Assembly: GCA_964569555.1 (NCBI GenBank)
Contig: CAZMTT010000001.1
Coordinates: 1 to 57,761, forward strand
Origin: an uncultured Dehalococcoidales bacterium
Lineage (GTDB): Bacteria > Chloroflexota > Dehalococcoidia > Dehalococcoidales > JAUYDJ01
Length of the DNA stretch: 57,761 nt
Direction: 5' to 3'
The notes below the pieces were generated by a model, which saw nothing but the letters and a program-made list of their open reading frames with translations, was not told where the DNA came from and did not search any database. Position numbers and translations under genes: made by a program. Positions 1 to 57,761 of this stretch are shown piece by piece; position 1 is the first letter of the stretch; each line of letters starts with the position of its first letter.

Positions 1-54
1 AGCGCCTGCTTTACACGCAGGAGGTCAGAGGTTCAAGTCCTCTACCGCCCACCA
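1..54 (+). tRNA. tRNA-Val (anticodon TAC), 3' portion; the 5' end lies outside the window
   Basis: Anticodon stem CCTGC/GCAGG around loop TTTACAC (anticodon TAC). Variable loop AGGTC. T-arm AGAGG-TTCAAGT-CCTCT. Acceptor 3' strand ACCGCCC, discriminator A and an encoded CCA ending at 54. Confidence 0.8.
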
Positions 55-216
55 TTCAAAATCATGGTTCTTCGGTCTCTTCACCTCTAAAAAGTTCACA
101 AGGGAATTACTAGAGCAGTTTATAGCCTCCCGTCCTGATGGATGTAGTGATATGAACTCCGTGATAGGTCAGTGAGGTTTGAGGATAGGTTGAGGTTTTA
201 TAAGGCGCCATTGTGA

Positions 217-594
217 CTATTCAAACTCATCCTTTGCCATCACCACAAATATGGTAGATGCCACTCCTAAAGGAAATATCGCAATTATGGCAATAATAGA
301 GCCAGCAAGTGCCCAGCCCCACTTCACTCTTTGCAGTGCAAACACTCCGCCAATTATGGGGAATAATACTACAATGATAGCTAATAATAGGAGAATTATT
401 AGTATAGTAGGTATTAGGGGTTCAACACTGGAGAGGTATTCAGGGGGGCAGGTGTCCAAGATAGATTTCCCAATGTCACCAGCAACAATGGCAATAACAA
501 GCCCTATAACACTGAATACGCTTGTTGCTCCTGAGATTATATTCAGGATGCCTGCCCAGATTGGTTTCCAAGTCCTTTTCAGAGTAGCCTCCAT
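217..594 (-). CDS. small hypothetical integral membrane protein (3-4 predicted TM helices)
   Basis: The 125-aa ORF is dominated by long hydrophobic segments (ILNIISGATSVFSVIGLVIAIVAG, PTILIILLLLAIIVVLFPIIGGVFAL). The overlapping + strand ORF 251..664 translates to non-protein-like sequence. No clear SD. Confidence 0.45.
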   Translation of the reverse strand: MEATLKRTWKPIWAGILNIISGATSVFSVIGLVIAIVAGDIGKSILDTCPPEYLSSVEPLIPTILIILLLLAIIVVLFPIIGGVFALQRVKWGWALAGSIIAIIAIFPLGVASTIFVVMAKDEFE

Positions 595-872
595 ATATAA
601 AGAGGTCGTGTTTATCGTTTATCACCTAGTTCAATTAAAAAATGGCACCCGACATCGCTATTAGCTGGCGTTTCTGGTGCCCTGAGTTACTACTCCCCAA
701 ACCCTCGGTCGACCTATTAAATTTTAAGCTGGATTAAATCTTGCCGTTAGTTTAGCCCTCAAAATTACAGGTGTCAATACCTGTACTGAAGACTGAGCTA
801 AAAGTACTACTGGTTACATGACCAAAGCACTATTGTTCGGGGAGGGGTGACTGGCTAAGATAGTATTGCCGT

Positions 873-2426
873 TTGAGCCTACTTTATGGAGATGGGAGGC
901 GCAATTTGACCAAGTTGCCCTTGGAAGAGGCTCGGTGCAGGCTGCGCAAGCACCTGCCTGAGCCGGCAGCACTGCAGTTGATTCCAGAAGCGATGGCGAG
1001 AAAGTACACCGTCATCCCTCTGGCGGTGAGCGGTAATGTGCTGCAGGTAGCCATGGCTAACCCGACGGATATCCTGGCCCTGGAGGCTCTGGCAAGCCGC
1101 ACTCAGATGCGCATTGAGCCGGAAGAAGCTACTGCTGAGGAAATCCAGGAAGCCATTGATTTCAATTATAAGGCCTACGACGAAATAGAGAGGCAGATAT
1201 CCAGTATCTCTCTGCCCAGCCAGACCAAAGAGGAGCAGCTCAAGCTGGATACGGTTACCGATGCCCCGGTCGCCCAGGCGTTAACGCTGCTCATTGATGA
1301 GGCGGTAAAGGCGGGTGCCTCTGATATTCACCTTGAACCCCAGGAAGATAACCTGCGGGTGCGCTATCGCATTGATGGTGCCCTTCACGATGTGCTCTCC
1401 CTGCCTTCAGCCACCGCCAGCCTGCTTATCTCCCGGATTAAGATTCTGGCCAACATGAATATTGCTGACCACCACCGTCCTCAGGATGGTCAGTTTTCCA
1501 TCAAAACCAAGGGCCGTCGTGCCATTGATATCAGGGTAGCCACCATAGCCAGCGTCTATGGTGAGATGGCAACCCTGCGCCTGCTGGACAAAGCCAGGGC
1601 AATCATGAAGCTGACAGATCTGGGTTTTCTGCCCGAAAGCCTGGCCAAGTACGAAGAGATGCTCAAGGTTCCCCATGGCATGATTCTGGTCAGCGGGCCG
1701 ACCGGCGCCGGTAAGACGACTACCCTTTATGCCTCGGTCAATTGTCTTGACCACAGCGCACGGAATATTATTACCACTGAGGACCCGGTAGAGTATCGGT
1801 TTAAGGACATTAACCAGATTCAGGTTAACCCGCGGGCCGGTATCACCTTTGCCAGCGGACTGCGGTCGATACTGCGCCTTGACCCCGATGTGGTACTGGT
1901 TGGTGAGATACGTGATGCCGAGACCGCCAGTATCGCCGTCCAGGCGGCGCTTACCGGGCATCTGGTGCTATCTTCAATACATGCCAATGATGCGGTGGGA
2001 GTGGTGCTGCGCCTTCTTGACCTCGGTGTCGAGCCCTTTCTGGTCTCATCGGCGCTGATTGGCGTCGTCGCCCAGCGCATGGTACGGCGGATTTGCCCCG
2101 AGTGCGCTCAGCCGATAAGCGCTCCGCTCATTGAGCAGGTGGCTTACGGCCGGGAAATCGGTGGGGAGCGAGCTGAGTTTCTCTATGGTAGCGGTTGCCA
2201 GTCGTGTGCCCACACCGGCTACCGGGGGCGGACCGGTATCTTTGAGATACTGCATATTAGCGACCAGATAAGGATGATGGTGCTCGGTGGCACTACTGCG
2301 GTGCAACTGCGGACTCAGGCAATCAAAGAAGGGATGACACCCCTGATGAAAGACGGCATGTTGAAGGTGAAAGCAGATATCACCACCCCTGCCGAAGTCC
2401 TGCGCAATGCCTATTCTATCGAGTAG
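873..2426 (+). CDS. pilB: type IV pilus assembly ATPase PilB/GspE family (locus 1)
   Basis: T2SSE_N-like N-domain (LIPEAMARKYTVIPLAV...AMANPTD). Walker A GPTGAGKTT, Asp box, Walker B DPDVVLVGEIRD, His box. Tetracysteine CPEC...CQSC. TTG start right after an in-frame stop, so the start is uncertain. It lacks the ~60-aa N-terminal extension seen in PilB2. Confidence 0.9.
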   Translation: MSLLYGDGRRNLTKLPLEEARCRLRKHLPEPAALQLIPEAMARKYTVIPLAVSGNVLQVAMANPTDILALEALASRTQMRIEPEEATAEEIQEAIDFNYKAYDEIERQISSISLPSQTKEEQLKLDTVTDAPVAQALTLLIDEAVKAGASDIHLEPQEDNLRVRYRIDGALHDVLSLPSATASLLISRIKILANMNIADHHRPQDGQFSIKTKGRRAIDIRVATIASVYGEMATLRLLDKARAIMKLTDLGFLPESLAKYEEMLKVPHGMILVSGPTGAGKTTTLYASVNCLDHSARNIITTEDPVEYRFKDINQIQVNPRAGITFASGLRSILRLDPDVVLVGEIRDAETASIAVQAALTGHLVLSSIHANDAVGVVLRLLDLGVEPFLVSSALIGVVAQRMVRRICPECAQPISAPLIEQVAYGREIGGERAEFLYGSGCQSCAHTGYRGRTGIFEILHISDQIRMMVLGGTTAVQLRTQAIKEGMTPLMKDGMLKVKADITTPAEVLRNAYSIE

Positions 2427-2465
2427 CGACCGGCTGCTGCCCTAGAGAATCCCGGGTGAAGTGAA

Positions 2466-3674
2466 ATGATTTATCAGTATGTTGCCCATAATGAGAGCGG
2501 GAAGGTAATCAAGGGGAAGCTCACCGCCGCCAGTGAAGAAGTAGCCACTGAGCTGCTGGGCTATGCTGGCTATCAGGCAATTAACCTCAAGCGGTTTGTC
2601 CCCTTTCTCAGCCTGGACAGGCTGTGGCCATACCTCTTCCCGGTAAAACCCTCGGAAATAATACTCATCTTTCGCAAGCTCGCCTTGCTCCTTGAATCGG
2701 GTATGGATATCATTACCTCTCTGGAGTTGCTGCGGGAGCAGACCCCCAACCGCACTCTGAAAAAGGCGTGGGGTGAGGTAATCGCTGACCTGCGCAACGG
2801 CAATCAGTTCTCGGTAGCCCTGGACAAGCACCCCGGCGTCTTCCCGCCAATCTACTGCCGTTTGCTGGGTATGGGAGAGCAGAGTGGTGACCTGGAGACG
2901 GTGCTGAGGCAGATTGCCGATTATATGGAAAAAGAGATTGCCGCCGCCAAGAGTATTAAGAACGCCATGACCTATCCGGTGATTACCTTTGTGGTGGCTA
3001 TGGTGGTTATCGGGGTGCTGGTCACCTTTGTCCTGCCCACTTTTGCCGCTCTCTATAGCTCACTCGGTGTTGAATTACCACTGGCGGCTCGCTTGATGCT
3101 TACGGTCAGTGGCACTCTGCAGAGTCACTGGGCTTATTTTATGCTGGCGTCGCTGGTTTTAGGCGGCTCAGCCTATATCTATCTCAAGAGTTCGGACGGG
3201 AGATACCGCTGGGATAAGCTATCTCTCGGCTTGCCGGTGCTGGGGCGCATAAATCACCTCAATCAGCTGGCCCGCTATTGTCGCAGCATGTCGCTACTAA
3301 TCGGTGCCGGTCTGTCGCTGACGGAAGTGATGCCGCTGGTAGTTCAGGGCACCAGCAATCAGGCGGTGGCTAAAGCGCTTAAGGATGTCCAGCAGGATAT
3401 GGTCAAGGGTGAGGGCCTGTCTCTGCCCATGGCCAAGAATGCCCTTTTCCTGCCCATGATGGTGCAGATGATAAATGTCGGTGAGGAGACCGGCAACCTT
3501 GATACTACTTTACTGGCCATCGCCCGGAGCTACGAGACGGAAGCTGAGGACAAGACCCGTTCCCTGATTACCCTTATCCAGCCGGCAATGACATTAATTA
3601 TCGGTCTGATAATCGGGCTCATCGCCATGTCGTTGAGCTCAGCTTTATATTCTATCTACGGGCAGGGTTTTTGA
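2466..3674 (+). CDS. pilC: type IV pilus platform protein PilC (T2SS F family)
   Basis: 402 aa with two T2SSF-type repeats (ESGMDIITSLELL... and GAGLSLTEVMPLV...) and 3 TM segments. Sits immediately after pilB. Confidence 0.9.
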   Translation: MIYQYVAHNESGKVIKGKLTAASEEVATELLGYAGYQAINLKRFVPFLSLDRLWPYLFPVKPSEIILIFRKLALLLESGMDIITSLELLREQTPNRTLKKAWGEVIADLRNGNQFSVALDKHPGVFPPIYCRLLGMGEQSGDLETVLRQIADYMEKEIAAAKSIKNAMTYPVITFVVAMVVIGVLVTFVLPTFAALYSSLGVELPLAARLMLTVSGTLQSHWAYFMLASLVLGGSAYIYLKSSDGRYRWDKLSLGLPVLGRINHLNQLARYCRSMSLLIGAGLSLTEVMPLVVQGTSNQAVAKALKDVQQDMVKGEGLSLPMAKNALFLPMMVQMINVGEETGNLDTTLLAIARSYETEAEDKTRSLITLIQPAMTLIIGLIIGLIAMSLSSALYSIYGQGF

Positions 3675-4069
3675 TGAAGAGAAAACGAGGCATATTACTC
3701 CCGGCTGAGTCGGGGATGACGCTGGTGGAGACAGCAGTGGCGCTGGCTGTTCTGGGCACGATTGCCGTCGTCTTTCTGAGCGGTCTGGCAATCAGTTCTA
3801 AAGCGGTAATCATCGCCGATGAGCAGACTACCGTGGAGAGCCTGGCGCAGAGCCAGATGGAGTGGGCCAAAGGGGTTGACTATGTGTATGAAGCCAGTGA
3901 GTATTCCCCGGCACCGATACCAGCCGGCCAGGATTATACTGATTATTCGGCTAACATCACCGCTGAGCCTTTACATACCCCCGATGATGGTATTCAGAAG
4001 ATAACGGTTACCGTCAGACGTCTGGGGGAAATGGTAATGGAACTGGAAGGTTACAAGGTGGACCGATGA
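3671..4069 (+). CDS. prepilin-type minor pilin/pseudopilin
   Basis: N-terminus ...AESG|MTLVETAVALAVLGTIAVVFL has the class III signal: Gly-1, Glu+5 and a hydrophobic helix. 4-nt overlap with pilC. Confidence 0.7.
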   Translation: MMKRKRGILLPAESGMTLVETAVALAVLGTIAVVFLSGLAISSKAVIIADEQTTVESLAQSQMEWAKGVDYVYEASEYSPAPIPAGQDYTDYSANITAEPLHTPDDGIQKITVTVRRLGEMVMELEGYKVDR

Positions 4070-4596
4070 GACGGGGTGAGAGAGGCGCGACTCTTATTGA
4101 GCTGGTGGTGGCTATCGCCATTATGGCACTGGTAAGTGGCGCGGCGACGGCAGCCACGTTTCAGGTTTTAAAGTGCACCGAGCGCAACAGCGAGTATATG
4201 ACGGCGTTGAACCAGGTGCAGAATGCCGGTTACTGGATTAGCCGTGATGCCCGGATGGCGCAGAGTATAACCACGGAAAACCTGACATCACCGGACTTTC
4301 TGGTCCTGAACTGGACGGAGTGGGATGCTGAAGATAACCCGGTCTATCATTCGGCGACATACTTTTTGGAAGACCTGAGTGGTGGCATCGGCAATCTGAA
4401 GCGGAGCCACTGGAGCAGCGCTGGCGTCAACGAGCAGACGCTGGTCGCCCGACATATCTATTATGACCCGACCGACCTTGATTACACCAGTGAAGCCAGT
4501 TATCAAACCCCGGTGCTGACGCTCCAGATAACGGCGCTCTCAGGGGAGTCAAGGGAGACGAGAGAGTACCAGATTAGCCGCCGTCCCAATTTTTAG
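4066..4596 (+). CDS. prepilin-type minor pilin/pseudopilin
   Basis: N-terminus RGERG|ATLIELVVAIAIMALV, a prepilin cleavage/methylation motif with Glu+5. 4-nt overlap with the upstream gene. Confidence 0.75.
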   Translation: MRRGERGATLIELVVAIAIMALVSGAATAATFQVLKCTERNSEYMTALNQVQNAGYWISRDARMAQSITTENLTSPDFLVLNWTEWDAEDNPVYHSATYFLEDLSGGIGNLKRSHWSSAGVNEQTLVARHIYYDPTDLDYTSEASYQTPVLTLQITALSGESRETREYQISRRPNF

Positions 4597-4610
4597 CTGA
4601 TGAGGGAACA

Positions 4611-5465
4611 ATGATTGGCTTTTTAAGGCAAATAATAAGGGGTGAGAAGGGGCAGGCCCTACCGGCTGTTCTGGCTCTGCTCGTTTTGGGCGGGCTGACC
4701 ATTGCCCCCACCCTCAGCCATGCCAGCACCAGCCTTAATCTGGGCCGGGTTCTTCAGGAAAACGGGCACGGGATTTATGCGGCTGATGCCGGCGTGGAAG
4801 AGGCGCTGTGGTGTCTGGGGGAGGGTATTTCACCGCCCGGGCAGCTGACGGAAAATGTTAACCAGATGGCAGTCGCCATCCAGACTGAAGATAAGGGGGA
4901 CTATACCCTCTATCTGGGTGAGTTCATCCGCCCCGGTGAGCACAACGAATACCTGAGTGTCGGCGGAGAGATAACCTGGGACGATGAGGCGGGGGCTTAT
5001 AAATGCGTCATTACCGTTGTCTGGGAGCCTGATTCAGGGATACCGGTGATACACCTGGAAGAGGTCGGCGTCAGGCTTCCGGCGGGGTATAGCTATCAAC
5101 CGGGGTCGGCGGCTGGCTTTGCCGACAATTTATCCACCGGTGAGCCGGATGAGACGCTGGACAGCCTGGGGGCTTACCTGCTCAACTGGGAGTTGGGCAC
5201 ACCTGCCCCCAGTGTTTCCGAAGCTGAGCCGGTAAAGACCCAGACCTTTTATATCGCCGGAAGCGGAGACCTGGAGGGCGATTATACCTGGGTGGTAGCC
5301 GACCGGAATGATGTCGGGGCGGTGGGCGAGATTACGGGCACCTCATACCGAATCACGGCGACGGCAACACGCCCCGGAGATGGCAAAACTACCGCCAGAA
5401 TAGTGGCTGAGGTAATGATAAGCGAAGGAACGACCTATATCACATCATGGCTGATATCAAAATAG
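4611..5465 (+). CDS. PilX-like pilus-associated protein
   Basis: N-terminal hydrophobic helix without Glu+5 (GQALPAVLALLVLGGLTIAP), followed by a PilX_N-like IYAADAGVEEALW motif. The C-terminal part looks beta-rich (LPAGYSY, Ig/DUF11-like). Confidence 0.5.
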   Translation: MIGFLRQIIRGEKGQALPAVLALLVLGGLTIAPTLSHASTSLNLGRVLQENGHGIYAADAGVEEALWCLGEGISPPGQLTENVNQMAVAIQTEDKGDYTLYLGEFIRPGEHNEYLSVGGEITWDDEAGAYKCVITVVWEPDSGIPVIHLEEVGVRLPAGYSYQPGSAAGFADNLSTGEPDETLDSLGAYLLNWELGTPAPSVSEAEPVKTQTFYIAGSGDLEGDYTWVVADRNDVGAVGEITGTSYRITATATRPGDGKTTARIVAEVMISEGTTYITSWLISK

Positions 5466-5480
5466 TTAAAAATACAGGAG

Positions 5481-6044
5481 ATGGCATTGAAGCTGACTAA
5501 AACAAGCTGGATACTGCTGACGGTTGGTGTGTTTATTATCGTCTTCGCCAGCCTGGGTGTGGTTTTGTACCAGCGGCTTGACCAGCAGAGCCATCTGGAG
5601 GGCGAGCTTAAGCTGGCCCAGCAGAAGCTAAACGTGGTTCAGCTTGAGCCACTTTCCCAGCAGCGGGCAGAGCTGGAGGAGCAGCTATATGAAATCGTGT
5701 CGGAGTCTGAGGATGCCAAGGCAGCCCTTTCGCAGGCAGTTACCAGCACTGCCGTCAGCGATACCCTGTTTGATATTGCGGCCACTTATGATGTGACCAT
5801 AACCGAGTTAAGCTCCACCGGCCTGGCGGCGGAAGAACTGGCGGGGGTTACCTGCTCGGCGCTACCCTTTACCGGCCGGGTGGAGGGAGACTTATCCGAT
5901 ATCGTCAATTTTGTGGTAAGGCTGAACAATGACCTGAGCACCGGTGTGGTCAGGTCGGTGGCAATTGATGTTCCGCCAACGCCTAATGGAGAGAATTCAA
6001 CCGCCAGCCTGACGCTGGTGATTTACAGTTATCAGGGTGACTGA
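5481..6044 (+). CDS. PilO/GspM-like bitopic pilus alignment protein
   Basis: Short N-terminus, one TM helix (WILLTVGVFIIVFASLGVVLY), a coiled coil, then a small globular domain. It sits just before the pilM/N fusion and overlaps it by 8 nt. Confidence 0.5.
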   Translation: MALKLTKTSWILLTVGVFIIVFASLGVVLYQRLDQQSHLEGELKLAQQKLNVVQLEPLSQQRAELEEQLYEIVSESEDAKAALSQAVTSTAVSDTLFDIAATYDVTITELSSTGLAAEELAGVTCSALPFTGRVEGDLSDIVNFVVRLNNDLSTGVVRSVAIDVPPTPNGENSTASLTLVIYSYQGD

Positions 6045-7506
6045 GATGGCAGAGAAGTTGCTTACGCTATACATTGACGACGCTAGTCTCCGGCTGATGG
6101 TTACCCGCGGTCAGCGGGTGAGAAAATGGGCGGAGGCGCCTCTGGAGCCGGAGATGGTCCAGAATAATGTCGTCATCAAAAAGGCAGAGGTTGCCGCCAA
6201 GATTAAGCAGCTCCTCAAAGCCCAGAGGGTGAAAACAAAGAAGGTCATCCTCGGCTTGAGCGGGCTTCACTGTTTAACCCGGCCGATTACCCTGCCCCCG
6301 TTACCCAAGGCGATGCTGGCTGAGGCAGTAGTACGGGAGGCGAGGAGTGTGCTGCCGGTGTCCCCGGAGCAGCTTTATATCTCCTGGCAGACTACCCTGA
6401 CCGCCGAGGACAAGACCGAGGTCTTTATGGTGGCGGTACCCCGTAAGGCGGCTGATGCCCTGGTTAAAACGGTGCAGCAGGCGGGGCTGAAGGTAGAGTT
6501 CATGGACCTGAAGCCACTGGCTCTGGCGCGGGTAGCCAGCGAAGAGACCGCCGTCATCGTTGATGTCCAGCCAACTGAATTTGACATCGTGATTATGGTG
6601 GAAGGGGTTCCCCAGCCCATCCGCACCGTGCCCTTCCCCGCTGAAGCGGTGTCTTTGCCCGATAAGCTGCCGATGATAAAGAAAGAGCTGGATAGAACCA
6701 TCAAGTTCTATAATTCCAATAATCAGGCGAAGCCCATTGACGGCAGTGTCACTATTTTCGTCTCCGGAGAGCTGGCTGATGAGCCGGAGCCGTGCCAGTC
6801 TCTGTCCGACGAGCTTGGCCATCCGGTCTTACCACTGGCATCACCGCTGGAGTGTCCGGAGTCAATGCCGTCAGGCCGTTATCTGGTTAACATCGGTCTG
6901 GCGCTGAAAGAACTGCCTCTGGCAAGGGAAACCGGGCTTTGCGTAGCCGATTTGAATATTCTGCCTGAGGCCTACCGGCCCAAGCCCATTTCGCTGACCA
7001 GGGTCTTAGCCCTGCCCAGTGCCGCCCTTTTTATCGGTTTGCTTATTCCCCTGGTAATGTTCATTCAGGATACCTCGGTCGATATTGCCGTAACGCGCGC
7101 CAAAATAGACAACACCAACCAGATGACTCAGCAAAGGCTATCGCAGCGAGAGGGGCTAACGGCTGATATTGCCGGGCTGGAGGCGGAACTGGCTGAGGCC
7201 GAGTCATCCCAGGCTAACTTCACCGTAGCCATGGACAGCCTGGAGAAACAGAACAGCGTCATTAACGGTGACCTGGGACTAGCCGTCAGCTGTCTGCCGG
7301 CTAGCGCCAATTTGACCAGTATTACCCATGCCAGCCAGACCCTGACCCTGAACGGCAGTTCCCCCGGCGAAGCCGAGGTACTGGCCTACTTAAGCAGCCT
7401 GAATAACAGCGGTCGCTTTGCCGAGATTATTGTGTCCCGCATCAGAAGGGTTGCCGGTGGGGGGATGGACTTCACCCTGGTGCTCAGGACGGGCGGAGGC
7501 GAATGA
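6037..7506 (+). CDS. pilM: PilM (actin-like ATPase fold) fused to a PilN-like TM/coiled-coil segment
   Basis: The ~300-aa N-terminal part is typical of PilM. It is followed by a TM helix (ALPSAALFIGLLIPLVMFI), a coiled coil and a small C-domain. Position in the operon fits. Confidence 0.75.
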   Translation: MTEMAEKLLTLYIDDASLRLMVTRGQRVRKWAEAPLEPEMVQNNVVIKKAEVAAKIKQLLKAQRVKTKKVILGLSGLHCLTRPITLPPLPKAMLAEAVVREARSVLPVSPEQLYISWQTTLTAEDKTEVFMVAVPRKAADALVKTVQQAGLKVEFMDLKPLALARVASEETAVIVDVQPTEFDIVIMVEGVPQPIRTVPFPAEAVSLPDKLPMIKKELDRTIKFYNSNNQAKPIDGSVTIFVSGELADEPEPCQSLSDELGHPVLPLASPLECPESMPSGRYLVNIGLALKELPLARETGLCVADLNILPEAYRPKPISLTRVLALPSAALFIGLLIPLVMFIQDTSVDIAVTRAKIDNTNQMTQQRLSQREGLTADIAGLEAELAEAESSQANFTVAMDSLEKQNSVINGDLGLAVSCLPASANLTSITHASQTLTLNGSSPGEAEVLAYLSSLNNSGRFAEIIVSRIRRVAGGGMDFTLVLRTGGGE

Positions 7507-8576
7507 TGGATATTTTTCCGTTGCTTAATCTGGCGGTAACCCGGCTTGCTTCTGACTTGCACCTCATTGCCGACAGCCCGCCGCTGCTGCGCATCAATGG
7601 TGAGCTTAGCCCGCTAGCCGATATGCCACCGCTGACGGCGGATGATATTGCTCAGGCTTTCCAGCAGCTGGCCTCGGACCGGGAAAGGGCTGACTTTGAG
7701 CGCTGTCTTGAGCTTGATTTTGGCTACACTATTCCTGGTGTTTGCCGGCTCCGCTGTAATGCGGCTAAGCAGCGCGGGACGATTAGCCTTACCATCCGCC
7801 TAATCCCACTCCAGATCCCTAATATTGATGAACTGGGGCTGCCCGAAATATGCAGGGAGCTGATTCTCAAGCCCCGCGGTCTGGTGGTGATCAGCGGTCC
7901 CACCGGGAGCGGCAAAACGACCACGCTGGCGGCGATGGTCAACCATCTGAACAGCAGCCAGAAACGCCGTGTGGTCATCGTGGAAGACCCCATTGAGTAT
8001 GTCTATGCCAATCTGGGGTGCACCATAACCCAGCGGGAGCTGGGCAGCGATACCCTCTCTTTTGCCGGGGCGCTGAAGCATGTTTTGCGGCAGGACCCGG
8101 ATGTTATCCTGGTCGGTGAGATGAGGGACCTGGAGACGGCGGCGGCGGTGCTTACCATTGCCGAGACCGGTCATCTGGTACTGACCACCGGCCATGCCCC
8201 GGCCGCCCCCCAGGCGGTGGAGCGGATAATAGACCTGTTTCCGCCTCACGAGCGTCACTTAGCCCAGTCGCGGCTGGCTTCGCTGCTGCTGGCGGTCCTG
8301 TGCCAGGTGCTCGTCCCCAAAGCTGATGGCTCGGGGCGGGTGGCGGCGGTTGAGGTAATGCTGGCCAGCCCGGCGGTAAGAAACACCATCCGCGAGGGCA
8401 GGATTCACCAGTTGCCGACCACTATTCTGACACAGGCCCGGCTGGGGATGGTCTTGCTTGACCACGCCCTGGTCAAGCTCTACCGGGAGAAAGTAATCAG
8501 CCATGAAACGCTGCTTGCTTTTGGTAATGACCCGGAGGAAGTAGTCAAGCTTGTGGGCAAGCTGCCTCAAGCGTAG
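7503..8576 (+). CDS. pilT: twitching-motility retraction ATPase PilT
   Basis: 357 aa. Walker A GPTGSGKTT, Walker B DPDVILVGEMRD, His box TGHLVLTTGHA, PilT signature AVRNTIREGRIHQL. 4-nt overlap with pilM/N. Confidence 0.9.
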   Translation: MMDIFPLLNLAVTRLASDLHLIADSPPLLRINGELSPLADMPPLTADDIAQAFQQLASDRERADFERCLELDFGYTIPGVCRLRCNAAKQRGTISLTIRLIPLQIPNIDELGLPEICRELILKPRGLVVISGPTGSGKTTTLAAMVNHLNSSQKRRVVIVEDPIEYVYANLGCTITQRELGSDTLSFAGALKHVLRQDPDVILVGEMRDLETAAAVLTIAETGHLVLTTGHAPAAPQAVERIIDLFPPHERHLAQSRLASLLLAVLCQVLVPKADGSGRVAAVEVMLASPAVRNTIREGRIHQLPTTILTQARLGMVLLDHALVKLYREKVISHETLLAFGNDPEEVVKLVGKLPQA

Positions 8577-8671
8577 TTACACTCAGTCCCCGGCTAAATC
8601 AGCCGGTTGATTATTCGCTCAGATTACGCCCCCTATTGACGGGCTGGGCAACAGCAGGCAAAATGTAGCCA

Positions 8672-9463
8672 GTGGAAGTTGCGTTAATTATTCTTTTTTT
8701 CTTACTCGGTTCGGCGGTGGGCAGTTTCCTCAACGTCTGCATGGACCGTCTGCCTGCCGACCGCTCACTGCTCCGTCCCGCCTCTCACTGTGATAGCTGC
8801 CAGCACCCGCTATCGGTAAGCGACCTCGTGCCTATATTCAGCTACCTATGGCTGCGCCGCCGCTGCCGCTACTGTCAGGCTGCCCTGCCCCGCCGCCCCT
8901 TCTGGGTGGAACTGGGCAGCGCCGGTCTTTTTGCTTTCGGCTACTGGTATTACGGCCTGAGTGTTGATTTAGCCGTTATCATCTTTTACTGCTGTCTCTT
9001 TATCGTGCTCGCCGTCATTGACCTGGAGCACGGGCTTATCCTGAATAAGATAGTCTATCCAGCGGCGGTGGTGGCGCTGGTAATCAGTGCCTTTTTCCCC
9101 CCGTCGGGCATTGTTGACCTCGCTTTAGGCTGGCCCTGGTTCGGACTGGTCAATAGCATTACCGGCGGGGCTATCGGTCTCATCTTCTTTTTGCTGCCCG
9201 CTTTAATTTACCCCGAGGGAATGGGGTGGGGGGATATTAAGATGGCTGGCCTGATCGGTCTGGTTACCGGCTCGGGGCTGGTGCTTTTCGCCTTGCTTAT
9301 CGGCATAATTCTGGGCGGGCTGGTAGCGGGGATTCTGCTCTTACTTAAAGTAAAGGGGTGGTGGGAGGCTATCCCCTTCGGTCCCTTCCTCTCGGTGGGG
9401 ACTATTGCCATACTGCTCTGGGGCAGTGATATTATCAACTGGTATCTGGGGCTGTTCTTTTAA
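8672..9463 (+). CDS. pilD: prepilin peptidase / N-methyltransferase PilD (peptidase A24)
   Basis: N-terminal CxxC...CxxC (CDSCQHPL...CRYCQA). Catalytic Asp motifs AVIDLEH and GWGDIKMAG. Polytopic membrane protein. GTG start. Confidence 0.9.
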   Translation: MEVALIILFFLLGSAVGSFLNVCMDRLPADRSLLRPASHCDSCQHPLSVSDLVPIFSYLWLRRRCRYCQAALPRRPFWVELGSAGLFAFGYWYYGLSVDLAVIIFYCCLFIVLAVIDLEHGLILNKIVYPAAVVALVISAFFPPSGIVDLALGWPWFGLVNSITGGAIGLIFFLLPALIYPEGMGWGDIKMAGLIGLVTGSGLVLFALLIGIILGGLVAGILLLLKVKGWWEAIPFGPFLSVGTIAILLWGSDIINWYLGLFF

Positions 9464-9491
9464 CCCTCATCGCGGGCAAATTCAGTGGCTC

Positions 9492-9520
9492 TTGACAGAT
9501 TACATATTGACTAGTACAAT
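9492..9520 (+). promoter_or_regulatory. near-consensus sigma70-type promoter for the wHTH gene
   Basis: TTGACA (9492-9497), 17-nt spacer, TACAAT (9515-9520). About 40 nt upstream of the ATG at 9561, which has a GGAGG-like SD. Confidence 0.5.
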
Positions 9521-9560
9521 AGTCCTGCCTAAAAACAAGGGTAGATGTGGAGGCAGGGAG

Positions 9561-9842
9561 ATGAGGGTAAATAGACGGCGATCAGATATTGAGATAATTG
9601 CCGAGATGCTCAAGGTCGGCGAAAATGGCGCGGGCAAGACCGAGATTATGTACAGTGTCAACATGAGCTATCGGCAGATACAGAAGTACCTTGGCTATTT
9701 GATGGCTCAGGGCTTTATTGACCAGATGAAGATGGGCAATCCATCGGTGACCTATCAGGTGACCGACAGTGGCTTAAGGCTGCTTGAGCTACTAAACAGA
9801 ATAGAGGAAATGCTTGGGCTGGATGAGCAGACTAACTTTTAG
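9561..9842 (+). CDS. small winged-helix DNA-binding protein (archaeal-style wHTH, HTH_45-like)
   Basis: MRVNRRRSDIEIIAEMLKVGENGAGKTEIMYSVNMSYRQIQKYLGYLMAQGFI matches the R-x-x-EII..IL....G..KT.IMY..N.SY.Q...YL..L...G pattern. The ATG at 9561 has an SD (GGAGGCAGGGAG). The ORF-track start at 9405 would overlap pilD. Confidence 0.65.
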   Translation: MRVNRRRSDIEIIAEMLKVGENGAGKTEIMYSVNMSYRQIQKYLGYLMAQGFIDQMKMGNPSVTYQVTDSGLRLLELLNRIEEMLGLDEQTNF

Positions 9843-9871
9843 CCACTTCAGGGGCAGGGTCTGTGGGAAAT

Positions 9872-9908
9872 AACCTGAGGATAACAGGGTCTTCAGGTTA
9901 TTCTTTTT
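9872..9908 (+). terminator. rho-independent terminator-like hairpin after the wHTH gene
   Basis: Stem AACCTGA (9872-9878)/TCAGGTT (9893-9899), followed by ATTCTTTTT. Confidence 0.5.
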
Positions 9909-9931
9909 AACTTGGACAAAAGGAGAGTAGC

Positions 9932-10261
9932 GTGGCAGAGAAGAGAATGCTGATTATAGATGCTGAGGTGGCCGGGAAGATAGACCAGAACCGCGGCGAT
10001 ATGAGCCGCACCGAGTTTCTTAACTTTCTCATTGATAGCCAGCTGAAGGAAGAGGAAAAGGGAAATCAGACCGACTACGTGACCAAAAAGGAATTTCAGC
10101 ATTTTGCCGAGGGTATGAAGGAACTGCTGCGCAATTTCCTCGAGTTTTTCTTGAGCTATGGACTGGAGTTAGGCAAGGAGCCGCAAGACAAGACCTTTGA
10201 CGAGCTGAGCCAGAAGTTACAGTCTCTGGACAGCAACGCCGGCAAAGCCAAAAAACTCTAG
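9932..10261 (+). CDS. hypothetical protein with a ribbon-helix-helix-like N-terminus
   Basis: GTG start with SD AAAGGAG. KRMLIIDAEVAGKIDQNRGDMSRTEFLNFLID fits a strand-helix-helix (CopG/Arc-like) pattern. The C-terminal half is helical and charged. Confidence 0.45.
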   Translation: MAEKRMLIIDAEVAGKIDQNRGDMSRTEFLNFLIDSQLKEEEKGNQTDYVTKKEFQHFAEGMKELLRNFLEFFLSYGLELGKEPQDKTFDELSQKLQSLDSNAGKAKKL

Positions 10262-10369
10262 TTGCCCCCTCTTTTAGTGCCTCGCCTGCCGCTTCTACCG
10301 GAAAGCTATCCCCGGAACAAACGCATTAACTTTGGCGTTACCCCTGTGATTACCTGAGCGGGAAGGCAG

Positions 10370-11620
10370 TTATTCAGTGTACCGCCGGAAGATGAGCACG
10401 GAGTTGTGCCCACCAAAGCCGAAGGAATTTGATATGGCCGTATTCACTTTAGCCGGGCGGGCTTTCAGGGGCACATAGTCCAGGTCACAATCGGGGTCGG
10501 GGTGGGTAAGGTTTAGGGTGGGGGGTATCACGCCCTGATTGATGGCCAGAATACATATGATGGCTTCAATAGCCCCGGCGGCGCCGAGAAGGTGTCCGGT
10601 CATAGATTTGGTGGCTGACATCGGGATGTGGTAGGCGAGTTCGCCAAACATGTTTTTGATGGCGTGGGTTTCGGTCCTGTCGTTGAATAGTGTCGAAGTG
10701 CCGTGAGCATTGATATAGTCAACCTCGCTGGGGCTGACGCCGGCTTTCTCCATTGCCCGGCTCAGGGCTTTGGTGGCACCGACACCATCGGGTGAGGGCT
10801 GAGTAAGGTGAAAGGCGTCACTGGTGGCGCTGTAAGCGATAATTTCAGCCAGGATAGGGGCGCCCCGCTTGAGGGCGTGGCTGAGGTCCTCCAGCACCAA
10901 AATAGCCGACCCCTCACCGAGGACAAAGCCGTCGCGCTCGGCGTCAAAGGGCCGGCAGGCGCTCTGGGGTTCGTCATTCCGGGTGGATAAAGCCCGGGCG
11001 GCATTGAAGGCGGCGACACAGATGGGCATTATCGGCGCTTCGGTGCCACCGGCGACCATTATCTCTGCCTCTTCATGCCGAATCAGCCCATAGGCGTGGC
11101 CGATGCTATCGCTGCTGCTGGAGCAGGTTGAGGATGGAGCGTAGCTTGGCCCCTTGGCACCCAATGTTAGTGAGACCTGTACCGGGGCGGCATCTCCGGT
11201 CATGGTCGGCGCCAGCAGCGGGCTTATCCTTCTCGGGCCAGCCTCGCAGAGTACTTTTATCTGTTCGGTAACCTCAAGCAGACCGCAGACGCTGTTGCCA
11301 ATGATAACACCGGTCTCCTCGGCGTTGCCATCTTCTATGCTCAGCCCGGCGGACTCCGCTGCCTGCAGGCTGGCGGCAACCGCAAACTGGGTGAATCTAT
11401 CCATGCGGTGGGCTTCCTTCGGGCTAACATAGGCTAATGGGTCAAACCCCTTGACTTCAGCGGCGAACCTGGTGTCAAAAGACGCCGCATCAAAGTGGCT
11501 GATATAGTCAATTCCCGATTTCCCGGCGATGAGGGCTTGCCAGGTATCAGCCACGGTCAGGCCAACCGGACTGACCATGCCCATGCCGGTAATTACCACC
11601 CGGCGAGAATTAGAAAGCAT
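10370..11620 (-). CDS. fabF: beta-ketoacyl-ACP synthase II-type ketosynthase (FabF-like)
   Basis: 416 aa. Cys-His-His triad context: SSTCSSSSDSIGHA, INAHGTSTLFND, SMTGHLLGAAG. C-terminal SNSFGFGGHN. Confidence 0.85.
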   Translation of the reverse strand: MLSNSRRVVITGMGMVSPVGLTVADTWQALIAGKSGIDYISHFDAASFDTRFAAEVKGFDPLAYVSPKEAHRMDRFTQFAVAASLQAAESAGLSIEDGNAEETGVIIGNSVCGLLEVTEQIKVLCEAGPRRISPLLAPTMTGDAAPVQVSLTLGAKGPSYAPSSTCSSSSDSIGHAYGLIRHEEAEIMVAGGTEAPIMPICVAAFNAARALSTRNDEPQSACRPFDAERDGFVLGEGSAILVLEDLSHALKRGAPILAEIIAYSATSDAFHLTQPSPDGVGATKALSRAMEKAGVSPSEVDYINAHGTSTLFNDRTETHAIKNMFGELAYHIPMSATKSMTGHLLGAAGAIEAIICILAINQGVIPPTLNLTHPDPDCDLDYVPLKARPAKVNTAISNSFGFGGHNSVLIFRRYTE

Positions 11621-11834
11621 GCCTTATTTTCCTCCGTTGACCGGTGAATTTGGGGGTATTGTTGGTACGGTGTGCTTCGATGAAGCGGGCCAGGTCTTCC
11701 GGCGCAACGCGGTAGCTTCGACCCAGACGGATGGCATCAAGCTTACCCTGACGGATGTAGTTGTATATGGTCAGGGTATGAATCTGAAGAATTTCGGCTA
11801 CCTGTTTCGGAGTGAGTAAGTTGTTGTCTTTCAT
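11610..11834 (-). CDS. excisionase-family / MerR-superfamily HTH DNA-binding protein
   Basis: LLTPKQVAEILQIHTLTIYNYIRQGKLDAIRLGRSYRVAPEDLARFIE is a typical HTH_17 pattern. Its 3' end overlaps the ketosynthase start by 11 nt. Confidence 0.75.
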   Translation of the reverse strand: MKDNNLLTPKQVAEILQIHTLTIYNYIRQGKLDAIRLGRSYRVAPEDLARFIEAHRTNNTPKFTGQRRKIRHAF

Positions 11835-11927
11835 AGAATACTTGCCTTAGCCCTCTTATATCTCGGTCAAGTTGGCTATAGTCCATTTAGTTTAAGCATA
11901 AACGGCTATATGAGGTAAAGCGTTTAG

Positions 11928-11949
11928 GTTCTAGAACATTGTTCTAGAA
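11928..11949. promoter_or_regulatory. candidate operator: two copies of palindromic GTTCTAGAA, 13 bp apart
   Basis: GTTCTAGAAcattGTTCTAGAA lies in the divergent intergenic region between the HTH-ketosynthase operon and the GH3-like gene. Each TTCTAGAA is self-complementary. Confidence 0.4.
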
Positions 11950-12038
11950 TACAATCACTTCCCAAGCTGACGGAGACCTGCCATAGTTTTTCTTACCCGG
12001 AATTGGACATCTGGCAAGTCAGTTTGGGAGGTATTTAG

Positions 12039-13694
12039 GTGCCCCAGGCGGTTGAGCTTTTACGGCAGGGTAGGGGTGAAGAGTTATGGCAGATGTGCTG
12101 TGGCTATCTCACTCTTAACCTTGAGCAATTTATGACCATCCAGAAGCGCCTGCTGCTGGAGCAGCTGGAGCTATTGCACCGGTCGAAACTGGGTAAGAAG
12201 GTTATGCGGGGGGTAAGGCCGGATAGTGTCGAGGAGTTCCGCGAAGAAGTACCGCTGACCGACTATGCTGACTACTGCCCAGAGCTTGCCGAAAAGAGAG
12301 AAAACGTACTGCCGGCCAAGCCGGCTCTGTGGGTACACAGCTCGGGCAGGTCGGGTGAATATCCCTGTAAATGGGTGCCGTTCACGTCCACCTTCTGCCG
12401 GGAGATGAGCACCATAATGTACGGCATCGGCATGCTCTCCTGCTCCCGGGGGTGGGGTGATACCGACGGGTTTCCGACACATCCCCGGCTTATCTACACG
12501 GTCGCCCCCCGGCCCTATGTAACCGGTGCCATGGCGAGCATGCTGGAGCAGCAGACCCCCATCGCCTATCTACCGGCTCTGGAAGAAGCCGAAGCGCTGT
12601 CTTTTGAGGAGAGAGTAAGGCTCGGTTTTAAGCAGGCGCTATCCCAGGGGCTTGATTACTTCTTTGGCTTGTCGCTGGTGCTGGTTACGGTGGGGGACAA
12701 GTTCAGCCAGCCCGCCGGCAGCAAGATAGACATCCGCCCTCTGCTTTCCCAGCCCCGAGCGCTGTTCCGCCTGGCCAAGGGACTGACCAAGAGCAAATTA
12801 GCCCGGCGCCCGTTGTTGCCCCGGGACCTGTGGTCGGTAAAGGGGATTATGAGCGGCGGTCTGGATAGCGGGGTGTACAAAGACAGGATAAAAGAGCTCT
12901 GGGGGAGATACCCCCTGGATACTTATACCGGTACTGAGGGTGGTATCATGGCTACCCAGACCTGGGACTATGGTGGTATGGCCTTTGTTCCCCACCTCAA
13001 TTTCCTGGAGTTTATACCGGAAGAGGAGCATTTGAAGTGGCAGTTAGACCGTAGCTATCAGCCCAGGGCGCTCTTGCTTGATGAGGTAAAGGCCGGCGAG
13101 AATTACGAGATAGTTATCACCAACTTTCACGGTGGGGCTATGGTCAGATACCGGCCGGGTGATATGATAAGAATAACCTCCCTGCGGAATGAGGAGATGG
13201 GCATTGATATCCCGCAGATGGTCTTTGAGCGGCGGGCGGACGACCTGCTCGATTTCGTTTTTATTCGCCTGACGGAGAAGACCATCTGGCAGGCGATAGA
13301 GCATACTGGTATTCCTTATGTGGACTGGACGGCTTACAAGAAAGCCGGGGAGCCGGTGCTGAGCATCTTTATGGAACTTAAAGATGGCTACGAGGCTAGC
13401 GAGGCGGGTGTAGCCTCAGCCGTCCACGAGCAGATTATCAAGTCAGACAGTGATCGGGATACCAGCTCACTGGCTCGTGACGATTTTGCCGAGATGATTA
13501 ATTTCAGAGTAGAGGTGAATCTGCTCCCACGTGGTGCTTTTGCCAATTATACTGCCCAGAGGCAGGCTGAAGGCGCTGACCTGGCTCATCTCAAGCCACC
13601 CCACATTAACCCCTCGACAAAAGTGCTCTCTCTGCTGAGAGCCAAGCCTGAAGTGGCACCCAAAGTTGAGGCTGGAGCCGGGGCAATTCGCTAG
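12039..13694 (+). CDS. GH3-family adenylate-forming enzyme (acyl acid-amido synthetase-like)
   Basis: HSSGRSGEYPCKWVP (GH3 SSGTSxGxxK-type motif), YTGTEGG, GAMVRYRPGDMI (compare GLYRYRxGD). 551 aa. GTG start with a GGGAGG SD. Confidence 0.7.
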   Translation: MPQAVELLRQGRGEELWQMCCGYLTLNLEQFMTIQKRLLLEQLELLHRSKLGKKVMRGVRPDSVEEFREEVPLTDYADYCPELAEKRENVLPAKPALWVHSSGRSGEYPCKWVPFTSTFCREMSTIMYGIGMLSCSRGWGDTDGFPTHPRLIYTVAPRPYVTGAMASMLEQQTPIAYLPALEEAEALSFEERVRLGFKQALSQGLDYFFGLSLVLVTVGDKFSQPAGSKIDIRPLLSQPRALFRLAKGLTKSKLARRPLLPRDLWSVKGIMSGGLDSGVYKDRIKELWGRYPLDTYTGTEGGIMATQTWDYGGMAFVPHLNFLEFIPEEEHLKWQLDRSYQPRALLLDEVKAGENYEIVITNFHGGAMVRYRPGDMIRITSLRNEEMGIDIPQMVFERRADDLLDFVFIRLTEKTIWQAIEHTGIPYVDWTAYKKAGEPVLSIFMELKDGYEASEAGVASAVHEQIIKSDSDRDTSSLARDDFAEMINFRVEVNLLPRGAFANYTAQRQAEGADLAHLKPPHINPSTKVLSLLRAKPEVAPKVEAGAGAIR

Positions 13695-13727
13695 TACTTT
13701 AGTCTACCCCCTTTTAGTCTGCTTACC

Positions 13728-16700
13728 TTGGTTTCACTTGACACTTGTCCAAATTGGGGCGATAATTGCCTCGCAATGAATATCTACACCCTTTTCCCGT
13801 TAATTGCTACTGTTGCCTATATTCCACTGCTAATCACGACCATTAGCAGTCGTCCCTGGCAGAGGCGGCACCGGCTCTTTGTCCTGTTTCTCATTCCCGC
13901 CATGATGTGGAGCCTCACCGATGTCTTTCTGCGCAGTGGTCTCTTCCCGGAGCAAAGTCTCCTTTTACTTAAACTCCTTCTGGTTATGATCACCTGGATG
14001 GGGGTGCAATTCCACTGCTTTACGTCTTCTTTCTTTGCCCCCGGTGAGGGGCGGTGGCTGCCCTTCGCCTACGCTTCACTGGCGGTAGTTATCGCTCTGG
14101 TGGCGCTGGGTTATATCGGCGATGCGGTGGTTCCGGCTAACGGTGACAGGCTCTATCTTGATTACGGTATCGGCGCCATTTTCATAGCTATACCCCTGCT
14201 GACCTTTGTTGCCCGCAACCTGTATCTTTTCGGGAAGAGATTAAAGACTTTAGATAATCCGGTGCTATATAATCAGGTCTTATCGCTGATGCTCGGCATC
14301 TCCGTGCTGACTTTGTTTATTTTGGGCGCCGTCCTCCCTTGGGGAAGGGAATTTCCGGTAAGTCACTTCGGTAACCTGATCAACGCCTTGATACTCAGTT
14401 ACGCCGTCATCAGGCACGAGCTGGTGGATATCAGGGTTGTTTTGCGGCGGGGTTTGGAGTGGGTCAGCCTGGGTATTATCGGCGTTGGCAGCTACGTGAT
14501 GTTGCTGGTTTCCCTCCATATCGTCTTCCACTTTGCGCTTAGCCTGACGGCCACTTTTATCGCTACCTTGCTGGCGATACTGGTGGCTCTCTTTGTTTAT
14601 AAGCTGCGTGACCATCTCTTTATCACGGTGAGCAAGGCTTTGCTGGGGCGGAGCTATGATTACCGCCAGAAGTTAACCGGTTTTGCCAATAAGAAGATAC
14701 ACCATGTTTTCAGCCTCAGGGAGCAGGGCAGTGAGTTGCTTGAGCTGGTTACCAAAGCGGTTGGCTCTAAATGGGCATCGCTCTTATTTGTTGAGATTGG
14801 CAGCCAGCATTTCACCACTCAGTTTGTTGAGCCCCAGGGGCCCGACAATCCGCTGTCTGGCATGAGGCTGACCGGCACCAACCCGATTGTGGAGTATCTG
14901 GAACGGGAACAGAAGCTGTTAACCAGGGAAAATCTGACTATTTTAGCTGAGTTCCGCAGCCTGTGGGAGTCGGAAAAGGGGGAAATCACCGCCAAGGAAA
15001 TAGAGCTGTTTGTGCCTCTGGTGAGTCGTGACCGGTTAATCGGCATTCTGGTGCTGGGCAAAAAACAATCGGGCAAGTATTCCCTGGAAGACCTGAATCT
15101 GCTTGAGGAGATTACCAGTCGGGTTGCGGTAAGTATTGAGAAAGAATACCTGCGGGAACAGCTCCACGAGCGTGAGGAAGAGCTGTCCATAATTAACCGC
15201 TCCAGTGCCATTATGACCTCAAGTCTGGATATCCAGGGAATATACGGTAGCTTTATTGAGGAACTGAAGAAGGTGGTCGACGTTAGCTGGGCAGCCATTG
15301 TTCTGATTGAACCGAATGACCTCTATTTTGTGGCCCTGTCCTCCGAGATAGGCTCAGCCTGGCAGGTGGGGGAGCGCGTACCAATCAGGGGTTCGGCTAC
15401 GGAATGGGTAGCCAAGCACCGAAAGTCTCTCGTTGAGCCGGATTTAGCCCAGGAATGCCGTTTTAACACCGGTAGCTACCATCTTCAGCAGGGAGTGCAC
15501 TCTATTGTGTACCTGCCGTTAATCGCTAAAGGCAGAGTTATCGGCAGCCTGATTGTGGCCAGCTGCCGACCGAACGCCTATAACCCGCGCCAGGTGGCGC
15601 TCCTTGAGCAGTTGGCTTCCCAGATTGCCATGCCGGTGGAGAATTCCCAGCTCTATGCTGAAGCTGAGGAGAGGGCGCGAACCGATGAAGTTACCGGGTT
15701 ACTGAATCGCCGCGCTCTGGGTGAGCTGATTACCAGTGAAATTAACCGGCACTCCCGTTATGGCGGTATTTTTTCCCTGATCATTCTTGACCTTGATTCA
15801 TTCAAAGTGTTTAACGACAAATACGGACATTTAGCCGGCGACAGGGTTCTCCAGCAAATTGGCAGTATCATGAAAAGGGCGATAAGAAGCGCTGACCAGG
15901 CTTTTCGCTATGGTGGCGATGAATTTGCCGTTCTCTTACCGCATACCGGTGGTGAGGCTGCCCTTGAAGTAGCCGAGCGGCTTCGCCATCGGGTCGCTTC
16001 CGCAGTGGGCACGGCTGATGTGCCCATTACGATCAGCCTTGGCCTGGCTACCTGGCCGATTGATGCTGTGGTGGCTGATGGAATTATTGCCGCGGCTGAT
16101 GATGCCCTTTATCACGCCAAGCGAAGCGGGGGGAATCAGGCACAGCGGGCTTCAGTGGCGCTACCGTCTCCGGCAGAAGGCCGGGGGGGTGGTACCCGCG
16201 CTGAAAATGATGGCGCCTTAAGCACTATTTATTCTCTGGCGGCAACCGTAGATTCGCGGGAGCTCCACTCCCGTAATCACTCAAAGAGGGTAAGTGAATA
16301 TGCTGTCGCCTTGGCGGAGGCGCTTAATCTGAAGCCAAAGGTAATCAGTAGGCTGGAGACTTGTGCTTTACTGCATGATGTTGGTAAGATTGGTGTTAGC
16401 GACGAGATACTGAATAAATGGGACAAACTGACCGAGGAGGAATGGATAGCGGTCAAGACTCACCCCCAGATAGGGGCGGCTATCGTCAGTCATGCCTTGC
16501 AACTAACTCCGTGTATCGAGGCTGTTTTATATCACCATGAGAAGTATGACGGAAGTGGCTACCCGGAAGGACTGAAGGGTGAGAATATACCCTTGCCGGC
16601 TCGTATATTAGCTGTCGCTGATGCCTTTGTCGCCATGACCTCGCCTCGTCCCTACTCCCGAGCCCTGTCCAATGAGGAAGCCGCCGAGGAGATAAAGCGA

Positions 16701-16799
16701 GGTGCCGGCAAGCAGTTTGACCCTGAGCTGGTTGGGGTGTTCCTGGGCATTATTCAGGAGCGCGTCGGAGCGACTGAGGGGGAGGAGGTAAGCCGCTGA
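13728..16799 (+). CDS. membrane sensor with a 7TM-type N-domain, GAF domains, a GGDEF diguanylate cyclase and an HD-GYP phosphodiesterase
   Basis: The multi-TM N-terminus resembles the HisKA_7TM type. GGDEF at 15912-15926, with an RxxD I-site (RSAD) 5 residues upstream. HD...HDVGKIGV...HHEKYDGSGYP (GYP at 16557-16565). A more likely start is the ATG at 13776 (MNIYTLFPL). Confidence 0.9.
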   Translation: MVSLDTCPNWGDNCLAMNIYTLFPLIATVAYIPLLITTISSRPWQRRHRLFVLFLIPAMMWSLTDVFLRSGLFPEQSLLLLKLLLVMITWMGVQFHCFTSSFFAPGEGRWLPFAYASLAVVIALVALGYIGDAVVPANGDRLYLDYGIGAIFIAIPLLTFVARNLYLFGKRLKTLDNPVLYNQVLSLMLGISVLTLFILGAVLPWGREFPVSHFGNLINALILSYAVIRHELVDIRVVLRRGLEWVSLGIIGVGSYVMLLVSLHIVFHFALSLTATFIATLLAILVALFVYKLRDHLFITVSKALLGRSYDYRQKLTGFANKKIHHVFSLREQGSELLELVTKAVGSKWASLLFVEIGSQHFTTQFVEPQGPDNPLSGMRLTGTNPIVEYLEREQKLLTRENLTILAEFRSLWESEKGEITAKEIELFVPLVSRDRLIGILVLGKKQSGKYSLEDLNLLEEITSRVAVSIEKEYLREQLHEREEELSIINRSSAIMTSSLDIQGIYGSFIEELKKVVDVSWAAIVLIEPNDLYFVALSSEIGSAWQVGERVPIRGSATEWVAKHRKSLVEPDLAQECRFNTGSYHLQQGVHSIVYLPLIAKGRVIGSLIVASCRPNAYNPRQVALLEQLASQIAMPVENSQLYAEAEERARTDEVTGLLNRRALGELITSEINRHSRYGGIFSLIILDLDSFKVFNDKYGHLAGDRVLQQIGSIMKRAIRSADQAFRYGGDEFAVLLPHTGGEAALEVAERLRHRVASAVGTADVPITISLGLATWPIDAVVADGIIAAADDALYHAKRSGGNQAQRASVALPSPAEGRGGGTRAENDGALSTIYSLAATVDSRELHSRNHSKRVSEYAVALAEALNLKPKVISRLETCALLHDVGKIGVSDEILNKWDKLTEEEWIAVKTHPQIGAAIVSHALQLTPCIEAVLYHHEKYDGSGYPEGLKGENIPLPARILAVADAFVAMTSPRPYSRALSNEEAAEEIKRGAGKQFDPELVGVFLGIIQERVGATEGEEVSR

Positions 16800-16801
16800 T
16801 T

Positions 16802-17476
16802 ATGAATAAAATAAGAGTCATTGTAGTTAGCCCGCAATCCCTTTTCCGGCAGGGGATAGAGCATTCCCTAGCTGAAATGAGGGATATCGTGATTTCAGAG
16901 GCGGCTGAGGTCAATGACAAACTGCTCTCCGAGATAGAAAACCTGCCGCCTGATGTAGTCCTGATAGATATTGATGGGCCATCGGATAACGGGCTGTCCC
17001 TGGCCCGGCGCATAAAACAGCGTTCACCAAGCATTGCGGCGGTGGTGCTTACCTCTAACCCGAGCGACGCCCATCTCTTTCAGGCACTGAAAGCCCAGGC
17101 GGCTGCCTATTTGAACAAAGAGGTTACCGCTGATGAACTGGCCAACATCATCAGGCGCGTGTCTTACGGTGAACATCCCATAAATGAAAGCCTTGCCAAC
17201 CGGCCCAAAGTGGCGGAACAGGTGCTGCACCAGTTTCAGGAGCTCTCCTGGCGAACCGAGGCTGAGGGCTTTATTTCACCGCTCACCCCGCGGGAGCGGG
17301 AAATCCTTAATTATATCGCTCAGGGATATCCTAACAAGCAGATTGCGGCCGAACTGGATATCAGCGAGCAGACTATTAAGAATCACGTTACCTCAATCCT
17401 GCGCAAGCTGAATGCCAATGCCCGCACCGAGGCAGTAGTGGTCGCTATCAAGCAGGGCTTAATCTCTATTACCTAG
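16802..17476 (+). CDS. LuxR/NarL-family response regulator with a degenerate (pseudo-)receiver domain
   Basis: C-terminal LuxR HTH (REILNYIAQGYPNKQIAAELDISEQTIKNHVTSILRKL). The receiver keeps Asp (VLIDID), Thr (VLTS) and Lys (LNK). The acidic pair is replaced by Ser-Pro (VIVVSPQS versus VLIVDDHS in the paralogue at 19635). Starts 2 nt after the GGDEF/HD-GYP stop. Confidence 0.8.
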   Translation: MNKIRVIVVSPQSLFRQGIEHSLAEMRDIVISEAAEVNDKLLSEIENLPPDVVLIDIDGPSDNGLSLARRIKQRSPSIAAVVLTSNPSDAHLFQALKAQAAAYLNKEVTADELANIIRRVSYGEHPINESLANRPKVAEQVLHQFQELSWRTEAEGFISPLTPREREILNYIAQGYPNKQIAAELDISEQTIKNHVTSILRKLNANARTEAVVVAIKQGLISIT

Positions 17477-17496
17477 ACTCCCCCGCCTTGAGGCGC

Positions 17497-18324
17497 TTAT
17501 CTCTCCAGCAGGAATCTATTTATGGCGGCCGCCACCCCGCTGTGGTCAATATCAAGAGTAGTGTAGTCAGCCACTTTTTTGACCTCATCAGCGGCGTTGC
17601 CCATCGCAATCGCCAGGCCGGCGGTGGCAAGCAAAGATATATCGTTGCTGCCATCCCCGACGGCAATGACCTCGGTGAGGGATATCTCCAGGTGTGAAGC
17701 CAGTGTTTCCAGGGCTTTCCCCTTGGATACTTTAGGGGCAAGCAGATTGATAAAATCAACGCCGGGATAAGCCGGTGTTCTTGCCCAGGAAAAGTGGAGG
17801 CTATCCCCGAACTGCTGACAGAAACGCCGTGCCCTGGCCGCCTCTTCCGGAGTGGTGGTCACCAGCCCCCCCTTGATGATTCTTGCCTTCTCCCAGAGAT
17901 TGGTGAAATCAACTATGGTTGCCTCGACATCAAAGAACTGGCGGTGGGCTTCGGTTGACCAGGTCTCCCTCTCGGTAAAGTAGTCGGTCACCGTAAAAAG
18001 CTCAAGGTCCAGATTATGGACATGAGCCAGCTCCACCATTTGTTTCACCACCGCTTTAGTAATCGGCTGCACGTAGAGCTCCTGGCTGTGGTCGGGGCTG
18101 CTTACCAGAGCGCCATCAAATGTTATGTGATAGCTGTTCAGGGATAGCTGTCGGATAATGTTGAGGCAGGCTTTGAGCACCCGCCCGGTGGACAGGGAAA
18201 TGCCTACTCCCAGGTCCTGGGCTTTAGCCAGGGCGGCTCTGTCCTCGGCAGAAATCTTACCGTGTCTATTTACCAGCGTGCCGTCAACATCGACCACTAA
18301 AAGCTTATAGCAATTACTTAGCAA
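17497..18324 (-). CDS. Cof-type HAD-IIB family hydrolase
   Basis: LLVVDVDGTL (motif I), SLSTGR (motif II), AVGDGSNDISLL (motif IV). 275 aa. Confidence 0.85.
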   Translation of the reverse strand: MLSNCYKLLVVDVDGTLVNRHGKISAEDRAALAKAQDLGVGISLSTGRVLKACLNIIRQLSLNSYHITFDGALVSSPDHSQELYVQPITKAVVKQMVELAHVHNLDLELFTVTDYFTERETWSTEAHRQFFDVEATIVDFTNLWEKARIIKGGLVTTTPEEAARARRFCQQFGDSLHFSWARTPAYPGVDFINLLAPKVSKGKALETLASHLEISLTEVIAVGDGSNDISLLATAGLAIAMGNAADEVKKVADYTTLDIDHSGVAAAINRFLLER

Positions 18325-18457
18325 CTTTATGCCCTTTAGCCTGTTTAACTAATTCTACCCAAAACCGGCTCCCATCAGCAAATAATGAAGCCGCATTCAG
18401 GCTCATTCTACTTGACATATATAGTCAAGATAGCTTAGTTTTATAGCGGAGAAAGAA

Positions 18458-19633
18458 ATGCCGAGCACTTATGAAAAAGAAGCCTACCAGTTTCTGGCTG
18501 CCTATCGCTTTTTGGCTTACGCTCTGGCGGCTATGTTCACGCAGGTGGTGCCGGCACTCAGTATGCCGGCAATACCCGAGTTTCATCTCTACATAGTCCT
18601 GGCCATACTCGGCATCTATACCATCCTGAAGGTCTTCTCTCCTCTCCGCTGGCGGGAGAGGAGCCCGATGACCTATCTGATTCTAATCGGTGATTTTGTG
18701 CTCTGCATCTCTCTGGTTATTGCCACCAATGGACTGAATAGCAGCTTCCTGCTCTATTCGCTTACGCCCATTATGACCGCCGCCCTTCTCTTTGAGGAGA
18801 AAATCTCCCTCTCTCTGGCCGCCATTGCCTCCCTCTCCCTCTCTATTACCCACCTGACGTTGAGTCCGTACCTGAAAATGATTGATTGGATTATGCAGGG
18901 GCATAACCTCACCCTGCTCATTGTCTACACCCTCTTCTGTTTTGTGGTGGCGGCGGTGCCTTACCGCATTAACCTGAACATACGCCGGCGCATCGAGAGA
19001 GAGGCGATTATTCAGGAGCGCCGCCGAATTGCCCGGGAGATACACGATGGCGTTGCCCAGTCGCTCGGTTACCTCAATCTGAAGACCAAGCAGGTAAGCG
19101 ATTTGGTTACTTCCCACGAGACCCTGAAAGCGCTTAACGAGCTTGGCGATGTCAGGAAGATAGTGCAGGATACCTATGAGGATATCCGGGAATCCATTGA
19201 CCAGTTGAGCACCGAGATAAAGAACCTGCCCATAATACCCGCCCTGTCCAACTATACCAGTGAATTCGGCAACAATAATGGCATCAAGGTTCAGTTTAAA
19301 ACCGCCAAGGGCTTTCCCAACCTTTCCCCGGTGGCTGAGCTGCAGTTACTGCGCATCGCCCAGGAGACGCTGACCAATGTCAGGCGACACGCCCTGGCCA
19401 GTGAGGTAGGGGTTAAGCTGGAGAATACCCGTGATACGGTGACCATGAAAATCAAAGACAACGGGCACGGCTTCGTCCTCTCCGACCTGGAAAAAGCCCC
19501 GCCCGGCTACCACGGGCTGGCCATCATCAAAGAGAGGGCGGAGGGGCTGGGCGGTAGTCTGGAGATTACCTCTACCCCTCAGAAGGGGACGGAGCTGAAA
19601 GTTACCCTGCCTCTGGAGAAAGTGAGGCTGTAA
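18458..19633 (+). CDS. sensor histidine kinase, HisKA_3 (NarX/DesK-like) type, with a polytopic N-terminus
   Basis: 5-6 TM helices. H-box REIHDGVAQSL. N box LLRIAQETLTNVRRHA. G boxes DNGHGF and GLAIIKERAEGLGG. Confidence 0.85.
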   Translation: MPSTYEKEAYQFLAAYRFLAYALAAMFTQVVPALSMPAIPEFHLYIVLAILGIYTILKVFSPLRWRERSPMTYLILIGDFVLCISLVIATNGLNSSFLLYSLTPIMTAALLFEEKISLSLAAIASLSLSITHLTLSPYLKMIDWIMQGHNLTLLIVYTLFCFVVAAVPYRINLNIRRRIEREAIIQERRRIAREIHDGVAQSLGYLNLKTKQVSDLVTSHETLKALNELGDVRKIVQDTYEDIRESIDQLSTEIKNLPIIPALSNYTSEFGNNNGIKVQFKTAKGFPNLSPVAELQLLRIAQETLTNVRRHALASEVGVKLENTRDTVTMKIKDNGHGFVLSDLEKAPPGYHGLAIIKERAEGLGGSLEITSTPQKGTELKVTLPLEKVRL

Positions 19634-19634
19634 A

Positions 19635-20303
19635 GTGGAAGCGGTTAGAGTACTTATTGTGGATGACCATAGCCTGTTTCGCCGTGGCATCGCCAGCGTC
19701 TTAAGCAATGAAAAAAGCCTGAAGGTAGTCGGGGAGGCGGCTGATGGGCTGGAGGCGATTGAAAAGACGAAGCAAATCGCCCCGGATGTGATTCTGATGG
19801 ACCTCAGTATGCCACGCTGCAGCGGGCTGGAAGCCATTCAAGCCATCCAGACCGAGATGCCCCAGATTAATATTCTGGTCCTGACTGTCTCGGAGATGGA
19901 AGCTGACCTTCTGGCCGCCGTAAAATATGGTGCCCGCGGCTACCTGCTGAAGAAGGCGGAGCCGGAAGAGCTAATTCACGCCATCACTCATATTGCCCAG
20001 GGTGGCGTGATAATTTCACCACTGATGGCGGCCAAGCTGCTTACCGAGTTCAAGGAACTCAGCGCCGGGGTGAAAAAGGGACCGAGCAAGGAAGCTAAGG
20101 CTGACCTGAGCCCGCGGGAGGATGAGGTGCTGCACCTGGTGGCGCAGGGGGCAACCAATCGGGAAATCGCTGACTCCCTGTTTATCTCGGAGAACACGGT
20201 AAAGACCCACCTGAAGAGTATTATGGAGAAGCTGCACCTGGTAAACCGAAGTCAGGCGGCGGCTTATGCGGTTACGAAGGGGCTGATTCAGAATAAAGAC
20301 TAA
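19635..20303 (+). CDS. NarL/LuxR-family response regulator (canonical receiver)
   Basis: VLIVDDHSLFRRG, ILMDLSMP, LVLTVS, GYLLKK, and the LuxR HTH EVLHLVAQGATNREIADSLFISENTVKTHLKSIMEKL. GTG start 1 nt after the kinase stop. Confidence 0.9.
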   Translation: MEAVRVLIVDDHSLFRRGIASVLSNEKSLKVVGEAADGLEAIEKTKQIAPDVILMDLSMPRCSGLEAIQAIQTEMPQINILVLTVSEMEADLLAAVKYGARGYLLKKAEPEELIHAITHIAQGGVIISPLMAAKLLTEFKELSAGVKKGPSKEAKADLSPREDEVLHLVAQGATNREIADSLFISENTVKTHLKSIMEKLHLVNRSQAAAYAVTKGLIQNKD

Positions 20304-20322
20304 GTGAGCCGGTAAGGCTCAC
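20304..20322 (+). other. stem-loop directly after the response-regulator stop codon
   Basis: GTGAGCC-ggtaa-GGCTCAC. There is no U-tract, so terminator function is uncertain. Confidence 0.3.
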
Positions 20323-20397
20323 CGTCAGCTACGGAAAGTTGCTTACTCACCCGAAAGTGCTAGTCTCCCCCCTTACTAAAATCACCCCCTTGCAGGA

Positions 20398-20426
20398 TTG
20401 TCAACGCCAGCCTTATCACCTAATAT
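20398..20426 (+). promoter_or_regulatory. candidate sigma70-type promoter of the major pilin gene
   Basis: TTGTCA (20398-20403), 17-nt spacer, TAATAT (20421-20426). About 70-nt leader, then SD AAAGGAGG before the ATG at 20500. Confidence 0.45.
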
Positions 20427-20499
20427 TGAGTGTAGCCATAGTAAAAGAGCTAGCTGTGGTCATTTCTTAAGAAAAATATAGCGGAAAGGAGGTCGCCAA

Positions 20500-20889
20500 A
20501 TGAGGATGCCTAAGCGAGGGGAGAAAGGTTTTACCCTGATTGAGCTTTTGATTGTGGTCGCCATCCTGGGTGTACTGGCGGCAATAGTCATCCCCAATGT
20601 AGGCCGGTTCATCGGCCGGGGTGAAAGTGAAGCCGCCGCTACCGAGCTGGAGAACATCCAGAACGCGACGCTGTCCATGATGACGGACCTGGGGCTGGAG
20701 ACTCTGGATAATCCGGAGACTACGGCCACCAGTGATATGGGTGCTTTCCCCGATTCCACCAATGGATATATACTCTATGGTTTCATAAGCGGAAATCAGA
20801 CGATCAACTATCTTGCCACGCAGACCACCAAGGGCACCTACACGGTGGATGCCCTGGGAACAGTGAGCCAGAACGCCACAGGCTACTAA
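20500..20889 (+). CDS. pilA: type IV (major) pilin, prepilin-type N-terminal cleavage/methylation domain
   Basis: MRMPKRGEKG|FTLIELLIVVAILGVLAAIVIPNV: a short basic leader, Gly-1, Phe+1, Glu+5. Small 129-aa protein with a strong SD, its own promoter and its own terminator. Confidence 0.85.
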   Translation: MRMPKRGEKGFTLIELLIVVAILGVLAAIVIPNVGRFIGRGESEAAATELENIQNATLSMMTDLGLETLDNPETTATSDMGAFPDSTNGYILYGFISGNQTINYLATQTTKGTYTVDALGTVSQNATGY

Positions 20890-20980
20890 TAGCTCATAGG
20901 TTAAGTGCTTTCAACAGTATCTGAGTTAAAAGATTAAAAGGTTAATTGAGGGGGGTATTGATGGGGGGTGGAGTCCGAAG

Positions 20981-21019
20981 GCAGGTGCCCGGGAGATAAC
21001 AGGGCACCTGCTCTGTTTT
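20981..21019 (+). terminator. rho-independent terminator downstream of the pilin gene
   Basis: 10-bp GC-rich stem GCAGGTGCCC (20981-20990)/GGGCACCTGC (21002-21011), followed by TCTGTTTT. Confidence 0.7.
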
Positions 21020-21075
21020 GGTTAGCTAAACTCAAAGATTATAGGGATAGTAGATAGTAGGGGGGGAGTAAATTT

Positions 21076-21261
21076 ATGGATTATCCGGCTAAAACCTGTC
21101 CTCACTGCAAGGTGCCATTAAGGCCGGGTGAAGGCGCCTTTGAACTCTCCAGGAGGGGAGTACCAAGCTCAGAGTCCTCGGCGCTTTCCGTCTCACTATA
21201 TTCCTGCCCGCAATGTGGTTATATTGAACTTTATAACCTCAAGGTCGTTGGTCGCCTCTGA
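21076..21261 (+). CDS. small zinc-ribbon protein (hypothetical)
   Basis: CPHC...CPQC pairs in 61 aa. Good SD (GGGGGGAG) 8 nt upstream of the ATG. Confidence 0.5.
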   Translation: MDYPAKTCPHCKVPLRPGEGAFELSRRGVPSSESSALSVSLYSCPQCGYIELYNLKVVGRL

Positions 21262-21278
21262 GTGATAGAGTGGCTCTA

Positions 21279-22802
21279 TCACTCAACAGTCTTGGTTTCA
21301 ACAACGATGGTACCGGCTTTGGTGTAGGGGTAGCCCTCCGGAGGTGGGATGGGGGTTAAAAATTGACCGCTTTCCTCCAGAGCGGTGAGGTATTTTCTAA
21401 AGATAAGGTAACTGTCTGCCTGACAGGTAATGGTTATTTTATCGCCCTGGTGAACGACGTCCTGCACCTGAACACCAAGCTGGTCGGCTTCGTCCTGAAT
21501 CAGCGTCAGGTCTTCAGTAAAGCCGCCGCCCAGATTAACAATGGCGTTATATTCGTCAATAGCCTTTTGCAGTGGTTCACGCTGGGCAATTTCCAGCTTC
21601 CTCCGTTCCAGCTCGTTATTAAATAGATTAAGCTTGGACTCTAACTGAGCCGTTTTCCCCATAGTATCAGAGGTCATTTGATATATCGGGAATAGCAGGA
21701 CGGTAGCCGCAATCAGCGAAACAACGATGTATACCTGCTTGGCAGAGGGTCGCCATGGGCGGTAGGTCCTGGGCAGGAGATTAATATCAAGTGATGAAAG
21801 GCCCTCATGTCCGAGACCTTCAGACAGCTCAGCTTCCCTCAGGGCAAGTCCGATGTTGACCGCATATTGAGAGACAGGGAAGTCGGCGGGGTATTCCAGA
21901 GGTGGTGCCAGCGGCTCAATGGGGTAGCCTAACCTTGCTTTTAGCTTATCTCTCGGGATAGCTTCCTCGGGCATCTGCCCGGTAATGAAGAAGGGTGTAT
22001 CCGGGTCGAGGGGTGTATCCGGGTGACGGGCATTATGAAAGTCTACCGTCAGCTCCATGGTCACCGCCAGATGCTCCGCCTTTTCTTCCGTGGTGAGTTT
22101 TTCCGGTTGCCAGGGTATAGTACGTATGATTTCAGGTATACCGTTAACCACGACAATGATATCAAAGCTGGCCGGTTCGGTATTGAGGATAAGAGCCTGT
22201 TCTCTATTGACTGCCCTGGTCAGGGCGATAGCCTTGAGTTCCAGTATGCTCGGATTGACGCCAGCCGCCTTCAAAGACTGTACTTCATTATCAATTGTGT
22301 CTCTGGGCACCCCGATGAGAAGAGCATGTGGCTCACCCTCACCGGCAAAAATAGTTTGCCAGGTGAGATATAGCTTGTCTTCCACCAGGGGCATTGTCTC
22401 CCGGGCTAAATCTTCAAAAGCTTCCTCCATGGTTGCCCCCGGTTCCGGGACTGGCATGGGCACGATGCGGCTTACCGAGTAAAGACCGCTGGCACTAGCC
22501 GTGATATCCCGTGCCCTGATACCGCTTGAATTCATCAGCTCCTTAACTACCGAGCCCAGAGGTTCGGCTTCAGGACCTGCCTCCCCTTCGGTGGCTGCCT
22601 CACTTGATTCGAGGGAAGCACTTGCCCAATTTTTGACTACTTTCCCCCGGGTCTCCAGGAGCCTGATGGCAGTGCTATCGATGTCAAGGGTTACCACTCC
22701 TCCGGTGGTTGTCCACCTCTTGGTGGACCTGCCTATCGCCTTCTGGAGTTTGTGCCAAGCCGTGCTTATATCAAGCTGTAAGAGGCCATTAGCCACGGTC
22801 AA
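21279..22802 (-). CDS. pilM: PilM fused to a PilN-like TM/coiled-coil segment (locus 2)
   Basis: Same architecture as 6037..7506: an actin-like N-part, the LNILP/INLLP motif, a TM helix (VYIVVSLIAATVLLFPIY), a coiled coil and a small C-domain. Confidence 0.75.
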   Translation of the reverse strand: MTVANGLLQLDISTAWHKLQKAIGRSTKRWTTTGGVVTLDIDSTAIRLLETRGKVVKNWASASLESSEAATEGEAGPEAEPLGSVVKELMNSSGIRARDITASASGLYSVSRIVPMPVPEPGATMEEAFEDLARETMPLVEDKLYLTWQTIFAGEGEPHALLIGVPRDTIDNEVQSLKAAGVNPSILELKAIALTRAVNREQALILNTEPASFDIIVVVNGIPEIIRTIPWQPEKLTTEEKAEHLAVTMELTVDFHNARHPDTPLDPDTPFFITGQMPEEAIPRDKLKARLGYPIEPLAPPLEYPADFPVSQYAVNIGLALREAELSEGLGHEGLSSLDINLLPRTYRPWRPSAKQVYIVVSLIAATVLLFPIYQMTSDTMGKTAQLESKLNLFNNELERRKLEIAQREPLQKAIDEYNAIVNLGGGFTEDLTLIQDEADQLGVQVQDVVHQGDKITITCQADSYLIFRKYLTALEESGQFLTPIPPPEGYPYTKAGTIVVETKTVE

Positions 22803-22829
22803 TTACTCCTTTCAGCATGGTCAGCCAAG

Positions 22830-24209
22830 CTATTCACTCTCCTGGGGTTTGGTATAGATTTCAACATTCAAAATGGCCAGGGTATCAACGTTCAGGTACT
22901 CGGTGGCGCTTGATACATCCGGACCGTCAAATTGCCGTACCGTCCCGTCCCGCTCGCAGGTATAGTAATACTCAGTGCTCAGGTAGGGGAAATAGCTTAT
23001 GGTTTCAAACTCGGTGGTATTAGTACTGACGGTCTTATCATGCTCATAAAGCACATATCCATTCCTGGGGAAGCGGTCTCCGGTGTAGCCTTTTTCTTCG
23101 GTGTTGGTGATGATATCGGGAAAGCCTTCTTTGGCTATCTTGGTGCTGGGGTTATCCCCCATAAAATTGGTGGCCACACCACTGATAAAGTTCAGCGAGT
23201 TGGGTATCAGGGCCAGGTTATTATCCTGCATCATCTCAATGACGGCTGCGGAGACGAGGTACAGCTCTCTCCGCCTCGCTTCCCGCTCGCTGATGGGATA
23301 CTCGGCGGCGGTGGTTACATCGGGACCGTCAAACTGCCGTATGGTTCCATCAGCCTCACAGGTGTAGTAGTATTCCGTTTCTAAATCGGGAAAGTAGCTA
23401 ACGGTGGTGAAATCCTCCGTAGCCGTGTCTACGATTTTGTCATGCTCATAAAGCACGTATCCATTCCGTGGTGACTCCTCACCAATGTAGCCTTTCTGGT
23501 CTACGGTGCTGATAATATCGGGGAAGCCTTCTATTTTGTCCCTGGTATCAGGGTCATCGCCCATCTTATTGCTGGCCAGTCCGCTGACAAAGTCCATCGG
23601 ATAGGGTATCTTGGACAGGTCGTTATCCGCCATCAGGTCCTGCACCGCCAGGAATATAGCGTAAAATTCCTCCTGTCTGGCTTCCTCTTCCGAGGTGCCC
23701 GCAAATTCAAACTGGCTGATATGGGCGCTCTTAAGCACCATAGTCTGCAGTATCTCACTGGAGTCGAGCTTGGTGACAAATGCCATCACATTGTCATAGT
23801 CGCCCTGCGCCCGGATATTGTTGATAGCCAAGACCTGGTATTTGCCCTCACCCATCTGCTTTGTTTGGGGTGGATTTAGCGGCGGGATGGTAAATTCGCC
23901 GCTATCCGGGTCGACATCAACCCCGCTCTCATCAGCCAGTTTAACGATGATATCAAGAACTTCCTCCGCGGCTAGCGGAGCCAGGGCCTGGTTAACCGTT
24001 TCGTACTCCGCCTGTAACTTCTCCACTGAGGGTAATGGCTTGTTAACTACACTGCTTATTCCGGTGATTCGTTTTTGAAGTTCGGCCTGCTTTGAGTTCT
24101 GCTGAAAATAGAGAATGCCCATGGCGGTATAGAGAATCAGGAAGAAACCAAATAAAAATAGGGAGCCGGTGGGCCAATATCTCTGTAACAGAGCTTTTAG
24201 TCTGTCCAT
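22830..24209 (-). CDS. PilO-like bitopic protein with a C-terminal tandem duplication of a ~134-aa pilin-head-like domain
   Basis: TM helix FLFGFFLILYTAMGILYF, a coiled coil and a globular part, as in 5481..6044. Two internal repeats follow (residues ~174-304 and ~307-438). Confidence 0.6.
   Translation of the reverse strand: MDRLKALLQRYWPTGSLFLFGFFLILYTAMGILYFQQNSKQAELQKRITGISSVVNKPLPSVEKLQAEYETVNQALAPLAAEEVLDIIVKLADESGVDVDPDSGEFTIPPLNPPQTKQMGEGKYQVLAINNIRAQGDYDNVMAFVTKLDSSEILQTMVLKSAHISQFEFAGTSEEEARQEEFYAIFLAVQDLMADNDLSKIPYPMDFVSGLASNKMGDDPDTRDKIEGFPDIISTVDQKGYIGEESPRNGYVLYEHDKIVDTATEDFTTVSYFPDLETEYYYTCEADGTIRQFDGPDVTTAAEYPISEREARRRELYLVSAAVIEMMQDNNLALIPNSLNFISGVATNFMGDNPSTKIAKEGFPDIITNTEEKGYTGDRFPRNGYVLYEHDKTVSTNTTEFETISYFPYLSTEYYYTCERDGTVRQFDGPDVSSATEYLNVDTLAILNVEIYTKPQESE
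22896..23690 (-). repeat. intragenic tandem duplication (2 x ~400 bp, diverged) encoding the repeated domain
   Basis: Copy 1 is 23298-23690 and copy 2 is 22896-23291. Shared blocks include GFPDII, PRNGYVLYEHDK, VSYFP/ISYFP, TEYYYTCE-DGT-RQFDGPDV and AEY/TEY. Confidence 0.7.
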
Positions 24210-24275
24210 TCTTTAATCTTCTTTAATCTCAACTAGCTTTTGCATCTATTACCGGAAGAGCCGGTTTCTTTTCGC

Positions 24276-24653
24276 CTATTGCCATCTGTCACGCAGCGCC
24301 TTCTGCACCCTCTCTTCTACGGTTTCCTCTATCGCCTGTTCAGTTGGCTTTTCTGATTCTTGCTCCAGCCTGGCCAGTTCCTCATCATAGAAAAAGGAAT
24401 ATAGTTGTCTCCCCCGCCGCCACCCCACCAGCCAGACCATAGCCAGGCCGAAGATGGCAATCGGCCCCACCCACTCAATGCCGAGGCCTTCAAAGAGCAG
24501 GATGATAACCAGGATTAAGATGGCGAACAGAAAGATAGCACAGTTAAGGTCCCACCGCGAGTTTCTGGACCTTACTCTGGCTCTGGCCGCCGCCAGCGCT
24601 TTCATTTCCTCAATTTTATCGGTGGCTTCCGAGGGAGCTTTGGTTTCTTCCAT
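24276..24653 (-). CDS. small 2-TM membrane protein with charged termini (hypothetical)
   Basis: 125 aa. Hydrophobic core NCAIFLFAILILVIILLF and GPIAIFGLAMVWLVGW. SD AAGGAGAAAAA before the ATG. No counterpart in locus 1. Confidence 0.5.
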   Translation of the reverse strand: MEETKAPSEATDKIEEMKALAAARARVRSRNSRWDLNCAIFLFAILILVIILLFEGLGIEWVGPIAIFGLAMVWLVGWRRGRQLYSFFYDEELARLEQESEKPTEQAIEETVEERVQKALRDRWQ

Positions 24654-24678
24654 ATTTTTCTCCTTGTCTTTTTAGGTG

Positions 24679-24705
24679 CTTGGTGAGCACTATACACTCA
24701 CCAAG
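24679..24705 (-). other. intercistronic stem-loop between the PilX-like gene and the 2-TM gene
   Basis: CTTGGTGAG-9 nt-CTCACCAAG, a 9-bp perfect stem. No U-tract on the coding (-) strand. Confidence 0.3.
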
Positions 24706-24734
24706 CGTTATTATCAATGATAGCTAGATGCCTG

Positions 24735-26138
24735 CTATCTCATTTGATACGAAGTTATCGAAACACCACCGACCACCAGCGCCAGGTTGGAGTCAAGAAT
24801 TATCCCCTCGGCATCAGCCCGCGAGTCATAGGTGGGCACGGTCACGGCACCGCTGTTCCAGCTGTAGCAGGTGTAATATTCATCCCCGGTAATACCAATG
24901 TCTAGGAATACCTGCGGTATCGAAACATCAGAAATTACCTGAACCTCGTTGTAGTAGCTGCCGGACACGTCCTTGGTCGTGGTGGCCACGAAGTCTAGGT
25001 GCAAAGTCTCACCAGCGGCGATGGATATCGCCGGCGAGAACAACCAGTAAAGCTCCAGCCGGTCTACGCCGTTGATTTCTCTCTCGGTCTCCACCGGGTC
25101 ATTAGTGGTCATATTACTGGTCGGACCGGTGTAGGTGAAGCCCGGGGGCAGGTAGTCATATATTTCCTCAATATGGTTGGTAAAACCGTCCTGGTTGGTG
25201 ATTTGGATGGTGTAATCAATATCGGTCAATACGCCGGGCGGGATAATCTCGGGGTCGGAGGTTTTCACTATCTGGATTAGCCCGTCATCATCACATACCC
25301 CGGGATTGGCCGGGTTCCCCACCGTCAGAGGGGCCTGGGGACCGCTGAGGGTATCCCATGGCTTCAAGACAATCCAGTTGCAGTGCACCCGGTCGTTGTC
25401 CGCCGCTTTAAACTGGTGTGTCAACTTGAATTTTATTTCCTTCACCTGCCTGGCGGTGAAGTTCCTCATGCCGTGAAAGTAGTTGGGACTGGTGTTGTCC
25501 GAGGAGAAGGGATTGGCTTCGGTGTCAGGGTTGTAATTGGCCGGCCACTTCAGACGCCAGCGTGTGGGCGGGTTCTCGAAGGCAGGGTCGGGGATGCTCA
25601 GCCAGGGACCGCCGTCTGTTCTCATATAACAGCTACCCTCGACAAACTCAGTGTCATCGTAAACGTCGGGCAGGATTTCATAGACAGCATCCAGACCCTG
25701 GGTGGTATTGGCGCTGAGCTGTTCCAGTTTTATGGTATAGGTAACGGTTTGTAAGGTGTTATTGGGGATGGTGTCCGGGGTAACCGTCTTGGTCGGCTGG
25801 ATGACGTCATCGGTGGCCAGGATTATCCCGCCTTTACCGGGCACCGCCCGCATGATGATGGTGAGGTTGACCGATATCGGGCAGGTATCGCAGGTGAGGT
25901 ATCCCACCGGATTCTCTGTTGTGAATTCATTGCCGAACTCGTCATACAGTAGCTTCCACAGGATGTATTCCTGCGCCGTGTCGGCGGCGTAGATTAACTG
26001 CGTCTGGCGGGTGGCAATCTGGCTGCTCTTGAGTGAGGTATCGGTCAGCCGGAGCGCCTGAATTGCCAGTGTTGAGCCGATGGCGAGCAGTATCAGGACC
26101 AGAAGGAAGACCTGTCCCACCTCTTTCTTTTTCATCAC
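24735..26138 (-). CDS. large PilX-like pilus protein with two DUF11/Ig-like domains (candidate tip adhesin)
   Basis: N-terminal helix GQVFLLVLILLAIGSTLAI without Glu+5. PilX_N-like LIYAADTAQEYILW. Two segments match the DUF11 pattern: KTVTPDTIP...VTYTIKL...ILPD, and VKTSDPEIIPPGVLTDIDYTIQITNQDG...IYDYLPPGFTY. Confidence 0.6.
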   Translation of the reverse strand: MMKKKEVGQVFLLVLILLAIGSTLAIQALRLTDTSLKSSQIATRQTQLIYAADTAQEYILWKLLYDEFGNEFTTENPVGYLTCDTCPISVNLTIIMRAVPGKGGIILATDDVIQPTKTVTPDTIPNNTLQTVTYTIKLEQLSANTTQGLDAVYEILPDVYDDTEFVEGSCYMRTDGGPWLSIPDPAFENPPTRWRLKWPANYNPDTEANPFSSDNTSPNYFHGMRNFTARQVKEIKFKLTHQFKAADNDRVHCNWIVLKPWDTLSGPQAPLTVGNPANPGVCDDDGLIQIVKTSDPEIIPPGVLTDIDYTIQITNQDGFTNHIEEIYDYLPPGFTYTGPTSNMTTNDPVETEREINGVDRLELYWLFSPAISIAAGETLHLDFVATTTKDVSGSYYNEVQVISDVSIPQVFLDIGITGDEYYTCYSWNSGAVTVPTYDSRADAEGIILDSNLALVVGGVSITSYQMR

Positions 26139-26632
26139 TCTATCACCTCCGCCCGGATAAAGCCGCTGAACTCAACGGTGGCGCTCCGCTGCGGTACGCT
26201 GGAACCGGTGGCGGTAATGGTGACATTGATTACTCTGCCGTTCTGGGTAAAGCCGAGGTCGGTTATGTGCCGGCCCACAATGCTCATCACGCCGTCGTAG
26301 GTGCGCTGCAGCACGGTACCGGAAAGGGTGTACTGGCAGTTATGGGAAGTGCTGTTCTCCGATGAAAAGCCGGTGTAGTCCGTCCAGCTCAGGGTCACCG
26401 AGCTTTGCGGGACCGGGTCGCCGTCGGTGAGGTCGGTGGTCTGGGTCATCATCAGGTCTTTCTTGATGGCTAACGCTGCCTGATTTACATCGGTCAGGGC
26501 GACCACCTGGCTGTTGTTCCGGCCGGTGCCCCAGACAATCTGGTAGAAGCTCATAGAGGCGCCTACCAGTATGACGCTGCCGATGGCTAGCGTTACCAAT
26601 AGTTCAATCAGTGTGAACCCGGCCTGTTTCAT
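26135..26632 (-). CDS. prepilin-type minor pilin/pseudopilin
   Basis: MKQAG|FTLIELLVTLAIGSVIL, a canonical cleavage/methylation motif. 4-nt overlaps on both sides. Confidence 0.8.
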   Translation of the reverse strand: MKQAGFTLIELLVTLAIGSVILVGASMSFYQIVWGTGRNNSQVVALTDVNQAALAIKKDLMMTQTTDLTDGDPVPQSSVTLSWTDYTGFSSENSTSHNCQYTLSGTVLQRTYDGVMSIVGRHITDLGFTQNGRVINVTITATGSSVPQRSATVEFSGFIRAEVIE

Positions 26633-27060
26633 TTCTTTGTCCTCGCCGTGCAGATTGCCAGGACCTCTTTTCCCGACTCCCGGTATACGGTAACGATAAT
26701 TCTCTGGAAGGTCTCGGTTCCGGTACAGCTACCAAAGCTCTCGGCGGCATCGGCATCGTTGGTGCATTCGGTGGTGGCAATCATGCTGTATTGTGTGGGG
26801 ACAGTAATATTATAAGATTCGGCATCGGGGTAGCTAGCGTTGTAGGAGCTGGACTTGATATTCTCTATATAGTCACTGGCCAGACTGGCGGCGGTTACCT
26901 TCTCATCGGTGATGCTGACGGCGCGGTAGTTGGTACTAAGGGCGGCCACCACGCTCGCCCCGATAAACCCCAGAATGGCCACGGCTACCAGGGTTTCCAT
27001 CAGGCCTATGCCCTGCTGCCCCTGGAAAAACCCAGTTATTGCCTTAACCAGAAATTTCAT
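26629..27060 (-). CDS. prepilin-type minor pilin/pseudopilin
   Basis: ...QQGIG|LMETLVAVAILGFIGASV with Glu+5. Colinear with 3671..4069 of locus 1. Confidence 0.7.
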   Translation of the reverse strand: MKFLVKAITGFFQGQQGIGLMETLVAVAILGFIGASVVAALSTNYRAVSITDEKVTAASLASDYIENIKSSSYNASYPDAESYNITVPTQYSMIATTECTNDADAAESFGSCTGTETFQRIIVTVYRESGKEVLAICTARTKK

Positions 27061-27085
27061 AACATCAGCGTACCATCACTTTTGA

Positions 27086-28336
27086 TTAACCAAAGGCGCC
27101 GGTGAGGGTATACATTGGCATTAGTACCGAGATGGCGATAAAACCGACCAGCAGTGCAATGCCGACGGTAGCCAGTGGGCCTATCAAGCCGACTATGGTA
27201 GCTGCCTTTTCGTCGGCGGTAGATTCGCAGAAATCAGCCACCACTCCCAGAGTGAAGTCAAGGGTGTTGCTTTCCTCCCCGACGGCTACCATCTGGATGA
27301 GTAGTGGCGGGAACAGGGCAATACGGGACATCGGTGCGGCTAATCCCTCACCCAGATAAAGCTTGTCCCTGAGTTCATCCAAGGCGCTACGGAAGACATA
27401 ATTATTGGTGGAGTAGGGCGCCATCTCCATTATCTCCTGCAGGTTCATCCCGGCGCTTATCAGTACCGATACCGTTCGGCTGAAACGGCCCAGCTCTGAC
27501 ATGAGAGTCGTCGTCCCGATTAAGGGCGCATTGAGCCGGATACGGTCAAGTATCCGCCTTCCGGTCGGCTGCTTGACCATCCACAGTATCGTCGCCACCA
27601 ATATTGCCCCGATGATGACGAGATAGAGCATGTTGCCGGTGACAAATCCGGTCAGTCCAATCAGGATTCGGGTGGGCAGGGGTAGCTCCACATTCATGGT
27701 GGTGAACATGTCCAGCAGGCTTGGCATGACCACGGTGATAAGAATTATAATGACTACAAAGCCGACGCCAAGGACTATCGCGGGATAGACCAGAGCCTTA
27801 CTTATCTTTTTGGCCATCATGTTCTGTCGTTCCTGATAGTCAGCCATTCGCTGCAGGACACTATGCAAGTCTCCCGATTGTTCGCCAACGGAAATGGTCC
27901 GGTAATAAATCTCGCCAAAAGCCTTGGGGTGTTTGCTCAGGGCCTGGGAAAATGAAACTCCGCCGCGTATGTCTAAAATAATGGCTTCCAGAATTTTCTT
28001 AAAGGCACGACTGGTGGCTACCTGGCCCTGAAGAATTTCCATTGCCGGTAGCAGTGAGATGCCTGACCGGAGCAGTATCGCCAGCTGGCGAGAAAAGACG
28101 ATGACATCCCGCGGCTTTACCGTAAAAAAGGTCGGCAGTGCCTCTTCCAGGCTGAACATAGAAGGGGCGACCTGTACCTGTATCGGGTTGTAGCCCTTAG
28201 CGATAATAAGCCGCTCTGCGGCCAGCTCATTGGGCGCCTTGACGCTGCCCTTTACCAGCTTTCCCTGCCGGTCATAGGCTTCATAGCGGTAGGTTAGCGG
28301 TTTTGGCTTTTTAATGCTCTCAATAGTGCTGGTCAT
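27086..28336 (-). CDS. pilC: type IV pilus platform protein PilC (locus 2)
   Basis: 416 aa with two T2SSF repeats (RSGISLLPAMEIL, SAGMNLQEIMEMA) and 3 TM segments. Confidence 0.9.
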   Translation of the reverse strand: MTSTIESIKKPKPLTYRYEAYDRQGKLVKGSVKAPNELAAERLIIAKGYNPIQVQVAPSMFSLEEALPTFFTVKPRDVIVFSRQLAILLRSGISLLPAMEILQGQVATSRAFKKILEAIILDIRGGVSFSQALSKHPKAFGEIYYRTISVGEQSGDLHSVLQRMADYQERQNMMAKKISKALVYPAIVLGVGFVVIIILITVVMPSLLDMFTTMNVELPLPTRILIGLTGFVTGNMLYLVIIGAILVATILWMVKQPTGRRILDRIRLNAPLIGTTTLMSELGRFSRTVSVLISAGMNLQEIMEMAPYSTNNYVFRSALDELRDKLYLGEGLAAPMSRIALFPPLLIQMVAVGEESNTLDFTLGVVADFCESTADEKAATIVGLIGPLATVGIALLVGFIAISVLMPMYTLTGAFG

Positions 28337-28343
28337 TTTTCCC

Positions 28344-30056
28344 CTAATAGGTTATGGAGAAGACATTGCGAATGACTTCGCCGGGGGTGGTGATACCCAT
28401 TTTTACTTTCAGCATGCCATCATGCCACAGTGAGAGCATACCTTCTTTATAGGCGACAGAGCGAATTTCATTGGCGCTGGCACCGGCCAGGACCAGCCGG
28501 TTCAGGTCCTCGCTCATGGTCAAAACCTCAAAGATGCCGGTTCGACCCTGAAAGCCGGTGTTGGCACAGAAAGTGCAACCGGCGCCGATTATGAATTCAG
28601 TGCGCTTCTCCTTAAATTCTTTCTCGTAGGCTTCCCGTTCATCGTCAGGGACCGACGTAGGTCCGGAGCAATAGGGGCAGACCTTGCGCACCATTCTCTG
28701 GGCGACCACGCCAATCAGTGCTGAGGTAATCAGGAAGGCTTCTACACCCAGGTCTATCATCCGGTAAATGGTGGCTACGGCGTCATTGGCGTGGACTGAG
28801 GAGAGCACTAGGTGACCGGTCAGGGCGGCCTGGGTGGATATCTGGGCCGTCTCCGCATCACGTATCTCACCGACCAGAATGACATCCGGGTCAAGTCTCA
28901 TGCAGGCCCTAAGCCCGGTGGCAAAGTTCACTCCGGCGGCGGGATTGACCTGCATCTGGTTAATATTGGTAAAGCGGTACTCTACCGGGTCTTCAATGGT
29001 GAGGATATTGCGTCCGATGGCATCAAGCTGGTTGACCGTGGCGTACTGGGTGGTGGTCTTACCGGAGCCGGTGGGACCGCTGATTAAAATTATGCCAAAG
29101 GGGGTCTTTACCATTCTCGCGTATCGCCCCAGAATATCGGGTAGAAAGCCAATCTCCGCTAACGGCAGAAAGGCGAAGGTTTTGTCCAGAATCCGGAGCA
29201 CCGCCATTTCCCCGTATACCGTATTGGAGGTAGCCACCCGGATATCAACCTCTCTATCCTCCATGTCAAAGGTGATCTGACCATCCTGGGGGCGGCGGCG
29301 CTCGGCAATATTGAGCCCGGCCATAATCTTCACCCGGGAGAGCAGCGGCTCGTGGACATTCAAGGGGAGGGACATAACTTCGCTCAAAATACCATCAATG
29401 CGGTAGCGGATGCGCAGCTTGTCATCCTGAGGCTCAACGTGGATATCTGAGGCCCGGTCTCTTACCGCCTGCTTGATAAGCAGGTCAATGGCACGTACCA
29501 CCGGGGCTTGAGCAATGGCTTCGGCGGAGACCCGTGTCTCTCTCATCCCGCCGCCGCCACTTCGGTAGCGAAGCGGAATTTGGCTGAGCTGTTCTTCAAT
29601 CTCGCCACCAATCCGGTAGTTGAGGTCAATCATCTCCTGGATATCCTGGAAGGTGCTGATTACCGGCTCAATCCGTTTCATGGTCAGGGAAGTTAGCTCC
29701 TCAATGGTGTGGATATCTCTCGGGTCTTCCATGGCAACCACGACGGCACCATCCAGCATACGTACCGGGATAACGCCGTATTTTCGGGCGATTGCTTCTG
29801 GAATTAGCTTCAGGGCTTGTGTTTGGACTCCCTCTTTCTTCAGATTGACGAAGGGAATCCCCAGCTGAAGGCTGATGAAGAAAGCAAGTTGCTGGGTGGT
29901 GACTAAACGCTGCTGGAGCAGAATTCGCTCTACCCTTTCGCCACTCTTACGCTGCAGCTCCTGGACGCGGGTGAGCTGCTCATCGCTAACCAGCCCGCCT
30001 TCAACCAGTAGCTGCCCCAGATCTTTCTTGGCTACTTTTTTCTCTGATGACTTCAC
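28344..30056 (-). CDS. pilB: type IV pilus assembly ATPase PilB with an MshEN-like N-terminal extension (locus 2)
   Basis: 570 aa. Walker A GPTGSGKTT, Walker B DPDVILVGEIRD, His box, CPYC...CTFC. N-terminal LGQLLVEGGLVSDEQLTRVQELQ plus RVERILLQQRLVTTQQLAFFISLQ. Confidence 0.92.
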   Translation of the reverse strand: MKSSEKKVAKKDLGQLLVEGGLVSDEQLTRVQELQRKSGERVERILLQQRLVTTQQLAFFISLQLGIPFVNLKKEGVQTQALKLIPEAIARKYGVIPVRMLDGAVVVAMEDPRDIHTIEELTSLTMKRIEPVISTFQDIQEMIDLNYRIGGEIEEQLSQIPLRYRSGGGGMRETRVSAEAIAQAPVVRAIDLLIKQAVRDRASDIHVEPQDDKLRIRYRIDGILSEVMSLPLNVHEPLLSRVKIMAGLNIAERRRPQDGQITFDMEDREVDIRVATSNTVYGEMAVLRILDKTFAFLPLAEIGFLPDILGRYARMVKTPFGIILISGPTGSGKTTTQYATVNQLDAIGRNILTIEDPVEYRFTNINQMQVNPAAGVNFATGLRACMRLDPDVILVGEIRDAETAQISTQAALTGHLVLSSVHANDAVATIYRMIDLGVEAFLITSALIGVVAQRMVRKVCPYCSGPTSVPDDEREAYEKEFKEKRTEFIIGAGCTFCANTGFQGRTGIFEVLTMSEDLNRLVLAGASANEIRSVAYKEGMLSLWHDGMLKVKMGITTPGEVIRNVFSITY

Positions 30057-30074
30057 TTTCTCCTCCCCTCCGGG

Positions 30075-31106
30075 TTAGCCTTCTTTTGGCGCCAGCCTGA
30101 TTCGGAGCATCCCCTTTTTCCCTTTTGCCGGGCTGTCCTTATCGCTTTGCTCCACTATTGGTTCTACTTCAGGTAGCCGGGACGATAAAGCGCTAATGAC
30201 GGGGACTGGCTTATCCAGCGCCACCGTTATCGTGGTGCCCCGGTCCAGAGAGCCAGTGCTATGGACCAGCTTTACCTCCGGCGTGGTCTGCAGGTAGGTG
30301 AACAATTTAGTCATCACCTTGGGGTCTACCGGCGAGGCGATGATTAGCTCTATTTCGCCGGTATAAAGGGTCTGGTCACCGCTGGTCTTCACTTGAGTGG
30401 TGCCTTTTTCAGAGGGGGGTGACTCCGCCGACTCATTTTTGGTGGCCGTGGCTGTTTCGGCTGCGGCCGGCTCTATCTTATCTTCAGCAACCGCCTCTTC
30501 AGGCTCGGCCGGTGGCTCTATCTTATCTTCAGCAACCGCCGCTTCAGGCTCGGCCGGTGGCTCTACCTTCTCTTCAATAGCCGCCTCTTTAGCGGCAGTC
30601 TCGGCGGCTTTCTTCAGTTCCTCGGCTTCCAGTTTAGCCTGGCTGGTAATTTTCTCCGCCTCTGCCCTGGCTTCTTCGGTAGCAGTAGCCTCGGCGGCTT
30701 TCTTCAGTTCCTCGGCTTCCAGTTTAGCCTGGCTGATAATTTTCTCTGCCTCTGCCCTGGCTTCTTCGGTAGCGGTAGCCTCGGCGGCTTTCTTCAGTTC
30801 CTCGGCTTCCAGTTTAGCCTGGCTGGTAATTTTCTCCGCCTCTGCCCTGGCTTCTTCGCTAACGCTGGCTTCGGCGGCTTTCTTCAGTTTATCGGCTTCC
30901 CTTTTGGCCTGGCTGATGATTTTCTCCGCCTCCGCCTTGGCCTCTTCCAGGGCGGCTATCTGTTCCGCCTCGTCCACTACCGACTCAGCCGCCCGCTCAT
31001 TGGTGGCGCTGATTATCTGGTCCTCATCGCGCTCCTTGGGTGGCTTGCTCTTTCGCTGCACCATCCAGGGCATGACGACTCTTCTTTTCGGTGTTTCTGC
31101 AGTCAT
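30075..31106 (-). CDS. repeat-rich coiled-coil protein of unknown function, first gene of locus 2
   Basis: 343 aa with no signal peptide or TM helix. Four 30-aa units EEARAEAEKI(I/T)SQAKLEAEELKKAAEATAT, three 15-aa Pro/Glu units, and a ~90-aa C-terminal globular part. Its stop is 18 nt before the pilB2 start. Confidence 0.6.
   Translation of the reverse strand: MTAETPKRRVVMPWMVQRKSKPPKERDEDQIISATNERAAESVVDEAEQIAALEEAKAEAEKIISQAKREADKLKKAAEASVSEEARAEAEKITSQAKLEAEELKKAAEATATEEARAEAEKIISQAKLEAEELKKAAEATATEEARAEAEKITSQAKLEAEELKKAAETAAKEAAIEEKVEPPAEPEAAVAEDKIEPPAEPEEAVAEDKIEPAAAETATATKNESAESPPSEKGTTQVKTSGDQTLYTGEIELIIASPVDPKVMTKLFTYLQTTPEVKLVHSTGSLDRGTTITVALDKPVPVISALSSRLPEVEPIVEQSDKDSPAKGKKGMLRIRLAPKEG
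30471..30605. repeat. 45-bp tandem repeat, 3 copies, coding (AEDKIEPPAEPEEAV units)
   Basis: CTCTATCTTATCTTCAGCAACCGCC... recurs at 30471 and 30516, and in diverged form at 30561. Confidence 0.8.
30601..30960. repeat. 90-bp tandem repeat, 4 copies (3 near-identical, 1 diverged), coding
   Basis: Units are 30601-30690, 30691-30780, 30781-30870 and 30871-30960. The first three differ at only a few positions. Confidence 0.9.
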
Positions 31107-31160
31107 AAAGTGTTACCTTCCTGTTGGTGGTCACCTAAAACTACTTTTTCCCACTCTAAA

Positions 31161-31189
31161 ATCATAATTCGCCACTCGGCAAATGTCAA
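31161..31189 (-). promoter_or_regulatory. candidate sigma70-type promoter of pilus locus 2
   Basis: On the - strand: TTGACA (31189-31184), 17-nt spacer, TATGAT (31166-31161). About 55 nt upstream of the ATG at 31106. A second TTGACA lies at 31210-31205. Confidence 0.45.
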
Positions 31190-31440
31190 CTAGATATGCC
31201 TGTTTGTCAAGTTGTCCACTGCCAACCATTATAATTTGCCAAAAGGCACTTGGGGTTGAGGCTTTACCGGTGGGCTTTTTACTTTCATTGTAGCGGAGTG
31301 AGGTTAAATCTTCGTTAAAATAGATTAAATCTACATTAAGATAGGGTGAAATTTAGCTAAAATTTTGCCGGCGGCAGATAGAGAGGCACTGGTTATCCTG
31401 AATTCTATCGAATGCGGTTACGCCGCCGGCCTGGTATTGG

Positions 31441-31755
31441 CTACTCTTCGTCTTCTTTGCCCCAGCTCTGCATCATTTCCCGGATGCGCTGGGCAAGTTT
31501 GGGGCTGGAGCGCAGCCGCTCAATGAAAATGGGGCAGCCCTCCAGCAGTGAATTCTGGGCGGCGGTGGCCATGCTGGAGAGCAGGTTCTGCAGGCTAATG
31601 TCCGTCTGTGGCGCAAAGCTGGCGCCGGGTGTTGATGACTCCATCTGTCGGCGGATGTCATCGGCGGTGAACCTCATCGGCATGACACAGGTTTTATACC
31701 ACGGGCATTCCTTGCACTGGACGATACTATAGGCTTCATCCAAAATATCACTCAT
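31441..31755 (-). CDS. small Cys-containing hypothetical protein
   Basis: 104 aa with CKECPWYKTC and a fourth Cys (EGCPIF). SD GGAGG before the ATG. Sits downstream of the tlpA-like and ccdA genes. Confidence 0.5.
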   Translation of the reverse strand: MSDILDEAYSIVQCKECPWYKTCVMPMRFTADDIRRQMESSTPGASFAPQTDISLQNLLSSMATAAQNSLLEGCPIFIERLRSSPKLAQRIREMMQSWGKEDEE

Positions 31756-31779
31756 CTCAAGCCTCCTTCTTCCGTGTGA

Positions 31780-32301
31780 CTAGGGAACAATCTGACTGAG
31801 CTTGGTTTCTATTGCCTCTTTACTTCGGAAGCCACCGATTATTCTGGCTCTGATTATACCGTCTTTATCAATAAAAAAGGTGGTCGGTATACTGGCCACA
31901 TTATATTTTTGGGCTAAGCTCTGTTTGGTGTCAAGCAGTACCGGCAGAGAAAGCTGGTGACTTTGCATGAACCGGCTCACTTCAGAGGGGCTATCACCCA
32001 GGTTAACGGTCAGCACCACTAACCCCTGGTCTGACCACTCCTCATAGACCTGTTGCAGGTAGGGCATTTCCTCCTCGCAGGGGCGGCACCAGCCTGCCCA
32101 GAAGTTGAGCAATACCGGCTTACCCTTGAAATCACTGAGACTAACTTCTGCTCCGCCAAGGCCGGGCAGCTGGAAATCGGGTGCCGGCTTACCCACCTCG
32201 ACAACCAGAGCCGAGCAGCCCATCGCTATCAATCCCAGAATAGCTACGGGGACAAAGTATATTAGTATCTTGGTCAATCTTTCCGGCTTGGTTAAACTCA
32301 T
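31780..32301 (-). CDS. TlpA/ResA-family thiol:disulfide oxidoreductase (membrane-anchored thioredoxin fold)
   Basis: N-terminal anchor helix. WAGWCRPCEEEMP active site. Redoxin-like layout. Confidence 0.85.
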   Translation of the reverse strand: MSLTKPERLTKILIYFVPVAILGLIAMGCSALVVEVGKPAPDFQLPGLGGAEVSLSDFKGKPVLLNFWAGWCRPCEEEMPYLQQVYEEWSDQGLVVLTVNLGDSPSEVSRFMQSHQLSLPVLLDTKQSLAQKYNVASIPTTFFIDKDGIIRARIIGGFRSKEAIETKLSQIVP

Positions 32302-32322
32302 TAGTTAAATTTTACCGCTAAA

Positions 32323-33045
32323 TTATAGTTGAAGCCAAATCAGCCTGTTGGTCAGGGTTAGAACACCGATAATGATGAGCAAGGTGCCGCTGAAGATATA
32401 GATAGCCGATGAATAGCGGTAGATACGCTTGAGTAGCGGCAGGGTGAGGTCAAAGGTAGCGCCGATAATCAGAAAGGGCGTCCCCAGCCCCAGCGAGTAG
32501 AGAGCCAGCAGGTAGGCGCCCTGCCCGGCGGTCCCTGAGGCGGAAGCCAGCGCCAGAATACCGCCCAGCAGCGGGGCAACACAGGGTGTCCAGGCCACGC
32601 AAAAGATGGCTCCGGTCAGAAAGGAGCGGAAATAGCCGCTGGCAATGCTCTGGGGCAGGGCCAGGCGCTTCTCGTAGTTGAGCCAGGGTATCTTCAGCGC
32701 CGCCAGCATGAAAACACCAAAGACGATGAGCAAGATACCGGCTACCTGGCGCACCAGCCCGAGGTAAGCGCTTAAAACAAAGCCGAGCAGACCGGCGCCG
32801 GCGCCGGTAAGGGTGAAAATCAAAGCAAAGCCGATGACGAAGCTGAGCGAGTGCAGAAAGAGGGGCAGGCGGGGCCGGTTGCCCTCGGTGGTAAATATTT
32901 CCGGACCGGATAGACTGGCCAGGTATACCGGCACTAAAGGCAGTATGCAGGGTTGTAGAAAGGACAGCAGTCCGGCACCGAAAGCGGCTAGCGGTGGAAT
33001 ATGTTCCATCTTTTTAATGCTAATTAATCTACCCCCAAATATCAA
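32323..33045 (-). CDS. ccdA: cytochrome c biogenesis / thiol-disulfide transporter CcdA (DsbD family)
   Basis: AFGAGLLSFLQPCILPLVPVY and WTPCVAPLLG motifs with 6 TM helices. The likely true start is the ATG at 33009 (MEHIPPL), not the TTG at 33045. Confidence 0.85.
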   Translation of the reverse strand: MIFGGRLISIKKMEHIPPLAAFGAGLLSFLQPCILPLVPVYLASLSGPEIFTTEGNRPRLPLFLHSLSFVIGFALIFTLTGAGAGLLGFVLSAYLGLVRQVAGILLIVFGVFMLAALKIPWLNYEKRLALPQSIASGYFRSFLTGAIFCVAWTPCVAPLLGGILALASASGTAGQGAYLLALYSLGLGTPFLIIGATFDLTLPLLKRIYRYSSAIYIFSGTLLIIIGVLTLTNRLIWLQL

Positions 33046-33124
33046 GCTGGCTGATGGCAGGGTAGCCTTGACTTTTAGCCCTCGGTCTGACTAAATTAGC
33101 TCTGGAAAGCGAGGGGAGGAATAT

Positions 33125-33742
33125 TTGTCCAGATTACTGCTGGTAAGACATGGCGATACCGAGTCAAACAGCCGGGAGAGGTACTGGGGGCACACTGATG
33201 TTAAGCTGAGCCGGGCGGGGCTGGAGCAGGCGGAGAAGCTGCGTGACCGCCTGGCAAATGAGAAGATTGACGTTATTTATACCAGTGACCTGGAGCGGGC
33301 CTGGCTGACGGCCAAGATTATTGCCCAGAAGCACCAGCTTGAGGTTACTATCTGCCCGGAGCTGAGGGAGTTTAACTTCGGCGCCGTGGAGGGCTTGAAC
33401 TTTGACGAGATTGGCCGCCTTCACCCCGAGCTGGCTGAATTCTGGGCGAGCCAGAACCCGAAGCTCAGGTTTCCCGATGGGGAGAGCCTCGGCGACCTCA
33501 GACGCCGGGTAAGCCGGTTCCGGCAGCGGCTGGAGAAGCACGCCCCGGAAGAGACAATTCTCATCGTGGCTCATGCCGGGGCACTGAGGATAATGCTCTG
33601 CCAGTTGCTCGGCATCGGGCAGCACCACTGGCGTCAGCTTCGCTTAGACCTGGCTTCGCTCAGTATCGTGGAGACCTATCCCGAGAGAACGGTGCTGAAC
33701 CTGCTCAACGATGTTTCCCATCTTGACAGCGAGCTTCAGTGA
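33125..33742 (+). CDS. histidine phosphatase family protein (phosphoglycerate mutase/CobC-like)
   Basis: LLLVRHGDTESN (RHG motif), TSDLERA, VAHAGALR. TTG start. Confidence 0.8.
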   Translation: MSRLLLVRHGDTESNSRERYWGHTDVKLSRAGLEQAEKLRDRLANEKIDVIYTSDLERAWLTAKIIAQKHQLEVTICPELREFNFGAVEGLNFDEIGRLHPELAEFWASQNPKLRFPDGESLGDLRRRVSRFRQRLEKHAPEETILIVAHAGALRIMLCQLLGIGQHHWRQLRLDLASLSIVETYPERTVLNLLNDVSHLDSELQ

Positions 33743-34407
33743 AGCTTGATGCGGACGCCGAGAAAGGCGCCGAAGGGGTTTTTACGGAAGGTAAGCCAGC
33801 CATCGAGCCAATGGCAGTAGCGGTGCCAGCCCAGGGGAAAGAGAAGCACGCTTTGCCAGTTGAGGGAGACATTACTGAGCACGCTGTGCACCATGGCTTC
33901 AATTTCGCCGATAGTATAGAACTTTGCCTGGTTATAGATACTCTCGCCGAACCTGCCTTTAACCCGGCGGGTCAGGCTGAGCATTGAGGTCTTATTCAGC
34001 ACCCCCAGGTATATTTTCTTGCGGGAAACGCGGGCCGCTTCCCGGATGGCTCCAGCCGGGTCGGGGAGAAACTCAAGCACGGTGATGAGGGCGACAATAT
34101 CAAACGACTTATCGGCGAAATCCAGTTTATTGGCCTGTCCCTGGCAGAGCCTGGCGCCGGGGCCGAGCCTCTGGGCGGCCTTCTCCAGCATGGGTTGGGA
34201 GGGGTCAACGCCGGTGACATCAAGCCCCAGCTCGCGGAAAAATTCCAGATTATGCCCGGTGCCGCAGCCGACCTCAAGCAGCTGCTGTCTCTTCTGGGGC
34301 TTGACCAGCTTCAGGAAAAGCTCTTTTTCCCTGAAGTCAGCGTAGTGTCCCCCTGACTTCAGGTACCACTTATCGTATTTCGCTGCCGCACCGGCATCAA
34401 AGCTCAT
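33736..34407 (-). CDS. class I SAM-dependent methyltransferase
   Basis: LLEVGCGTGHN (motif I), FDIVALITVLEF. Its 3' end overlaps the convergent phosphatase gene by 7 nt. Confidence 0.8.
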   Translation of the reverse strand: MSFDAGAAAKYDKWYLKSGGHYADFREKELFLKLVKPQKRQQLLEVGCGTGHNLEFFRELGLDVTGVDPSQPMLEKAAQRLGPGARLCQGQANKLDFADKSFDIVALITVLEFLPDPAGAIREAARVSRKKIYLGVLNKTSMLSLTRRVKGRFGESIYNQAKFYTIGEIEAMVHSVLSNVSLNWQSVLLFPLGWHRYCHWLDGWLTFRKNPFGAFLGVRIKLH

Positions 34408-34432
34408 TTTAGACCTCTGACTTGGTGGCGGG

Positions 34433-34750
34433 TTAGAGGAGCGCTTCTATTTTGGGCTCAAGGACCCGCTCCGGGACAGCCCCGACCACCCTGTCGACTA
34501 CCTTCCCATCCTTGAAAAAGATTAGGGTGGGGATGGACATAATCTGGTAGTTGGTGGCGGCTTGGGGATTCTGGTCAATATTGAGCCGGCAGAACTTGAA
34601 CCTCTGGTCATACTTTTCGGCCAGTTTATCTACCACCGGCGCAATCATGCGGCAGGGACCGCACCAGGGCGCCCATATGTCCACCAGCACGGGCAGGGTT
34701 GATTTCAAGACCTCGTCGTCAAAGTTCTGGTCGGTAACATCAATTACCAT
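34433..34750 (-). CDS. trxA: thioredoxin
   Basis: 105 aa. VLVDIWAPWCGPCRMIAP, cis-Pro MSIPTLIFFKDG. Confidence 0.9.
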   Translation of the reverse strand: MVIDVTDQNFDDEVLKSTLPVLVDIWAPWCGPCRMIAPVVDKLAEKYDQRFKFCRLNIDQNPQAATNYQIMSIPTLIFFKDGKVVDRVVGAVPERVLEPKIEALL

Positions 34751-34868
34751 ATACTCTCGCTCCCTTTGATTAATATTGTTTAAATGATAACCGTCGGGGC
34801 TTTACGGTGTCAAGGAAGTAGCCAACGCCAAAAGCATTCGCGGCTATCTGCAGACTGGTAAAGTTTAA

Positions 34869-36095
34869 TCAAATCTCGGCTGGTGATTGATGGCCACGAC
34901 TACCCCATAGCCATATAGCGTAGCTTAGGGCAATTACCAGGAGCGCGGCACTAATTATGGTAAAGCTGGTGAAGAAGCCGAACTTGGTGATGAGGTAGCC
35001 GTTTAGCGGTATTATCAGCCCGGAACCGATTAGCCCAGCCGAAAAGTAGATGCCAAATATTGAGGAGCGATACCGCTCTGAAGTCTGGGAGATAATATAG
35101 GCTTGGGCTGCCGGCTCAATGGTATAAACCATCATACCGATAAAGAGTAGCCCAACCCCAAAGCCTAAACCGAAGGGTATCACATTCAGCAGGTAGATGG
35201 CTGGTCCAGCCATAAAAAGGGCGGTTAGTATTACCCGCCTTCTACCTACATGGTCGGAGAGGTACCCACCTAGCGGACCTGCCCAGATACCAGCTGAATA
35301 AAACACGGCGATAATGGCGGCTGCCGTCTCCTTCTCCGCCGCGAAGTGGTCGACTAGATAGAGTGGAATGTATGGTATTACGGAGAGAATTATGGCTATG
35401 GTAGAGGTGATTAGCAGGATAAAGGGGGCTAGATGGTGCCAGTCTAGTCGGGGTAGTATCTGGCTGGGGTGGCTGTTGCTCACCGCCTCGGCATTACCGG
35501 TGCCGAGGCGCTTGCCGAGTATGAGATAGAAGGCGATGCCGAATAAAATGGTGGGGATAGCTAGTGTGATGAAGGGGGCACGCCAGCCCCAGCTGGCGGC
35601 GATGGTGGCGGCGATAAGTGGGGCGAGGAAGTAGCTGGCACTACCGCCAATCATGTGAAGTCCTAGTGCCCTTCCCCGGTTCTTTGGTTTAATGAAGGCT
35701 GAGATTAATGACGGGGAGGTGGGGTGGTAGCCCCCACCCAGTATCCCCATAATGATGATGAAGATAATTATCATGAAGTAGGTGGTGGAAAGACCGAGCA
35801 AAAGTCCGCAGAAAGCGACACCGCAGATACCTATGGCAATTATCAGGCGTGCCCCGATGCGATCGGCAAGCCACCCTGCCGGTAGATGACTAATACCGTA
35901 GGTAATATTGAATGCGGAAAGGATGAGTCCAGCTTGGGTATAATCAAGGGCAAATTCTTCACGGATGAAGGGTAAAAGGGGTATTGGCAAGGCATTCATC
36001 AGGTGGTGCCCGAAGTGTGCCAGTATAAAGAGAGGCAAAAGCCCGGAAAACGATAAGCCCAGCTTGGGTCTTGTTGAGAGTAATTTCTTTTTCAA
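34869..36095 (-). CDS. MFS transporter
   Basis: 408 aa with ~12 TM helices and the MFS loop motif GWLADRIGAR. Confidence 0.85.
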   Translation of the reverse strand: MKKKLLSTRPKLGLSFSGLLPLFILAHFGHHLMNALPIPLLPFIREEFALDYTQAGLILSAFNITYGISHLPAGWLADRIGARLIIAIGICGVAFCGLLLGLSTTYFMIIIFIIIMGILGGGYHPTSPSLISAFIKPKNRGRALGLHMIGGSASYFLAPLIAATIAASWGWRAPFITLAIPTILFGIAFYLILGKRLGTGNAEAVSNSHPSQILPRLDWHHLAPFILLITSTIAIILSVIPYIPLYLVDHFAAEKETAAAIIAVFYSAGIWAGPLGGYLSDHVGRRRVILTALFMAGPAIYLLNVIPFGLGFGVGLLFIGMMVYTIEPAAQAYIISQTSERYRSSIFGIYFSAGLIGSGLIIPLNGYLITKFGFFTSFTIISAALLVIALSYAIWLWGSRGHQSPAEI

Positions 36096-36134
36096 TGTTG
36101 TCTATTCACTGCAAAATGGAGTTAACTGTCTGCA

Positions 36135-37106
36135 TTACAGATGTAGTTCAATAATGTCCCCGTCCTGGAGGATGTGGTCTCTTTTTACCATCACCCCGTC
36201 GTGTTTTCCCGAACCCCAGACCCGGGCATACTTTAGCTGGGCGCGGAAGTCCTTGTGCACCCCTTCGGCAGCATCAGCCGTGGTGCTGCCTCTGTCCAGG
36301 ATTATCGGGTCGTTGAAGTCGGCTTTTTGCCCCGGCATCTTGGTGTAGACGCGAATAATATCCAGCCGGCGGAAGATTGCCTGTTTCAGCTCTTCCAGGC
36401 CAGTCCCTTCCCGGGCGGAGATGGCGATAACCGGTAGCTGCTTACCGTATTGATTCTCCAGGGCGGTGTGATTTTGCCGGGCATTGGTCAAATCCAGCTT
36501 GTTGCCCGCGATGAGCGCCTTCGGCTGGCTGATGATACCCTCAACTTCGGTCTCCCCGCCGAGGCCGATTCTCATCTGGTTGAGCTGCTTGGTGATGGCG
36601 GCCATTTGCGCCAGTGGCTCCTCACCCAGGTCGACGATAATAAGCAGGGCATCCGCCCGGCGCAGCATATGGGGCAGCCAGAACTCGATTGTCTGCGGCG
36701 CCAGGGGCGGGGTGTCAATCAGCTGTATCTTGATGTTCTCAAATTCCATCATCGCCGGGGTGGCGGTCTGGGTGGTGAAGGGGTAGTCAGCCACGGTAGG
36801 GGAGGCGTTGGTGAGACGGGACACCAGCTGGGACTTACCGCAGTTGGGCAGACCGATGATGGCTACCTGGGCGGCGCCCTCTTTCTCAATGAGCATTGAG
36901 GTGTGGCGGGTAGCCGTCTTTTTGTCCATGGTCTGGGTTAGCTTGGCAATCTTGGCCCTCAGCTCGGCGCGGAGGTGGTCGGTCCCCTTATGCTTGGGCA
37001 TAATGGCCAGCATTTCCTCCAGAGCGGCGATCTTTTCCGGGGCGGTCTTTGCCGCGCGGTAGGCCTTTTCGGCGTCAAAGTATTGCGGTGGCAAATTGGC
37101 CGGCAT
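36135..37106 (-). CDS. OBG-HflX superfamily GTPase of the DRG type with a C-terminal TGS domain
   Basis: The helical N-terminus ...PKHKGTDHLRAELRAKIAKL is DRG-like. G1 GLPNCGKSQL, G3 DTPP, G4 NKLD. TGS-like C-terminus (RVYTK...GDIIELH). Confidence 0.8.
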   Translation of the reverse strand: MPANLPPQYFDAEKAYRAAKTAPEKIAALEEMLAIMPKHKGTDHLRAELRAKIAKLTQTMDKKTATRHTSMLIEKEGAAQVAIIGLPNCGKSQLVSRLTNASPTVADYPFTTQTATPAMMEFENIKIQLIDTPPLAPQTIEFWLPHMLRRADALLIIVDLGEEPLAQMAAITKQLNQMRIGLGGETEVEGIISQPKALIAGNKLDLTNARQNHTALENQYGKQLPVIAISAREGTGLEELKQAIFRRLDIIRVYTKMPGQKADFNDPIILDRGSTTADAAEGVHKDFRAQLKYARVWGSGKHDGVMVKRDHILQDGDIIELHL

Positions 37107-37107
37107 T

Positions 37108-38955
37108 TTACAGAAATTCCTTTACTTTGCGGGCTAAGTCCCTGGTCATGCCTTTTGCCAGGGCCAGCTCTTCCAGGGGTGCCTCTTTGATGGACTGCAC
37201 CGAGCCGAACTGCTTTAAGAGGCTGCGCTTGCGCTTGGCGCCGATGCCGGGGATGATATCCAGTGCCGAGGTAAAGCTCTCTCGCTGGCGTATTTTCTGG
37301 TGGTAGCCAAGGGCGAAGCGGTGTGCCTCATCGCGCAGGCGCTGCAGTAGCTGAAGCCCGGCGGAGCTGCGGGGCAGGACAATAGACCTGGGCTTCCGGG
37401 GGACGAAAATCGCCTCGTTTTCCTTGGCTAAGCTGGCTACGGGCACCGAATCAGCCCCCGTTTCCTGCATGGCAAGGCGGGCGGCATTGAGCTGCCCCTT
37501 GCCGCCATCAATGAGCACCAGGTCGGGTATAATCGCCCAGGAATCAGCCGGCGAGTCCTCACTCTTGAGGCGTTTGAATCTTCGCTTGAGCACCTCCTGG
37601 AGCATGGCGTAGTCATCAACACCGGCTACTGTTTTAATTTTAAAGCGCCGGTAGTAGCTGGGGGCAGGCTTGCCCTGGTCAAAGACGACCATGCTCCCCA
37701 CCGCCGCCACCCCCTGTATATTGGAGATGTCGTAACCTTCCATACGGGAGGGGAGGCGGGGCAGGTTCAGCTCCCTCTGTATTTCAGCCAGGGCTGCCTC
37801 CAGTTCTTTGGGCGCCGCCAGCTTCTTAATCTTGAACTGTTCCAGAGCCTGGCGGGCATTCTCGGCGACGATATCCACCAGCTTCTTTTTGTTACCCCGC
37901 CGGGGGACCTGGATGTTGACACTGGCGCCTCTCTTACCCTGCAGCCAGTCTTTGAGCACCGCCATATCTTCCATCGGGTGCTGGAGCACTAGTAACGGCG
38001 GGATGTAGGCGCTGGAGCTGTAGAACTGCTTGACAAAGCTGGTCATAATCTGGGGCGGCTCTTCATAGCGGGTGCCCTGCAGGGCAAAGCTCTCCCGTCC
38101 AATCAGCTTGCCCCCCCGAATGAAGAAGACCTGGACACAGGCCTGGTCTCTATCCTGAGCGAAGGCAATCACATCCTGCTCGCCGCTTACCGTGGCGGCG
38201 ATTCTCTGCCCCTCGATGACCCGGTGTATTGCCTGAATCTGGTCTCTTAATATGGCCGCCTTTTCAAAGTCCAGTGCCTGCGCCGCCGCTTTCATCCGCT
38301 TCTCCAGATTGCGGACGACTATTTCCTGCTTGCCTTCCAGAAATAGAATCACCTGCTTGATTATCTCGGCGTATTCGGTCTTACTCACCGCGCCGATGCA
38401 GGGGCCGCGGCAGAGATTCAGGTCATACTCAAGGCAGGCGCGGGTGTCGTTGCCGGTGATTGGTTCGGAGCAGGAGCGGAAGGGGAAGATTCTCTTTAGC
38501 GCTTTGAGCGTCTGACGCACCGAACGGGCGCTGGCGAAGGGACCGAAGTAGCGCCCGCCATTCTCTTCCAGATGGCGGGTAAAATATATTCGGGGCCAGT
38601 CTTCATTGAGGGAAATTTTAAGATAGGGAAAGGTCTTGTCATCTTTCAGCCGGACGTTATAGCGGGGGTGGTGTCTCTTTATCAGGTTTAATTCCAGAAT
38701 AAGCGCTTCCTGTTCGTTGGCGGTGATAAAGAAATCAAGCTCCGCCACCCGGGCCACCATCTGCTGTATTTTGGGCGACAGCTTCTGCCCGGCAGTGAAG
38801 TATGACCTCACCCGGTGCTGGAGGTTAGCCGCCTTGCCGACATAGAGAATATTTCCCTCGGCGTCCCGCCAGAGATAGACGCCGGGGCTGTTCGGCAGCT
38901 GTCTTATTTGCTCGGTGATAAGACTTTGGCTCATCTCTGAGTTAAATTGTAGCAT
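37108..38955 (-). CDS. uvrC: excinuclease ABC subunit C
   Basis: GIY-YIG (PGVYLWRD...ILYVGKA), UVR domain, RNase H-like endonuclease domain, C-terminal (HhH)2 (IPGIGAKRKRSLLKQFGS). Confidence 0.95.
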   Translation of the reverse strand: MLQFNSEMSQSLITEQIRQLPNSPGVYLWRDAEGNILYVGKAANLQHRVRSYFTAGQKLSPKIQQMVARVAELDFFITANEQEALILELNLIKRHHPRYNVRLKDDKTFPYLKISLNEDWPRIYFTRHLEENGGRYFGPFASARSVRQTLKALKRIFPFRSCSEPITGNDTRACLEYDLNLCRGPCIGAVSKTEYAEIIKQVILFLEGKQEIVVRNLEKRMKAAAQALDFEKAAILRDQIQAIHRVIEGQRIAATVSGEQDVIAFAQDRDQACVQVFFIRGGKLIGRESFALQGTRYEEPPQIMTSFVKQFYSSSAYIPPLLVLQHPMEDMAVLKDWLQGKRGASVNIQVPRRGNKKKLVDIVAENARQALEQFKIKKLAAPKELEAALAEIQRELNLPRLPSRMEGYDISNIQGVAAVGSMVVFDQGKPAPSYYRRFKIKTVAGVDDYAMLQEVLKRRFKRLKSEDSPADSWAIIPDLVLIDGGKGQLNAARLAMQETGADSVPVASLAKENEAIFVPRKPRSIVLPRSSAGLQLLQRLRDEAHRFALGYHQKIRQRESFTSALDIIPGIGAKRKRSLLKQFGSVQSIKEAPLEELALAKGMTRDLARKVKEFL

Positions 38956-39024
38956 AGCCCCAAATAGGGGGCAAAGCTGAGCTAGTTGCGGAACCGCTAA
39001 TCGGGGAACTGGTATTCATATAAT

Positions 39025-39693
39025 TCACCTCGGTGAGCATATAAATAGTTTGGAGAATGAGAACAGCCTGATTATCGGGTTAGGGTGCCAGTAGCTAACT
39101 ATTTTCTCTTTGTCAATCGCAAACTGGTTGACGGTGAGCATGGCTCTGATTTTCTCAAGTGGCAGAACTACCTCGTAAGGCTGGGGGTAGTGCTCCTTGT
39201 GTGTGTTGTGGTTTAGTAGTCTTTTGATGATTGCTCTGGCTATGTAAAATGGGCTGCTCAGCCTGATAGCGATTGCCTTTATCTGGTTAAGCCCTGTCGT
39301 GGGTGTTTGCATAATTAGTCTGCCTTCCGGCTTTAGCGCTCTGCGCATTTCACTCACGGCTTTCTCTGCTTCAGGTATGTGCTCTAGAACATCAAGGCAG
39401 GTTATGCTGTCAAAAGCAGCCGTTTTGAAGGGCAGGTTGCAGGCATCCGCCTGGGCTAAGTCCCGGTTCTTTCGGGCGGCGATTTTAAGTGATTTGCGTC
39501 CAAAGTCAATGCCTATTGTTCTCTTCATCTGTGATACTAAGTATGTTCCGTCACCTCTCCCAGTGCCGATGTCTAAGTGTAAGCCATGAGGGGAAATATA
39601 GTGCAAAACTTTGAACATACGGCTTTTGCCACGTTCTTCTTCGACGCTCTCCCAGTCAAACTTGTCCCAGTCCTCAGGTATTACTTTGTTCAT
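39025..39693 (-). CDS. class I SAM-dependent methyltransferase
   Basis: HLDIGTGRGDG (motif I), FDSITCLDVLEHIP, LKPEGRLIM. Confidence 0.75.
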   Translation of the reverse strand: MNKVIPEDWDKFDWESVEEERGKSRMFKVLHYISPHGLHLDIGTGRGDGTYLVSQMKRTIGIDFGRKSLKIAARKNRDLAQADACNLPFKTAAFDSITCLDVLEHIPEAEKAVSEMRRALKPEGRLIMQTPTTGLNQIKAIAIRLSSPFYIARAIIKRLLNHNTHKEHYPQPYEVVLPLEKIRAMLTVNQFAIDKEKIVSYWHPNPIIRLFSFSKLFICSPR

Positions 39694-39883
39694 TTTGATT
39701 TACTTGACCCTTCGCCTGAACTTCATCTGTTTCCTAACCAAGCCTATCTGAAAGAGGGCTGATGGCGCGGGTATTGTTACCCACCCCAATTCTATCATTT
39801 TTATATCAGGGGTCAATTGTGAGTTTCGCAACAAGCTCAAGCTTTGCCTGAAGTAGGGTGGGATTTTGCCTTTTGCTTGACTT

Positions 39884-39917
39884 ATGTTAAAATAGTTATG
39901 TTAAGATATGTTAAGAT
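39884..39917 (+). repeat. three copies of the decamer ATGTTAA(A/G)AT upstream of xerD
   Basis: ATGTTAAAAT (39884-39893), ATGTTAAGAT (39898-39907), ATGTTAAGAT (39908-39917). They follow TTGACT at 39877-39882. Confidence 0.4.
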
Positions 39918-39936
39918 ATTACGGGGAGGAGGCGCA

Positions 39937-40845
39937 GTGAGAGAGGCTATTGAGCGTTTTATCAATTATCTTAAGGTAGAGAAGGGCTTTTCCGAAAACA
40001 CACTGGTTGCCTATCGCAACGACCTTTATCAACTGGCTGACTTTGTGGCCGCAGAGGCCAATAAGGGTGGTGCTATGCCGTCATGGGCCGGGTTTGGTCG
40101 GCAGGGGATGCTGAGCTACCTGCTTAATCTCAAGGAGAGGGGTTACGTGCCGACCACGCAGGCCCGCAAGGTGGCCGCCACCAAGCGCTTCTTCAGATTT
40201 ATGTCGGAAGAAGGTGACCTGAAAGAGAATCCGACGCAGAATGTCACTTCACCCAAAGTGGGCAAGTCGCTGCCCCGGCCTATCTCGGATAGCGAGGCCC
40301 GCCTCTTGCTGGAGCAGCCCACCAAGCTGTCCACCCCGGAAGCGAAGCGGGACAAGGCGATGCTGGAGCTGCTCTATGCCAGCGGGATGAGGGTGAGTGA
40401 ACTGGTCGCCCTGGACGTGAGAGATGTCGATACCGAGGGCGGTTATGTGCGCTGCTTCGGTAAGGGCGGTAAAGAAAGGCTTATCCCGGTTTACCCCCGG
40501 GCGGCGGCATCCGTTGCCGAATACAGCAAAGAAGCCCGCCCCAAGCTGGCGCGGGGCAAAGATGACTCAGCCCTTTTCCTCAATCCCCGTGGCGAGAGAT
40601 TGACCAGGCAGGGCTTCTGGCAGAAGATAAAAGAGTACGCCAAGGCAGCCAACCTGGATACCAATATCGGTCCGCACACGCTGCGGCACAGTTTTGCCAC
40701 CCATATGCTGAGTGGTGGGGCTGACCTGAGGTCGGTTCAGGAGTTCCTGGGGCATGCCAATATCTCAACGACGCAGGTATATACCCGTCTGACCAGCGAG
40801 CATGTCCGTCGCAGCTATGATAAGTCCCACCCCAGGGCGAAGTAA
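39937..40845 (+). CDS. xerD: site-specific tyrosine recombinase XerD
   Basis: ENTLVAYRNDL, ASGMRVSEL (Arg), HTLRHSFATH, LGHANISTTQVYT, C-terminal HPRA. The GTG at 39937 has a GGAGGAGG SD. The ORF-track start at 39844 adds a non-homologous leader. Confidence 0.85.
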   Translation: MREAIERFINYLKVEKGFSENTLVAYRNDLYQLADFVAAEANKGGAMPSWAGFGRQGMLSYLLNLKERGYVPTTQARKVAATKRFFRFMSEEGDLKENPTQNVTSPKVGKSLPRPISDSEARLLLEQPTKLSTPEAKRDKAMLELLYASGMRVSELVALDVRDVDTEGGYVRCFGKGGKERLIPVYPRAAASVAEYSKEARPKLARGKDDSALFLNPRGERLTRQGFWQKIKEYAKAANLDTNIGPHTLRHSFATHMLSGGADLRSVQEFLGHANISTTQVYTRLTSEHVRRSYDKSHPRAK

Positions 40846-40871
40846 GCTTAATTTGAGAGGGGAGTATTTGC

Positions 40872-41159
40872 ATGTCGGGTAAATCACGGCACGGTCGCGG
40901 CAAGCATTCATTACACGCTAAGAAAAAGAAAATGAAGCTGAGACAGCCGATGCTGGCCTCTCAGCCATCACCGGCCGCCATTCCGGCTGAAGCGCCGGTT
41001 TCTCCGCCGGAGGCGCCGGTTGCGGAAACAAAAAAATCAATTTCGCCACCGCCCATTATGGCCAAGTACCCCTATATCTTCACTGAGTTACGCCGCATCG
41101 GTATCCTGGGCGGGGTAATGCTGGTAATTCTTATCGTACTGGCCCTAATCCTTACCTAG
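40872..41159 (+). CDS. hypothetical small basic/Pro-rich protein with a C-terminal TM anchor
   Basis: 95 aa with a Lys/Arg-rich N-terminus, a Pro/Ala-rich middle and the C-terminal helix GILGGVMLVILIVLALIL. Confidence 0.45.
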   Translation: MSGKSRHGRGKHSLHAKKKKMKLRQPMLASQPSPAAIPAEAPVSPPEAPVAETKKSISPPPIMAKYPYIFTELRRIGILGGVMLVILIVLALILT

Positions 41160-41170
41160 TGTGAATAAAG

Positions 41171-41818
41171 GTGCTTAAAATGGATTTCACAGCGGCACGA
41201 GCCAGTTTGGTGGAGCACCTTGGCACCGAAATTAAAGACAAGCGAGTATTAGCGGTTATGTCGCGTATCCCCCGGGAGCTTTTTGTACCGCCGGAACTGC
41301 AGCACCTGGCCTATGAGGACGAGCCGCTGCCCATCGGACTGGACCAGACCATATCACAGCCGTTAATTATTGCCCTTATGACGGAAGCGCTGGAACTTAG
41401 CGGTGAGGAAAAGGTGCTGGAGATAGGGACGGGCAGTGGTTATCAGGCGGCTATCCTGGCGCAGTTAGCCCGCCAGGTGATTACCGTGGAGCGGCTACCG
41501 GCGCTGGCGGAATCGGCGCAGAAAGTATTGGCCAGTCTGGGCTATACCAATGTTAAGGTGCATCGGGCCAGGGAGACGCTGGGCTGGCCGGCGCAGGCGC
41601 CTTATCAGGCGATAATGGTCACTGCCGCCGCTCCCGAAGTACCGACTGACCTGCTGGCCCAGCTAGCCATCGGGGGGCGGATGGTGATTCCGGTAGGCTC
41701 GCGCTATGTTCAGGACTTATATAAAATCACCCGGGGTAAAAAGAAGAACAAAATTAAAAATATGGGCGGTTGCCGCTTTGTTGCCCTTATCGGTAAAGAT
41801 GCCTGGGGAGAAGACTAA
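41171..41818 (+). CDS. pcm: protein-L-isoaspartate O-methyltransferase
   Basis: RELFVP, QTISQPLIIALMTE, VLEIGTGSGYQAAILA, GGRMVIPVG. Confidence 0.9.
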   Translation: MLKMDFTAARASLVEHLGTEIKDKRVLAVMSRIPRELFVPPELQHLAYEDEPLPIGLDQTISQPLIIALMTEALELSGEEKVLEIGTGSGYQAAILAQLARQVITVERLPALAESAQKVLASLGYTNVKVHRARETLGWPAQAPYQAIMVTAAAPEVPTDLLAQLAIGGRMVIPVGSRYVQDLYKITRGKKKNKIKNMGGCRFVALIGKDAWGED

Positions 41819-41839
41819 ACGAAGGAGCTTTTAATTTAG

Positions 41840-42391
41840 ATGAGATATAGATGGTGGCTTCTAGGCGCCACTTTTCTTTTTGTTGTCGGTATCGTAATCG
41901 GCACGCTGCCTTTTACCGGTGTCATTGACTTAAGTGCCGAGGGTATCGCCGCCATCAAGCAGTTCGGTGGCATCCTGACTTCGCTGCCGGCTCCGGTTAT
42001 TGCTCTCGTTATCTTCATGAAGAATGTTTCCGCCCTGCTATTAAGCTTTGCCTTGAGCCCGATGCTATGTCTGGTGCCGGTGCTGGTTTTAACCATCAAC
42101 GGCTTGCTGCTCGGTTCCTTGTCCGCCATCGTGGCTCAGCAGGAGTCACTCGGTTTTGTCCTCACCGGGCTGCTTCCCCACGGCGTCTTTGAGCTGCCGG
42201 CACTGGTTATCGGTGAGGCGGCTGCCCTCAGCTTTGGCACCGCCGCCATACTGGCGGTTTTCCAGAGAAAAGAAAGGGAGCTCTTGCTGCCCAATCTGAA
42301 GCAAAATCTAAAATATTTGCTGCTCGCCATCGGTTTGCTCATACCGGCGGCTATTATTGAAACCTATGTCACCCCGCTTCTTTTAGGCTGA
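41840..42391 (+). CDS. SpoIIM-family (stage II sporulation protein M-like) membrane protein
   Basis: 183 aa with ~5 TM helices and PHGVFELPALVIGEAA, a motif typical of this family. Confidence 0.6.
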   Translation: MRYRWWLLGATFLFVVGIVIGTLPFTGVIDLSAEGIAAIKQFGGILTSLPAPVIALVIFMKNVSALLLSFALSPMLCLVPVLVLTINGLLLGSLSAIVAQQESLGFVLTGLLPHGVFELPALVIGEAAALSFGTAAILAVFQRKERELLLPNLKQNLKYLLLAIGLLIPAAIIETYVTPLLLG

Positions 42392-42475
42392 CCGGAGAGG
42401 CGCTAAATTTTACTTGTCCTGTGGGCAGGCTGGAACTATAATAGAGTGAATGATTTTTAGGAGACAGGCAATTAG

Positions 42476-44545
42476 ATGAAGCAGTATGGATTAGACAGTA
42501 TTCGCAATCTCTGTTTACTTTCCCATGCCGGCGCCGGCAAGAGCTCGCTCGCCGAGGCCATTTTATTTACCGCCAAGGCGATTAACCGGCTGGGTAAGGT
42601 TGATGATGGCGCCACTACCTCGGATTATGACCCGGATGAGGTAAAACGCCAGATTAGCCTTAACCTGACCATGCTGCCCGCTGAGTGGCAGGAGACCAAG
42701 ATTAACCTGATTGATACCCCCGGCTATGCCGACTTTGTCGGTGAGGTCAGGGCAGCCCTGCGGGTCAGCGAGGGGGCGGTAATCGCCATCTGTGCTGCCT
42801 CCGGCGTTGAGGTCGGCACGGAGCAGGTATGGGCTTACTGTCAGGAAGCTAGCCTGCCGCGGCTAATCTTTGTCAACAAGATGGACCGCGAGAATGCCGA
42901 TTTCTACCGAACGGTAGGCGAGATTCAGGCTAAGTTTGGCCCAAGGTGTGTGCCGCTCTATCTGCCGATTGGTGCCCAGAGCGATTTTCAGGGGATTGTT
43001 GACCTGCTTGCCATGAAGGCATATACCGGCTCACCAGCCAAGGAAGCCGAAATACCGGCCGCGATGCAGGACAAGGTCAGCTCTTTCCGGGAGAAGCTGG
43101 TTGAAGCCGCCGCTGAGGTTGATGATGCCCTGATTGAAAAGTATCTGGGCGGTGAAGAGCTCAGCCTTGAGGAGTTGAGCCGGGGCTTGCGGCAGGGAAC
43201 GGTAAGCGGCCAGGTTATCCCCATTCTGGCTGGCTCGGCGTTGCAGAACGTGGGCGTCGTCTCCCTGCTGGATGCAATAAAAAGCTATTTGCCCTCCCCC
43301 CAGGAGCGGGAGGTGGTTATAGTCAGCGATTCAACCGAGCAAAAAGTGACGCCAAGCGAGACCGCCCCGCTGGCGGCGCTGGTGTTCAAGACCAGTGCCG
43401 ACCCCTATGTCGGCAAGCTAACTTATTTGCGGGTCTATAACGGGGCGATTGATAGCAATTCCCAGGTTTGGAATGCCAACCGCAACGAAGTCGAGCGCAT
43501 CGGTCAGTTGCTGCTGGTGCGGGGTAAGACCCAGGAGCCGGTGTCCCAGCTCAAGGCGGGGGATATCGGCGCCGTAGCCAAGCTGGGCGTAACCGGCACC
43601 GGCGATACCCTGTCCACCCGGGATAAACCGCAGAAAATTGCCCCGGTTGTCTTCCCGGAGCCGATTTTCAGCCAGGCGGTACACCCCAAGACCAAGGCTG
43701 ATGTCGATAAGCTGGGCACGGCATTATCCCGGCTGGTTGAGGAAGATTTGACCCTTCGGGTGCGTAAAGACCCGGATACCGGGGAGACCATTCTTTCCGG
43801 TATTGGCGAGACTCAGCTTGAGGTGGCTGCCGAGCGGATGCTGCGTAAATTCGGTGTCAAGGTGGAGCTGGACACGCCCAGCGTTCCCTACAAAGAGACG
43901 ATTACCGCCTCGGCCAAGGCGGAGTATAAGCACAAGAAGCAGACCGGCGGGCACGGTCAGTACGGGCATGTCTGCCTGGCAGTGGAGCCGCTAGCTCGGA
44001 GTAGCGGTCACGAGTTCGTTGATAAAATAGTCGGTGGCGCTATTCCCAAAAACTATATCCCGGCGGTGGAGAAGGGGGTCAATGAGGCCATTCATGAGGG
44101 GGTGCTGGCTGGTTACCCCGTAGTTGACATAAAGATGACGGCCTATGACGGTAGCTTCCACGCGGTTGATTCCTCTGACATCTGCTTCAAGATTGCCGGG
44201 GCGGGGGCACTGAAGAGGGGGCTGGCTGAGGCGCACCCCATTATTCTGGAGCCGATAATGAATATCAAGGTGACCGTCCCCGATGAATTTACCGGCGATA
44301 TTATCGGTGACCTTAATACCAAGCGGGCCCATGTACTGGGGATGAACCCTCAGGGCGGAGTCAATGTTATTGAGGCGATGGTGCCTCAGGCTGAGATTAT
44401 GCGCTATGCCATTGACCTGAAGTCCTTGACCCAGGGACGGGCGAGCTATAAGGTCAGTTTCAGCCACTACGAGGAAGCACCGCCCAACGTTACCCAGAAG
44501 ATTATCGCCGAAAGGCAAGCCCAAAAGCAGGCTGAAAAGGCTTAA
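42476..44545 (+). CDS. elongation factor G paralogue (EF-G2-like)
   Basis: G1 SHAGAGKSSL, G3 DTPGYADF, G4 NKMD, and domains II-V through to the C-terminus. Not in an rpsL-rpsG-fusA context. Confidence 0.85.
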   Translation: MKQYGLDSIRNLCLLSHAGAGKSSLAEAILFTAKAINRLGKVDDGATTSDYDPDEVKRQISLNLTMLPAEWQETKINLIDTPGYADFVGEVRAALRVSEGAVIAICAASGVEVGTEQVWAYCQEASLPRLIFVNKMDRENADFYRTVGEIQAKFGPRCVPLYLPIGAQSDFQGIVDLLAMKAYTGSPAKEAEIPAAMQDKVSSFREKLVEAAAEVDDALIEKYLGGEELSLEELSRGLRQGTVSGQVIPILAGSALQNVGVVSLLDAIKSYLPSPQEREVVIVSDSTEQKVTPSETAPLAALVFKTSADPYVGKLTYLRVYNGAIDSNSQVWNANRNEVERIGQLLLVRGKTQEPVSQLKAGDIGAVAKLGVTGTGDTLSTRDKPQKIAPVVFPEPIFSQAVHPKTKADVDKLGTALSRLVEEDLTLRVRKDPDTGETILSGIGETQLEVAAERMLRKFGVKVELDTPSVPYKETITASAKAEYKHKKQTGGHGQYGHVCLAVEPLARSSGHEFVDKIVGGAIPKNYIPAVEKGVNEAIHEGVLAGYPVVDIKMTAYDGSFHAVDSSDICFKIAGAGALKRGLAEAHPIILEPIMNIKVTVPDEFTGDIIGDLNTKRAHVLGMNPQGGVNVIEAMVPQAEIMRYAIDLKSLTQGRASYKVSFSHYEEAPPNVTQKIIAERQAQKQAEKA

Positions 44546-45546
44546 GCCGTTTCCCCCAGCAGCTCTCTAACCTTATCGGTGAAGGCGGGGACTACTTTTT
44601 TCCAGTCACCGACGACACCGAAGCGGGCTTCACTGAAGATGTTTGCCTCCGGGTCTTTATTGATGGCGATAATATTTTTGCAGCCGGAGCAGCCGCTGAT
44701 GTGCTGGCTGGAGCCGGAGAGGGCGACGGCAATATAGAGCTTGGGGGCGACAATCTTACCGGTCAGCCCGATCTGGAGTGTTTCCGGGACCCAGCCGTTA
44801 TCACAGGGGGGTCGGCTGGCGCCTGTTGCCCCCTTCAGTAGCTGGGCCAGCTCGCGTAGCTGTTGAAAGCCTTCTGTTCCGCCCATCCCCCGGCCGCCGG
44901 TGACAATCACCTCGGCCTCTTCCAGCTTGATGCCGGTGACTTCCTCGGCGACTTTTTCCAGCACCCTGGTCCTGATTGTCTGGGGGTCTGGTTCGGCGTC
45001 AATACTGACAATCTCCCCCTGCCTTGAGTCATTGCGGGGCAGGGGCGACATGGCTCTGGCTCTAATAGAGGCTATCTGGGGCAGCGACTTGGCGGTGATG
45101 ACCGCCATGACATTGCCCCCGTAGACCGGTTTGGTCGGCAGCAGCTGCTTTGAGCGGGGGTCGATATTAAGCTCAATGCAGTCCAGAGTCGCCGTTGTGC
45201 CCAGCCTGAAGGCGAGGCGGGGGGCTAAATCGCGCCCCACCGATGTCTGCCCCATAATGACCACCCGCGGCGTTGCCTGTTTGATTACCTTTTCCATAGC
45301 GGCGACATATGAATCCGTCTGGTAGTCTTTGAGCAGGGGGTGGTCGGCAACATATACCTTATCGGCACCGAAGGCGATGGCTTCTTTGGCGAAATTCTCC
45401 ACCTCGCTGCCTACCAGAACGGCGGCTAGCTCCTCACCCAGCTCATCAGCCAGCTTTCGGCCACCACCCAGCGCCTCGGTAGCCATTGTGGTCAGCTTGC
45501 CCGGGGCAGCTTCGGCATAGATTAAAACGCCTTTGTCTTCAGCCAT
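44542..45546 (-). CDS. etfA: electron transfer flavoprotein subunit alpha
   Basis: C-terminal FAD-binding region: GGRGMGG, GASRPPCDNGW, QIGLTGKIVAPKLYIAVALSGSSQH. Confidence 0.9.
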   Translation of the reverse strand: MAEDKGVLIYAEAAPGKLTTMATEALGGGRKLADELGEELAAVLVGSEVENFAKEAIAFGADKVYVADHPLLKDYQTDSYVAAMEKVIKQATPRVVIMGQTSVGRDLAPRLAFRLGTTATLDCIELNIDPRSKQLLPTKPVYGGNVMAVITAKSLPQIASIRARAMSPLPRNDSRQGEIVSIDAEPDPQTIRTRVLEKVAEEVTGIKLEEAEVIVTGGRGMGGTEGFQQLRELAQLLKGATGASRPPCDNGWVPETLQIGLTGKIVAPKLYIAVALSGSSQHISGCSGCKNIIAINKDPEANIFSEARFGVVGDWKKVVPAFTDKVRELLGETA

Positions 45547-45556
45547 GATTAATAAC

Positions 45557-46357
45557 CTAAATCAGCTTTGCCTCTCTCAGCCGGAGGGCAAGGTTAGCCC
45601 CGGCCTCTTCGGCGGATTCCCCTTCCATAAGCTCGCATTTAACGCCGCGGACGGGTTGAAATAGCCTGGCTATCTCAGTGCGCCGGCCGGCGGCACCGGT
45701 CAGGGCTGGCTCTATGCCGATATCAGCCGGTTTCCAGACGGTGGGCTCAATCTTTTTGGCGGCCAGACTCCTCTTGATGGTGGGGTAGCGGGGCTCGCCA
45801 ATTTCATTGCTTACCGTCAGCAGGGCGGGCAGGGCTACCTCAACTACCTCATAGCCGTCATCGGTAACCCTCTCTACCTTTGCCTTGCCCTGGCTGACAT
45901 CTATTTTTTTGGCCAGGGTTACGCCGGGCAGCCCCAGTATTTCGGCGATACCGGAGCCTACTTGGCCGGCGTTGGTATCGGCCGCCTCTCTGCCGCACAG
46001 GATGAGGTCGTAGCCGCCTATTTTCTTAATCGCCGCCGCCAGGGCGCCGGCGGTGGAGTAGCTATCGCCATCGGCAAACGCCTCGTCCTCGAGCAGGACA
46101 AGCCGGTCGGTGCCCATAGCCAGCGGTTTCTTGACGATGTCGGCAATCAGGTTGACGCCAAGGCTTATCGTGGTCACTTCGCCGCCGAGGGCATCTTTGA
46201 TTTTGAGGGCGGCTTCAACCGCATACTCGCTGTAGGGGTCGACTACCGCCGGTACCCCCGCCGAGGGCACCACCTTGTTGCCGGACGGGTCAATCTTGAA
46301 GCTTGAAGGCGGGGCTTCCGGGTCAATTACCTGTTTGACGCAGACGATGATATTCAT
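45557..46357 (-). CDS. etfB: electron transfer flavoprotein subunit beta
   Basis: MNIIVCVKQVIDPE, LILCGREAADTNAGQVG. Directly upstream of etfA. Confidence 0.9.
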   Translation of the reverse strand: MNIIVCVKQVIDPEAPPSSFKIDPSGNKVVPSAGVPAVVDPYSEYAVEAALKIKDALGGEVTTISLGVNLIADIVKKPLAMGTDRLVLLEDEAFADGDSYSTAGALAAAIKKIGGYDLILCGREAADTNAGQVGSGIAEILGLPGVTLAKKIDVSQGKAKVERVTDDGYEVVEVALPALLTVSNEIGEPRYPTIKRSLAAKKIEPTVWKPADIGIEPALTGAAGRRTEIARLFQPVRGVKCELMEGESAEEAGANLALRLREAKLI

Positions 46358-46442
46358 AATATCCGGTGCTCTACTTTTAGAGGTGAGCTAAATAGGTGAA
46401 CTAAATGAATAATTTAGCAGTTCAGGTGGCTTGCTGTCAAAC

Positions 46443-47288
46443 TCAGGGGGGTGGGGCAGTCGGGGATAGAATCACCACCCGCGCGGTACCGCTCAGGTCG
46501 GGAAAGATTTCTATCCCGGCTGAGGGGAAAAGGCGGCGCAGAAGGGCGATTACCGCTCTCTCTTGCCCCTGCCCGATTTCAAGCAATAAAAACCCCTGGG
46601 GATGCAGCCGGTTACTCACCTGCCGGCACAGCTTCTCTATCTGGGCTAAGCCGTCGGCGCCCCCGTTCAGGGCAAGCTCGGGCTCAAAATCACTCAGGCG
46701 GGACAGCTCGGCCTGGCTCACGTAGGGCGGATTGGCGGCGATGATGTCGACTGCTTCGGGAAGCGGCTCAAGCATATCGCCCTGCAGAAGGTGGACTCTA
46801 TCGGCTACCCCGTGTCGCTGGCAGTTAGAGAGGACAACCTTCAGGGCAGCCTCGGAGATATCGGTGGCGTAGATTTTAGCCCGGGGCAGGTTCAGGGCCA
46901 GGCTGATGGCAATCGCCCCGCTGCCGGTGCCGATTTCGGCAATAGATGCTGCGGGGTGCGTCTGTGCTAAAGCAAGCGTTTTTTCCACCAGCAGCTCGCT
47001 CTCCGGTCGGGGGATAAGGACACGAGAGTCAACGTAAAAATCAAGACCGTAGAACTCGCGGTGTCCGGTGATATAAGCAGTAGGCTCGCCGCTTAAACGG
47101 CGCTTAACCAGAGCCCAGAATTTTTTGGCTTGAGCCGGCTTTATCTCGCACTCGGGGTCCTGGTATAGCTCAACCTGACTTATCTCGAGGATGTGTCTTA
47201 ACAGCAGTTCGCTTTCCAGCGGGGCATCTTCAATATTGGCTTCAGCCAGCATTTCCCGGGCGCGGTTAAGGGCCTGTCGGCGGGTCAC
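46443..47288 (-). CDS. prmC: peptide chain release factor N5-glutamine methyltransferase
   Basis: PTAYITGHREFYGLDF, IGTGSGAIAISLA, IIAANPPYV (NPPY). 4-nt overlap with prfA. Confidence 0.9.
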   Translation of the reverse strand: MTRRQALNRAREMLAEANIEDAPLESELLLRHILEISQVELYQDPECEIKPAQAKKFWALVKRRLSGEPTAYITGHREFYGLDFYVDSRVLIPRPESELLVEKTLALAQTHPAASIAEIGTGSGAIAISLALNLPRAKIYATDISEAALKVVLSNCQRHGVADRVHLLQGDMLEPLPEAVDIIAANPPYVSQAELSRLSDFEPELALNGGADGLAQIEKLCRQVSNRLHPQGFLLLEIGQGQERAVIALLRRLFPSAGIEIFPDLSGTARVVILSPTAPPP

Positions 47289-48355
47289 ACCAGTTGCGCC
47301 TCCATCTGTTTCGCCTGTTCACTGGTGGCGATGGTATCGATGAGTTCGTCAAGCTCTCCGTCCATAATCCGGGGCAGGTTGTGCACGGTCAAATCAATGC
47401 GGTGGTCGGTAATACGGTCCTGGGGGTAGTTATAGGTCCTGATTTTTTCGGCGCGGTCGCCGGTGCCCACCTGGGAGCGGCGCTGAGCCGACATTTCCTG
47501 TTCCTGCTTGCGTAGCTCTATATCCAGCAGCCGGGCGCGGAGCACCGCCATTGCCTTGGTCCGGTTTTTCAGTTGCGAGCGTTCATCCTGGCAGGTGGCG
47601 ATAATCCCGGTGGGCAGGTGGGTGATGCGTACCGCGGTGGCTACCTTGTTGACATTCTGTCCCCCCGCCCCCCGGCTGTGGAAGAAGTCAGTCTTGAGGT
47701 CATCGGGGTTAATGTCAACCTCTATCTCATCGGCTTCGGGTAGGACGGCCACGGTGGCGGTTGAGGTGTGAATCCGGCCGGAAGACTCGGTAACCGGTAT
47801 CCGCTGTACCCGGTGGGTTCCCCTTTCATACTTAAGGCGGCTGAAGGCACCCTTCCCCTTTACCTCAAAGATGACTTCCTTGAAGCCGCCGATGCTGCTT
47901 TCATTGCTACTGATGACATCTACGCCCCAGCACTTGTTTTCGGCATAACGGCTATACATGCGGAAGAGGTCAGCGGCAAAGAGAGCCGCTTCATTACCGC
48001 CCGCCCCGCCCCTGATTTCCACGATGATGTCTTTTTCATCATTGGGGTCTTTGGGGAGCAGTGCCCGCTTCAGCTCCTGAAGCAGGTTCGCCAGCTTGGC
48101 TTCAAGGCTGTCTATCTCCTGCTTGGCCAGGGCTCTCATCTCTTCATCCAGTTCGCCGCTCAGCATCTCCCGGGTTTCCGCCAGTGCCTTATCGGTGGCT
48201 TTATATTTCCGATACTTGGCGACCACCGTTTTCAGGCTGGCTATCTCCTGAGCCAGCCGTTGCAGCTGTGCCAGGTCGGAGGCTATCTCAGGGTTAGCCA
48301 TCTGGCGGTCTATTTCCTGATAACGCTTCTCAATTTTGGCCAGTCGGTTCAGCAT
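47285..48355 (-). CDS. prfA: peptide chain release factor 1
   Basis: PVTES tripeptide-anticodon context (RIPVTESSGRIHTST), GGQ motif (RGAGGQNVNKV). 356 aa. Confidence 0.95.
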   Translation of the reverse strand: MLNRLAKIEKRYQEIDRQMANPEIASDLAQLQRLAQEIASLKTVVAKYRKYKATDKALAETREMLSGELDEEMRALAKQEIDSLEAKLANLLQELKRALLPKDPNDEKDIIVEIRGGAGGNEAALFAADLFRMYSRYAENKCWGVDVISSNESSIGGFKEVIFEVKGKGAFSRLKYERGTHRVQRIPVTESSGRIHTSTATVAVLPEADEIEVDINPDDLKTDFFHSRGAGGQNVNKVATAVRITHLPTGIIATCQDERSQLKNRTKAMAVLRARLLDIELRKQEQEMSAQRRSQVGTGDRAEKIRTYNYPQDRITDHRIDLTVHNLPRIMDGELDELIDTIATSEQAKQMEAQLV

Positions 48356-48421
48356 GATTTTGTTCTCCGAGACTAATTCTAGCCCTCGCCTCGGCGGCTT
48401 GTCAAAGCAATAACCGGGGGG

Positions 48422-49453
48422 TTATACCGTGGTGCCCGGCTCGATTTTGCTCCCCGGCGCCAGTCTGGTGCCCCGGGTTACGGTGACGTTGTCCCCCAGC
48501 ACTGAGTCTTGGATAACGCAGTCATCTTTTAGCTGGCAGTGGTTGGCTACAATGGAGTTCTTTACTTGAGCCCGGCGTCCTATCTTGACCTGCTGCCAGA
48601 TAACCGATTGTTCAATCAGGGCGTCTTCCTCAATGGTGCAGCCGCTGCCGATAACGGCGGGGCCCTTTATTTGGGCCCTGGGGTTCAGGCTGGTCTTATC
48701 ACCAAGCAGCACCTCTATATTGGGAGTGAGGCCGTAGTCCTGGCTTCTGGCTTTGCCCGCCAGCAGGTCCTGGTTTAACTGGAGGTATCTCTGGGGGGTG
48801 CCGATGTCAATCCAGTAGCCTGAAGAAGGGTAGGCATAGACCGGCTCACCCTGTTCCAGCAGTTGCGGAAACAGCTCGCGTTCAAAGCTGAAGCTGGTCC
48901 GAGGGGGGATGCGGGTGAGGGCATCGGCTTCTATCACATAGATGCCGGCATTTATCAGATGGGTGGTTATCTGGTCGGGGCGGGGCTTTTCCAGAAAGCG
49001 GGTAATCCGGTTCTCATTATCCGTTTCGACCAGACCGTAGCTGGTGGGGTCATCTACCGGGGTGAGGGCAATGGTTACCTTGGCTTTTTTTTGGTGGTGA
49101 AAGCCGACCATAGCGCTAATATCAAGGTCGGTCAGGACATCACCATTGAGCACCAGAAAGGCTTTATTTAGATATTTTTCGGCATTTTTGACCGCGCCGG
49201 CGGTGCCCAGAGGCGCATCTTCGTTGGTGTAGTCAATCCTGATGCCGAACTGGCTACCGTCACCGAAGTAGCCCGCAATGGGTAAGAGGCGGCTCTGGGT
49301 GAGGACTATGTCCCTTACCCCGTGCCGGCTGAGGTAGCGGCAGACAAGCTCCAGAAACGGGGTGTTGAGCACCGGCACCACCGCCTTGGGTATATTCTGG
49401 GTGAGCGGGCGCAGTCTGGTCGCCTCGCCACCAATCAGGATAACTGCCTTCAT
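48422..49453 (-). CDS. sugar-phosphate nucleotidyltransferase (mannose-1-P guanylyl/glucose-1-P-type) with a C-terminal left-handed beta-helix
   Basis: MKAVILIGGEATRLRPLT (GGxGTRL-type). Hexapeptide-like repeats at the C-terminus. Confidence 0.8.
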   Translation of the reverse strand: MKAVILIGGEATRLRPLTQNIPKAVVPVLNTPFLELVCRYLSRHGVRDIVLTQSRLLPIAGYFGDGSQFGIRIDYTNEDAPLGTAGAVKNAEKYLNKAFLVLNGDVLTDLDISAMVGFHHQKKAKVTIALTPVDDPTSYGLVETDNENRITRFLEKPRPDQITTHLINAGIYVIEADALTRIPPRTSFSFERELFPQLLEQGEPVYAYPSSGYWIDIGTPQRYLQLNQDLLAGKARSQDYGLTPNIEVLLGDKTSLNPRAQIKGPAVIGSGCTIEEDALIEQSVIWQQVKIGRRAQVKNSIVANHCQLKDDCVIQDSVLGDNVTVTRGTRLAPGSKIEPGTTV

Positions 49454-49614
49454 TGTTTCTCCTTGTTTCTCCTTAAATCTATCTAAAAAGCGGTTTTGCT
49501 TTACGGTGTATCTATGTTAGCAAAGTTCGGGCGTTACCACAATCAAGTAATATTGTTAGCTCCCTCGCCATAGTGATATAATACAGCAAATTCATAGAGA
49601 GAGGTGAAGCTAGA

Positions 49615-50328
49615 ATCGAAATAATTCCAGCGGTAGACCTGAAAGAGGGCCGGTGCGTCCGCCTCTATCAGGGCAACTTCAGTGAAGAGGTCGTCTACTC
49701 GGAAGACCCGGTGGAGGTGGCTTTAGAGTGGCAATCACAGGGGGCACCTCGGCTGCATATTATTGACCTTGATGGTGCCGCCAGTGGCGAGCTCTGTAAT
49801 CTGGACATCATCAAGCAGCTCGCCAGTGCCATGCTCATTCCCACGCAGGTGGGTGGGGGCATTCGCCGGTTGGAGACGATTGAGCAGCTGCTTAAAGCCG
49901 GGGTGGAGCGGGTTATTCTGGGCACGGTAGCGGTGGAAGACCCCGAGCTGGTTAAAAAGGCGTGCCGTAAATTCAGCGAATCTATTATCGTCAGTCTGGA
50001 TGCCCGGGAGGGGTATATCGCCACCCACGGCTGGCTCAAAGATACCGGGCTGACGGTGGTAGACATAGCCCAGTCTCTGGCCAATCTGGGGGTGAGGCGT
50101 TTTGTCTATACCGATATTAATCGCGATGGCACCCTGACCGAGCCCAATTTTGCCGGTATATTTGAGCTGCTCAGTGCCCTGAGGCAGCCGGTTATCGCCT
50201 CCGGCGGCGTGGCCACGCTGAATCACCTCAAAATGCTCAAATCCCTCGGTGTGGAAGGGGCTATCGTGGGCAAGGCGCTCTATACCGGGGACATCAGATT
50301 AAAGCAAGCCATACGCGACATTTGCTGA
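49615..50328 (+). CDS. hisA: 1-(5-phosphoribosyl)-5-[(5-phosphoribosylamino)methylideneamino]imidazole-4-carboxamide isomerase HisA
   Basis: The in-frame sequence upstream of the first ATG (49711) encodes the conserved HisA N-terminus IEIIPAVDLKEGRCVRLYQG. The ORF is open only from 49582 and has no ATG, GTG or TTG before 49711. ATC at 49615 lies 7 nt after GGTGA. The start is uncertain. Confidence 0.8.
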   Translation: MEIIPAVDLKEGRCVRLYQGNFSEEVVYSEDPVEVALEWQSQGAPRLHIIDLDGAASGELCNLDIIKQLASAMLIPTQVGGGIRRLETIEQLLKAGVERVILGTVAVEDPELVKKACRKFSESIIVSLDAREGYIATHGWLKDTGLTVVDIAQSLANLGVRRFVYTDINRDGTLTEPNFAGIFELLSALRQPVIASGGVATLNHLKMLKSLGVEGAIVGKALYTGDIRLKQAIRDIC

Positions 50329-50345
50329 GTGGAGATAGGGACAAG

Positions 50346-50699
50346 ATGGACAGTATCTGGTCAAAGCTAAAGTTCAACGAAAAGGGGCTTATCCCGGCGG
50401 TAGTCCAGGATGCGGACAGCGGTGAAATGCTCATGCTGGGCTATATGGATGAAGAAGCCCTGCGCCTGACCCTGTCCGGTGATGATGTCTGGTTTTTCAG
50501 CCGCAGCCGGCAGGAGCTCTGGCACAAGGGGGAAACCTCGGGCAACCGCCTTAAGGTGCGCGAGGTATGGCTGGACTGTGATGGCGATACCATCCTGGTT
50601 AAAGCCCACCCCACCGGTCCGGTGTGCCATACCGGCAATAAAACTTGCTTCTTTCAGCAGTTCAACCGGAAAGACGCTGGGACGGAAAAGAAAGCCTAG
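50346..50699 (+). CDS. hisI: phosphoribosyl-AMP cyclohydrolase HisI
   Basis: GLIPAVVQD, WFFSRSRQELWHKGETSGN, DCDGDTILVK, CHTG. The ATG at 50346 has a GGAGATAGGG SD. Confidence 0.85.
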   Translation: MDSIWSKLKFNEKGLIPAVVQDADSGEMLMLGYMDEEALRLTLSGDDVWFFSRSRQELWHKGETSGNRLKVREVWLDCDGDTILVKAHPTGPVCHTGNKTCFFQQFNRKDAGTEKKA

Positions 50700-51577
50700 G
50701 CTTTCTCCTCAGGCTGGTCAACCTCGGTTGCCCTCTTCAGTGAAGCCAGAGCAACCTCTATTTGGCTATCATCGGGTTCTCTGGTGGTCATTGCCTGCAG
50801 CCACAAACCGGGGGCCAGAATGGCTCTGATTAAGCCGTGGCGGTGATAGCGGTTGCCCCAGTAGATAAGTTCATAGCTGAGGGCGGCAATTACCGGGATG
50901 AGCAGGATTCGGGACAGCACCATGAGCCATATTGAGGGCAGACCGACCAGGGTGAAAATGATGATGGCGATAACCAGGACCACAAACAGGAAGCTGGTGC
51001 CACAGCGGGTGTGGGCGGTGCTGTAGGCTTTGACCTTGGCTATCTCTAATGGCACCCCGGCTTCATAGGCGTTAACCGCCTTGTGCTCCGCCCCGTGATA
51101 GGCGAAGACGCGCTTGATATCCGGCACCAGCGTGATTAGCCAGAGGTAGGCGATGAACATACCCAGCCGGATAAAGCCCTCTACCAGGTTGAAGACTACC
51201 GCTGAGGTGATAAAGGAGTGGAGCAGTTTGGTAAGAAAGAGGGGAATGAGAAAGAAGAAAGCCGCGGCCAGGCTCAGGGTAAAGATGAGCATAAGCCAGA
51301 CCCACTTCCCCGAAATTTCCGCCTCCTCTTCCTCCAGGGCAACATTTGCCGAGTAGAGCAGGCTCTGCATGCCCAGGACCATGGCTTCAATCAGGACCAC
51401 AATCCCCCGGAGGAGCGGGGTTTGCCTCATCCAGTTGGTGAAGATGGCGGGCAGTGGTCTGGTGTTAATGGCCAGCTCACCGTTGGGGCGACGCACCGTG
51501 GTGACCACTGTCTTCTGCCCCCGTATCATCACCCCCTCAATGACCGCCTGCCCCCCGTAGTTAAATCTCTGCGCCAT
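50696..51577 (-). CDS. DUF1385-family membrane protein
   Basis: YGGQAVIEGVMIRG N-terminus, YHGAEHKAVN motif, several TM helices. Typical rpmE/prfA neighbourhood. Confidence 0.8.
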   Translation of the reverse strand: MAQRFNYGGQAVIEGVMIRGQKTVVTTVRRPNGELAINTRPLPAIFTNWMRQTPLLRGIVVLIEAMVLGMQSLLYSANVALEEEEAEISGKWVWLMLIFTLSLAAAFFFLIPLFLTKLLHSFITSAVVFNLVEGFIRLGMFIAYLWLITLVPDIKRVFAYHGAEHKAVNAYEAGVPLEIAKVKAYSTAHTRCGTSFLFVVLVIAIIIFTLVGLPSIWLMVLSRILLIPVIAALSYELIYWGNRYHRHGLIRAILAPGLWLQAMTTREPDDSQIEVALASLKRATEVDQPEEKA

Positions 51578-51613
51578 AATAAATAAAAAGGAGCAGTCTC
51601 AGGCGCTGCTCCT
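51578..51613 (-). terminator. rho-independent terminator after rpmE (hairpin also T-flanked on the + strand)
   Basis: On the - strand: AGGAGCAG-9 nt-CTGCTCCT followed by TTTTATTTATT. It abuts the DUF1385 ATG at 51577. Confidence 0.6.
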
Positions 51614-51640
51614 TCCCTGTTTTATTGCTAGCTATTTCAT

Positions 51641-51847
51641 TTAGCCCTGTAGCTTGTAGCGGCGTCGGAACCGTTCCACCCGCCCGGCGGTGTCCATTAC
51701 CCGACGCTCGCCGGTGAAGAAGGGGTGGCACTGGCTGCACACCTCGACCTTTAGCTCCTTCTTGGTGGAGCCGGTAGTAAAAGTATTGCCACAGGCGCAA
51801 GTTACCTTGGCATCAGTATAGTAATTAGGGTGAATCTTTTCTTTCAT
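51641..51847 (-). CDS. rpmE: 50S ribosomal protein L31 (Zn-binding type)
   Basis: [10 protein letters not shown]...CACGNTF...[10 protein letters not shown]. Confidence 0.95.
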
Positions 51848-51859
51848 CTTACTTAAGCG

Positions 51860-52114
51860 TTATTCAGCGTAAACGCTGACCTTTCGGCGGTTGTTGCTGG
51901 TCGGCTCAAACTTGACCACGCCATCAATCAGGGCGTAGATGGTATAGTCTTTGCCGACACCGACATTATCGCCGGGGTGGATGCGGGTACCCCGCTGCCG
52001 GACCAGTATCGTCCCGGCATTTACCTGCTGCCCGGCAAATCTCTTTACCCCCAGGCGCTTGGCCTGGCTATCCCGACCCAGGCGGCTGGAGCCGCCGGCT
52101 TTCTTATGCGCCAC
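51860..52114 (-). CDS. rpmA: 50S ribosomal protein L27
   Basis: [24 protein letters not shown]...[10 protein letters not shown]. Confidence 0.95.
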
Positions 52115-52490
52115 TCTTGGTCACCTCTTTCTTCCGGCGTCGCGGAGCCTTCTTAACCGGCTTCTCTTCTTTTGCTCCCGGCTTGACTATCTTGTCAATG
52201 ACCAGCCGGCTGTAGAGCTGGCGGTGCCCGGTCTTCTTGCGGTAGCGCGTCTTGGGCTTGTACTTAAAAACGATAATCTTCTTGTCCTTGCCTTCCCCCT
52301 GCAGGGTAGCCATTATCTTGGCTCCCGCCACCGTGGGGGTGCCTACCGTTACCTTGTCACCGTCACCAATGAGCAAGACCCGGTCCAGTTCAATGGTATT
52401 GCCCTCGGTGACACTCAGACGGTCAACATCTAAAGTCTGCCCCGGCGTTACCCGGTACTGCTTACTGCCAATCTCAATAATAGCGTAAAT
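52104..52490 (-). CDS. rplU: 50S ribosomal protein L21, apparently initiated at ATT
   Basis: The frame continues upstream of the ORF-track TTG (52376) and encodes the conserved L21 N-terminus (I)[22 protein letters not shown] at 52490-52488 lies 6 nt after GGAGG. There is no ATG, GTG or TTG between it and the in-frame stop at 52541-52539. Lys/Arg-rich C-terminal tail. Confidence 0.8.
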
Positions 52491-52538
52491 CGGAAGCCTC
52501 CCAAACCTAGATATTCTACCAATTACGCTGGTGAAGTG

Positions 52539-53135
52539 TCAAATACCAGCTCTATCCGGCCACAATTTGGCTACCCTGGCTTTGAGCTCATCCAGGCTGC
52601 AGTCGGTGTCGATGACCACATCGGCGTGCTTTATTCTGTCTTTAGCGGGCATCTGAGAGCTAATGCGGGCTAGGGCCTGCTTTGCCGACAGCCCGACCTG
52701 CTGTTGCAGCCGGCCCAGCACGGTAGCCTCGGAGGCTACCGTAACCCAGACTTCATCAGCCAGCGCCGTCCAGCCGGCTTCAATCAGCAGCGGCACTTCC
52801 AGGATGACCACTTTGGCTTTCTGCCGGCGGTAGTTTTCCAGCTGCGCCCGGACCGTTTCGTAAAGCCGGGGGTGCATTATCCGGTTGAGCCGGGCCAGGG
52901 CATCGGCGTCGGTGAAGACGATTTCCCCCAGCCTCTCCCGGTCAATCCTGCCCTCGGCGGTAAGAATCTGGTCACCGAAATCAGCCACTATTTCCTGCTG
53001 AAGCTCAATGTCAGATTTCAGGGCTTCGTGGGCGACCTCGTCGGCGTTAATAATAATTGCCCCCATCTCGGCCAGAAATCGGGACACCGTGCTCTTACCG
53101 CTCGCTATACCCCCGGTAAGTCCGATAACTCTCAT
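52539..53135 (-). CDS. coaE: dephospho-CoA kinase
   Basis: MRVIGLTGGIASGKSTV P-loop. 198 aa. Confidence 0.9.
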   Translation of the reverse strand: MRVIGLTGGIASGKSTVSRFLAEMGAIIINADEVAHEALKSDIELQQEIVADFGDQILTAEGRIDRERLGEIVFTDADALARLNRIMHPRLYETVRAQLENYRRQKAKVVILEVPLLIEAGWTALADEVWVTVASEATVLGRLQQQVGLSAKQALARISSQMPAKDRIKHADVVIDTDCSLDELKARVAKLWPDRAGI

Positions 53136-53236
53136 GGCTAACTTTCAGTGTAGCTATTTGGTGGTCAACTGGTCAAGGGAGCGGGGCAGGGTGGTGAGCC
53201 TGAAGTTTGCCTTACGCCGCCCATAGTGTAAACTAG

Positions 53237-54157
53237 GTGGTTGGGGCTATTATGCTGATTGATTGGGCTAGTCTGGCTATCTTGAGTGCCGCCCTGCTGG
53301 GGGTGGTTCACGTTGTTGATAGCCACCTTATCACCCGGCGCATGCCGAGCTTGCGGGCTTACCTGCTACCGGTGGGCCTGGCGGTTCTGGTCTTTGGGCT
53401 GGTGGTAATCTATCTCTTTCCCTTACCCCGGGGTTTAGCCGCCGGGGCATTATTTGCCGCCATTTTCTCCGGCATACTGCGCACTACCTCGCTGGGCATC
53501 GTTTTCCACGCCCTGAAAACCGAGGAGGTTTCACGGGTTATTCCGGTGGTCCATACCTATCCCGTCTTTGTGGCCATGATGGCGGTACCGCTGCTGGGGG
53601 AGGCGTTACATTACCTGGAGTGGATGGCCATAGTTATTGTCGTCGCCGGGGTGGTGATGGTCTCGGTTAGAATGAGCCCGGGGAACTCAGTGCCCTGGTT
53701 CAGTAAAAAAATTCTCCTGCTCGTCGGCGCCAGCCTGTTTATGGCTACGGCTGACGTGGCCAGCAAATACTCTCTGGGCTATCTTTCTTTCTGGAATATG
53801 TTTGCCATCAACAATTTCTGCCTGGCCGGTGTTTTCCTGCTCATCTCACTGCGCCCTCATGTTTTGCAGGAACTGGCTAACATCAGCCAGGGTAAAGCGG
53901 TGGCCTTTGTTGTTTTCAACGAGATACTGGCGGCGCTAGGCATGCTGCTGTTATTCTGGGCGATGCAGCAGGGGCCAGTGTCTCTGGTTTCCACCATTGT
54001 CAGCAGTCGTCCCATATTTGTCTTTATCTACGCCCTTGCCCTCAGCCGTATCTCCCCCGCCTTTCTGGTGGGGCACGCTGACCGCAGGACGCAAATAATG
54101 CGGCTCATCGGGATTATGATGATTTTCAGCGGCATAGCCATAATCTACCTGAGCTGA
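53237..54157 (+). CDS. EamA/DMT-family transporter
   Basis: ~10 TM helices in two EamA-like halves. An alternative ATG start lies at 53252. Confidence 0.8.
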   Translation: MVGAIMLIDWASLAILSAALLGVVHVVDSHLITRRMPSLRAYLLPVGLAVLVFGLVVIYLFPLPRGLAAGALFAAIFSGILRTTSLGIVFHALKTEEVSRVIPVVHTYPVFVAMMAVPLLGEALHYLEWMAIVIVVAGVVMVSVRMSPGNSVPWFSKKILLLVGASLFMATADVASKYSLGYLSFWNMFAINNFCLAGVFLLISLRPHVLQELANISQGKAVAFVVFNEILAALGMLLLFWAMQQGPVSLVSTIVSSRPIFVFIYALALSRISPAFLVGHADRRTQIMRLIGIMMIFSGIAIIYLS

Positions 54158-54233
54158 GAGAATGGGCCGGCGATTAAGCCAGAGGCTATAATTGCCCGCA
54201 GACGGGTGATATAATTAACCCTGAGGAGCGCAA

Positions 54234-55277
54234 ATGCATCAGGCAATGCTCTCTGAGAAGCTAGCTGACTCAAGAGTAAGGTGCCACATCTGCCAGTGGC
54301 GCTGCCGCATCGGGCAGGACAGGTTCGGGGTTTGCGGGATGTATCAGAACCAGGGTGGTGATTTATATAACCTGAACTACGCCCTGGCTTCCTCGGTAGC
54401 CGCTGACCCGATTGAGAAAAAGCCGTTGTTTCACTTCTTTCCCGGTAGCCTGGCTTTCTCCGTGGGCAGCCTGGGCTGTAACTTCCACTGCAAGCACTGC
54501 CAGAACTGGGAGATTTCCTCGGTTGACGAGAAGACGATGTGGCATGGCTGTCGGGAGCTGCCGCCGCAAGAAGCCATTAAAATAGCCAAACACTACCAGT
54601 GTCAGGGCATTGCCTGGACTTATAATGAGCCGACCATCTGGTTTGAATATACCCTTGACTGCGCCCGGCTCGCCAAGGAGAACGGGCTTTATACCGTCTA
54701 TGTGACCAACGGCTACGCTACTCCGGAGGCGCTGGATACCATCGGGCCCTATCTTGATGCCTGGCGGGTGGATATTAAGGGCTTTTCCGATGCCTTCTAT
54801 CGCGGGCTGGCCAAGGTGCCCAAATGGCGGGAGATACTGACGGTGGCCAAGCGGGCCAAAGATAAGTGGCAGATGCACATTGAGGTGGTGACCAATGTCA
54901 TTCCCACCATGAACGACGATGACGAGCAGCTTGCGGGTATCGCCGGCTGGATAAAGAGTGAGCTCGGCGAGCTGACCCCGTGGCATGTCACCCGGTTCTA
55001 CCCCCACCACCACCTGATGCATTTACCACCCACCCCGGTCGCCACTCTGGAACGTGCCTGTGAAATCGGGCGCCAGGCCGGTCTGAAATTTATCTATGCT
55101 GGCAACATCCCCGGTCATAAGAGCGAAAGCACCATCTGCTACGCCTGCGGTAAGCCCGTGGTGCAGCGGTTTGGCTACCAGACGGAAGTGGTCGGTCTGG
55201 AGGACTCAAGGTGCCGGTTCTGCGGCGCCGGACTTAATTTCAGGACACTTGAGGTGAAGGGGGGTCGTCATGGTTAG
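54234..55277 (+). CDS. AmmeMemoRadiSam system radical SAM enzyme
   Basis: N-terminal Cys cluster ([10 protein letters not shown]...CGM). Radical SAM motif [12 protein letters not shown]-terminal CYACG...CRFCG. Directly followed by the Memo/AMMECR1 gene. Confidence 0.85.
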
Positions 55278-56580
55278 GAATCCAGTGGTCGCCGGGCAGT
55301 TCTATCCCGGCTCGGCGGCAGAGCTCAGTGCAATGATTGAGATGATGGTTGATAAGAAGGCAGCCAAACAGGAAGTGGTCGGTCTGGTCTCCCCCCACGC
55401 CGGTTATATCTACTCGGGACCGGTGGCGGGGGCGGTTATCTCCAGAGTTAAATTCAAAGATACCTTTATCATCATGGGGCCCAATCATACCGGAATGGGC
55501 AAGCCGCTCAGCATCATGACCAGGGGCGTCTGGAAAACACCGCTGGGGGAGGTGGAGATTGATGCCGAGCTGGCCCAGCGGATTCTAACTGCCTCCCGCC
55601 ACTTAACCGAAGACGATATCGCCCATCAATTTGAGCACTCTATTGAAGTCCAGCTCCCTTTTCTGCAGTATTTCAAGCCGGATATCAAGATAGTGCCCAT
55701 CGTGCTCGCCCACTCCGGCGGTGAGGTTTATAAGGAAATCGGGCAGGGGATTGCCCAGGCCGTCAAAGAGTCAGGCAGAGAAGTGGTCATCATGGCTTCC
55801 AGTGATATGACCCACTATGAGCCGCAGGACTCGGCGCAGCACAAGGATACTCAAGCCATCGAAGCCATACTGGAACTGAATGAGGACGAGCTGTTGAAAC
55901 GGGTCGAGGAGCTGAATATATCAATGTGTGGCTATGCCCCCACCGTCAGCCTTATTGCGGCCGCCAGAGAGCTGGGTGCCACCGGCGCCGAGCTGGTCAA
56001 ATACCAGACCAGTGGTGATACCACCGGCGATTATGCGGCGGTGGTCGGCTATGCCGGCATAATCATCACCGCCATGTCGCCGCTGGTAAGGCTGGCTAAG
56101 GAAACGGTGGAGACCTATACCAGGACGGGCCGGGTCCTGGAGACGCCCAAGGAGCTTACCCCGGAAATGAAGGCAAAGGCGGGCGTCTTTGCCAGCATTC
56201 ATAAGTTGGGCGAGCTGCGGGGCTGTATCGGCACCTTTGAGCCGCAGGAGGCGAATGTGGCTGAGGAGATTATCGCCAATGCCATTCGCGCCGCCACCCG
56301 GGACCCCCGCTTCCCCCCGGTTGACGCCGATGAGCTGAAAGAGCTTGACTACAGCGTGGACGTGCTGACCAAGCCCGAACTGATTAAAGACGAGAGCCAG
56401 CTTGACCCTAAAAAATACGGGGTTATTGTGGAGTGTGGTTATCGCAAGGGGCTGCTTCTGCCTGACCTGGCTGGGGTGGACAGCGTGGAGCGGCAGATTG
56501 AAATCTGCTGTCTTAAGGGGGGTATTACCCCCGATGAGCCGCTGAAGCTCTACCGTTTTCAGGTGAAGCGGTATAAGTGA
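55270..56580 (+). CDS. fusion of a Memo-like protein (AmmeMemoRadiSam protein B) and an AMMECR1 domain (protein A)
   Basis: N-half: [41 protein letters not shown] (Memo). C-half: [31 protein letters not shown] (AMMECR1). 8-nt overlap with the radical SAM gene. Confidence 0.85.
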
Positions 56581-56734
56581 GTAGAAGGAGAAAATTACCG
56601 TTATACCGATAAAAATTTGCCCGCTGGTAAAAACGGCGGTGGCAGTATTGTTTATTCTGGGTAGCCTGTTATAAATTAGGGAAGGCATATAGAGTAAAAT
56701 AACCGCAAAGAAGTCACCCGAAAGGGGGTGGACG

Positions 56735-57761
56735 ATGAGTATGGATATGTTTGAGCAGCAGGCTGAGGAACAGAAGGTGCCGCCGGCTGAGGAGCAGAAG
56801 ACGCCGCCGGCTGAGGAGCAGAAGACGCCGCCGGCTGAGAAAGAGAAGGCGCCGCCGGCACCACTGGCCACCCGGATGAGACCGGCCACGCTGGATGATT
56901 TTGTCGGCCAGCAGCACCTCATCGGCGCGGGACGGGTGCTACGAAAGGCGATTGATGACAATCGGCTGTTTTCTATTATCCTGTGGGGGCCACCGGGTAG
57001 CGGTAAGACTACCCTGGCTTACATTATTGCCGGTGCCACCGAATCGCACTTCAGCCCGATAAGCGCGGTTAGTGCCGGCGTGAACGACCTGAGGCGGATA
57101 ATAGAGGGGGCCAAGGGGCGTCTCCAGATGACACAACAGCGGACGATATTGTTTATCGATGAGATTCACCGCTTCAATAAGGCACAGCAGGATGCCATTC
57201 TGCCCTTTGTTGAGGACGGCACCGTCACCCTTATCGGCGCCACCACCGAAAACCCCTCTTTTGAGGTTATCTCGCCGCTCCTTTCCCGCTGCCAGGTCAT
57301 CACCCTGAGTCCCCTTAACCAGGAGGAGCTTAAGATTATCGTTACCCGCGCCTTGAAAGATAAAATGCGTGGTCTGGGCGGGCTCAATGTGGAGCTGGAC
57401 GCCGACGCCCTGAACCACCTGCTCACCATGTCCAACAGTGACGCCCGGATTGCCCTCAATGCTCTGGAGATTGCCGCCCTGGCCACACCCCCTGATGAGA
57501 ATGGTAAGCGCCGTGTTTCGCTGGCCACTATTGAGGATGCCCTTCAGCACAAGGCAGTCCGCTATGATAAAGGCGGCGAGAAGCACTTTGACCTTATCTC
57601 CGCCCTGCACAAGTCGATGCGGGGCTCCGACCCGAATGCGGCGCTATACTGGCTGGCCATAATGCTGGAGGCGGGGGAAGACCCGCTTTATATCGCCCGC
57701 CGGCTGGTGCGCTTTGCTTCTGAGGATGTCGGCATGGCTGACCCCCAGGCACTGGTCATTG
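56735..57761 (+). CDS. rarA: replication-associated recombination protein A (AAA+ ATPase RarA/MgsA), 3' end outside the window
   Basis: LATRMRPATLDDFVGQQHL, Walker A GPPGSGKTT, Walker B ILFIDEIHRFNK, sensor GATTENP. Open to the window end, so it is absent from the ORF track. Confidence 0.9.
   Translation, partial: MSMDMFEQQAEEQKVPPAEEQKTPPAEEQKTPPAEKEKAPPAPLATRMRPATLDDFVGQQHLIGAGRVLRKAIDDNRLFSIILWGPPGSGKTTLAYIIAGATESHFSPISAVSAGVNDLRRIIEGAKGRLQMTQQRTILFIDEIHRFNKAQQDAILPFVEDGTVTLIGATTENPSFEVISPLLSRCQVITLSPLNQEELKIIVTRALKDKMRGLGGLNVELDADALNHLLTMSNSDARIALNALEIAALATPPDENGKRRVSLATIEDALQHKAVRYDKGGEKHFDLISALHKSMRGSDPNAALYWLAIMLEAGEDPLYIARRLVRFASEDVGMADPQALVI
56762..56857 (+). repeat. 24-bp tandem repeat x4 encoding (A)EEQK(T/V)PP units at the RarA N-terminus
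   Basis: The unit GCTGAGGAGCAGAAGACGCCGCCG occurs at 56786 and 56810, with diverged copies at 56762 and 56834. Confidence 0.8.

Follow-up and report, generated by a model that had tools for sequence, protein, structure and literature searches.

The window, the whole stretch of 57,761 nucleotides analysed here, encodes a 459-aa protein that very probably combines a PilO-like membrane scaffold with two inserted domains that share ancestry with the head of type IV pilins from the same lineage. Head-bearing PilO is an undescribed and widely conserved design in uncultivated Dehalococcoidales. The sequence-only reading that preceded this analysis did not recognise the architecture from described type IV pilus, T2SS or Com systems, and it is not covered by existing annotation: no Pfam or NCBIfam family is assigned to the protein, nor a Pfam family to any of 75 aligned family members, and no paper describing a head-bearing PilO was found in the literature.

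The gene had been described as encoding a 459-aa product with one transmembrane (TM) helix, with no strand given. Its open reading frame is uninterrupted on the minus strand (Table 1); the plus-strand reading of the interval is full of stops. The protein is bitopic: by sequence, a short N-terminus on the cytoplasmic side precedes its one TM segment, and the AF2 model shows a continuous helix (residues 2-55). G21 and Q36 are invariant in the family alignment, and I25, G31, Y34 and Q37 are nearly so, as are Y452 and K454 of the final strand. In the full-length AF2 model (pLDDT 83.2, pTM 0.73), the elements follow one another as TM/stalk helix, alpha-beta-beta, alpha-beta, two successive heads, beta. 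When copy 2 is modelled as a separate domain (pLDDT 90.5), it consists of a 24-residue helix and a 4-stranded antiparallel sheet. The 459-aa protein has no N_methyl match in Pfam and no prepilin leader motif at its N-terminus; processing by prepilin peptidase was rejected, the G|F-x-x-x-E motif being absent.

Table 1. Features of the head-bearing PilO gene and of its surroundings in the window (aa, residues of the encoded protein).
Feature	Position	Strand	Basis
Whole CDS, 459 aa, for the PilO-like scaffold and its two inserted pilin heads	22830..24209	-	Uninterrupted ORF
Short basic N-terminus, aa 1-14 (R3, K5, R10), before TM	24168..24209	-	Sequence
Single TM segment, aa 15-35, GSLFLFGFFLILYTAMGILYF	24105..24167	-	Hydrophobic by sequence; inside helix 2-55 of model
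Post-TM helical/coiled-coil region and linker, aa 36-80	23970..24104	-	Model helices 2-55 and 62-75, pLDDT 51-72
PilO-like core, first part, aa 81-172: alpha, beta-beta, alpha, beta3	23694..23969	-	H81-94, E115-119, E122-136, H138-149, E157-168
Pilin-head copy 1, aa 173-304	23298..23693	-	61% identical to copy 2; HMM matches
Pilin-head copy 2, aa 307-438	22896..23291	-	phmmer retrieves prepilins
Return segment and final strand (beta4), aa 439-459 and stop, completing the PilO-like core	22830..22895	-	E441-453 in model
Prepilin, 129 aa, short-head variant of the head-donor pilin family; probable major pilin	20500..20889	+	N_methyl 37.8 bits
PilM-PilN fusion, 507 aa, directly downstream in the same operon; presumed partner	21279..22802	-	PilM_2 E 5.7e-8, PilN E 0.034
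Small protein of 125 aa with 2 TM segments, directly upstream of the long PilO	24276..24653	-	In nearly every surveyed locus
Operon remainder: DUF11 protein (467 aa), two minor prepilins (165 and 143 aa), PilC (416 aa), PilB (570 aa)	24735..30056	-	ORFs, Pfam, synteny
PilS-like histidine kinase (391 aa) with a response regulator (222 aa), next to the pilin	18458..20303	+	ORFs; position conserved
Insert-free PilO-like paralogue, 187 aa, in the window's other type IV pilus locus	5481..6044	+	Upstream of PilMN fusion

Two insert-free homologues, the 187-aa paralogue of the window and a 182-aa protein (L047), locate the boundaries of the added sequence. Both match residues 1-172 of the long protein and then its last strand (ILTIGIYTR and LTLVIYSYQ in the insert-free proteins, against ILNVEIYTKPQ), L047 aligning to the first part of the core with 45.9 bits. 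These proteins pass directly from residue 172 to the final strand. The heads are thus inserted within the beta3-beta4 hairpin, with which the PilO-type alpha-beta-beta core ends, and do not form a C-terminal extension. The long protein exceeds the paralogue by 272 aa, in agreement with the previously estimated difference of about 270; in pairwise BLAST of the two, the TM region alone matches (E 2e-4).

The inserted region is a tandem duplication, as had been proposed with a period of about 134 aa: residues 173-304 and 307-438 align without a gap at 80 of 132 identical positions (61%, E 3e-60, period 134 aa). Profile comparison of the repeat with pilins was positive. When repeat 2 was compared by phmmer with 1.84e9 proteins (representatives), it retrieved prepilins at E=1e-20, among them prepilin P0258 with 46% identity, and an HMM of the domain scores 121-122 bits on prepilins. 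The alignment is colinear from the alpha1-C helix of the pilins to their last strand, with the common motifs FPD, GY-LY-HD and Y-T..GTV-Q. The repeats start at the point equivalent to GRGE-EA (alpha1-C) of the pilins; the leader and the hydrophobic alpha1-N segment are missing, as had been noted by eye. The minor pilins of the same loci served as an internal control and give no match to the head HMM. Recurrent weak matches to DUF5680 (best E 0.02) were taken as noise. Judged by these sequence comparisons, the repeat unit is a genuine homologue of the head that type IV pilins of this lineage carry.

The likeness had originally been drawn to the neighbouring pilin of 20500..20889. Similarity to this particular protein is above the level of chance but modest; to longer prepilins of its family it is strong. 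In Smith-Waterman alignment to its head, repeat 2 scores 72 (z=7.9), a value that 0/2000 shuffles reach; repeat 1 scores 52 (z=5.2, 1/2000 shuffles). The BLAST alignment to the pilin spans 122 columns, has 40 gaps and is 28% identical. An HMM built from the two copies (a 2-sequence model) gives only 11.8 bits on the neighbouring pilin and 30-52 bits on the longer, 155-166 aa members of the pilin family, which comprises 3881 proteins in size classes of 128-134 aa and 155-166 aa. The window's pilin is a shortened, weaker-matching variant of this family. A match of the predicted head to known pilin folds had also been envisaged and did not materialise: a Foldseek search of the PDB with the domain-only model returned no pilin structure and nothing below E=2. 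The link between head and pilin therefore comes from sequence and not from solved folds. This result and the low HMM score of the local pilin are what could be said for a resemblance due to chance or composition. The probability of that reading is practically nil: it is refuted by the database-wide phmmer matches, by the colinear alignment over the full length and by the domain HMM, and no shuffled sequence attains the score of repeat 2.

The scaffold is probably PilO, on several weak lines of evidence that converge. The sequence-only reading had seen a PilO/GspM-type start, which is upheld by topology and gene position and to which fold comparison points weakly, whereas the curated profile for the family fails to reach its threshold. 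The topology of the 459-aa protein matches that published for PilO (PMC5805733). The best PDB match of the scaffold by Foldseek is Pseudomonas aeruginosa PilO (2rjz_B, E 0.17, probability 0.60; 5uvr, TMt 0.50), and in the AF2 model the core follows the order of two alpha-beta-beta motifs if the C-terminal strand 441-453 is counted as beta4. PF04350 (PilO) is the top Pfam match of the insert-free homologue L047 (E=0.014, 15.9 bits against a cut-off of 22); it matches neither the query nor any of the 75 aligned family members. A profile of the whole family found nothing relevant among PDB sequences, and a homology search with L047, aimed at bridging to annotated PilO, returned L047 alone.

These shortfalls leave room for the scaffold to be some other bitopic accessory protein encoded beside pilMN, in which case the heads would be real and their alignment-complex context wrong. 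That no member passes the Pfam threshold for PilO, that the family has no PDB-sequence match and that the Foldseek E-value is as high as 0.17 all speak for such a scaffold, as does the weak hhalign result (probability 8.5%) obtained when the scaffold, with its insert excised, was compared with the PilN portion of PilMN fusions. We consider it quite improbable, given that PilO is the top match both by fold and, for the insert-free homologue, by Pfam, and that topology and the doubled alpha-beta-beta order read from the model agree with PilO; moreover, PilN is already present in the surveyed operons and no second candidate for PilO is found in them.

The genomic setting is that of a pilus operon. 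The long-PilO gene lies directly upstream of the PilM_2+PilN fusion in the window, and the same adjacency is seen in 37 loci. Its slot had been equated with that of the PilO-like gene in the other locus, between a "PilX-like" gene and the pilM/N fusion; the position upstream of PilMN is the same, but the gene for the 2-TM protein, which belongs to no Pfam or NCBIfam family, intervenes after the DUF11 ("PilX-like") gene. Synteny around the long PilO is constant across the surveyed loci. In locus L001, the homologues of the kinase/regulator pair carry 6TM_PilS, HisKA_3 and HATPase_c, and Response_reg and GerE, respectively. A head-bearing prepilin is encoded beside pilMN in 24 of the 25 loci with enough flanking sequence to be informative. 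Neither pilP nor pilQ was found in any surveyed locus.

The long-PilO family comprises at least 437 unnamed proteins, all from Dehalococcoidia or Chloroflexota metagenomes. Most members have one head, and two are found in the sub-clade to which the window belongs. The 44 GTDB species matched are all represented by MAGs, with no cultured relative among them. Against orthologues, dN/dS of the heads is 0.25-0.36 with one value of 0.62 (copy 1, 0.26-0.33; copy 2, 0.25-0.62), and that of the scaffold is 0.39-0.74; both heads are kept under purifying selection. The PilO heads form their own clade and are more conserved than the pilin heads (insert-insert similarity 359, pilin-pilin similarity 284). 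They are not specifically like the pilin encoded next to them: similarity to the cognate is 161, compared with 156 otherwise (p=0.077). Given this negative result, concerted evolution of the heads with the local pilin was rejected, as was a mimic that tracks it. The heads might also, as the sequence-only reading suggested, be a decoy or a stopper: the former would imitate the pilin surface, for example to bind phages or antibodies specific for the pilus, and the latter would close off pili after retraction. Their resemblance to the pilin head would suit either function. The chance of this is very remote: the heads are tethered at the membrane, they are more conserved than pilin heads in a clade of their own and follow no cognate, and purifying selection is unlike what an arms-race decoy would experience.

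The head also occurs outside pilins and PilO, in an LRR protein (P0274), a Ser/Thr kinase with a PD40 propeller (P0293), DUF6612 lipoprotein-like proteins (P0300), signal-peptide proteins (P0268) and a multi-copy protein of 1238 aa (P0252). P0255 (2474 aa), in which phmmer indicated nine stretches, was dropped when the family HMM gave no confirmation. Among hosts other than pilins, PilO predominates by a wide margin. As the module occurs in non-pilus proteins, it is not exclusive to the pilus machine, and the LRR, kinase/PD40 and DUF6612 fusions indicate that its binding function may be general and not confined to pili.

Our best explanation, which we judge as a whole to be slightly short of an even chance, is that the 459-aa protein is the PilO-type partner of the PilM-PilN fusion in a secretin-less Dehalococcoidales type IV pilus machine. 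The lineage's own pilin head (alpha1-C helix, alpha-beta loop and 4-stranded sheet) was inserted into the beta3-beta4 hairpin; one head is the widespread state, and an old tandem duplication gave the two heads of the window's sub-clade. With an N-in topology, the heads would lie outside the cytoplasmic membrane, at its outer face, where they would occupy the membrane-distal end of a PilN/PilO ring around the pilus base. Since heads without alpha1-N should be unable to join the filament core, a fixed ring of pilin-like heads that encircles, guides or anchors the pilus as it emerges, in the manner of a collar, seems the likeliest role for them; by analogy with other systems, a collar or anchor at the pilus base is a tentative proposal and on balance a doubtful one. 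The ring could be linked either to the outer layer of the envelope or to the filament together with the minor-pilin complex at its tip, and might replace the missing PilP/PilQ connection in the way that ArlF/ArlG stay at the base and bind the S-layer. Cultured Dehalococcoides have an S-layer-only envelope, which we assume for this MAG as well. A bolder version, speculative and rather unlikely in our view, would be that Dehalococcoidia independently evolved a bacterial counterpart of ArlF/ArlG: a static, PilO-borne ring of approximately 12-24 heads that would take over from PilP/PilQ in guiding and anchoring the pilus as it crosses a wall-less, S-layer-type envelope. The head would serve in addition as a lineage-wide pilus/envelope docking module by which kinases, LRR proteins and lipoproteins are brought to that structure.

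Two other functions can be set against a collar or anchor. The head could be a lineage-specific envelope- or ligand-binding domain (its target being, for example, an S-layer protein or a glycan), with which pilins would adhere and many extracytoplasmic proteins would anchor themselves or sense; in PilO it would tether the machine to the outer layer with no pilin-like contact to the filament. The range of non-pilus hosts listed above is in line with such a domain, as are the PilO-LysM precedent in Litorilinea and the failure of the heads to co-vary with the local pilin. No ligand is known, the head is found in PilO far more often than in other non-pilin hosts, and its tight linkage to head-bearing pilins suggests a pilus-related role; we regard it as somewhat unlikely, noting that it overlaps the anchor half of the best explanation and does not exclude it. 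Alternatively, the heads could form a docking platform, pairing transiently with the heads of membrane-embedded pilins or of a minor-pilin priming complex, so as to gather and orient them where assembly takes place before extrusion by PilC/PilB. FlaF, which has been proposed to recruit FlaB at the archaeal filament's base (PMC4425475), offers a model for this, and the homology of the heads to the pilin head and the constant linkage of the long-PilO gene to cognate pilin genes are compatible with it. A tight head-to-pilin interface would predict co-variation unless the interface is conserved, and none is seen, nor any cognate-specific similarity, which counts against such contact; furthermore, the PilO heads would be at the membrane-distal end of the core, and the pilin heads at the plane of the membrane. 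A docking platform is thus unlikely.

The protein bears on how type IV pili are held in the envelope and guided through it in bacteria that lack an outer-membrane secretin. It defines an unannotated domain family, the pilin head without alpha1-N, as well as an unannotated PilO family that accounts for hundreds of Dehalococcoidia proteins labelled "hypothetical". The Dehalococcoidia are relevant to subsurface and organohalide-respiring communities.

The closest known counterpart of the scaffold is PilO of type IVa machines (PF04350; P. aeruginosa 2RJZ/5UVR), together with GspM/EpsM, which have in common with it a cytoplasmic N-terminus, a TM segment and a helical stalk. Type IVa PilO has a core of two alpha-beta-beta motifs, which the model of the 459-aa protein probably shares, and likewise has pilM/pilN as neighbours. 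It differs in that the sequence similarity of the 459-aa protein is below every curated threshold, that the Dehalococcoidales family carries one or two 132-aa heads in the beta3-beta4 hairpin and that the Dehalococcoidales system is devoid of PilP and PilQ.

Enlarged PilO proteins are known from monoderms. Streptococcus sanguinis PilO (56.6 kDa) is much larger than PilN and only in part PilO-like; the second role of its extra part is unknown and has been proposed to be wall crossing or anchoring, and a fusion of PilM with PilN occurs in Clostridioides difficile (PMC6916266). The large PilO and the PilMN fusion of the window resemble both. Compared by description, the extra parts differ: here it consists of pilin heads and is an internal insertion, as opposed to a C-terminal extension in S. 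sanguinis. The unexplained extra mass of monoderm PilO (PMC6916266) can thus be traced in the present family to a pilin head with a precise insertion point. Within the Chloroflexota, Litorilinea aerophila has a PilO-LysM fusion, proposed as an anchor of a type IV filament machine (PMC13319060). This PilO also gained an envelope-facing accessory domain, but the domain is LysM, which binds peptidoglycan, in an archaellum cluster, rather than a pilin head in a true pilus operon.

The archaeal ArlF/ArlG (FlaF/FlaG) derive from a filament protein (PMC13319060), and FlaF has an incomplete archaellin domain and binds the S-layer (PMC4425475). These proteins are membrane-anchored, have no class III signal peptide, are located at the filament base outside the membrane and anchor to the S-layer (PMC4425475, PMC13319060). 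The 459-aa protein resembles them in carrying a filament-subunit-derived domain on a membrane-anchored, non-filament host without a signal peptide. There is no kinship in sequence or fold: ArlF/ArlG are Ig-like beta-sandwiches and the head model is a helix with a single 4-stranded sheet, and Pfam scans of the query and 75 members found no archaellin family. ArlF/ArlG are also separate genes with their own N-terminal helix, whereas the Dehalococcoidales heads are insertions in PilO, so that the relation is one of analogy alone. If the analogy is true, it would provide a bacterial parallel to ArlF/ArlG and suggest that the use of a filament subunit as a fixed machine part is a recurrent evolutionary solution in type IV filament systems. 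Finally, CpaL of the Tad system, with a pilin-like domain and a vWA domain, is another case of a pilin module joined to a different domain (PMC13170226). CpaL-type proteins retain the N-terminal part of a pilin and become incorporated at the tip of the filament; in the Dehalococcoidales protein, by contrast, the polymerisation helix is absent and the host of the pilin module is a protein of the assembly platform.

The long PilO-like protein (hereafter long PilO) is encoded by a single unbroken open reading frame (ORF) of 459 amino acids (aa). The sequence-only reading had described a protein of this length with a tandem duplication, and both are confirmed; its ORF is refined to the minus strand. 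The plus-strand translation is broken by many stops. The N-terminus consists of a short basic stretch (aa 1-14) followed by one hydrophobic segment (aa 15-35). The gene order of the minus-strand operon is PilB, PilC, two minor prepilins, a DUF11 protein, a protein with two transmembrane (TM) helices, long PilO and a PilM-PilN fusion.

Features of the window and of two homologous loci from other genomes (L035, L047)
Feature	Position	Strand	Context
Type IV pilus locus 1	873..9463	+	
PilO-like protein, 187 aa	5481..6044		locus 1
Multi-TM protein, 1023 aa	13728..16799	+	between the pilus loci
Type IV pilus locus 2	18458..30056		
PilS-like kinase and response regulator		opposite to operon	beyond the 129-aa prepilin
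Prepilin, 129 aa	20500..20889	opposite to operon	after zinc-ribbon protein
Zinc-ribbon protein, 61 aa, double CxxC	21076..21261	+	between pilMN and prepilin
PilM-PilN fusion	21279..22802	-	after long PilO
Long PilO, 459 aa	22830..24209	-	
2-TM protein, 125 aa	24276..24653	-	directly upstream of long PilO
DUF11/CLIPPER-domain protein, 467 aa	24735..26138	-	after minor prepilins
PilC	27086..28336	-	operon of long PilO
PilB	28344..30056	-	operon of long PilO
L035 pilin genes (two)	5738..6740	-	adjoining a one-head PilO
L047 pilus genes	7824..9874	-	insert-free PilO homologue

The two pilus loci of the window are separate. PilT and a prepilin peptidase belong to locus 1, together with PilB, PilC, a PilMN fusion, two minor prepilins, the insert-free PilO-like protein of 187 aa and a protein of 284 aa; no major pilin is obvious there. 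Long PilO and the pilin are in locus 2, which lacks both PilT and a peptidase. The two loci may share parts. The 1023-aa protein between them, whose translation includes RYGGDEF and HHEKYDGSGYP motifs, looks like a diguanylate cyclase/HD-GYP-type c-di-GMP protein, which would make it a possible regulator of the pili. The 2-TM protein (helices predicted) sits directly upstream of long PilO in nearly all homologous loci and has no family in Pfam or NCBIfam; it is a conserved, unnamed part of this pilus system. The zinc-ribbon protein, whose Pfam zinc-ribbon matches are weak, occupies the same place in many loci. The DUF11/CLIPPER protein ranges in size between about 390 and 1020 aa across loci, and its N-terminus weakly matches that of tapirin, a cellulose-binding pilus protein (NF051896, E 3e-4); the DUF11/CLIPPER protein is a possible tip adhesin.

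Residues 173-304 and 307-438 of long PilO form a gap-free tandem duplication with a period of 134 aa (80/132 identical, E 3e-60). The nucleotide sequences of the copies share 66% identity, with saturation at synonymous sites (dS 1.64), so the duplication is old and not an assembly artefact. Two heads stand for this protein, but one is the common state of the family: among the best 120 family matches and the query, one head is present in 72 proteins and two in 48, and only 4 of 44 loci in GTDB carry two. Across the 48 two-head proteins, copy 1 groups with other first copies in 43 and copy 2 with other second copies in 46, indicating from sequence a single duplication at the base of a sub-clade. 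Mean identity between copies 1 and 2 is 0.69 within a protein and 0.60 between proteins, a difference that some gene conversion may explain.

The full-length model (pLDDT 83, pTM 0.73) places the copies within a scaffold: helix 2-55 (TM plus stalk), H62-75, H81-94, E115-119, E122-136, H138-149, E157-168, head 1, head 2 and E441-453. Two insert-free proteins, the 182-aa L047 homologue (45.9 bits against the N-terminal part of long PilO) and the 187-aa protein of locus 1, match aa 1-172 of long PilO and continue straight into its final strand. The heads therefore interrupt the last beta-hairpin of a predicted alpha-beta-beta x2 core; the presence of pilin heads on a PilO-like protein, proposed from the sequence, is supported, but as an insertion rather than a C-terminal extension. 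In L047, pilM (307 aa) and a pilN-like gene (198 aa, weak T2SSM match) are separate and unfused; together with the insert-free PilO homologue, this may be the ancestral arrangement.

The predicted scaffold fits the published topology of PilO: a short cytoplasmic N-terminus, one TM segment, a coiled coil and two alpha-beta-beta motifs (PMC5805733). The top PDB match of the full model by Foldseek is Pseudomonas aeruginosa PilO (2rjz_B, E 0.17, probability 0.60; 5uvr, TMt 0.50), and the best Pfam match of the L047 homologue is PF04350 PilO (E 0.014, 15.9 bits, under the 22-bit cut-off). The gene always adjoins PilM-PilN, and the operon has no other PilO candidate. No family member reaches a curated Pfam or NCBIfam threshold, the family profile has no match among PDB sequences, and the PilN part is weakly matched when profiles are compared. 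The evidence for the PilO label is thus convergent but weak: the scaffold likely works as a PilO, and its membership in PF04350 is not demonstrated.

Aligned with the window's own pilin by Smith-Waterman, repeat 2 scores 72 (z=7.9, 0/2000 shuffles) and repeat 1 scores 52 (z=5.2), and this pilin scores only 11.8 bits with an HMM of the two copies. The resemblance to the neighbouring pilin is real but modest, and the donor family is better represented by longer pilins. The family of this pilin (3881 matches) has a short class of 128-134 aa and a long class of 155-166 aa; the same two-sequence HMM matches 55/55 long pilins sampled at 30-52 bits, bearing out the pilin-head reading by profile search. 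Long pilins align with the repeats end to end, from the GRGE-EA segment (alpha1-C) through the last strand, and the window's pilin is a shortened variant. A phmmer search with repeat 2 against 1.84 billion representatives gave 88 matches, 14 with a canonical prepilin N-terminus (RGEKGFTLIELL...); the best of these, P0258, has 46% identity across the full domain (E=1e-20). With an HMM of 169 PilO-borne heads, prepilins P0258 and P0261 score 121-122 bits, while minor pilins of the same loci, an internal control, do not match. Heads and pilins share FPD, GY-LY-HD and Y-T...GTV-Q motifs in a joint alignment. These matches establish, at the level of sequence, the homology of the repeats to the pilin head, as the earlier reading of pilin-head-like modules on a PilO-like protein had it. 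The head-only AlphaFold model (pLDDT 90.5, pTM 0.85) has a 24-residue helix, a long loop and a four-stranded antiparallel sheet, a predicted layout generic to pilin heads. The match to known pilin folds looked for in that reading did not appear: Foldseek against solved structures returned nothing below E=2, pilin or other. The pilin link is accordingly one of sequence, not of likeness to solved folds.

At least 437 proteins make up the long PilO family; every one is unnamed or "hypothetical", and none has a Pfam match. Organism-labelled members all come from Dehalococcoidales or Chloroflexota metagenomes, and the 44 loci in GTDB species representatives are all from metagenome-assembled genomes of that lineage. 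Synteny is constant: of the 25 loci with 1.5 kb or more of flank beyond pilMN, 24 have one or two prepilins there, on the opposite strand, that carry the same head. In the exception (L042), a response regulator and kinase directly follow pilMN, with no prepilin. In the PilO-like relatives P0272, P0283 and P0307 (452-603 aa), the head is itself cut into N- and C-halves by a further insertion of ~100-240 aa (nested insertions).

The heads make up a separate clade (mean scores: insert-insert 359, pilin-pilin 284, insert-pilin 156), and cognate pilins are no closer to them than pilins of other loci (161 vs 156, permutation p=0.077). Against close orthologues, dN/dS is 0.25-0.36 for heads (one 0.62) and 0.39-0.74 for the scaffold. 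Taken together, these sequence comparisons indicate a single ancient head capture followed by independent, constrained evolution. A mimic tracking the local pilin is rejected on the separate clade and the lack of cognate closeness, and the conservation pattern disfavours heads acting as a decoy. L035 is the sole locus whose cognate pilin ranks first: its two pilins score 116-120 bits with the PilO-head HMM (usually 45-70), and the head may have been secondarily exchanged between PilO and pilin.

Architecture, homology, conservation and gene linkage are shown; the mechanism is inferred. On the most economical view, the pilin-like heads would form a fixed ring and guide or anchor the pilus, or tie the machine to an outer envelope layer. 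With the basic N-terminus inside the cell, the heads would face outward; PilN/PilO proteins ring the pilus base (PMC6916266), as long PilO would; heads without alpha1-N would be unable to enter the filament; and the operons appear to lack PilP and PilQ. The head could instead be a dock for pilin recruitment, or a general envelope-binding module, which its other architectures favour. Lacking alpha1-N, it occurs at 42-95 bits in unrelated extracytoplasmic metagenomic proteins. It follows LRRs in P0274 and a DUF6612 lipoprotein-like domain in P0300; a Ser/Thr kinase that also has a PD40 propeller (P0293) and signal-peptide proteins (P0268) carry it too, and the 1238-aa protein P0252 has three or more copies. 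Those few members that bear a name come from Chloroflexota. This variety suggests a portable binding function, and the alpha1-N-less head forms an unannotated domain family of its own.

We found a PilO with inserted pilin heads in no curated family, database name or paper. Its hosts are uncultivated and we infer its function, and it offers a concrete way into the construction of pilus machines that have no secretin. It is not categorically new, since PilO proteins that are enlarged or fused, and machine parts that derive from filaments, are already known as concepts. Extra mass on PilO has a precedent in the enlarged PilO of monoderms, for which a wall-crossing or anchoring role has been speculated (PMC6916266), and a domain-bearing PilO in the PilO-LysM fusion of another member of the Chloroflexota (PMC13319060). 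For a fixed part derived from a filament subunit, the precedent is archaellum ArlF/ArlG, which lack a signal peptide and bind the S-layer (PMC4425475; PMC13319060).

Follow-up and report, generated by a model that had tools for sequence, protein, structure and literature searches.

Gene X, which stands closest to the promoter in the second type IV pilus operon of the window (the whole stretch of 57,761 nt of Dehalococcoidales DNA that was analysed), encodes a cytoplasmic, elongated protein with a well-folded C-terminal domain, and homologues of X are encoded immediately upstream of pilB at 26 related loci. The family to which the protein belongs appears, judged by sequence searches, to be previously undescribed, unnamed and restricted to Dehalococcoidia. 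The gene, its repeats and architecture, the family, the synteny and the variation in copy number are shown here; from synteny and architecture, we infer that the protein may associate with the membrane, bind PilB and act as a spacer; the corresponding reading, in which X is an adaptor that tethers, positions or regulates PilB by means of a membrane-proximal, length-variable rod, has in our judgement a probability of about 0.45.

Gene X and the architecture of its product

The operon runs in the order X, pilB2, pilC2, pilins, p467, p125, p459 and a pilM-like gene. The features of X and its surroundings are given below in the direction of transcription.

31161..31189 (-), predicted sigma-70-like promoter of X, TTGACA-17-TATGAT, 11/12 matches in a consensus scan
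31115..31122 (-), ribosome-binding site of X, AGGAAGGT, 8 nt before the ATG, read from the sequence
30075..31106 (-), gene X, CDS of 343 aa from the ORF list, at the head of the pilB2 operon
31026..31106 (-), basic N-terminal segment, aa 1-27, net charge +5, low pLDDT
30567..31025 (-), rod of alpha-helical structure, long and rich in Ala, Glu and Lys, aa 28-180, net charge -16
30588..30947 (-), 90-bp repeat array within the rod, four units of 30 aa in tandem, from TRF and unit-by-unit comparison
30469..30589 (-), 45-bp tandem array where the linker begins, Pro/Glu-rich units of 15 aa, TRF, 2.7 copies, 90% matches
30396..30566 (-), acidic disordered linker, aa 181-237 (57 residues), net charge -12, 9 Pro
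30087..30395 (-), C-terminal domain bearing the family signature, conserved, aa 238-340
30057..30074 (-), X-pilB2 spacer, 18 nt, carrying the pilB2 ribosome-binding site GGAGGGGAGGAG
28344..30056 (-), pilB2, PilB-type assembly ATPase with MshEN N-domain and T2SSE, the conserved downstream partner of X

X starts with ATG and stops with TAA at 30075-30077, 18 nt before the GTG start codon of pilB2 at 30056, a distance that the sequence-only reading of this DNA had already given, and a terminator scan found no minus-strand terminator-like site between the two genes. The Pfam matches of PilB2 are T2SSE (3.4e-121) and MshEN (1.4e-19). The predicted promoter lies ~55 nt upstream of the ATG, and in the alignment the block is kept in relatives, including a locus (L025) where the X protein has just 47% identity; from its sequence, the block probably functions as a promoter. 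At the ribosome-binding site of X, GGAGGTAA/GGAAGGTAA is conserved in the alignment of relatives. The 334-nt leader of X was searched for riboswitches and other known RNAs and contains none.

The protein falls into four parts: the N-terminus is basic, ~150 residues of helix follow, and a disordered, acidic linker then leads to a confidently folded C-terminal domain of ~100 residues. Its first residues, MPWMVQRKSK, were matched by eye to the start MFKWLGQR..KK that is conserved among family members. The highest Kyte-Doolittle mean over 19 residues is only 0.97, so that the protein contains no TM-like segment, and the N-terminus is basic rather than hydrophobic, in agreement with what had first been read from the sequence. 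AlphaFold2 models the rod as two helices (residues 28-141 and 144-180) with pLDDT of about 80-90, whereas values fall below 50 at residues 186-231 of the linker. The hydrophobic periodicity of the rod proved uninformative; its 3.75-residue peak barely exceeds the best shuffle and is merely a harmonic of the 30-residue repeat, and we therefore make no claim on coiled-coil handedness.

The 90-bp array was detected by Tandem Repeats Finder (TRF) as 4.0 copies at 30590-30947 with 91% matches and a score of 576. In codon register the four 30-aa units occupy 30858-30947, 30768-30857, 30678-30767 and 30588-30677. Units 2-4 differ from one another at 3-7 nt of 90 and from unit 1 at 15-18 nt; unit 1 is old and the other three are nearly identical. 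Four such units, three of them almost identical, are what the sequence-only reading had described, and both arrays that it reported are real, although the positions given for them (30601-30960 and 30471-30605) were ~13 nt off, an offset that matters little for a tandem array. Its three Pro/Glu-rich 45-bp units are likewise a genuine repeat, for which TRF gives ~2.7 copies, not three.

The C-terminal domain is modelled by AlphaFold2 with pLDDT of 90-96 over residues about 238-340 and adopts a beta-alpha-beta-beta-alpha-beta topology with a terminal strand, an ACT/ferredoxin-like fold; these values, and the conservation of the domain in hundreds of proteins, bear out the earlier description of a globular C-terminus. 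Queried with either the full model or the isolated domain, Foldseek found nothing in the PDB at E <= 0.001, and the neighbours of the domain appear only at E >= 0.037. The best of them is 3dc2_B, which represents the regulatory domain of phosphoglycerate dehydrogenase (PGDH) from M. tuberculosis (E = 0.037, probability 0.92, TM 0.38, 26% identity over 69 columns). Further ACT-containing entries, among them SerB2, 3k5p and AcuB, have E > 1 and stand beside non-ACT ferredoxin-like folds, the best 50 structural neighbours being generic ferredoxin/ACT-like folds (ACT, HMA, BMC-type). The loop motifs YLQTTPE, GSWDRGT and LDKP are very strongly conserved.

A Dehalococcoidia family encoded next to pilB

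An exhaustive HMMER search recovered the C-terminal domain in 245 representative clusters at 50% identity (E <= 1e-3), and every organism-labelled member is from Chloroflexota/Dehalococcoidia. This exhaustive search was needed to reveal the family, as a homologue search by word index yielded truncated proteins almost exclusively; because contigs end within the repeats, the X gene is usually truncated in short-read assemblies. One protein of 1340 aa with 15 matched stretches (P0013) was left out as a spurious repeat match to an unrelated protein with apparent glycosyltransferase-like domains. The same domain was sought on plasmids and phages, where no match was found.

The domain is always C-terminal, carries the signature LYTGEVEL...YLQTTPEIK...GSWDRGTTITV.LDKP and is the best-conserved part of the protein, with 44-60% identity in distant relatives, whose helix and linker align weakly or not at all. 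X conforms to the family layout of a basic start, one or more helical AEQI/EAE..II.QAK units, an acidic linker and then the C-terminal domain. A family HMM made of the C-terminal columns of alignment A2, with X itself among its 80 rows, matches X at 118.5 bits (E = 4e-36). In a six-frame translation of the entire window this HMM matches X alone, the next best having E = 2, and locus 1, which encodes PilB1, PilC1, pilins, PilM/N, PilT and PilD, hence lacks an equivalent of X; that nothing comparable lies near pilB1 had already been noticed.

The motif LWGxEFxIVxxGLDExQVxxFV is found in 37 of 110 near-full-length relatives; the best PDB match of the profile of this motif (A4) is the DivIVA N-terminal domain 7o39_A, at a marginal E = 0.0037, and one of 80 relatives matches Pfam DivIVA (PF05103) at 1e-5. 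Neither the GLDExQV motif nor a Pfam DivIVA match is present in X, and two close relatives (P0004 and P0009) are also without the motif, which X appears to have lost. In a single PilB-linked relative (P0063), two N-terminal TM helices replace the usual start. DUF4972 matches in 13 of 80 relatives were dismissed as sub-threshold matches to the Ala/Glu helix, reaching at most 24.6 bits in members scanned singly against a cut-off of 28.8.

At all 26 related loci, the X homologue and pilB are co-oriented and separated by -4 to 199 nt, and the PilB orthologues downstream are 61-96% identical. Genes upstream of X are conserved in close relatives only. At one locus (L018), X and pilB are kept and pilC is absent, and in the genome CP070693.1 the stop of X overlaps the start of pilB. 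The tightness of this adjacency, the locus that retains X-pilB alone and the overlap in one genome argue for a specific functional pair rather than loose co-regulation. The sequence-only reading had proposed a link between X and PilB that unlinked homologues elsewhere would have called into question, and this part of its proposal withstands the comparison. A divergent paralogous subfamily (P0082 and P0197/P0112; 2 loci) has the same C-terminal domain and a weak Pfam Scy match and is encoded among metabolic genes, away from pilB; one MAG holds both the PilB-linked and the unlinked type (L005/L028). Because these paralogues carry the same domain, we conclude that the domain is not intrinsically a PilB-binding module. 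A PilB2-specific insertion that might serve as docking site was sought by comparison with PilB1 and none was found; PilB2 keeps a complete MshEN N-domain, which PilB1 has partly lost.

Copy number of the repeats varies among relatives. The 90-bp unit is present in 2.9 copies in CP070693.1, a single-contig genome, and in 3.9-4.0 copies in the window and at two further loci (L022 and L023), while most relatives carry a single helical unit; across the family, the 30-aa unit ranges from 1 to 5.3 copies. Linkers vary too, the copy number of the 45-bp repeat differs among relatives, and near-perfect tandem repeats with periods of 13-51 aa occur in the rod or linker of 22 of 110 relatives. The 90-bp units are 3-7 nt apart within a genome and 10-17 nt apart between genomes, a sign of concerted evolution. 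Recent expansion and copy-number variation, both of which had been suggested from the near-identity of the units, are thereby borne out. The reading frame of X is kept through insertions and deletions of whole 90-bp and 45-bp units.

Alternative explanations and known systems

The protein had initially been likened to peripheral-stalk and regulator proteins, and we asked whether X could be a very divergent homologue of this class (V/A-ATPase E/H, F-type b, FliH/YscL), serving as a stator to keep the PilB hexamer in place on the membrane platform. FliH/YscL/HrpE, E/H and b resemble X in having an Ala/Glu-rich helix with the pattern A..EA..II..A..EA and a C-terminal globular end, and their genes likewise adjoin that of a hexameric ATPase. 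The architecture is loosely parallel, a long N-terminal Ala/Glu-rich helix being followed by a C-terminal alpha/beta domain, but in X a disordered acidic linker of 57 residues parts the two, and the partner is a PilB-type (T2SSE) ATPase and not a RecA-type rotary or T3SS ATPase, neither of which is encoded nearby. X matches NCBIfam TIGR02926 (AhaH) at 29.3 bits and E = 7.8e-07, which is below the equivalog cut-off of 48.5 and confined to residues 37-110. Among 80 relatives, one matches HrpE/FliH (5.5e-5) and one vATP-synt_E (6e-4), and for a family helix profile the E-values are 0.0018 with ATP synthase b and 0.025 with V-type E; however, all of these matches lie below the curated cut-offs and are strongly biased in composition, the helix profile scoring 20.6 bits with a bias of 19.4. 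Scores against subunit b are 14.1 bits (cut-off 198) and 11.6 bits (cut-off 65.5), and NCBIfam V-type subunit E reaches 12 bits against a cut-off of 241. The X protein has no Pfam match at E <= 1, PF06188 and PF01991 included; scans of Pfam, NCBIfam and PHROGs assign it to no family at threshold, and a PDB sequence search returns designed coiled coils and weak ATP synthase b/E matches only. C-terminal domains of FliH or subunit E are absent from the best 50 Foldseek neighbours of both the full model and the domain alone, the DivIVA-like N-terminal motif of X relatives is missing from stalk proteins, and subunit b has an N-terminal TM helix that X lacks. Annotation pipelines have named relatives after this class. 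One of them, UCG10709.1 (80% identical to X), is listed in GenBank as 'ATP synthase F0 subunit B'; we rejected this name, as X has no TM-like segment and scores below the subunit b cut-offs, and UCG10709.1 is encoded in the context CcdA-TlpA-orf104-X-PilB-PilC and not in an atp operon. Public names such as this and 'V-ATPase subunit E' appear to be misnomers, and the similarity of X to FliH, V-ATPase E and ATP synthase b is, on these scores, below threshold and probably compositional. Of the original proposal, the PilB partner is supported by the synteny at 26 loci, whereas the relationship to FliH, V/A-ATPase E/H or F-type b is not supported, and we consider homology to stalk proteins very unlikely.

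A rather better case, though in our view still an improbable one, can be made for X as a general DivIVA/Scy-like coiled-coil organiser of the cytoskeleton or membrane, whose adjacency to pilB would reflect co-regulation or a shared location such as the pole or division site, with neither direct contact with the ATPase nor control over it. The DivIVA-like motif of the 37 relatives, the weak Scy match of the unlinked paralogues and the fact that repeat-rich coiled coils are typical of such scaffolds all fit. DivIVA/GpsB share with X relatives the motif F.IV..GLDE.QV..FV..L and a subsequent coiled-coil-type helix, but DivIVA has neither the acidic linker nor the ACT-like C-terminal domain and is not encoded in pilus operons. 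The adjacency is moreover very tight and long-lived, holding at 26 loci down to a PilB identity of ~61%, at the locus reduced to X and pilB only and with an overlap of translational-coupling type in one genome. Somewhat less probable again is that X is a small-molecule-responsive regulator, in which the ACT-like domain would bind a metabolite or nucleotide, dimerise and switch PilB2 activity or assembly, rod and linker being passive. The topology of the domain, its very strongly conserved loops and the regulatory domain at the head of its neighbours, with other ACT entries listed, speak for this possibility. Against it, the match to 3dc2_B is not significant at TM 0.38, HMA, BMC and ribosomal ferredoxin-like folds occur in the same Foldseek list, the X protein has no Pfam ACT match, no ligand-site motif could be identified in the domain, and the ferredoxin-like fold is very common and often purely structural. 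Finally, X has a low-complexity sequence full of repeats in which short-read contigs often end, and a long ORF (30397..31167, plus strand) runs antisense to it, features that would be expected of an artefact, a non-coding repeat or an assembly error. We regard the antisense ORF not as a gene but as a side effect of the repeated Ala/Glu codons. The C-terminal domain is conserved as protein in the 245 clusters and confidently folded, the frame survives indels of whole units, X is intact in a 1.12-Mb single-contig genome, and an identical copy is present on an independent contig record (metagenome contig Ga0315555_1048757); given these conservation data, the artefact explanation is effectively refuted.

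Type IV pilus ATPases need adaptors for placement and switching, and the known ones, PilM, FimX/PilZ, SgmX, HmpF and ArlX, are lineage-specific. DivIVA brings other machines to curved membranes; in Bacillus subtilis these include competence proteins, which it recruits via ComN. FimV/HubP organise type IV pili and other polar machines and possess highly acidic, repeat-rich cytoplasmic linkers of variable length and a small conserved C-terminal interaction domain. Unlike X, which has no TM segment, they are large proteins of the membrane whose LysM domain lies in the periplasm, and no sequence similarity was seen. To our knowledge, Dehalococcoidia are without peptidoglycan. ArlX (FlaX) is an archaeal coiled-coil scaffold of the archaellum that is anchored by an N-terminal TM helix, forms large rings and, with ArlH, surrounds and binds the PilB-like motor ATPase ArlI. 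It fits the idea of a stator for a PilB-family ATPase, but no homology to X was detected, and TM helices like its anchor occur among X relatives only in P0063. The cyanobacterial coiled-coil protein HmpF co-precipitates with PilB and is located peripherally as PilB is, and twitching, the motility driven by type IV pili, depends on it (PMC7002697). HmpF is cytoplasmic like X and offers the closest functional analogy for how X might act; the likeness is one of function. HmpF is encoded in the hmp chemotaxis-like locus rather than directly before pilB and lacks the X-family C-terminal domain.

A possible adaptor for the pilus ATPase

If X is an adaptor for PilB, its basic, aromatic N-terminus would lie at the inner membrane face, followed in those relatives that bear it by the DivIVA-N-like motif. 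The Ala/Glu/Lys-rich helix would then form a rigid rod, either as a coiled coil or as a single stable helix, and the acidic Pro/Glu linker would provide flexible reach. At the far end, the conserved ACT/ferredoxin-like domain would dock on a conserved partner, most likely PilB2, and would thereby bring the ATPase to the pilus machine, position it there or regulate it. Whether described as stator-like or tether-like, such a mode of working may apply to X. In the lineage of the window, a single ancestral 30-aa helical unit was amplified to four copies, which slippage or unequal recombination would keep homogenised; owing to this amplification the rod of X is longer than in most relatives, and the length of rod and linker is the variable feature of the family.

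A more far-reaching version of the adaptor reading, which we regard as speculative and about as improbable as the small-molecule regulator, is that the X family represents a type IV pilus component of a new kind: attached to the membrane, it would serve as a 'molecular ruler' and PilB tether whose rod and linker length is rapidly tuned by in-frame gain and loss of repeats, thereby setting motor geometry or dynamics in the wall-less monoderm Dehalococcoidia. The ACT-like domain would in that case be a new PilB-docking module, possibly ligand-gated.

We know of no such PilB adaptor described for Chloroflexota, and in the library searched no paper combines Dehalococcoidia, type IV pili and pilB. 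X is a candidate for such an adaptor, conserved and equipped with a domain that is both new and well folded. At present X is a conserved hypothetical protein tied to PilB by strong guilt by association; if the link is real, the natural length variants of the family would provide a series for studying how tether length relates to the pilus motor.

Gene neighbourhood of X

X is encoded by the first gene of the second type IV pilus operon (locus 2), directly ahead of the ATPase gene pilB2. The sequence-only reading had described its ORF, its repeats, the absence of a TM segment and the adjacency to pilB2 correctly, with only the repeat coordinates shifted by 13 nt.

Features in window coordinates
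31441-31755 (-): orf104, 104 aa, contains CKECPWYKTC
31304-31344: 21-bp direct repeat, two copies, consensus TCTATCTTAACGAAGATTTAA
31189-31161 (-): sigma-70-like promoter, TTGACA-17-TATGAT, 5' of X
30075-31106 (-): X, 343 aa; stop codon TAA at 30075-30077
28344-30056 (-): pilB2, PilB-type ATPase (Pfam T2SSE 3.4e-121, MshEN 1.4e-19)
27086-28336 (-): PilC gene
24735-26138 (-): DUF11 protein
24276-24653 (-): p125, conserved, no known function
22830-24209 (-): p459, conserved, no known function
21279-22802 (-): PilM-like gene
21279-31106 (-): locus 2 as a whole
873-9463 (+): locus 1 as a whole
873-2426 (+): PilB1
7503-8576: PilT, locus 1
8672-9463: prepilin peptidase PilD, locus 1

The X stop codon lies 18 nt ahead of the pilB2 GTG, and the spacer, as read from the sequence, contains GGAGGGGAGGAG. 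PilC follows pilB2 on the same strand and is itself followed by two prepilin-like genes, the DUF11 protein, p125, p459 and the PilM-like gene. The promoter is kept even in L025, a related locus whose X protein is 47% identical. Approximately 120-180 nt upstream of it, in a leader that is 82% conserved overall, lies the TCTATCTTAACGAAGATTTAA repeat, which is conserved in relatives (L022 1400-1441, L023 2765-2809, L031 3765-3806) and could be a regulator binding site. Further upstream, between a TlpA-like thiol-disulfide oxidoreductase gene and X, orf104 could be assigned to no family; it is 95-98% identical in L022 and L023, has a 104-aa counterpart at the equivalent position in CP070693.1, and belongs with the CcdA-TlpA redox genes, not with the pilus operon. 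An antisense 256-aa ORF (30397-31167, +) covers the X repeat region and appears to be a repeat by-product rather than a gene, since the Ser/Ala/Leu richness of its product reflects the Glu/Ala/Lys codons of X. Locus 2 is flanked by two genes, of which 18458-19633 encodes a PilS-like histidine kinase and 19635-20303 a response regulator of the LuxR type, and a Response_reg+GerE gene is also found upstream of X in the related locus L017. The window opens with the 3' part of a tRNA gene (1-51, +; Rfam tRNA, 38.6 bits), cut by the window start.

Locus 1 contains PilB1, PilC1, pilins, PilM/N, PilT and PilD, and our search within the window found no X-like gene there, as had been claimed. PilT and PilD are missing from locus 2, which instead has p125, p459 and the DUF11 protein. 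In many related loci p459 gave two overlapping tblastn matches (query 1-309 and 308-459 on overlapping DNA), which suggests that a domain is duplicated inside the protein or that its length varies. PilB1 and PilB2 share 56% identity starting at PilB2 residue 72; the MshEN-type N-domain is retained in PilB2 and lacks roughly its first 50-70 residues in PilB1. Since this region binds c-di-GMP in MshE-type ATPases, second-messenger control may not be the same at the two loci.

Linkage to pilB and extent of the family

Homologues proved to be linked to pilB elsewhere too. An X homologue lies directly 5' of pilB-pilC in every one of the 14 genome loci that a search with the C-terminal domain brought up, and the X-before-pilB arrangement recurs in L001, L017-L020, L022-L025, L029 and L030, as well as in CP070693.1, a single-contig, 1.12-Mb Dehalococcoidia genome in which the X stop overlaps the pilB start. 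This gives a total of 26 loci, of which some probably share a source population, with X-pilB gaps of -4 to 199 nt and PilB identities from 96% down to 61%. The pair is kept even in L018, where RNase H comes next and not pilC. The block X-PilB-PilC-(pilins)-p125-p459-PilM is common to Dehalococcoidia MAGs, whereas orf104, TlpA and CcdA upstream of X are conserved in close relatives only, and the conserved block therefore begins at X. In L017 (4283-6000) the X homologue was called at 120 aa, with 1.7 kb upstream devoid of called genes and tblastn similarity extending upstream to ~5536; the short call probably stems from faulty gene calling or assembly where the sequence is rich in repeats.

X matched no family in Pfam or PHROGs, and NCBIfam gave sub-threshold stalk-protein matches alone (AhaH, 29.3 bits against a cut-off of 48.5; subunit b, 14 against 198). 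Searched exhaustively with HMMER against representatives clustered at 50% identity, the C-terminal domain returned 245 clusters at E <= 1e-3 (124 at E <= 1e-10); it was C-terminal in every case, in proteins of ~100-640 aa. All organism-labelled members were Dehalococcoidia, Dehalococcoidales or Chloroflexota, and the domain was not found on plasmids and phages. We found no description of the family in the searchable literature, Pfam, NCBIfam or PHROGs. Its members do carry public names: UCG10709.1 (L031 4001-4912, CP070693.1), 80% identical to X, was deposited as 'ATP synthase F0 subunit B', a misannotation owing to its Ala/Glu-rich helix, and IMG named the relative P0063 'vacuolar-type H+-ATPase subunit E/Vma4'. 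Neither name has support: scores stay sub-threshold, the context does not fit and a TM helix is lacking.

Protein anatomy and repeat variation

An AlphaFold2 model of X, made with an 80-sequence family alignment, divides the protein into four parts.

aa 1-27: basic, unstructured N-terminus (net charge +5)
aa 28-180: near-continuous helix (pLDDT ~80-90, net charge -16)
aa 181-237: acidic, disordered Pro/Glu linker (pLDDT <50, net charge -12)
aa 238-340: compact C-terminal domain (pLDDT 90-96)

X has no TM-like segment (top 19-residue hydropathy 0.97). Modelled separately, the C-terminal domain reached pLDDT 84.8 and pTM 0.75, with a predicted beta-alpha-beta-beta-alpha-beta topology plus a terminal strand. 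A typical full-length member (290-470 aa) starts with MFKWLGQR..KK and has one helical unit, S.RS.LK.A..DAEQI..SIK..A..EAE.EA..II.QAK, longer in some, followed by the acidic linker and the C-terminal domain. The N-terminal motif LWGxEFxIVxxGLDExQVxxFV is present in 37 of 110 near-full-length members, and the best PDB match of its profile is the DivIVA N-terminal domain (7o39_A, E = 0.0037); X and its close relatives P0004, P0009, L022, L023 and L025 have lost this motif. In P0063 (L030 163-1581, PilB-linked), the basic/DivIVA-like start is replaced at the N-terminus by a pair of strong TM helices (hydropathy 2.57 and 2.75).

Repeats in the X gene
30590-30947: 90-bp tandem repeat, 4.0 copies (TRF, 91% matches)
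30588-30947: the four 30-aa units in codon register
30469-30589: 45-bp tandem repeat, 2.7 copies (TRF, 90% matches)

Most relatives have a single helical unit and the window lineage several. The window and contig L021, which is identical to it, have 4.0 copies, L022 and L023 have 3.9 each and CP070693.1 has 2.9; L025 carries a 15-aa half-unit 6.2 times, and the Pro/Glu 15-aa unit varies from ~1 to 2.7 copies. Unit 1 differs from units 2-4 by 15-18 nt, is 9 nt apart between the window and L022, and is orthologous between genomes. Units 2-4, in contrast, are 3-7 nt of 90 apart within the genome and 10-17 nt apart at the same position between genomes, a pattern of concerted evolution that indicates recent duplication or gene conversion. 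The recent expansion and copy-number variation proposed from the window alone are thus borne out by the range of 2.9 to 4.0 copies among relatives and by homogeneous units within a genome. Near-perfect tandem repeats in rod or linker occur in 22 of 110 near-full-length members (periods 13, 15, 17, 29-31 and 51 aa), including an independent expansion in PilB-linked P0151 (30-aa helical unit, 5.3 copies). Among close relatives X is 75-80% identical, compared with 87-98% for neighbouring genes, and it diverges mostly outside the C-terminal domain, in which 97-98 of 111 residues are identical. Many database copies end inside the gene at contig ends because the repeats break short-read assemblies.

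Candidate roles of X

The data support X as a real, cytoplasmic, elongated protein, functionally coupled by association to PilB2. Its C-terminal domain is a conserved 'head', its rod and acidic linker form a variable 'neck', and its basic N-terminus is the 'foot'. Three features point to a foot that may sit at the membrane: the aromatic and basic residues conserved at the start, the DivIVA-like motif of relatives and, in P0063, the TM helices that replace the foot. Our preferred mechanism is that membrane-proximal X would act as a tether or adaptor whose C-terminal domain positions or regulates PilB, and that repeat-driven length changes would tune this tether. FimV/HubP and ArlX are further analogies for X. 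Its closest documented functional precedent as a PilB-acting coiled-coil protein is cyanobacterial HmpF, which co-precipitates with PilB and is required for twitching motility (PMC7002697).

Three rivals were weighed against the tether or adaptor. Least supported is true homology to FliH, V-ATPase subunit E or subunit b, a kinship suggested earlier from the helical pattern: scores stay sub-threshold, no FliH or V-ATPase E C-domain occurs among the Foldseek top 50 from the PDB, and the helical-region profile matches ATP synthase b at E = 0.0018, with a bias of 19.4 out of 20.6 bits, and V-type E at E = 0.025, both marginally and driven by composition. X might instead be an ACT-like, ligand-gated regulator; in Foldseek, 3dc2_B, the ACT-type regulatory domain of phosphoglycerate dehydrogenase from M. 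tuberculosis, came first (E = 0.037, TM 0.38), followed by HMA, BMC and other ferredoxin-like folds, and neither the X model nor the C-terminal domain gave anything significant against the PDB. A general DivIVA/Scy-like scaffold that makes no direct contact with PilB is encouraged by paralogues unlinked to pilB: the divergent subfamily P0082 and P0197/P0112 (508-525 aa; L027 5001-6527, L028 5001-6578, L026 75-1652) lies among metabolic genes and shares the C-terminal domain, but the repeat-rich coiled coil that precedes it is of another kind and has a weak Pfam Scy match. One copy of each sort, PilB-linked L005 and unlinked L028, occurs in the MAG JBHIDQ01.

The synteny of X with pilB is striking and its length polymorphism unusual; judged by association, the family is a candidate lineage-specific coiled-coil adaptor for a type IV pilus ATPase, with a new C-terminal domain as its base.
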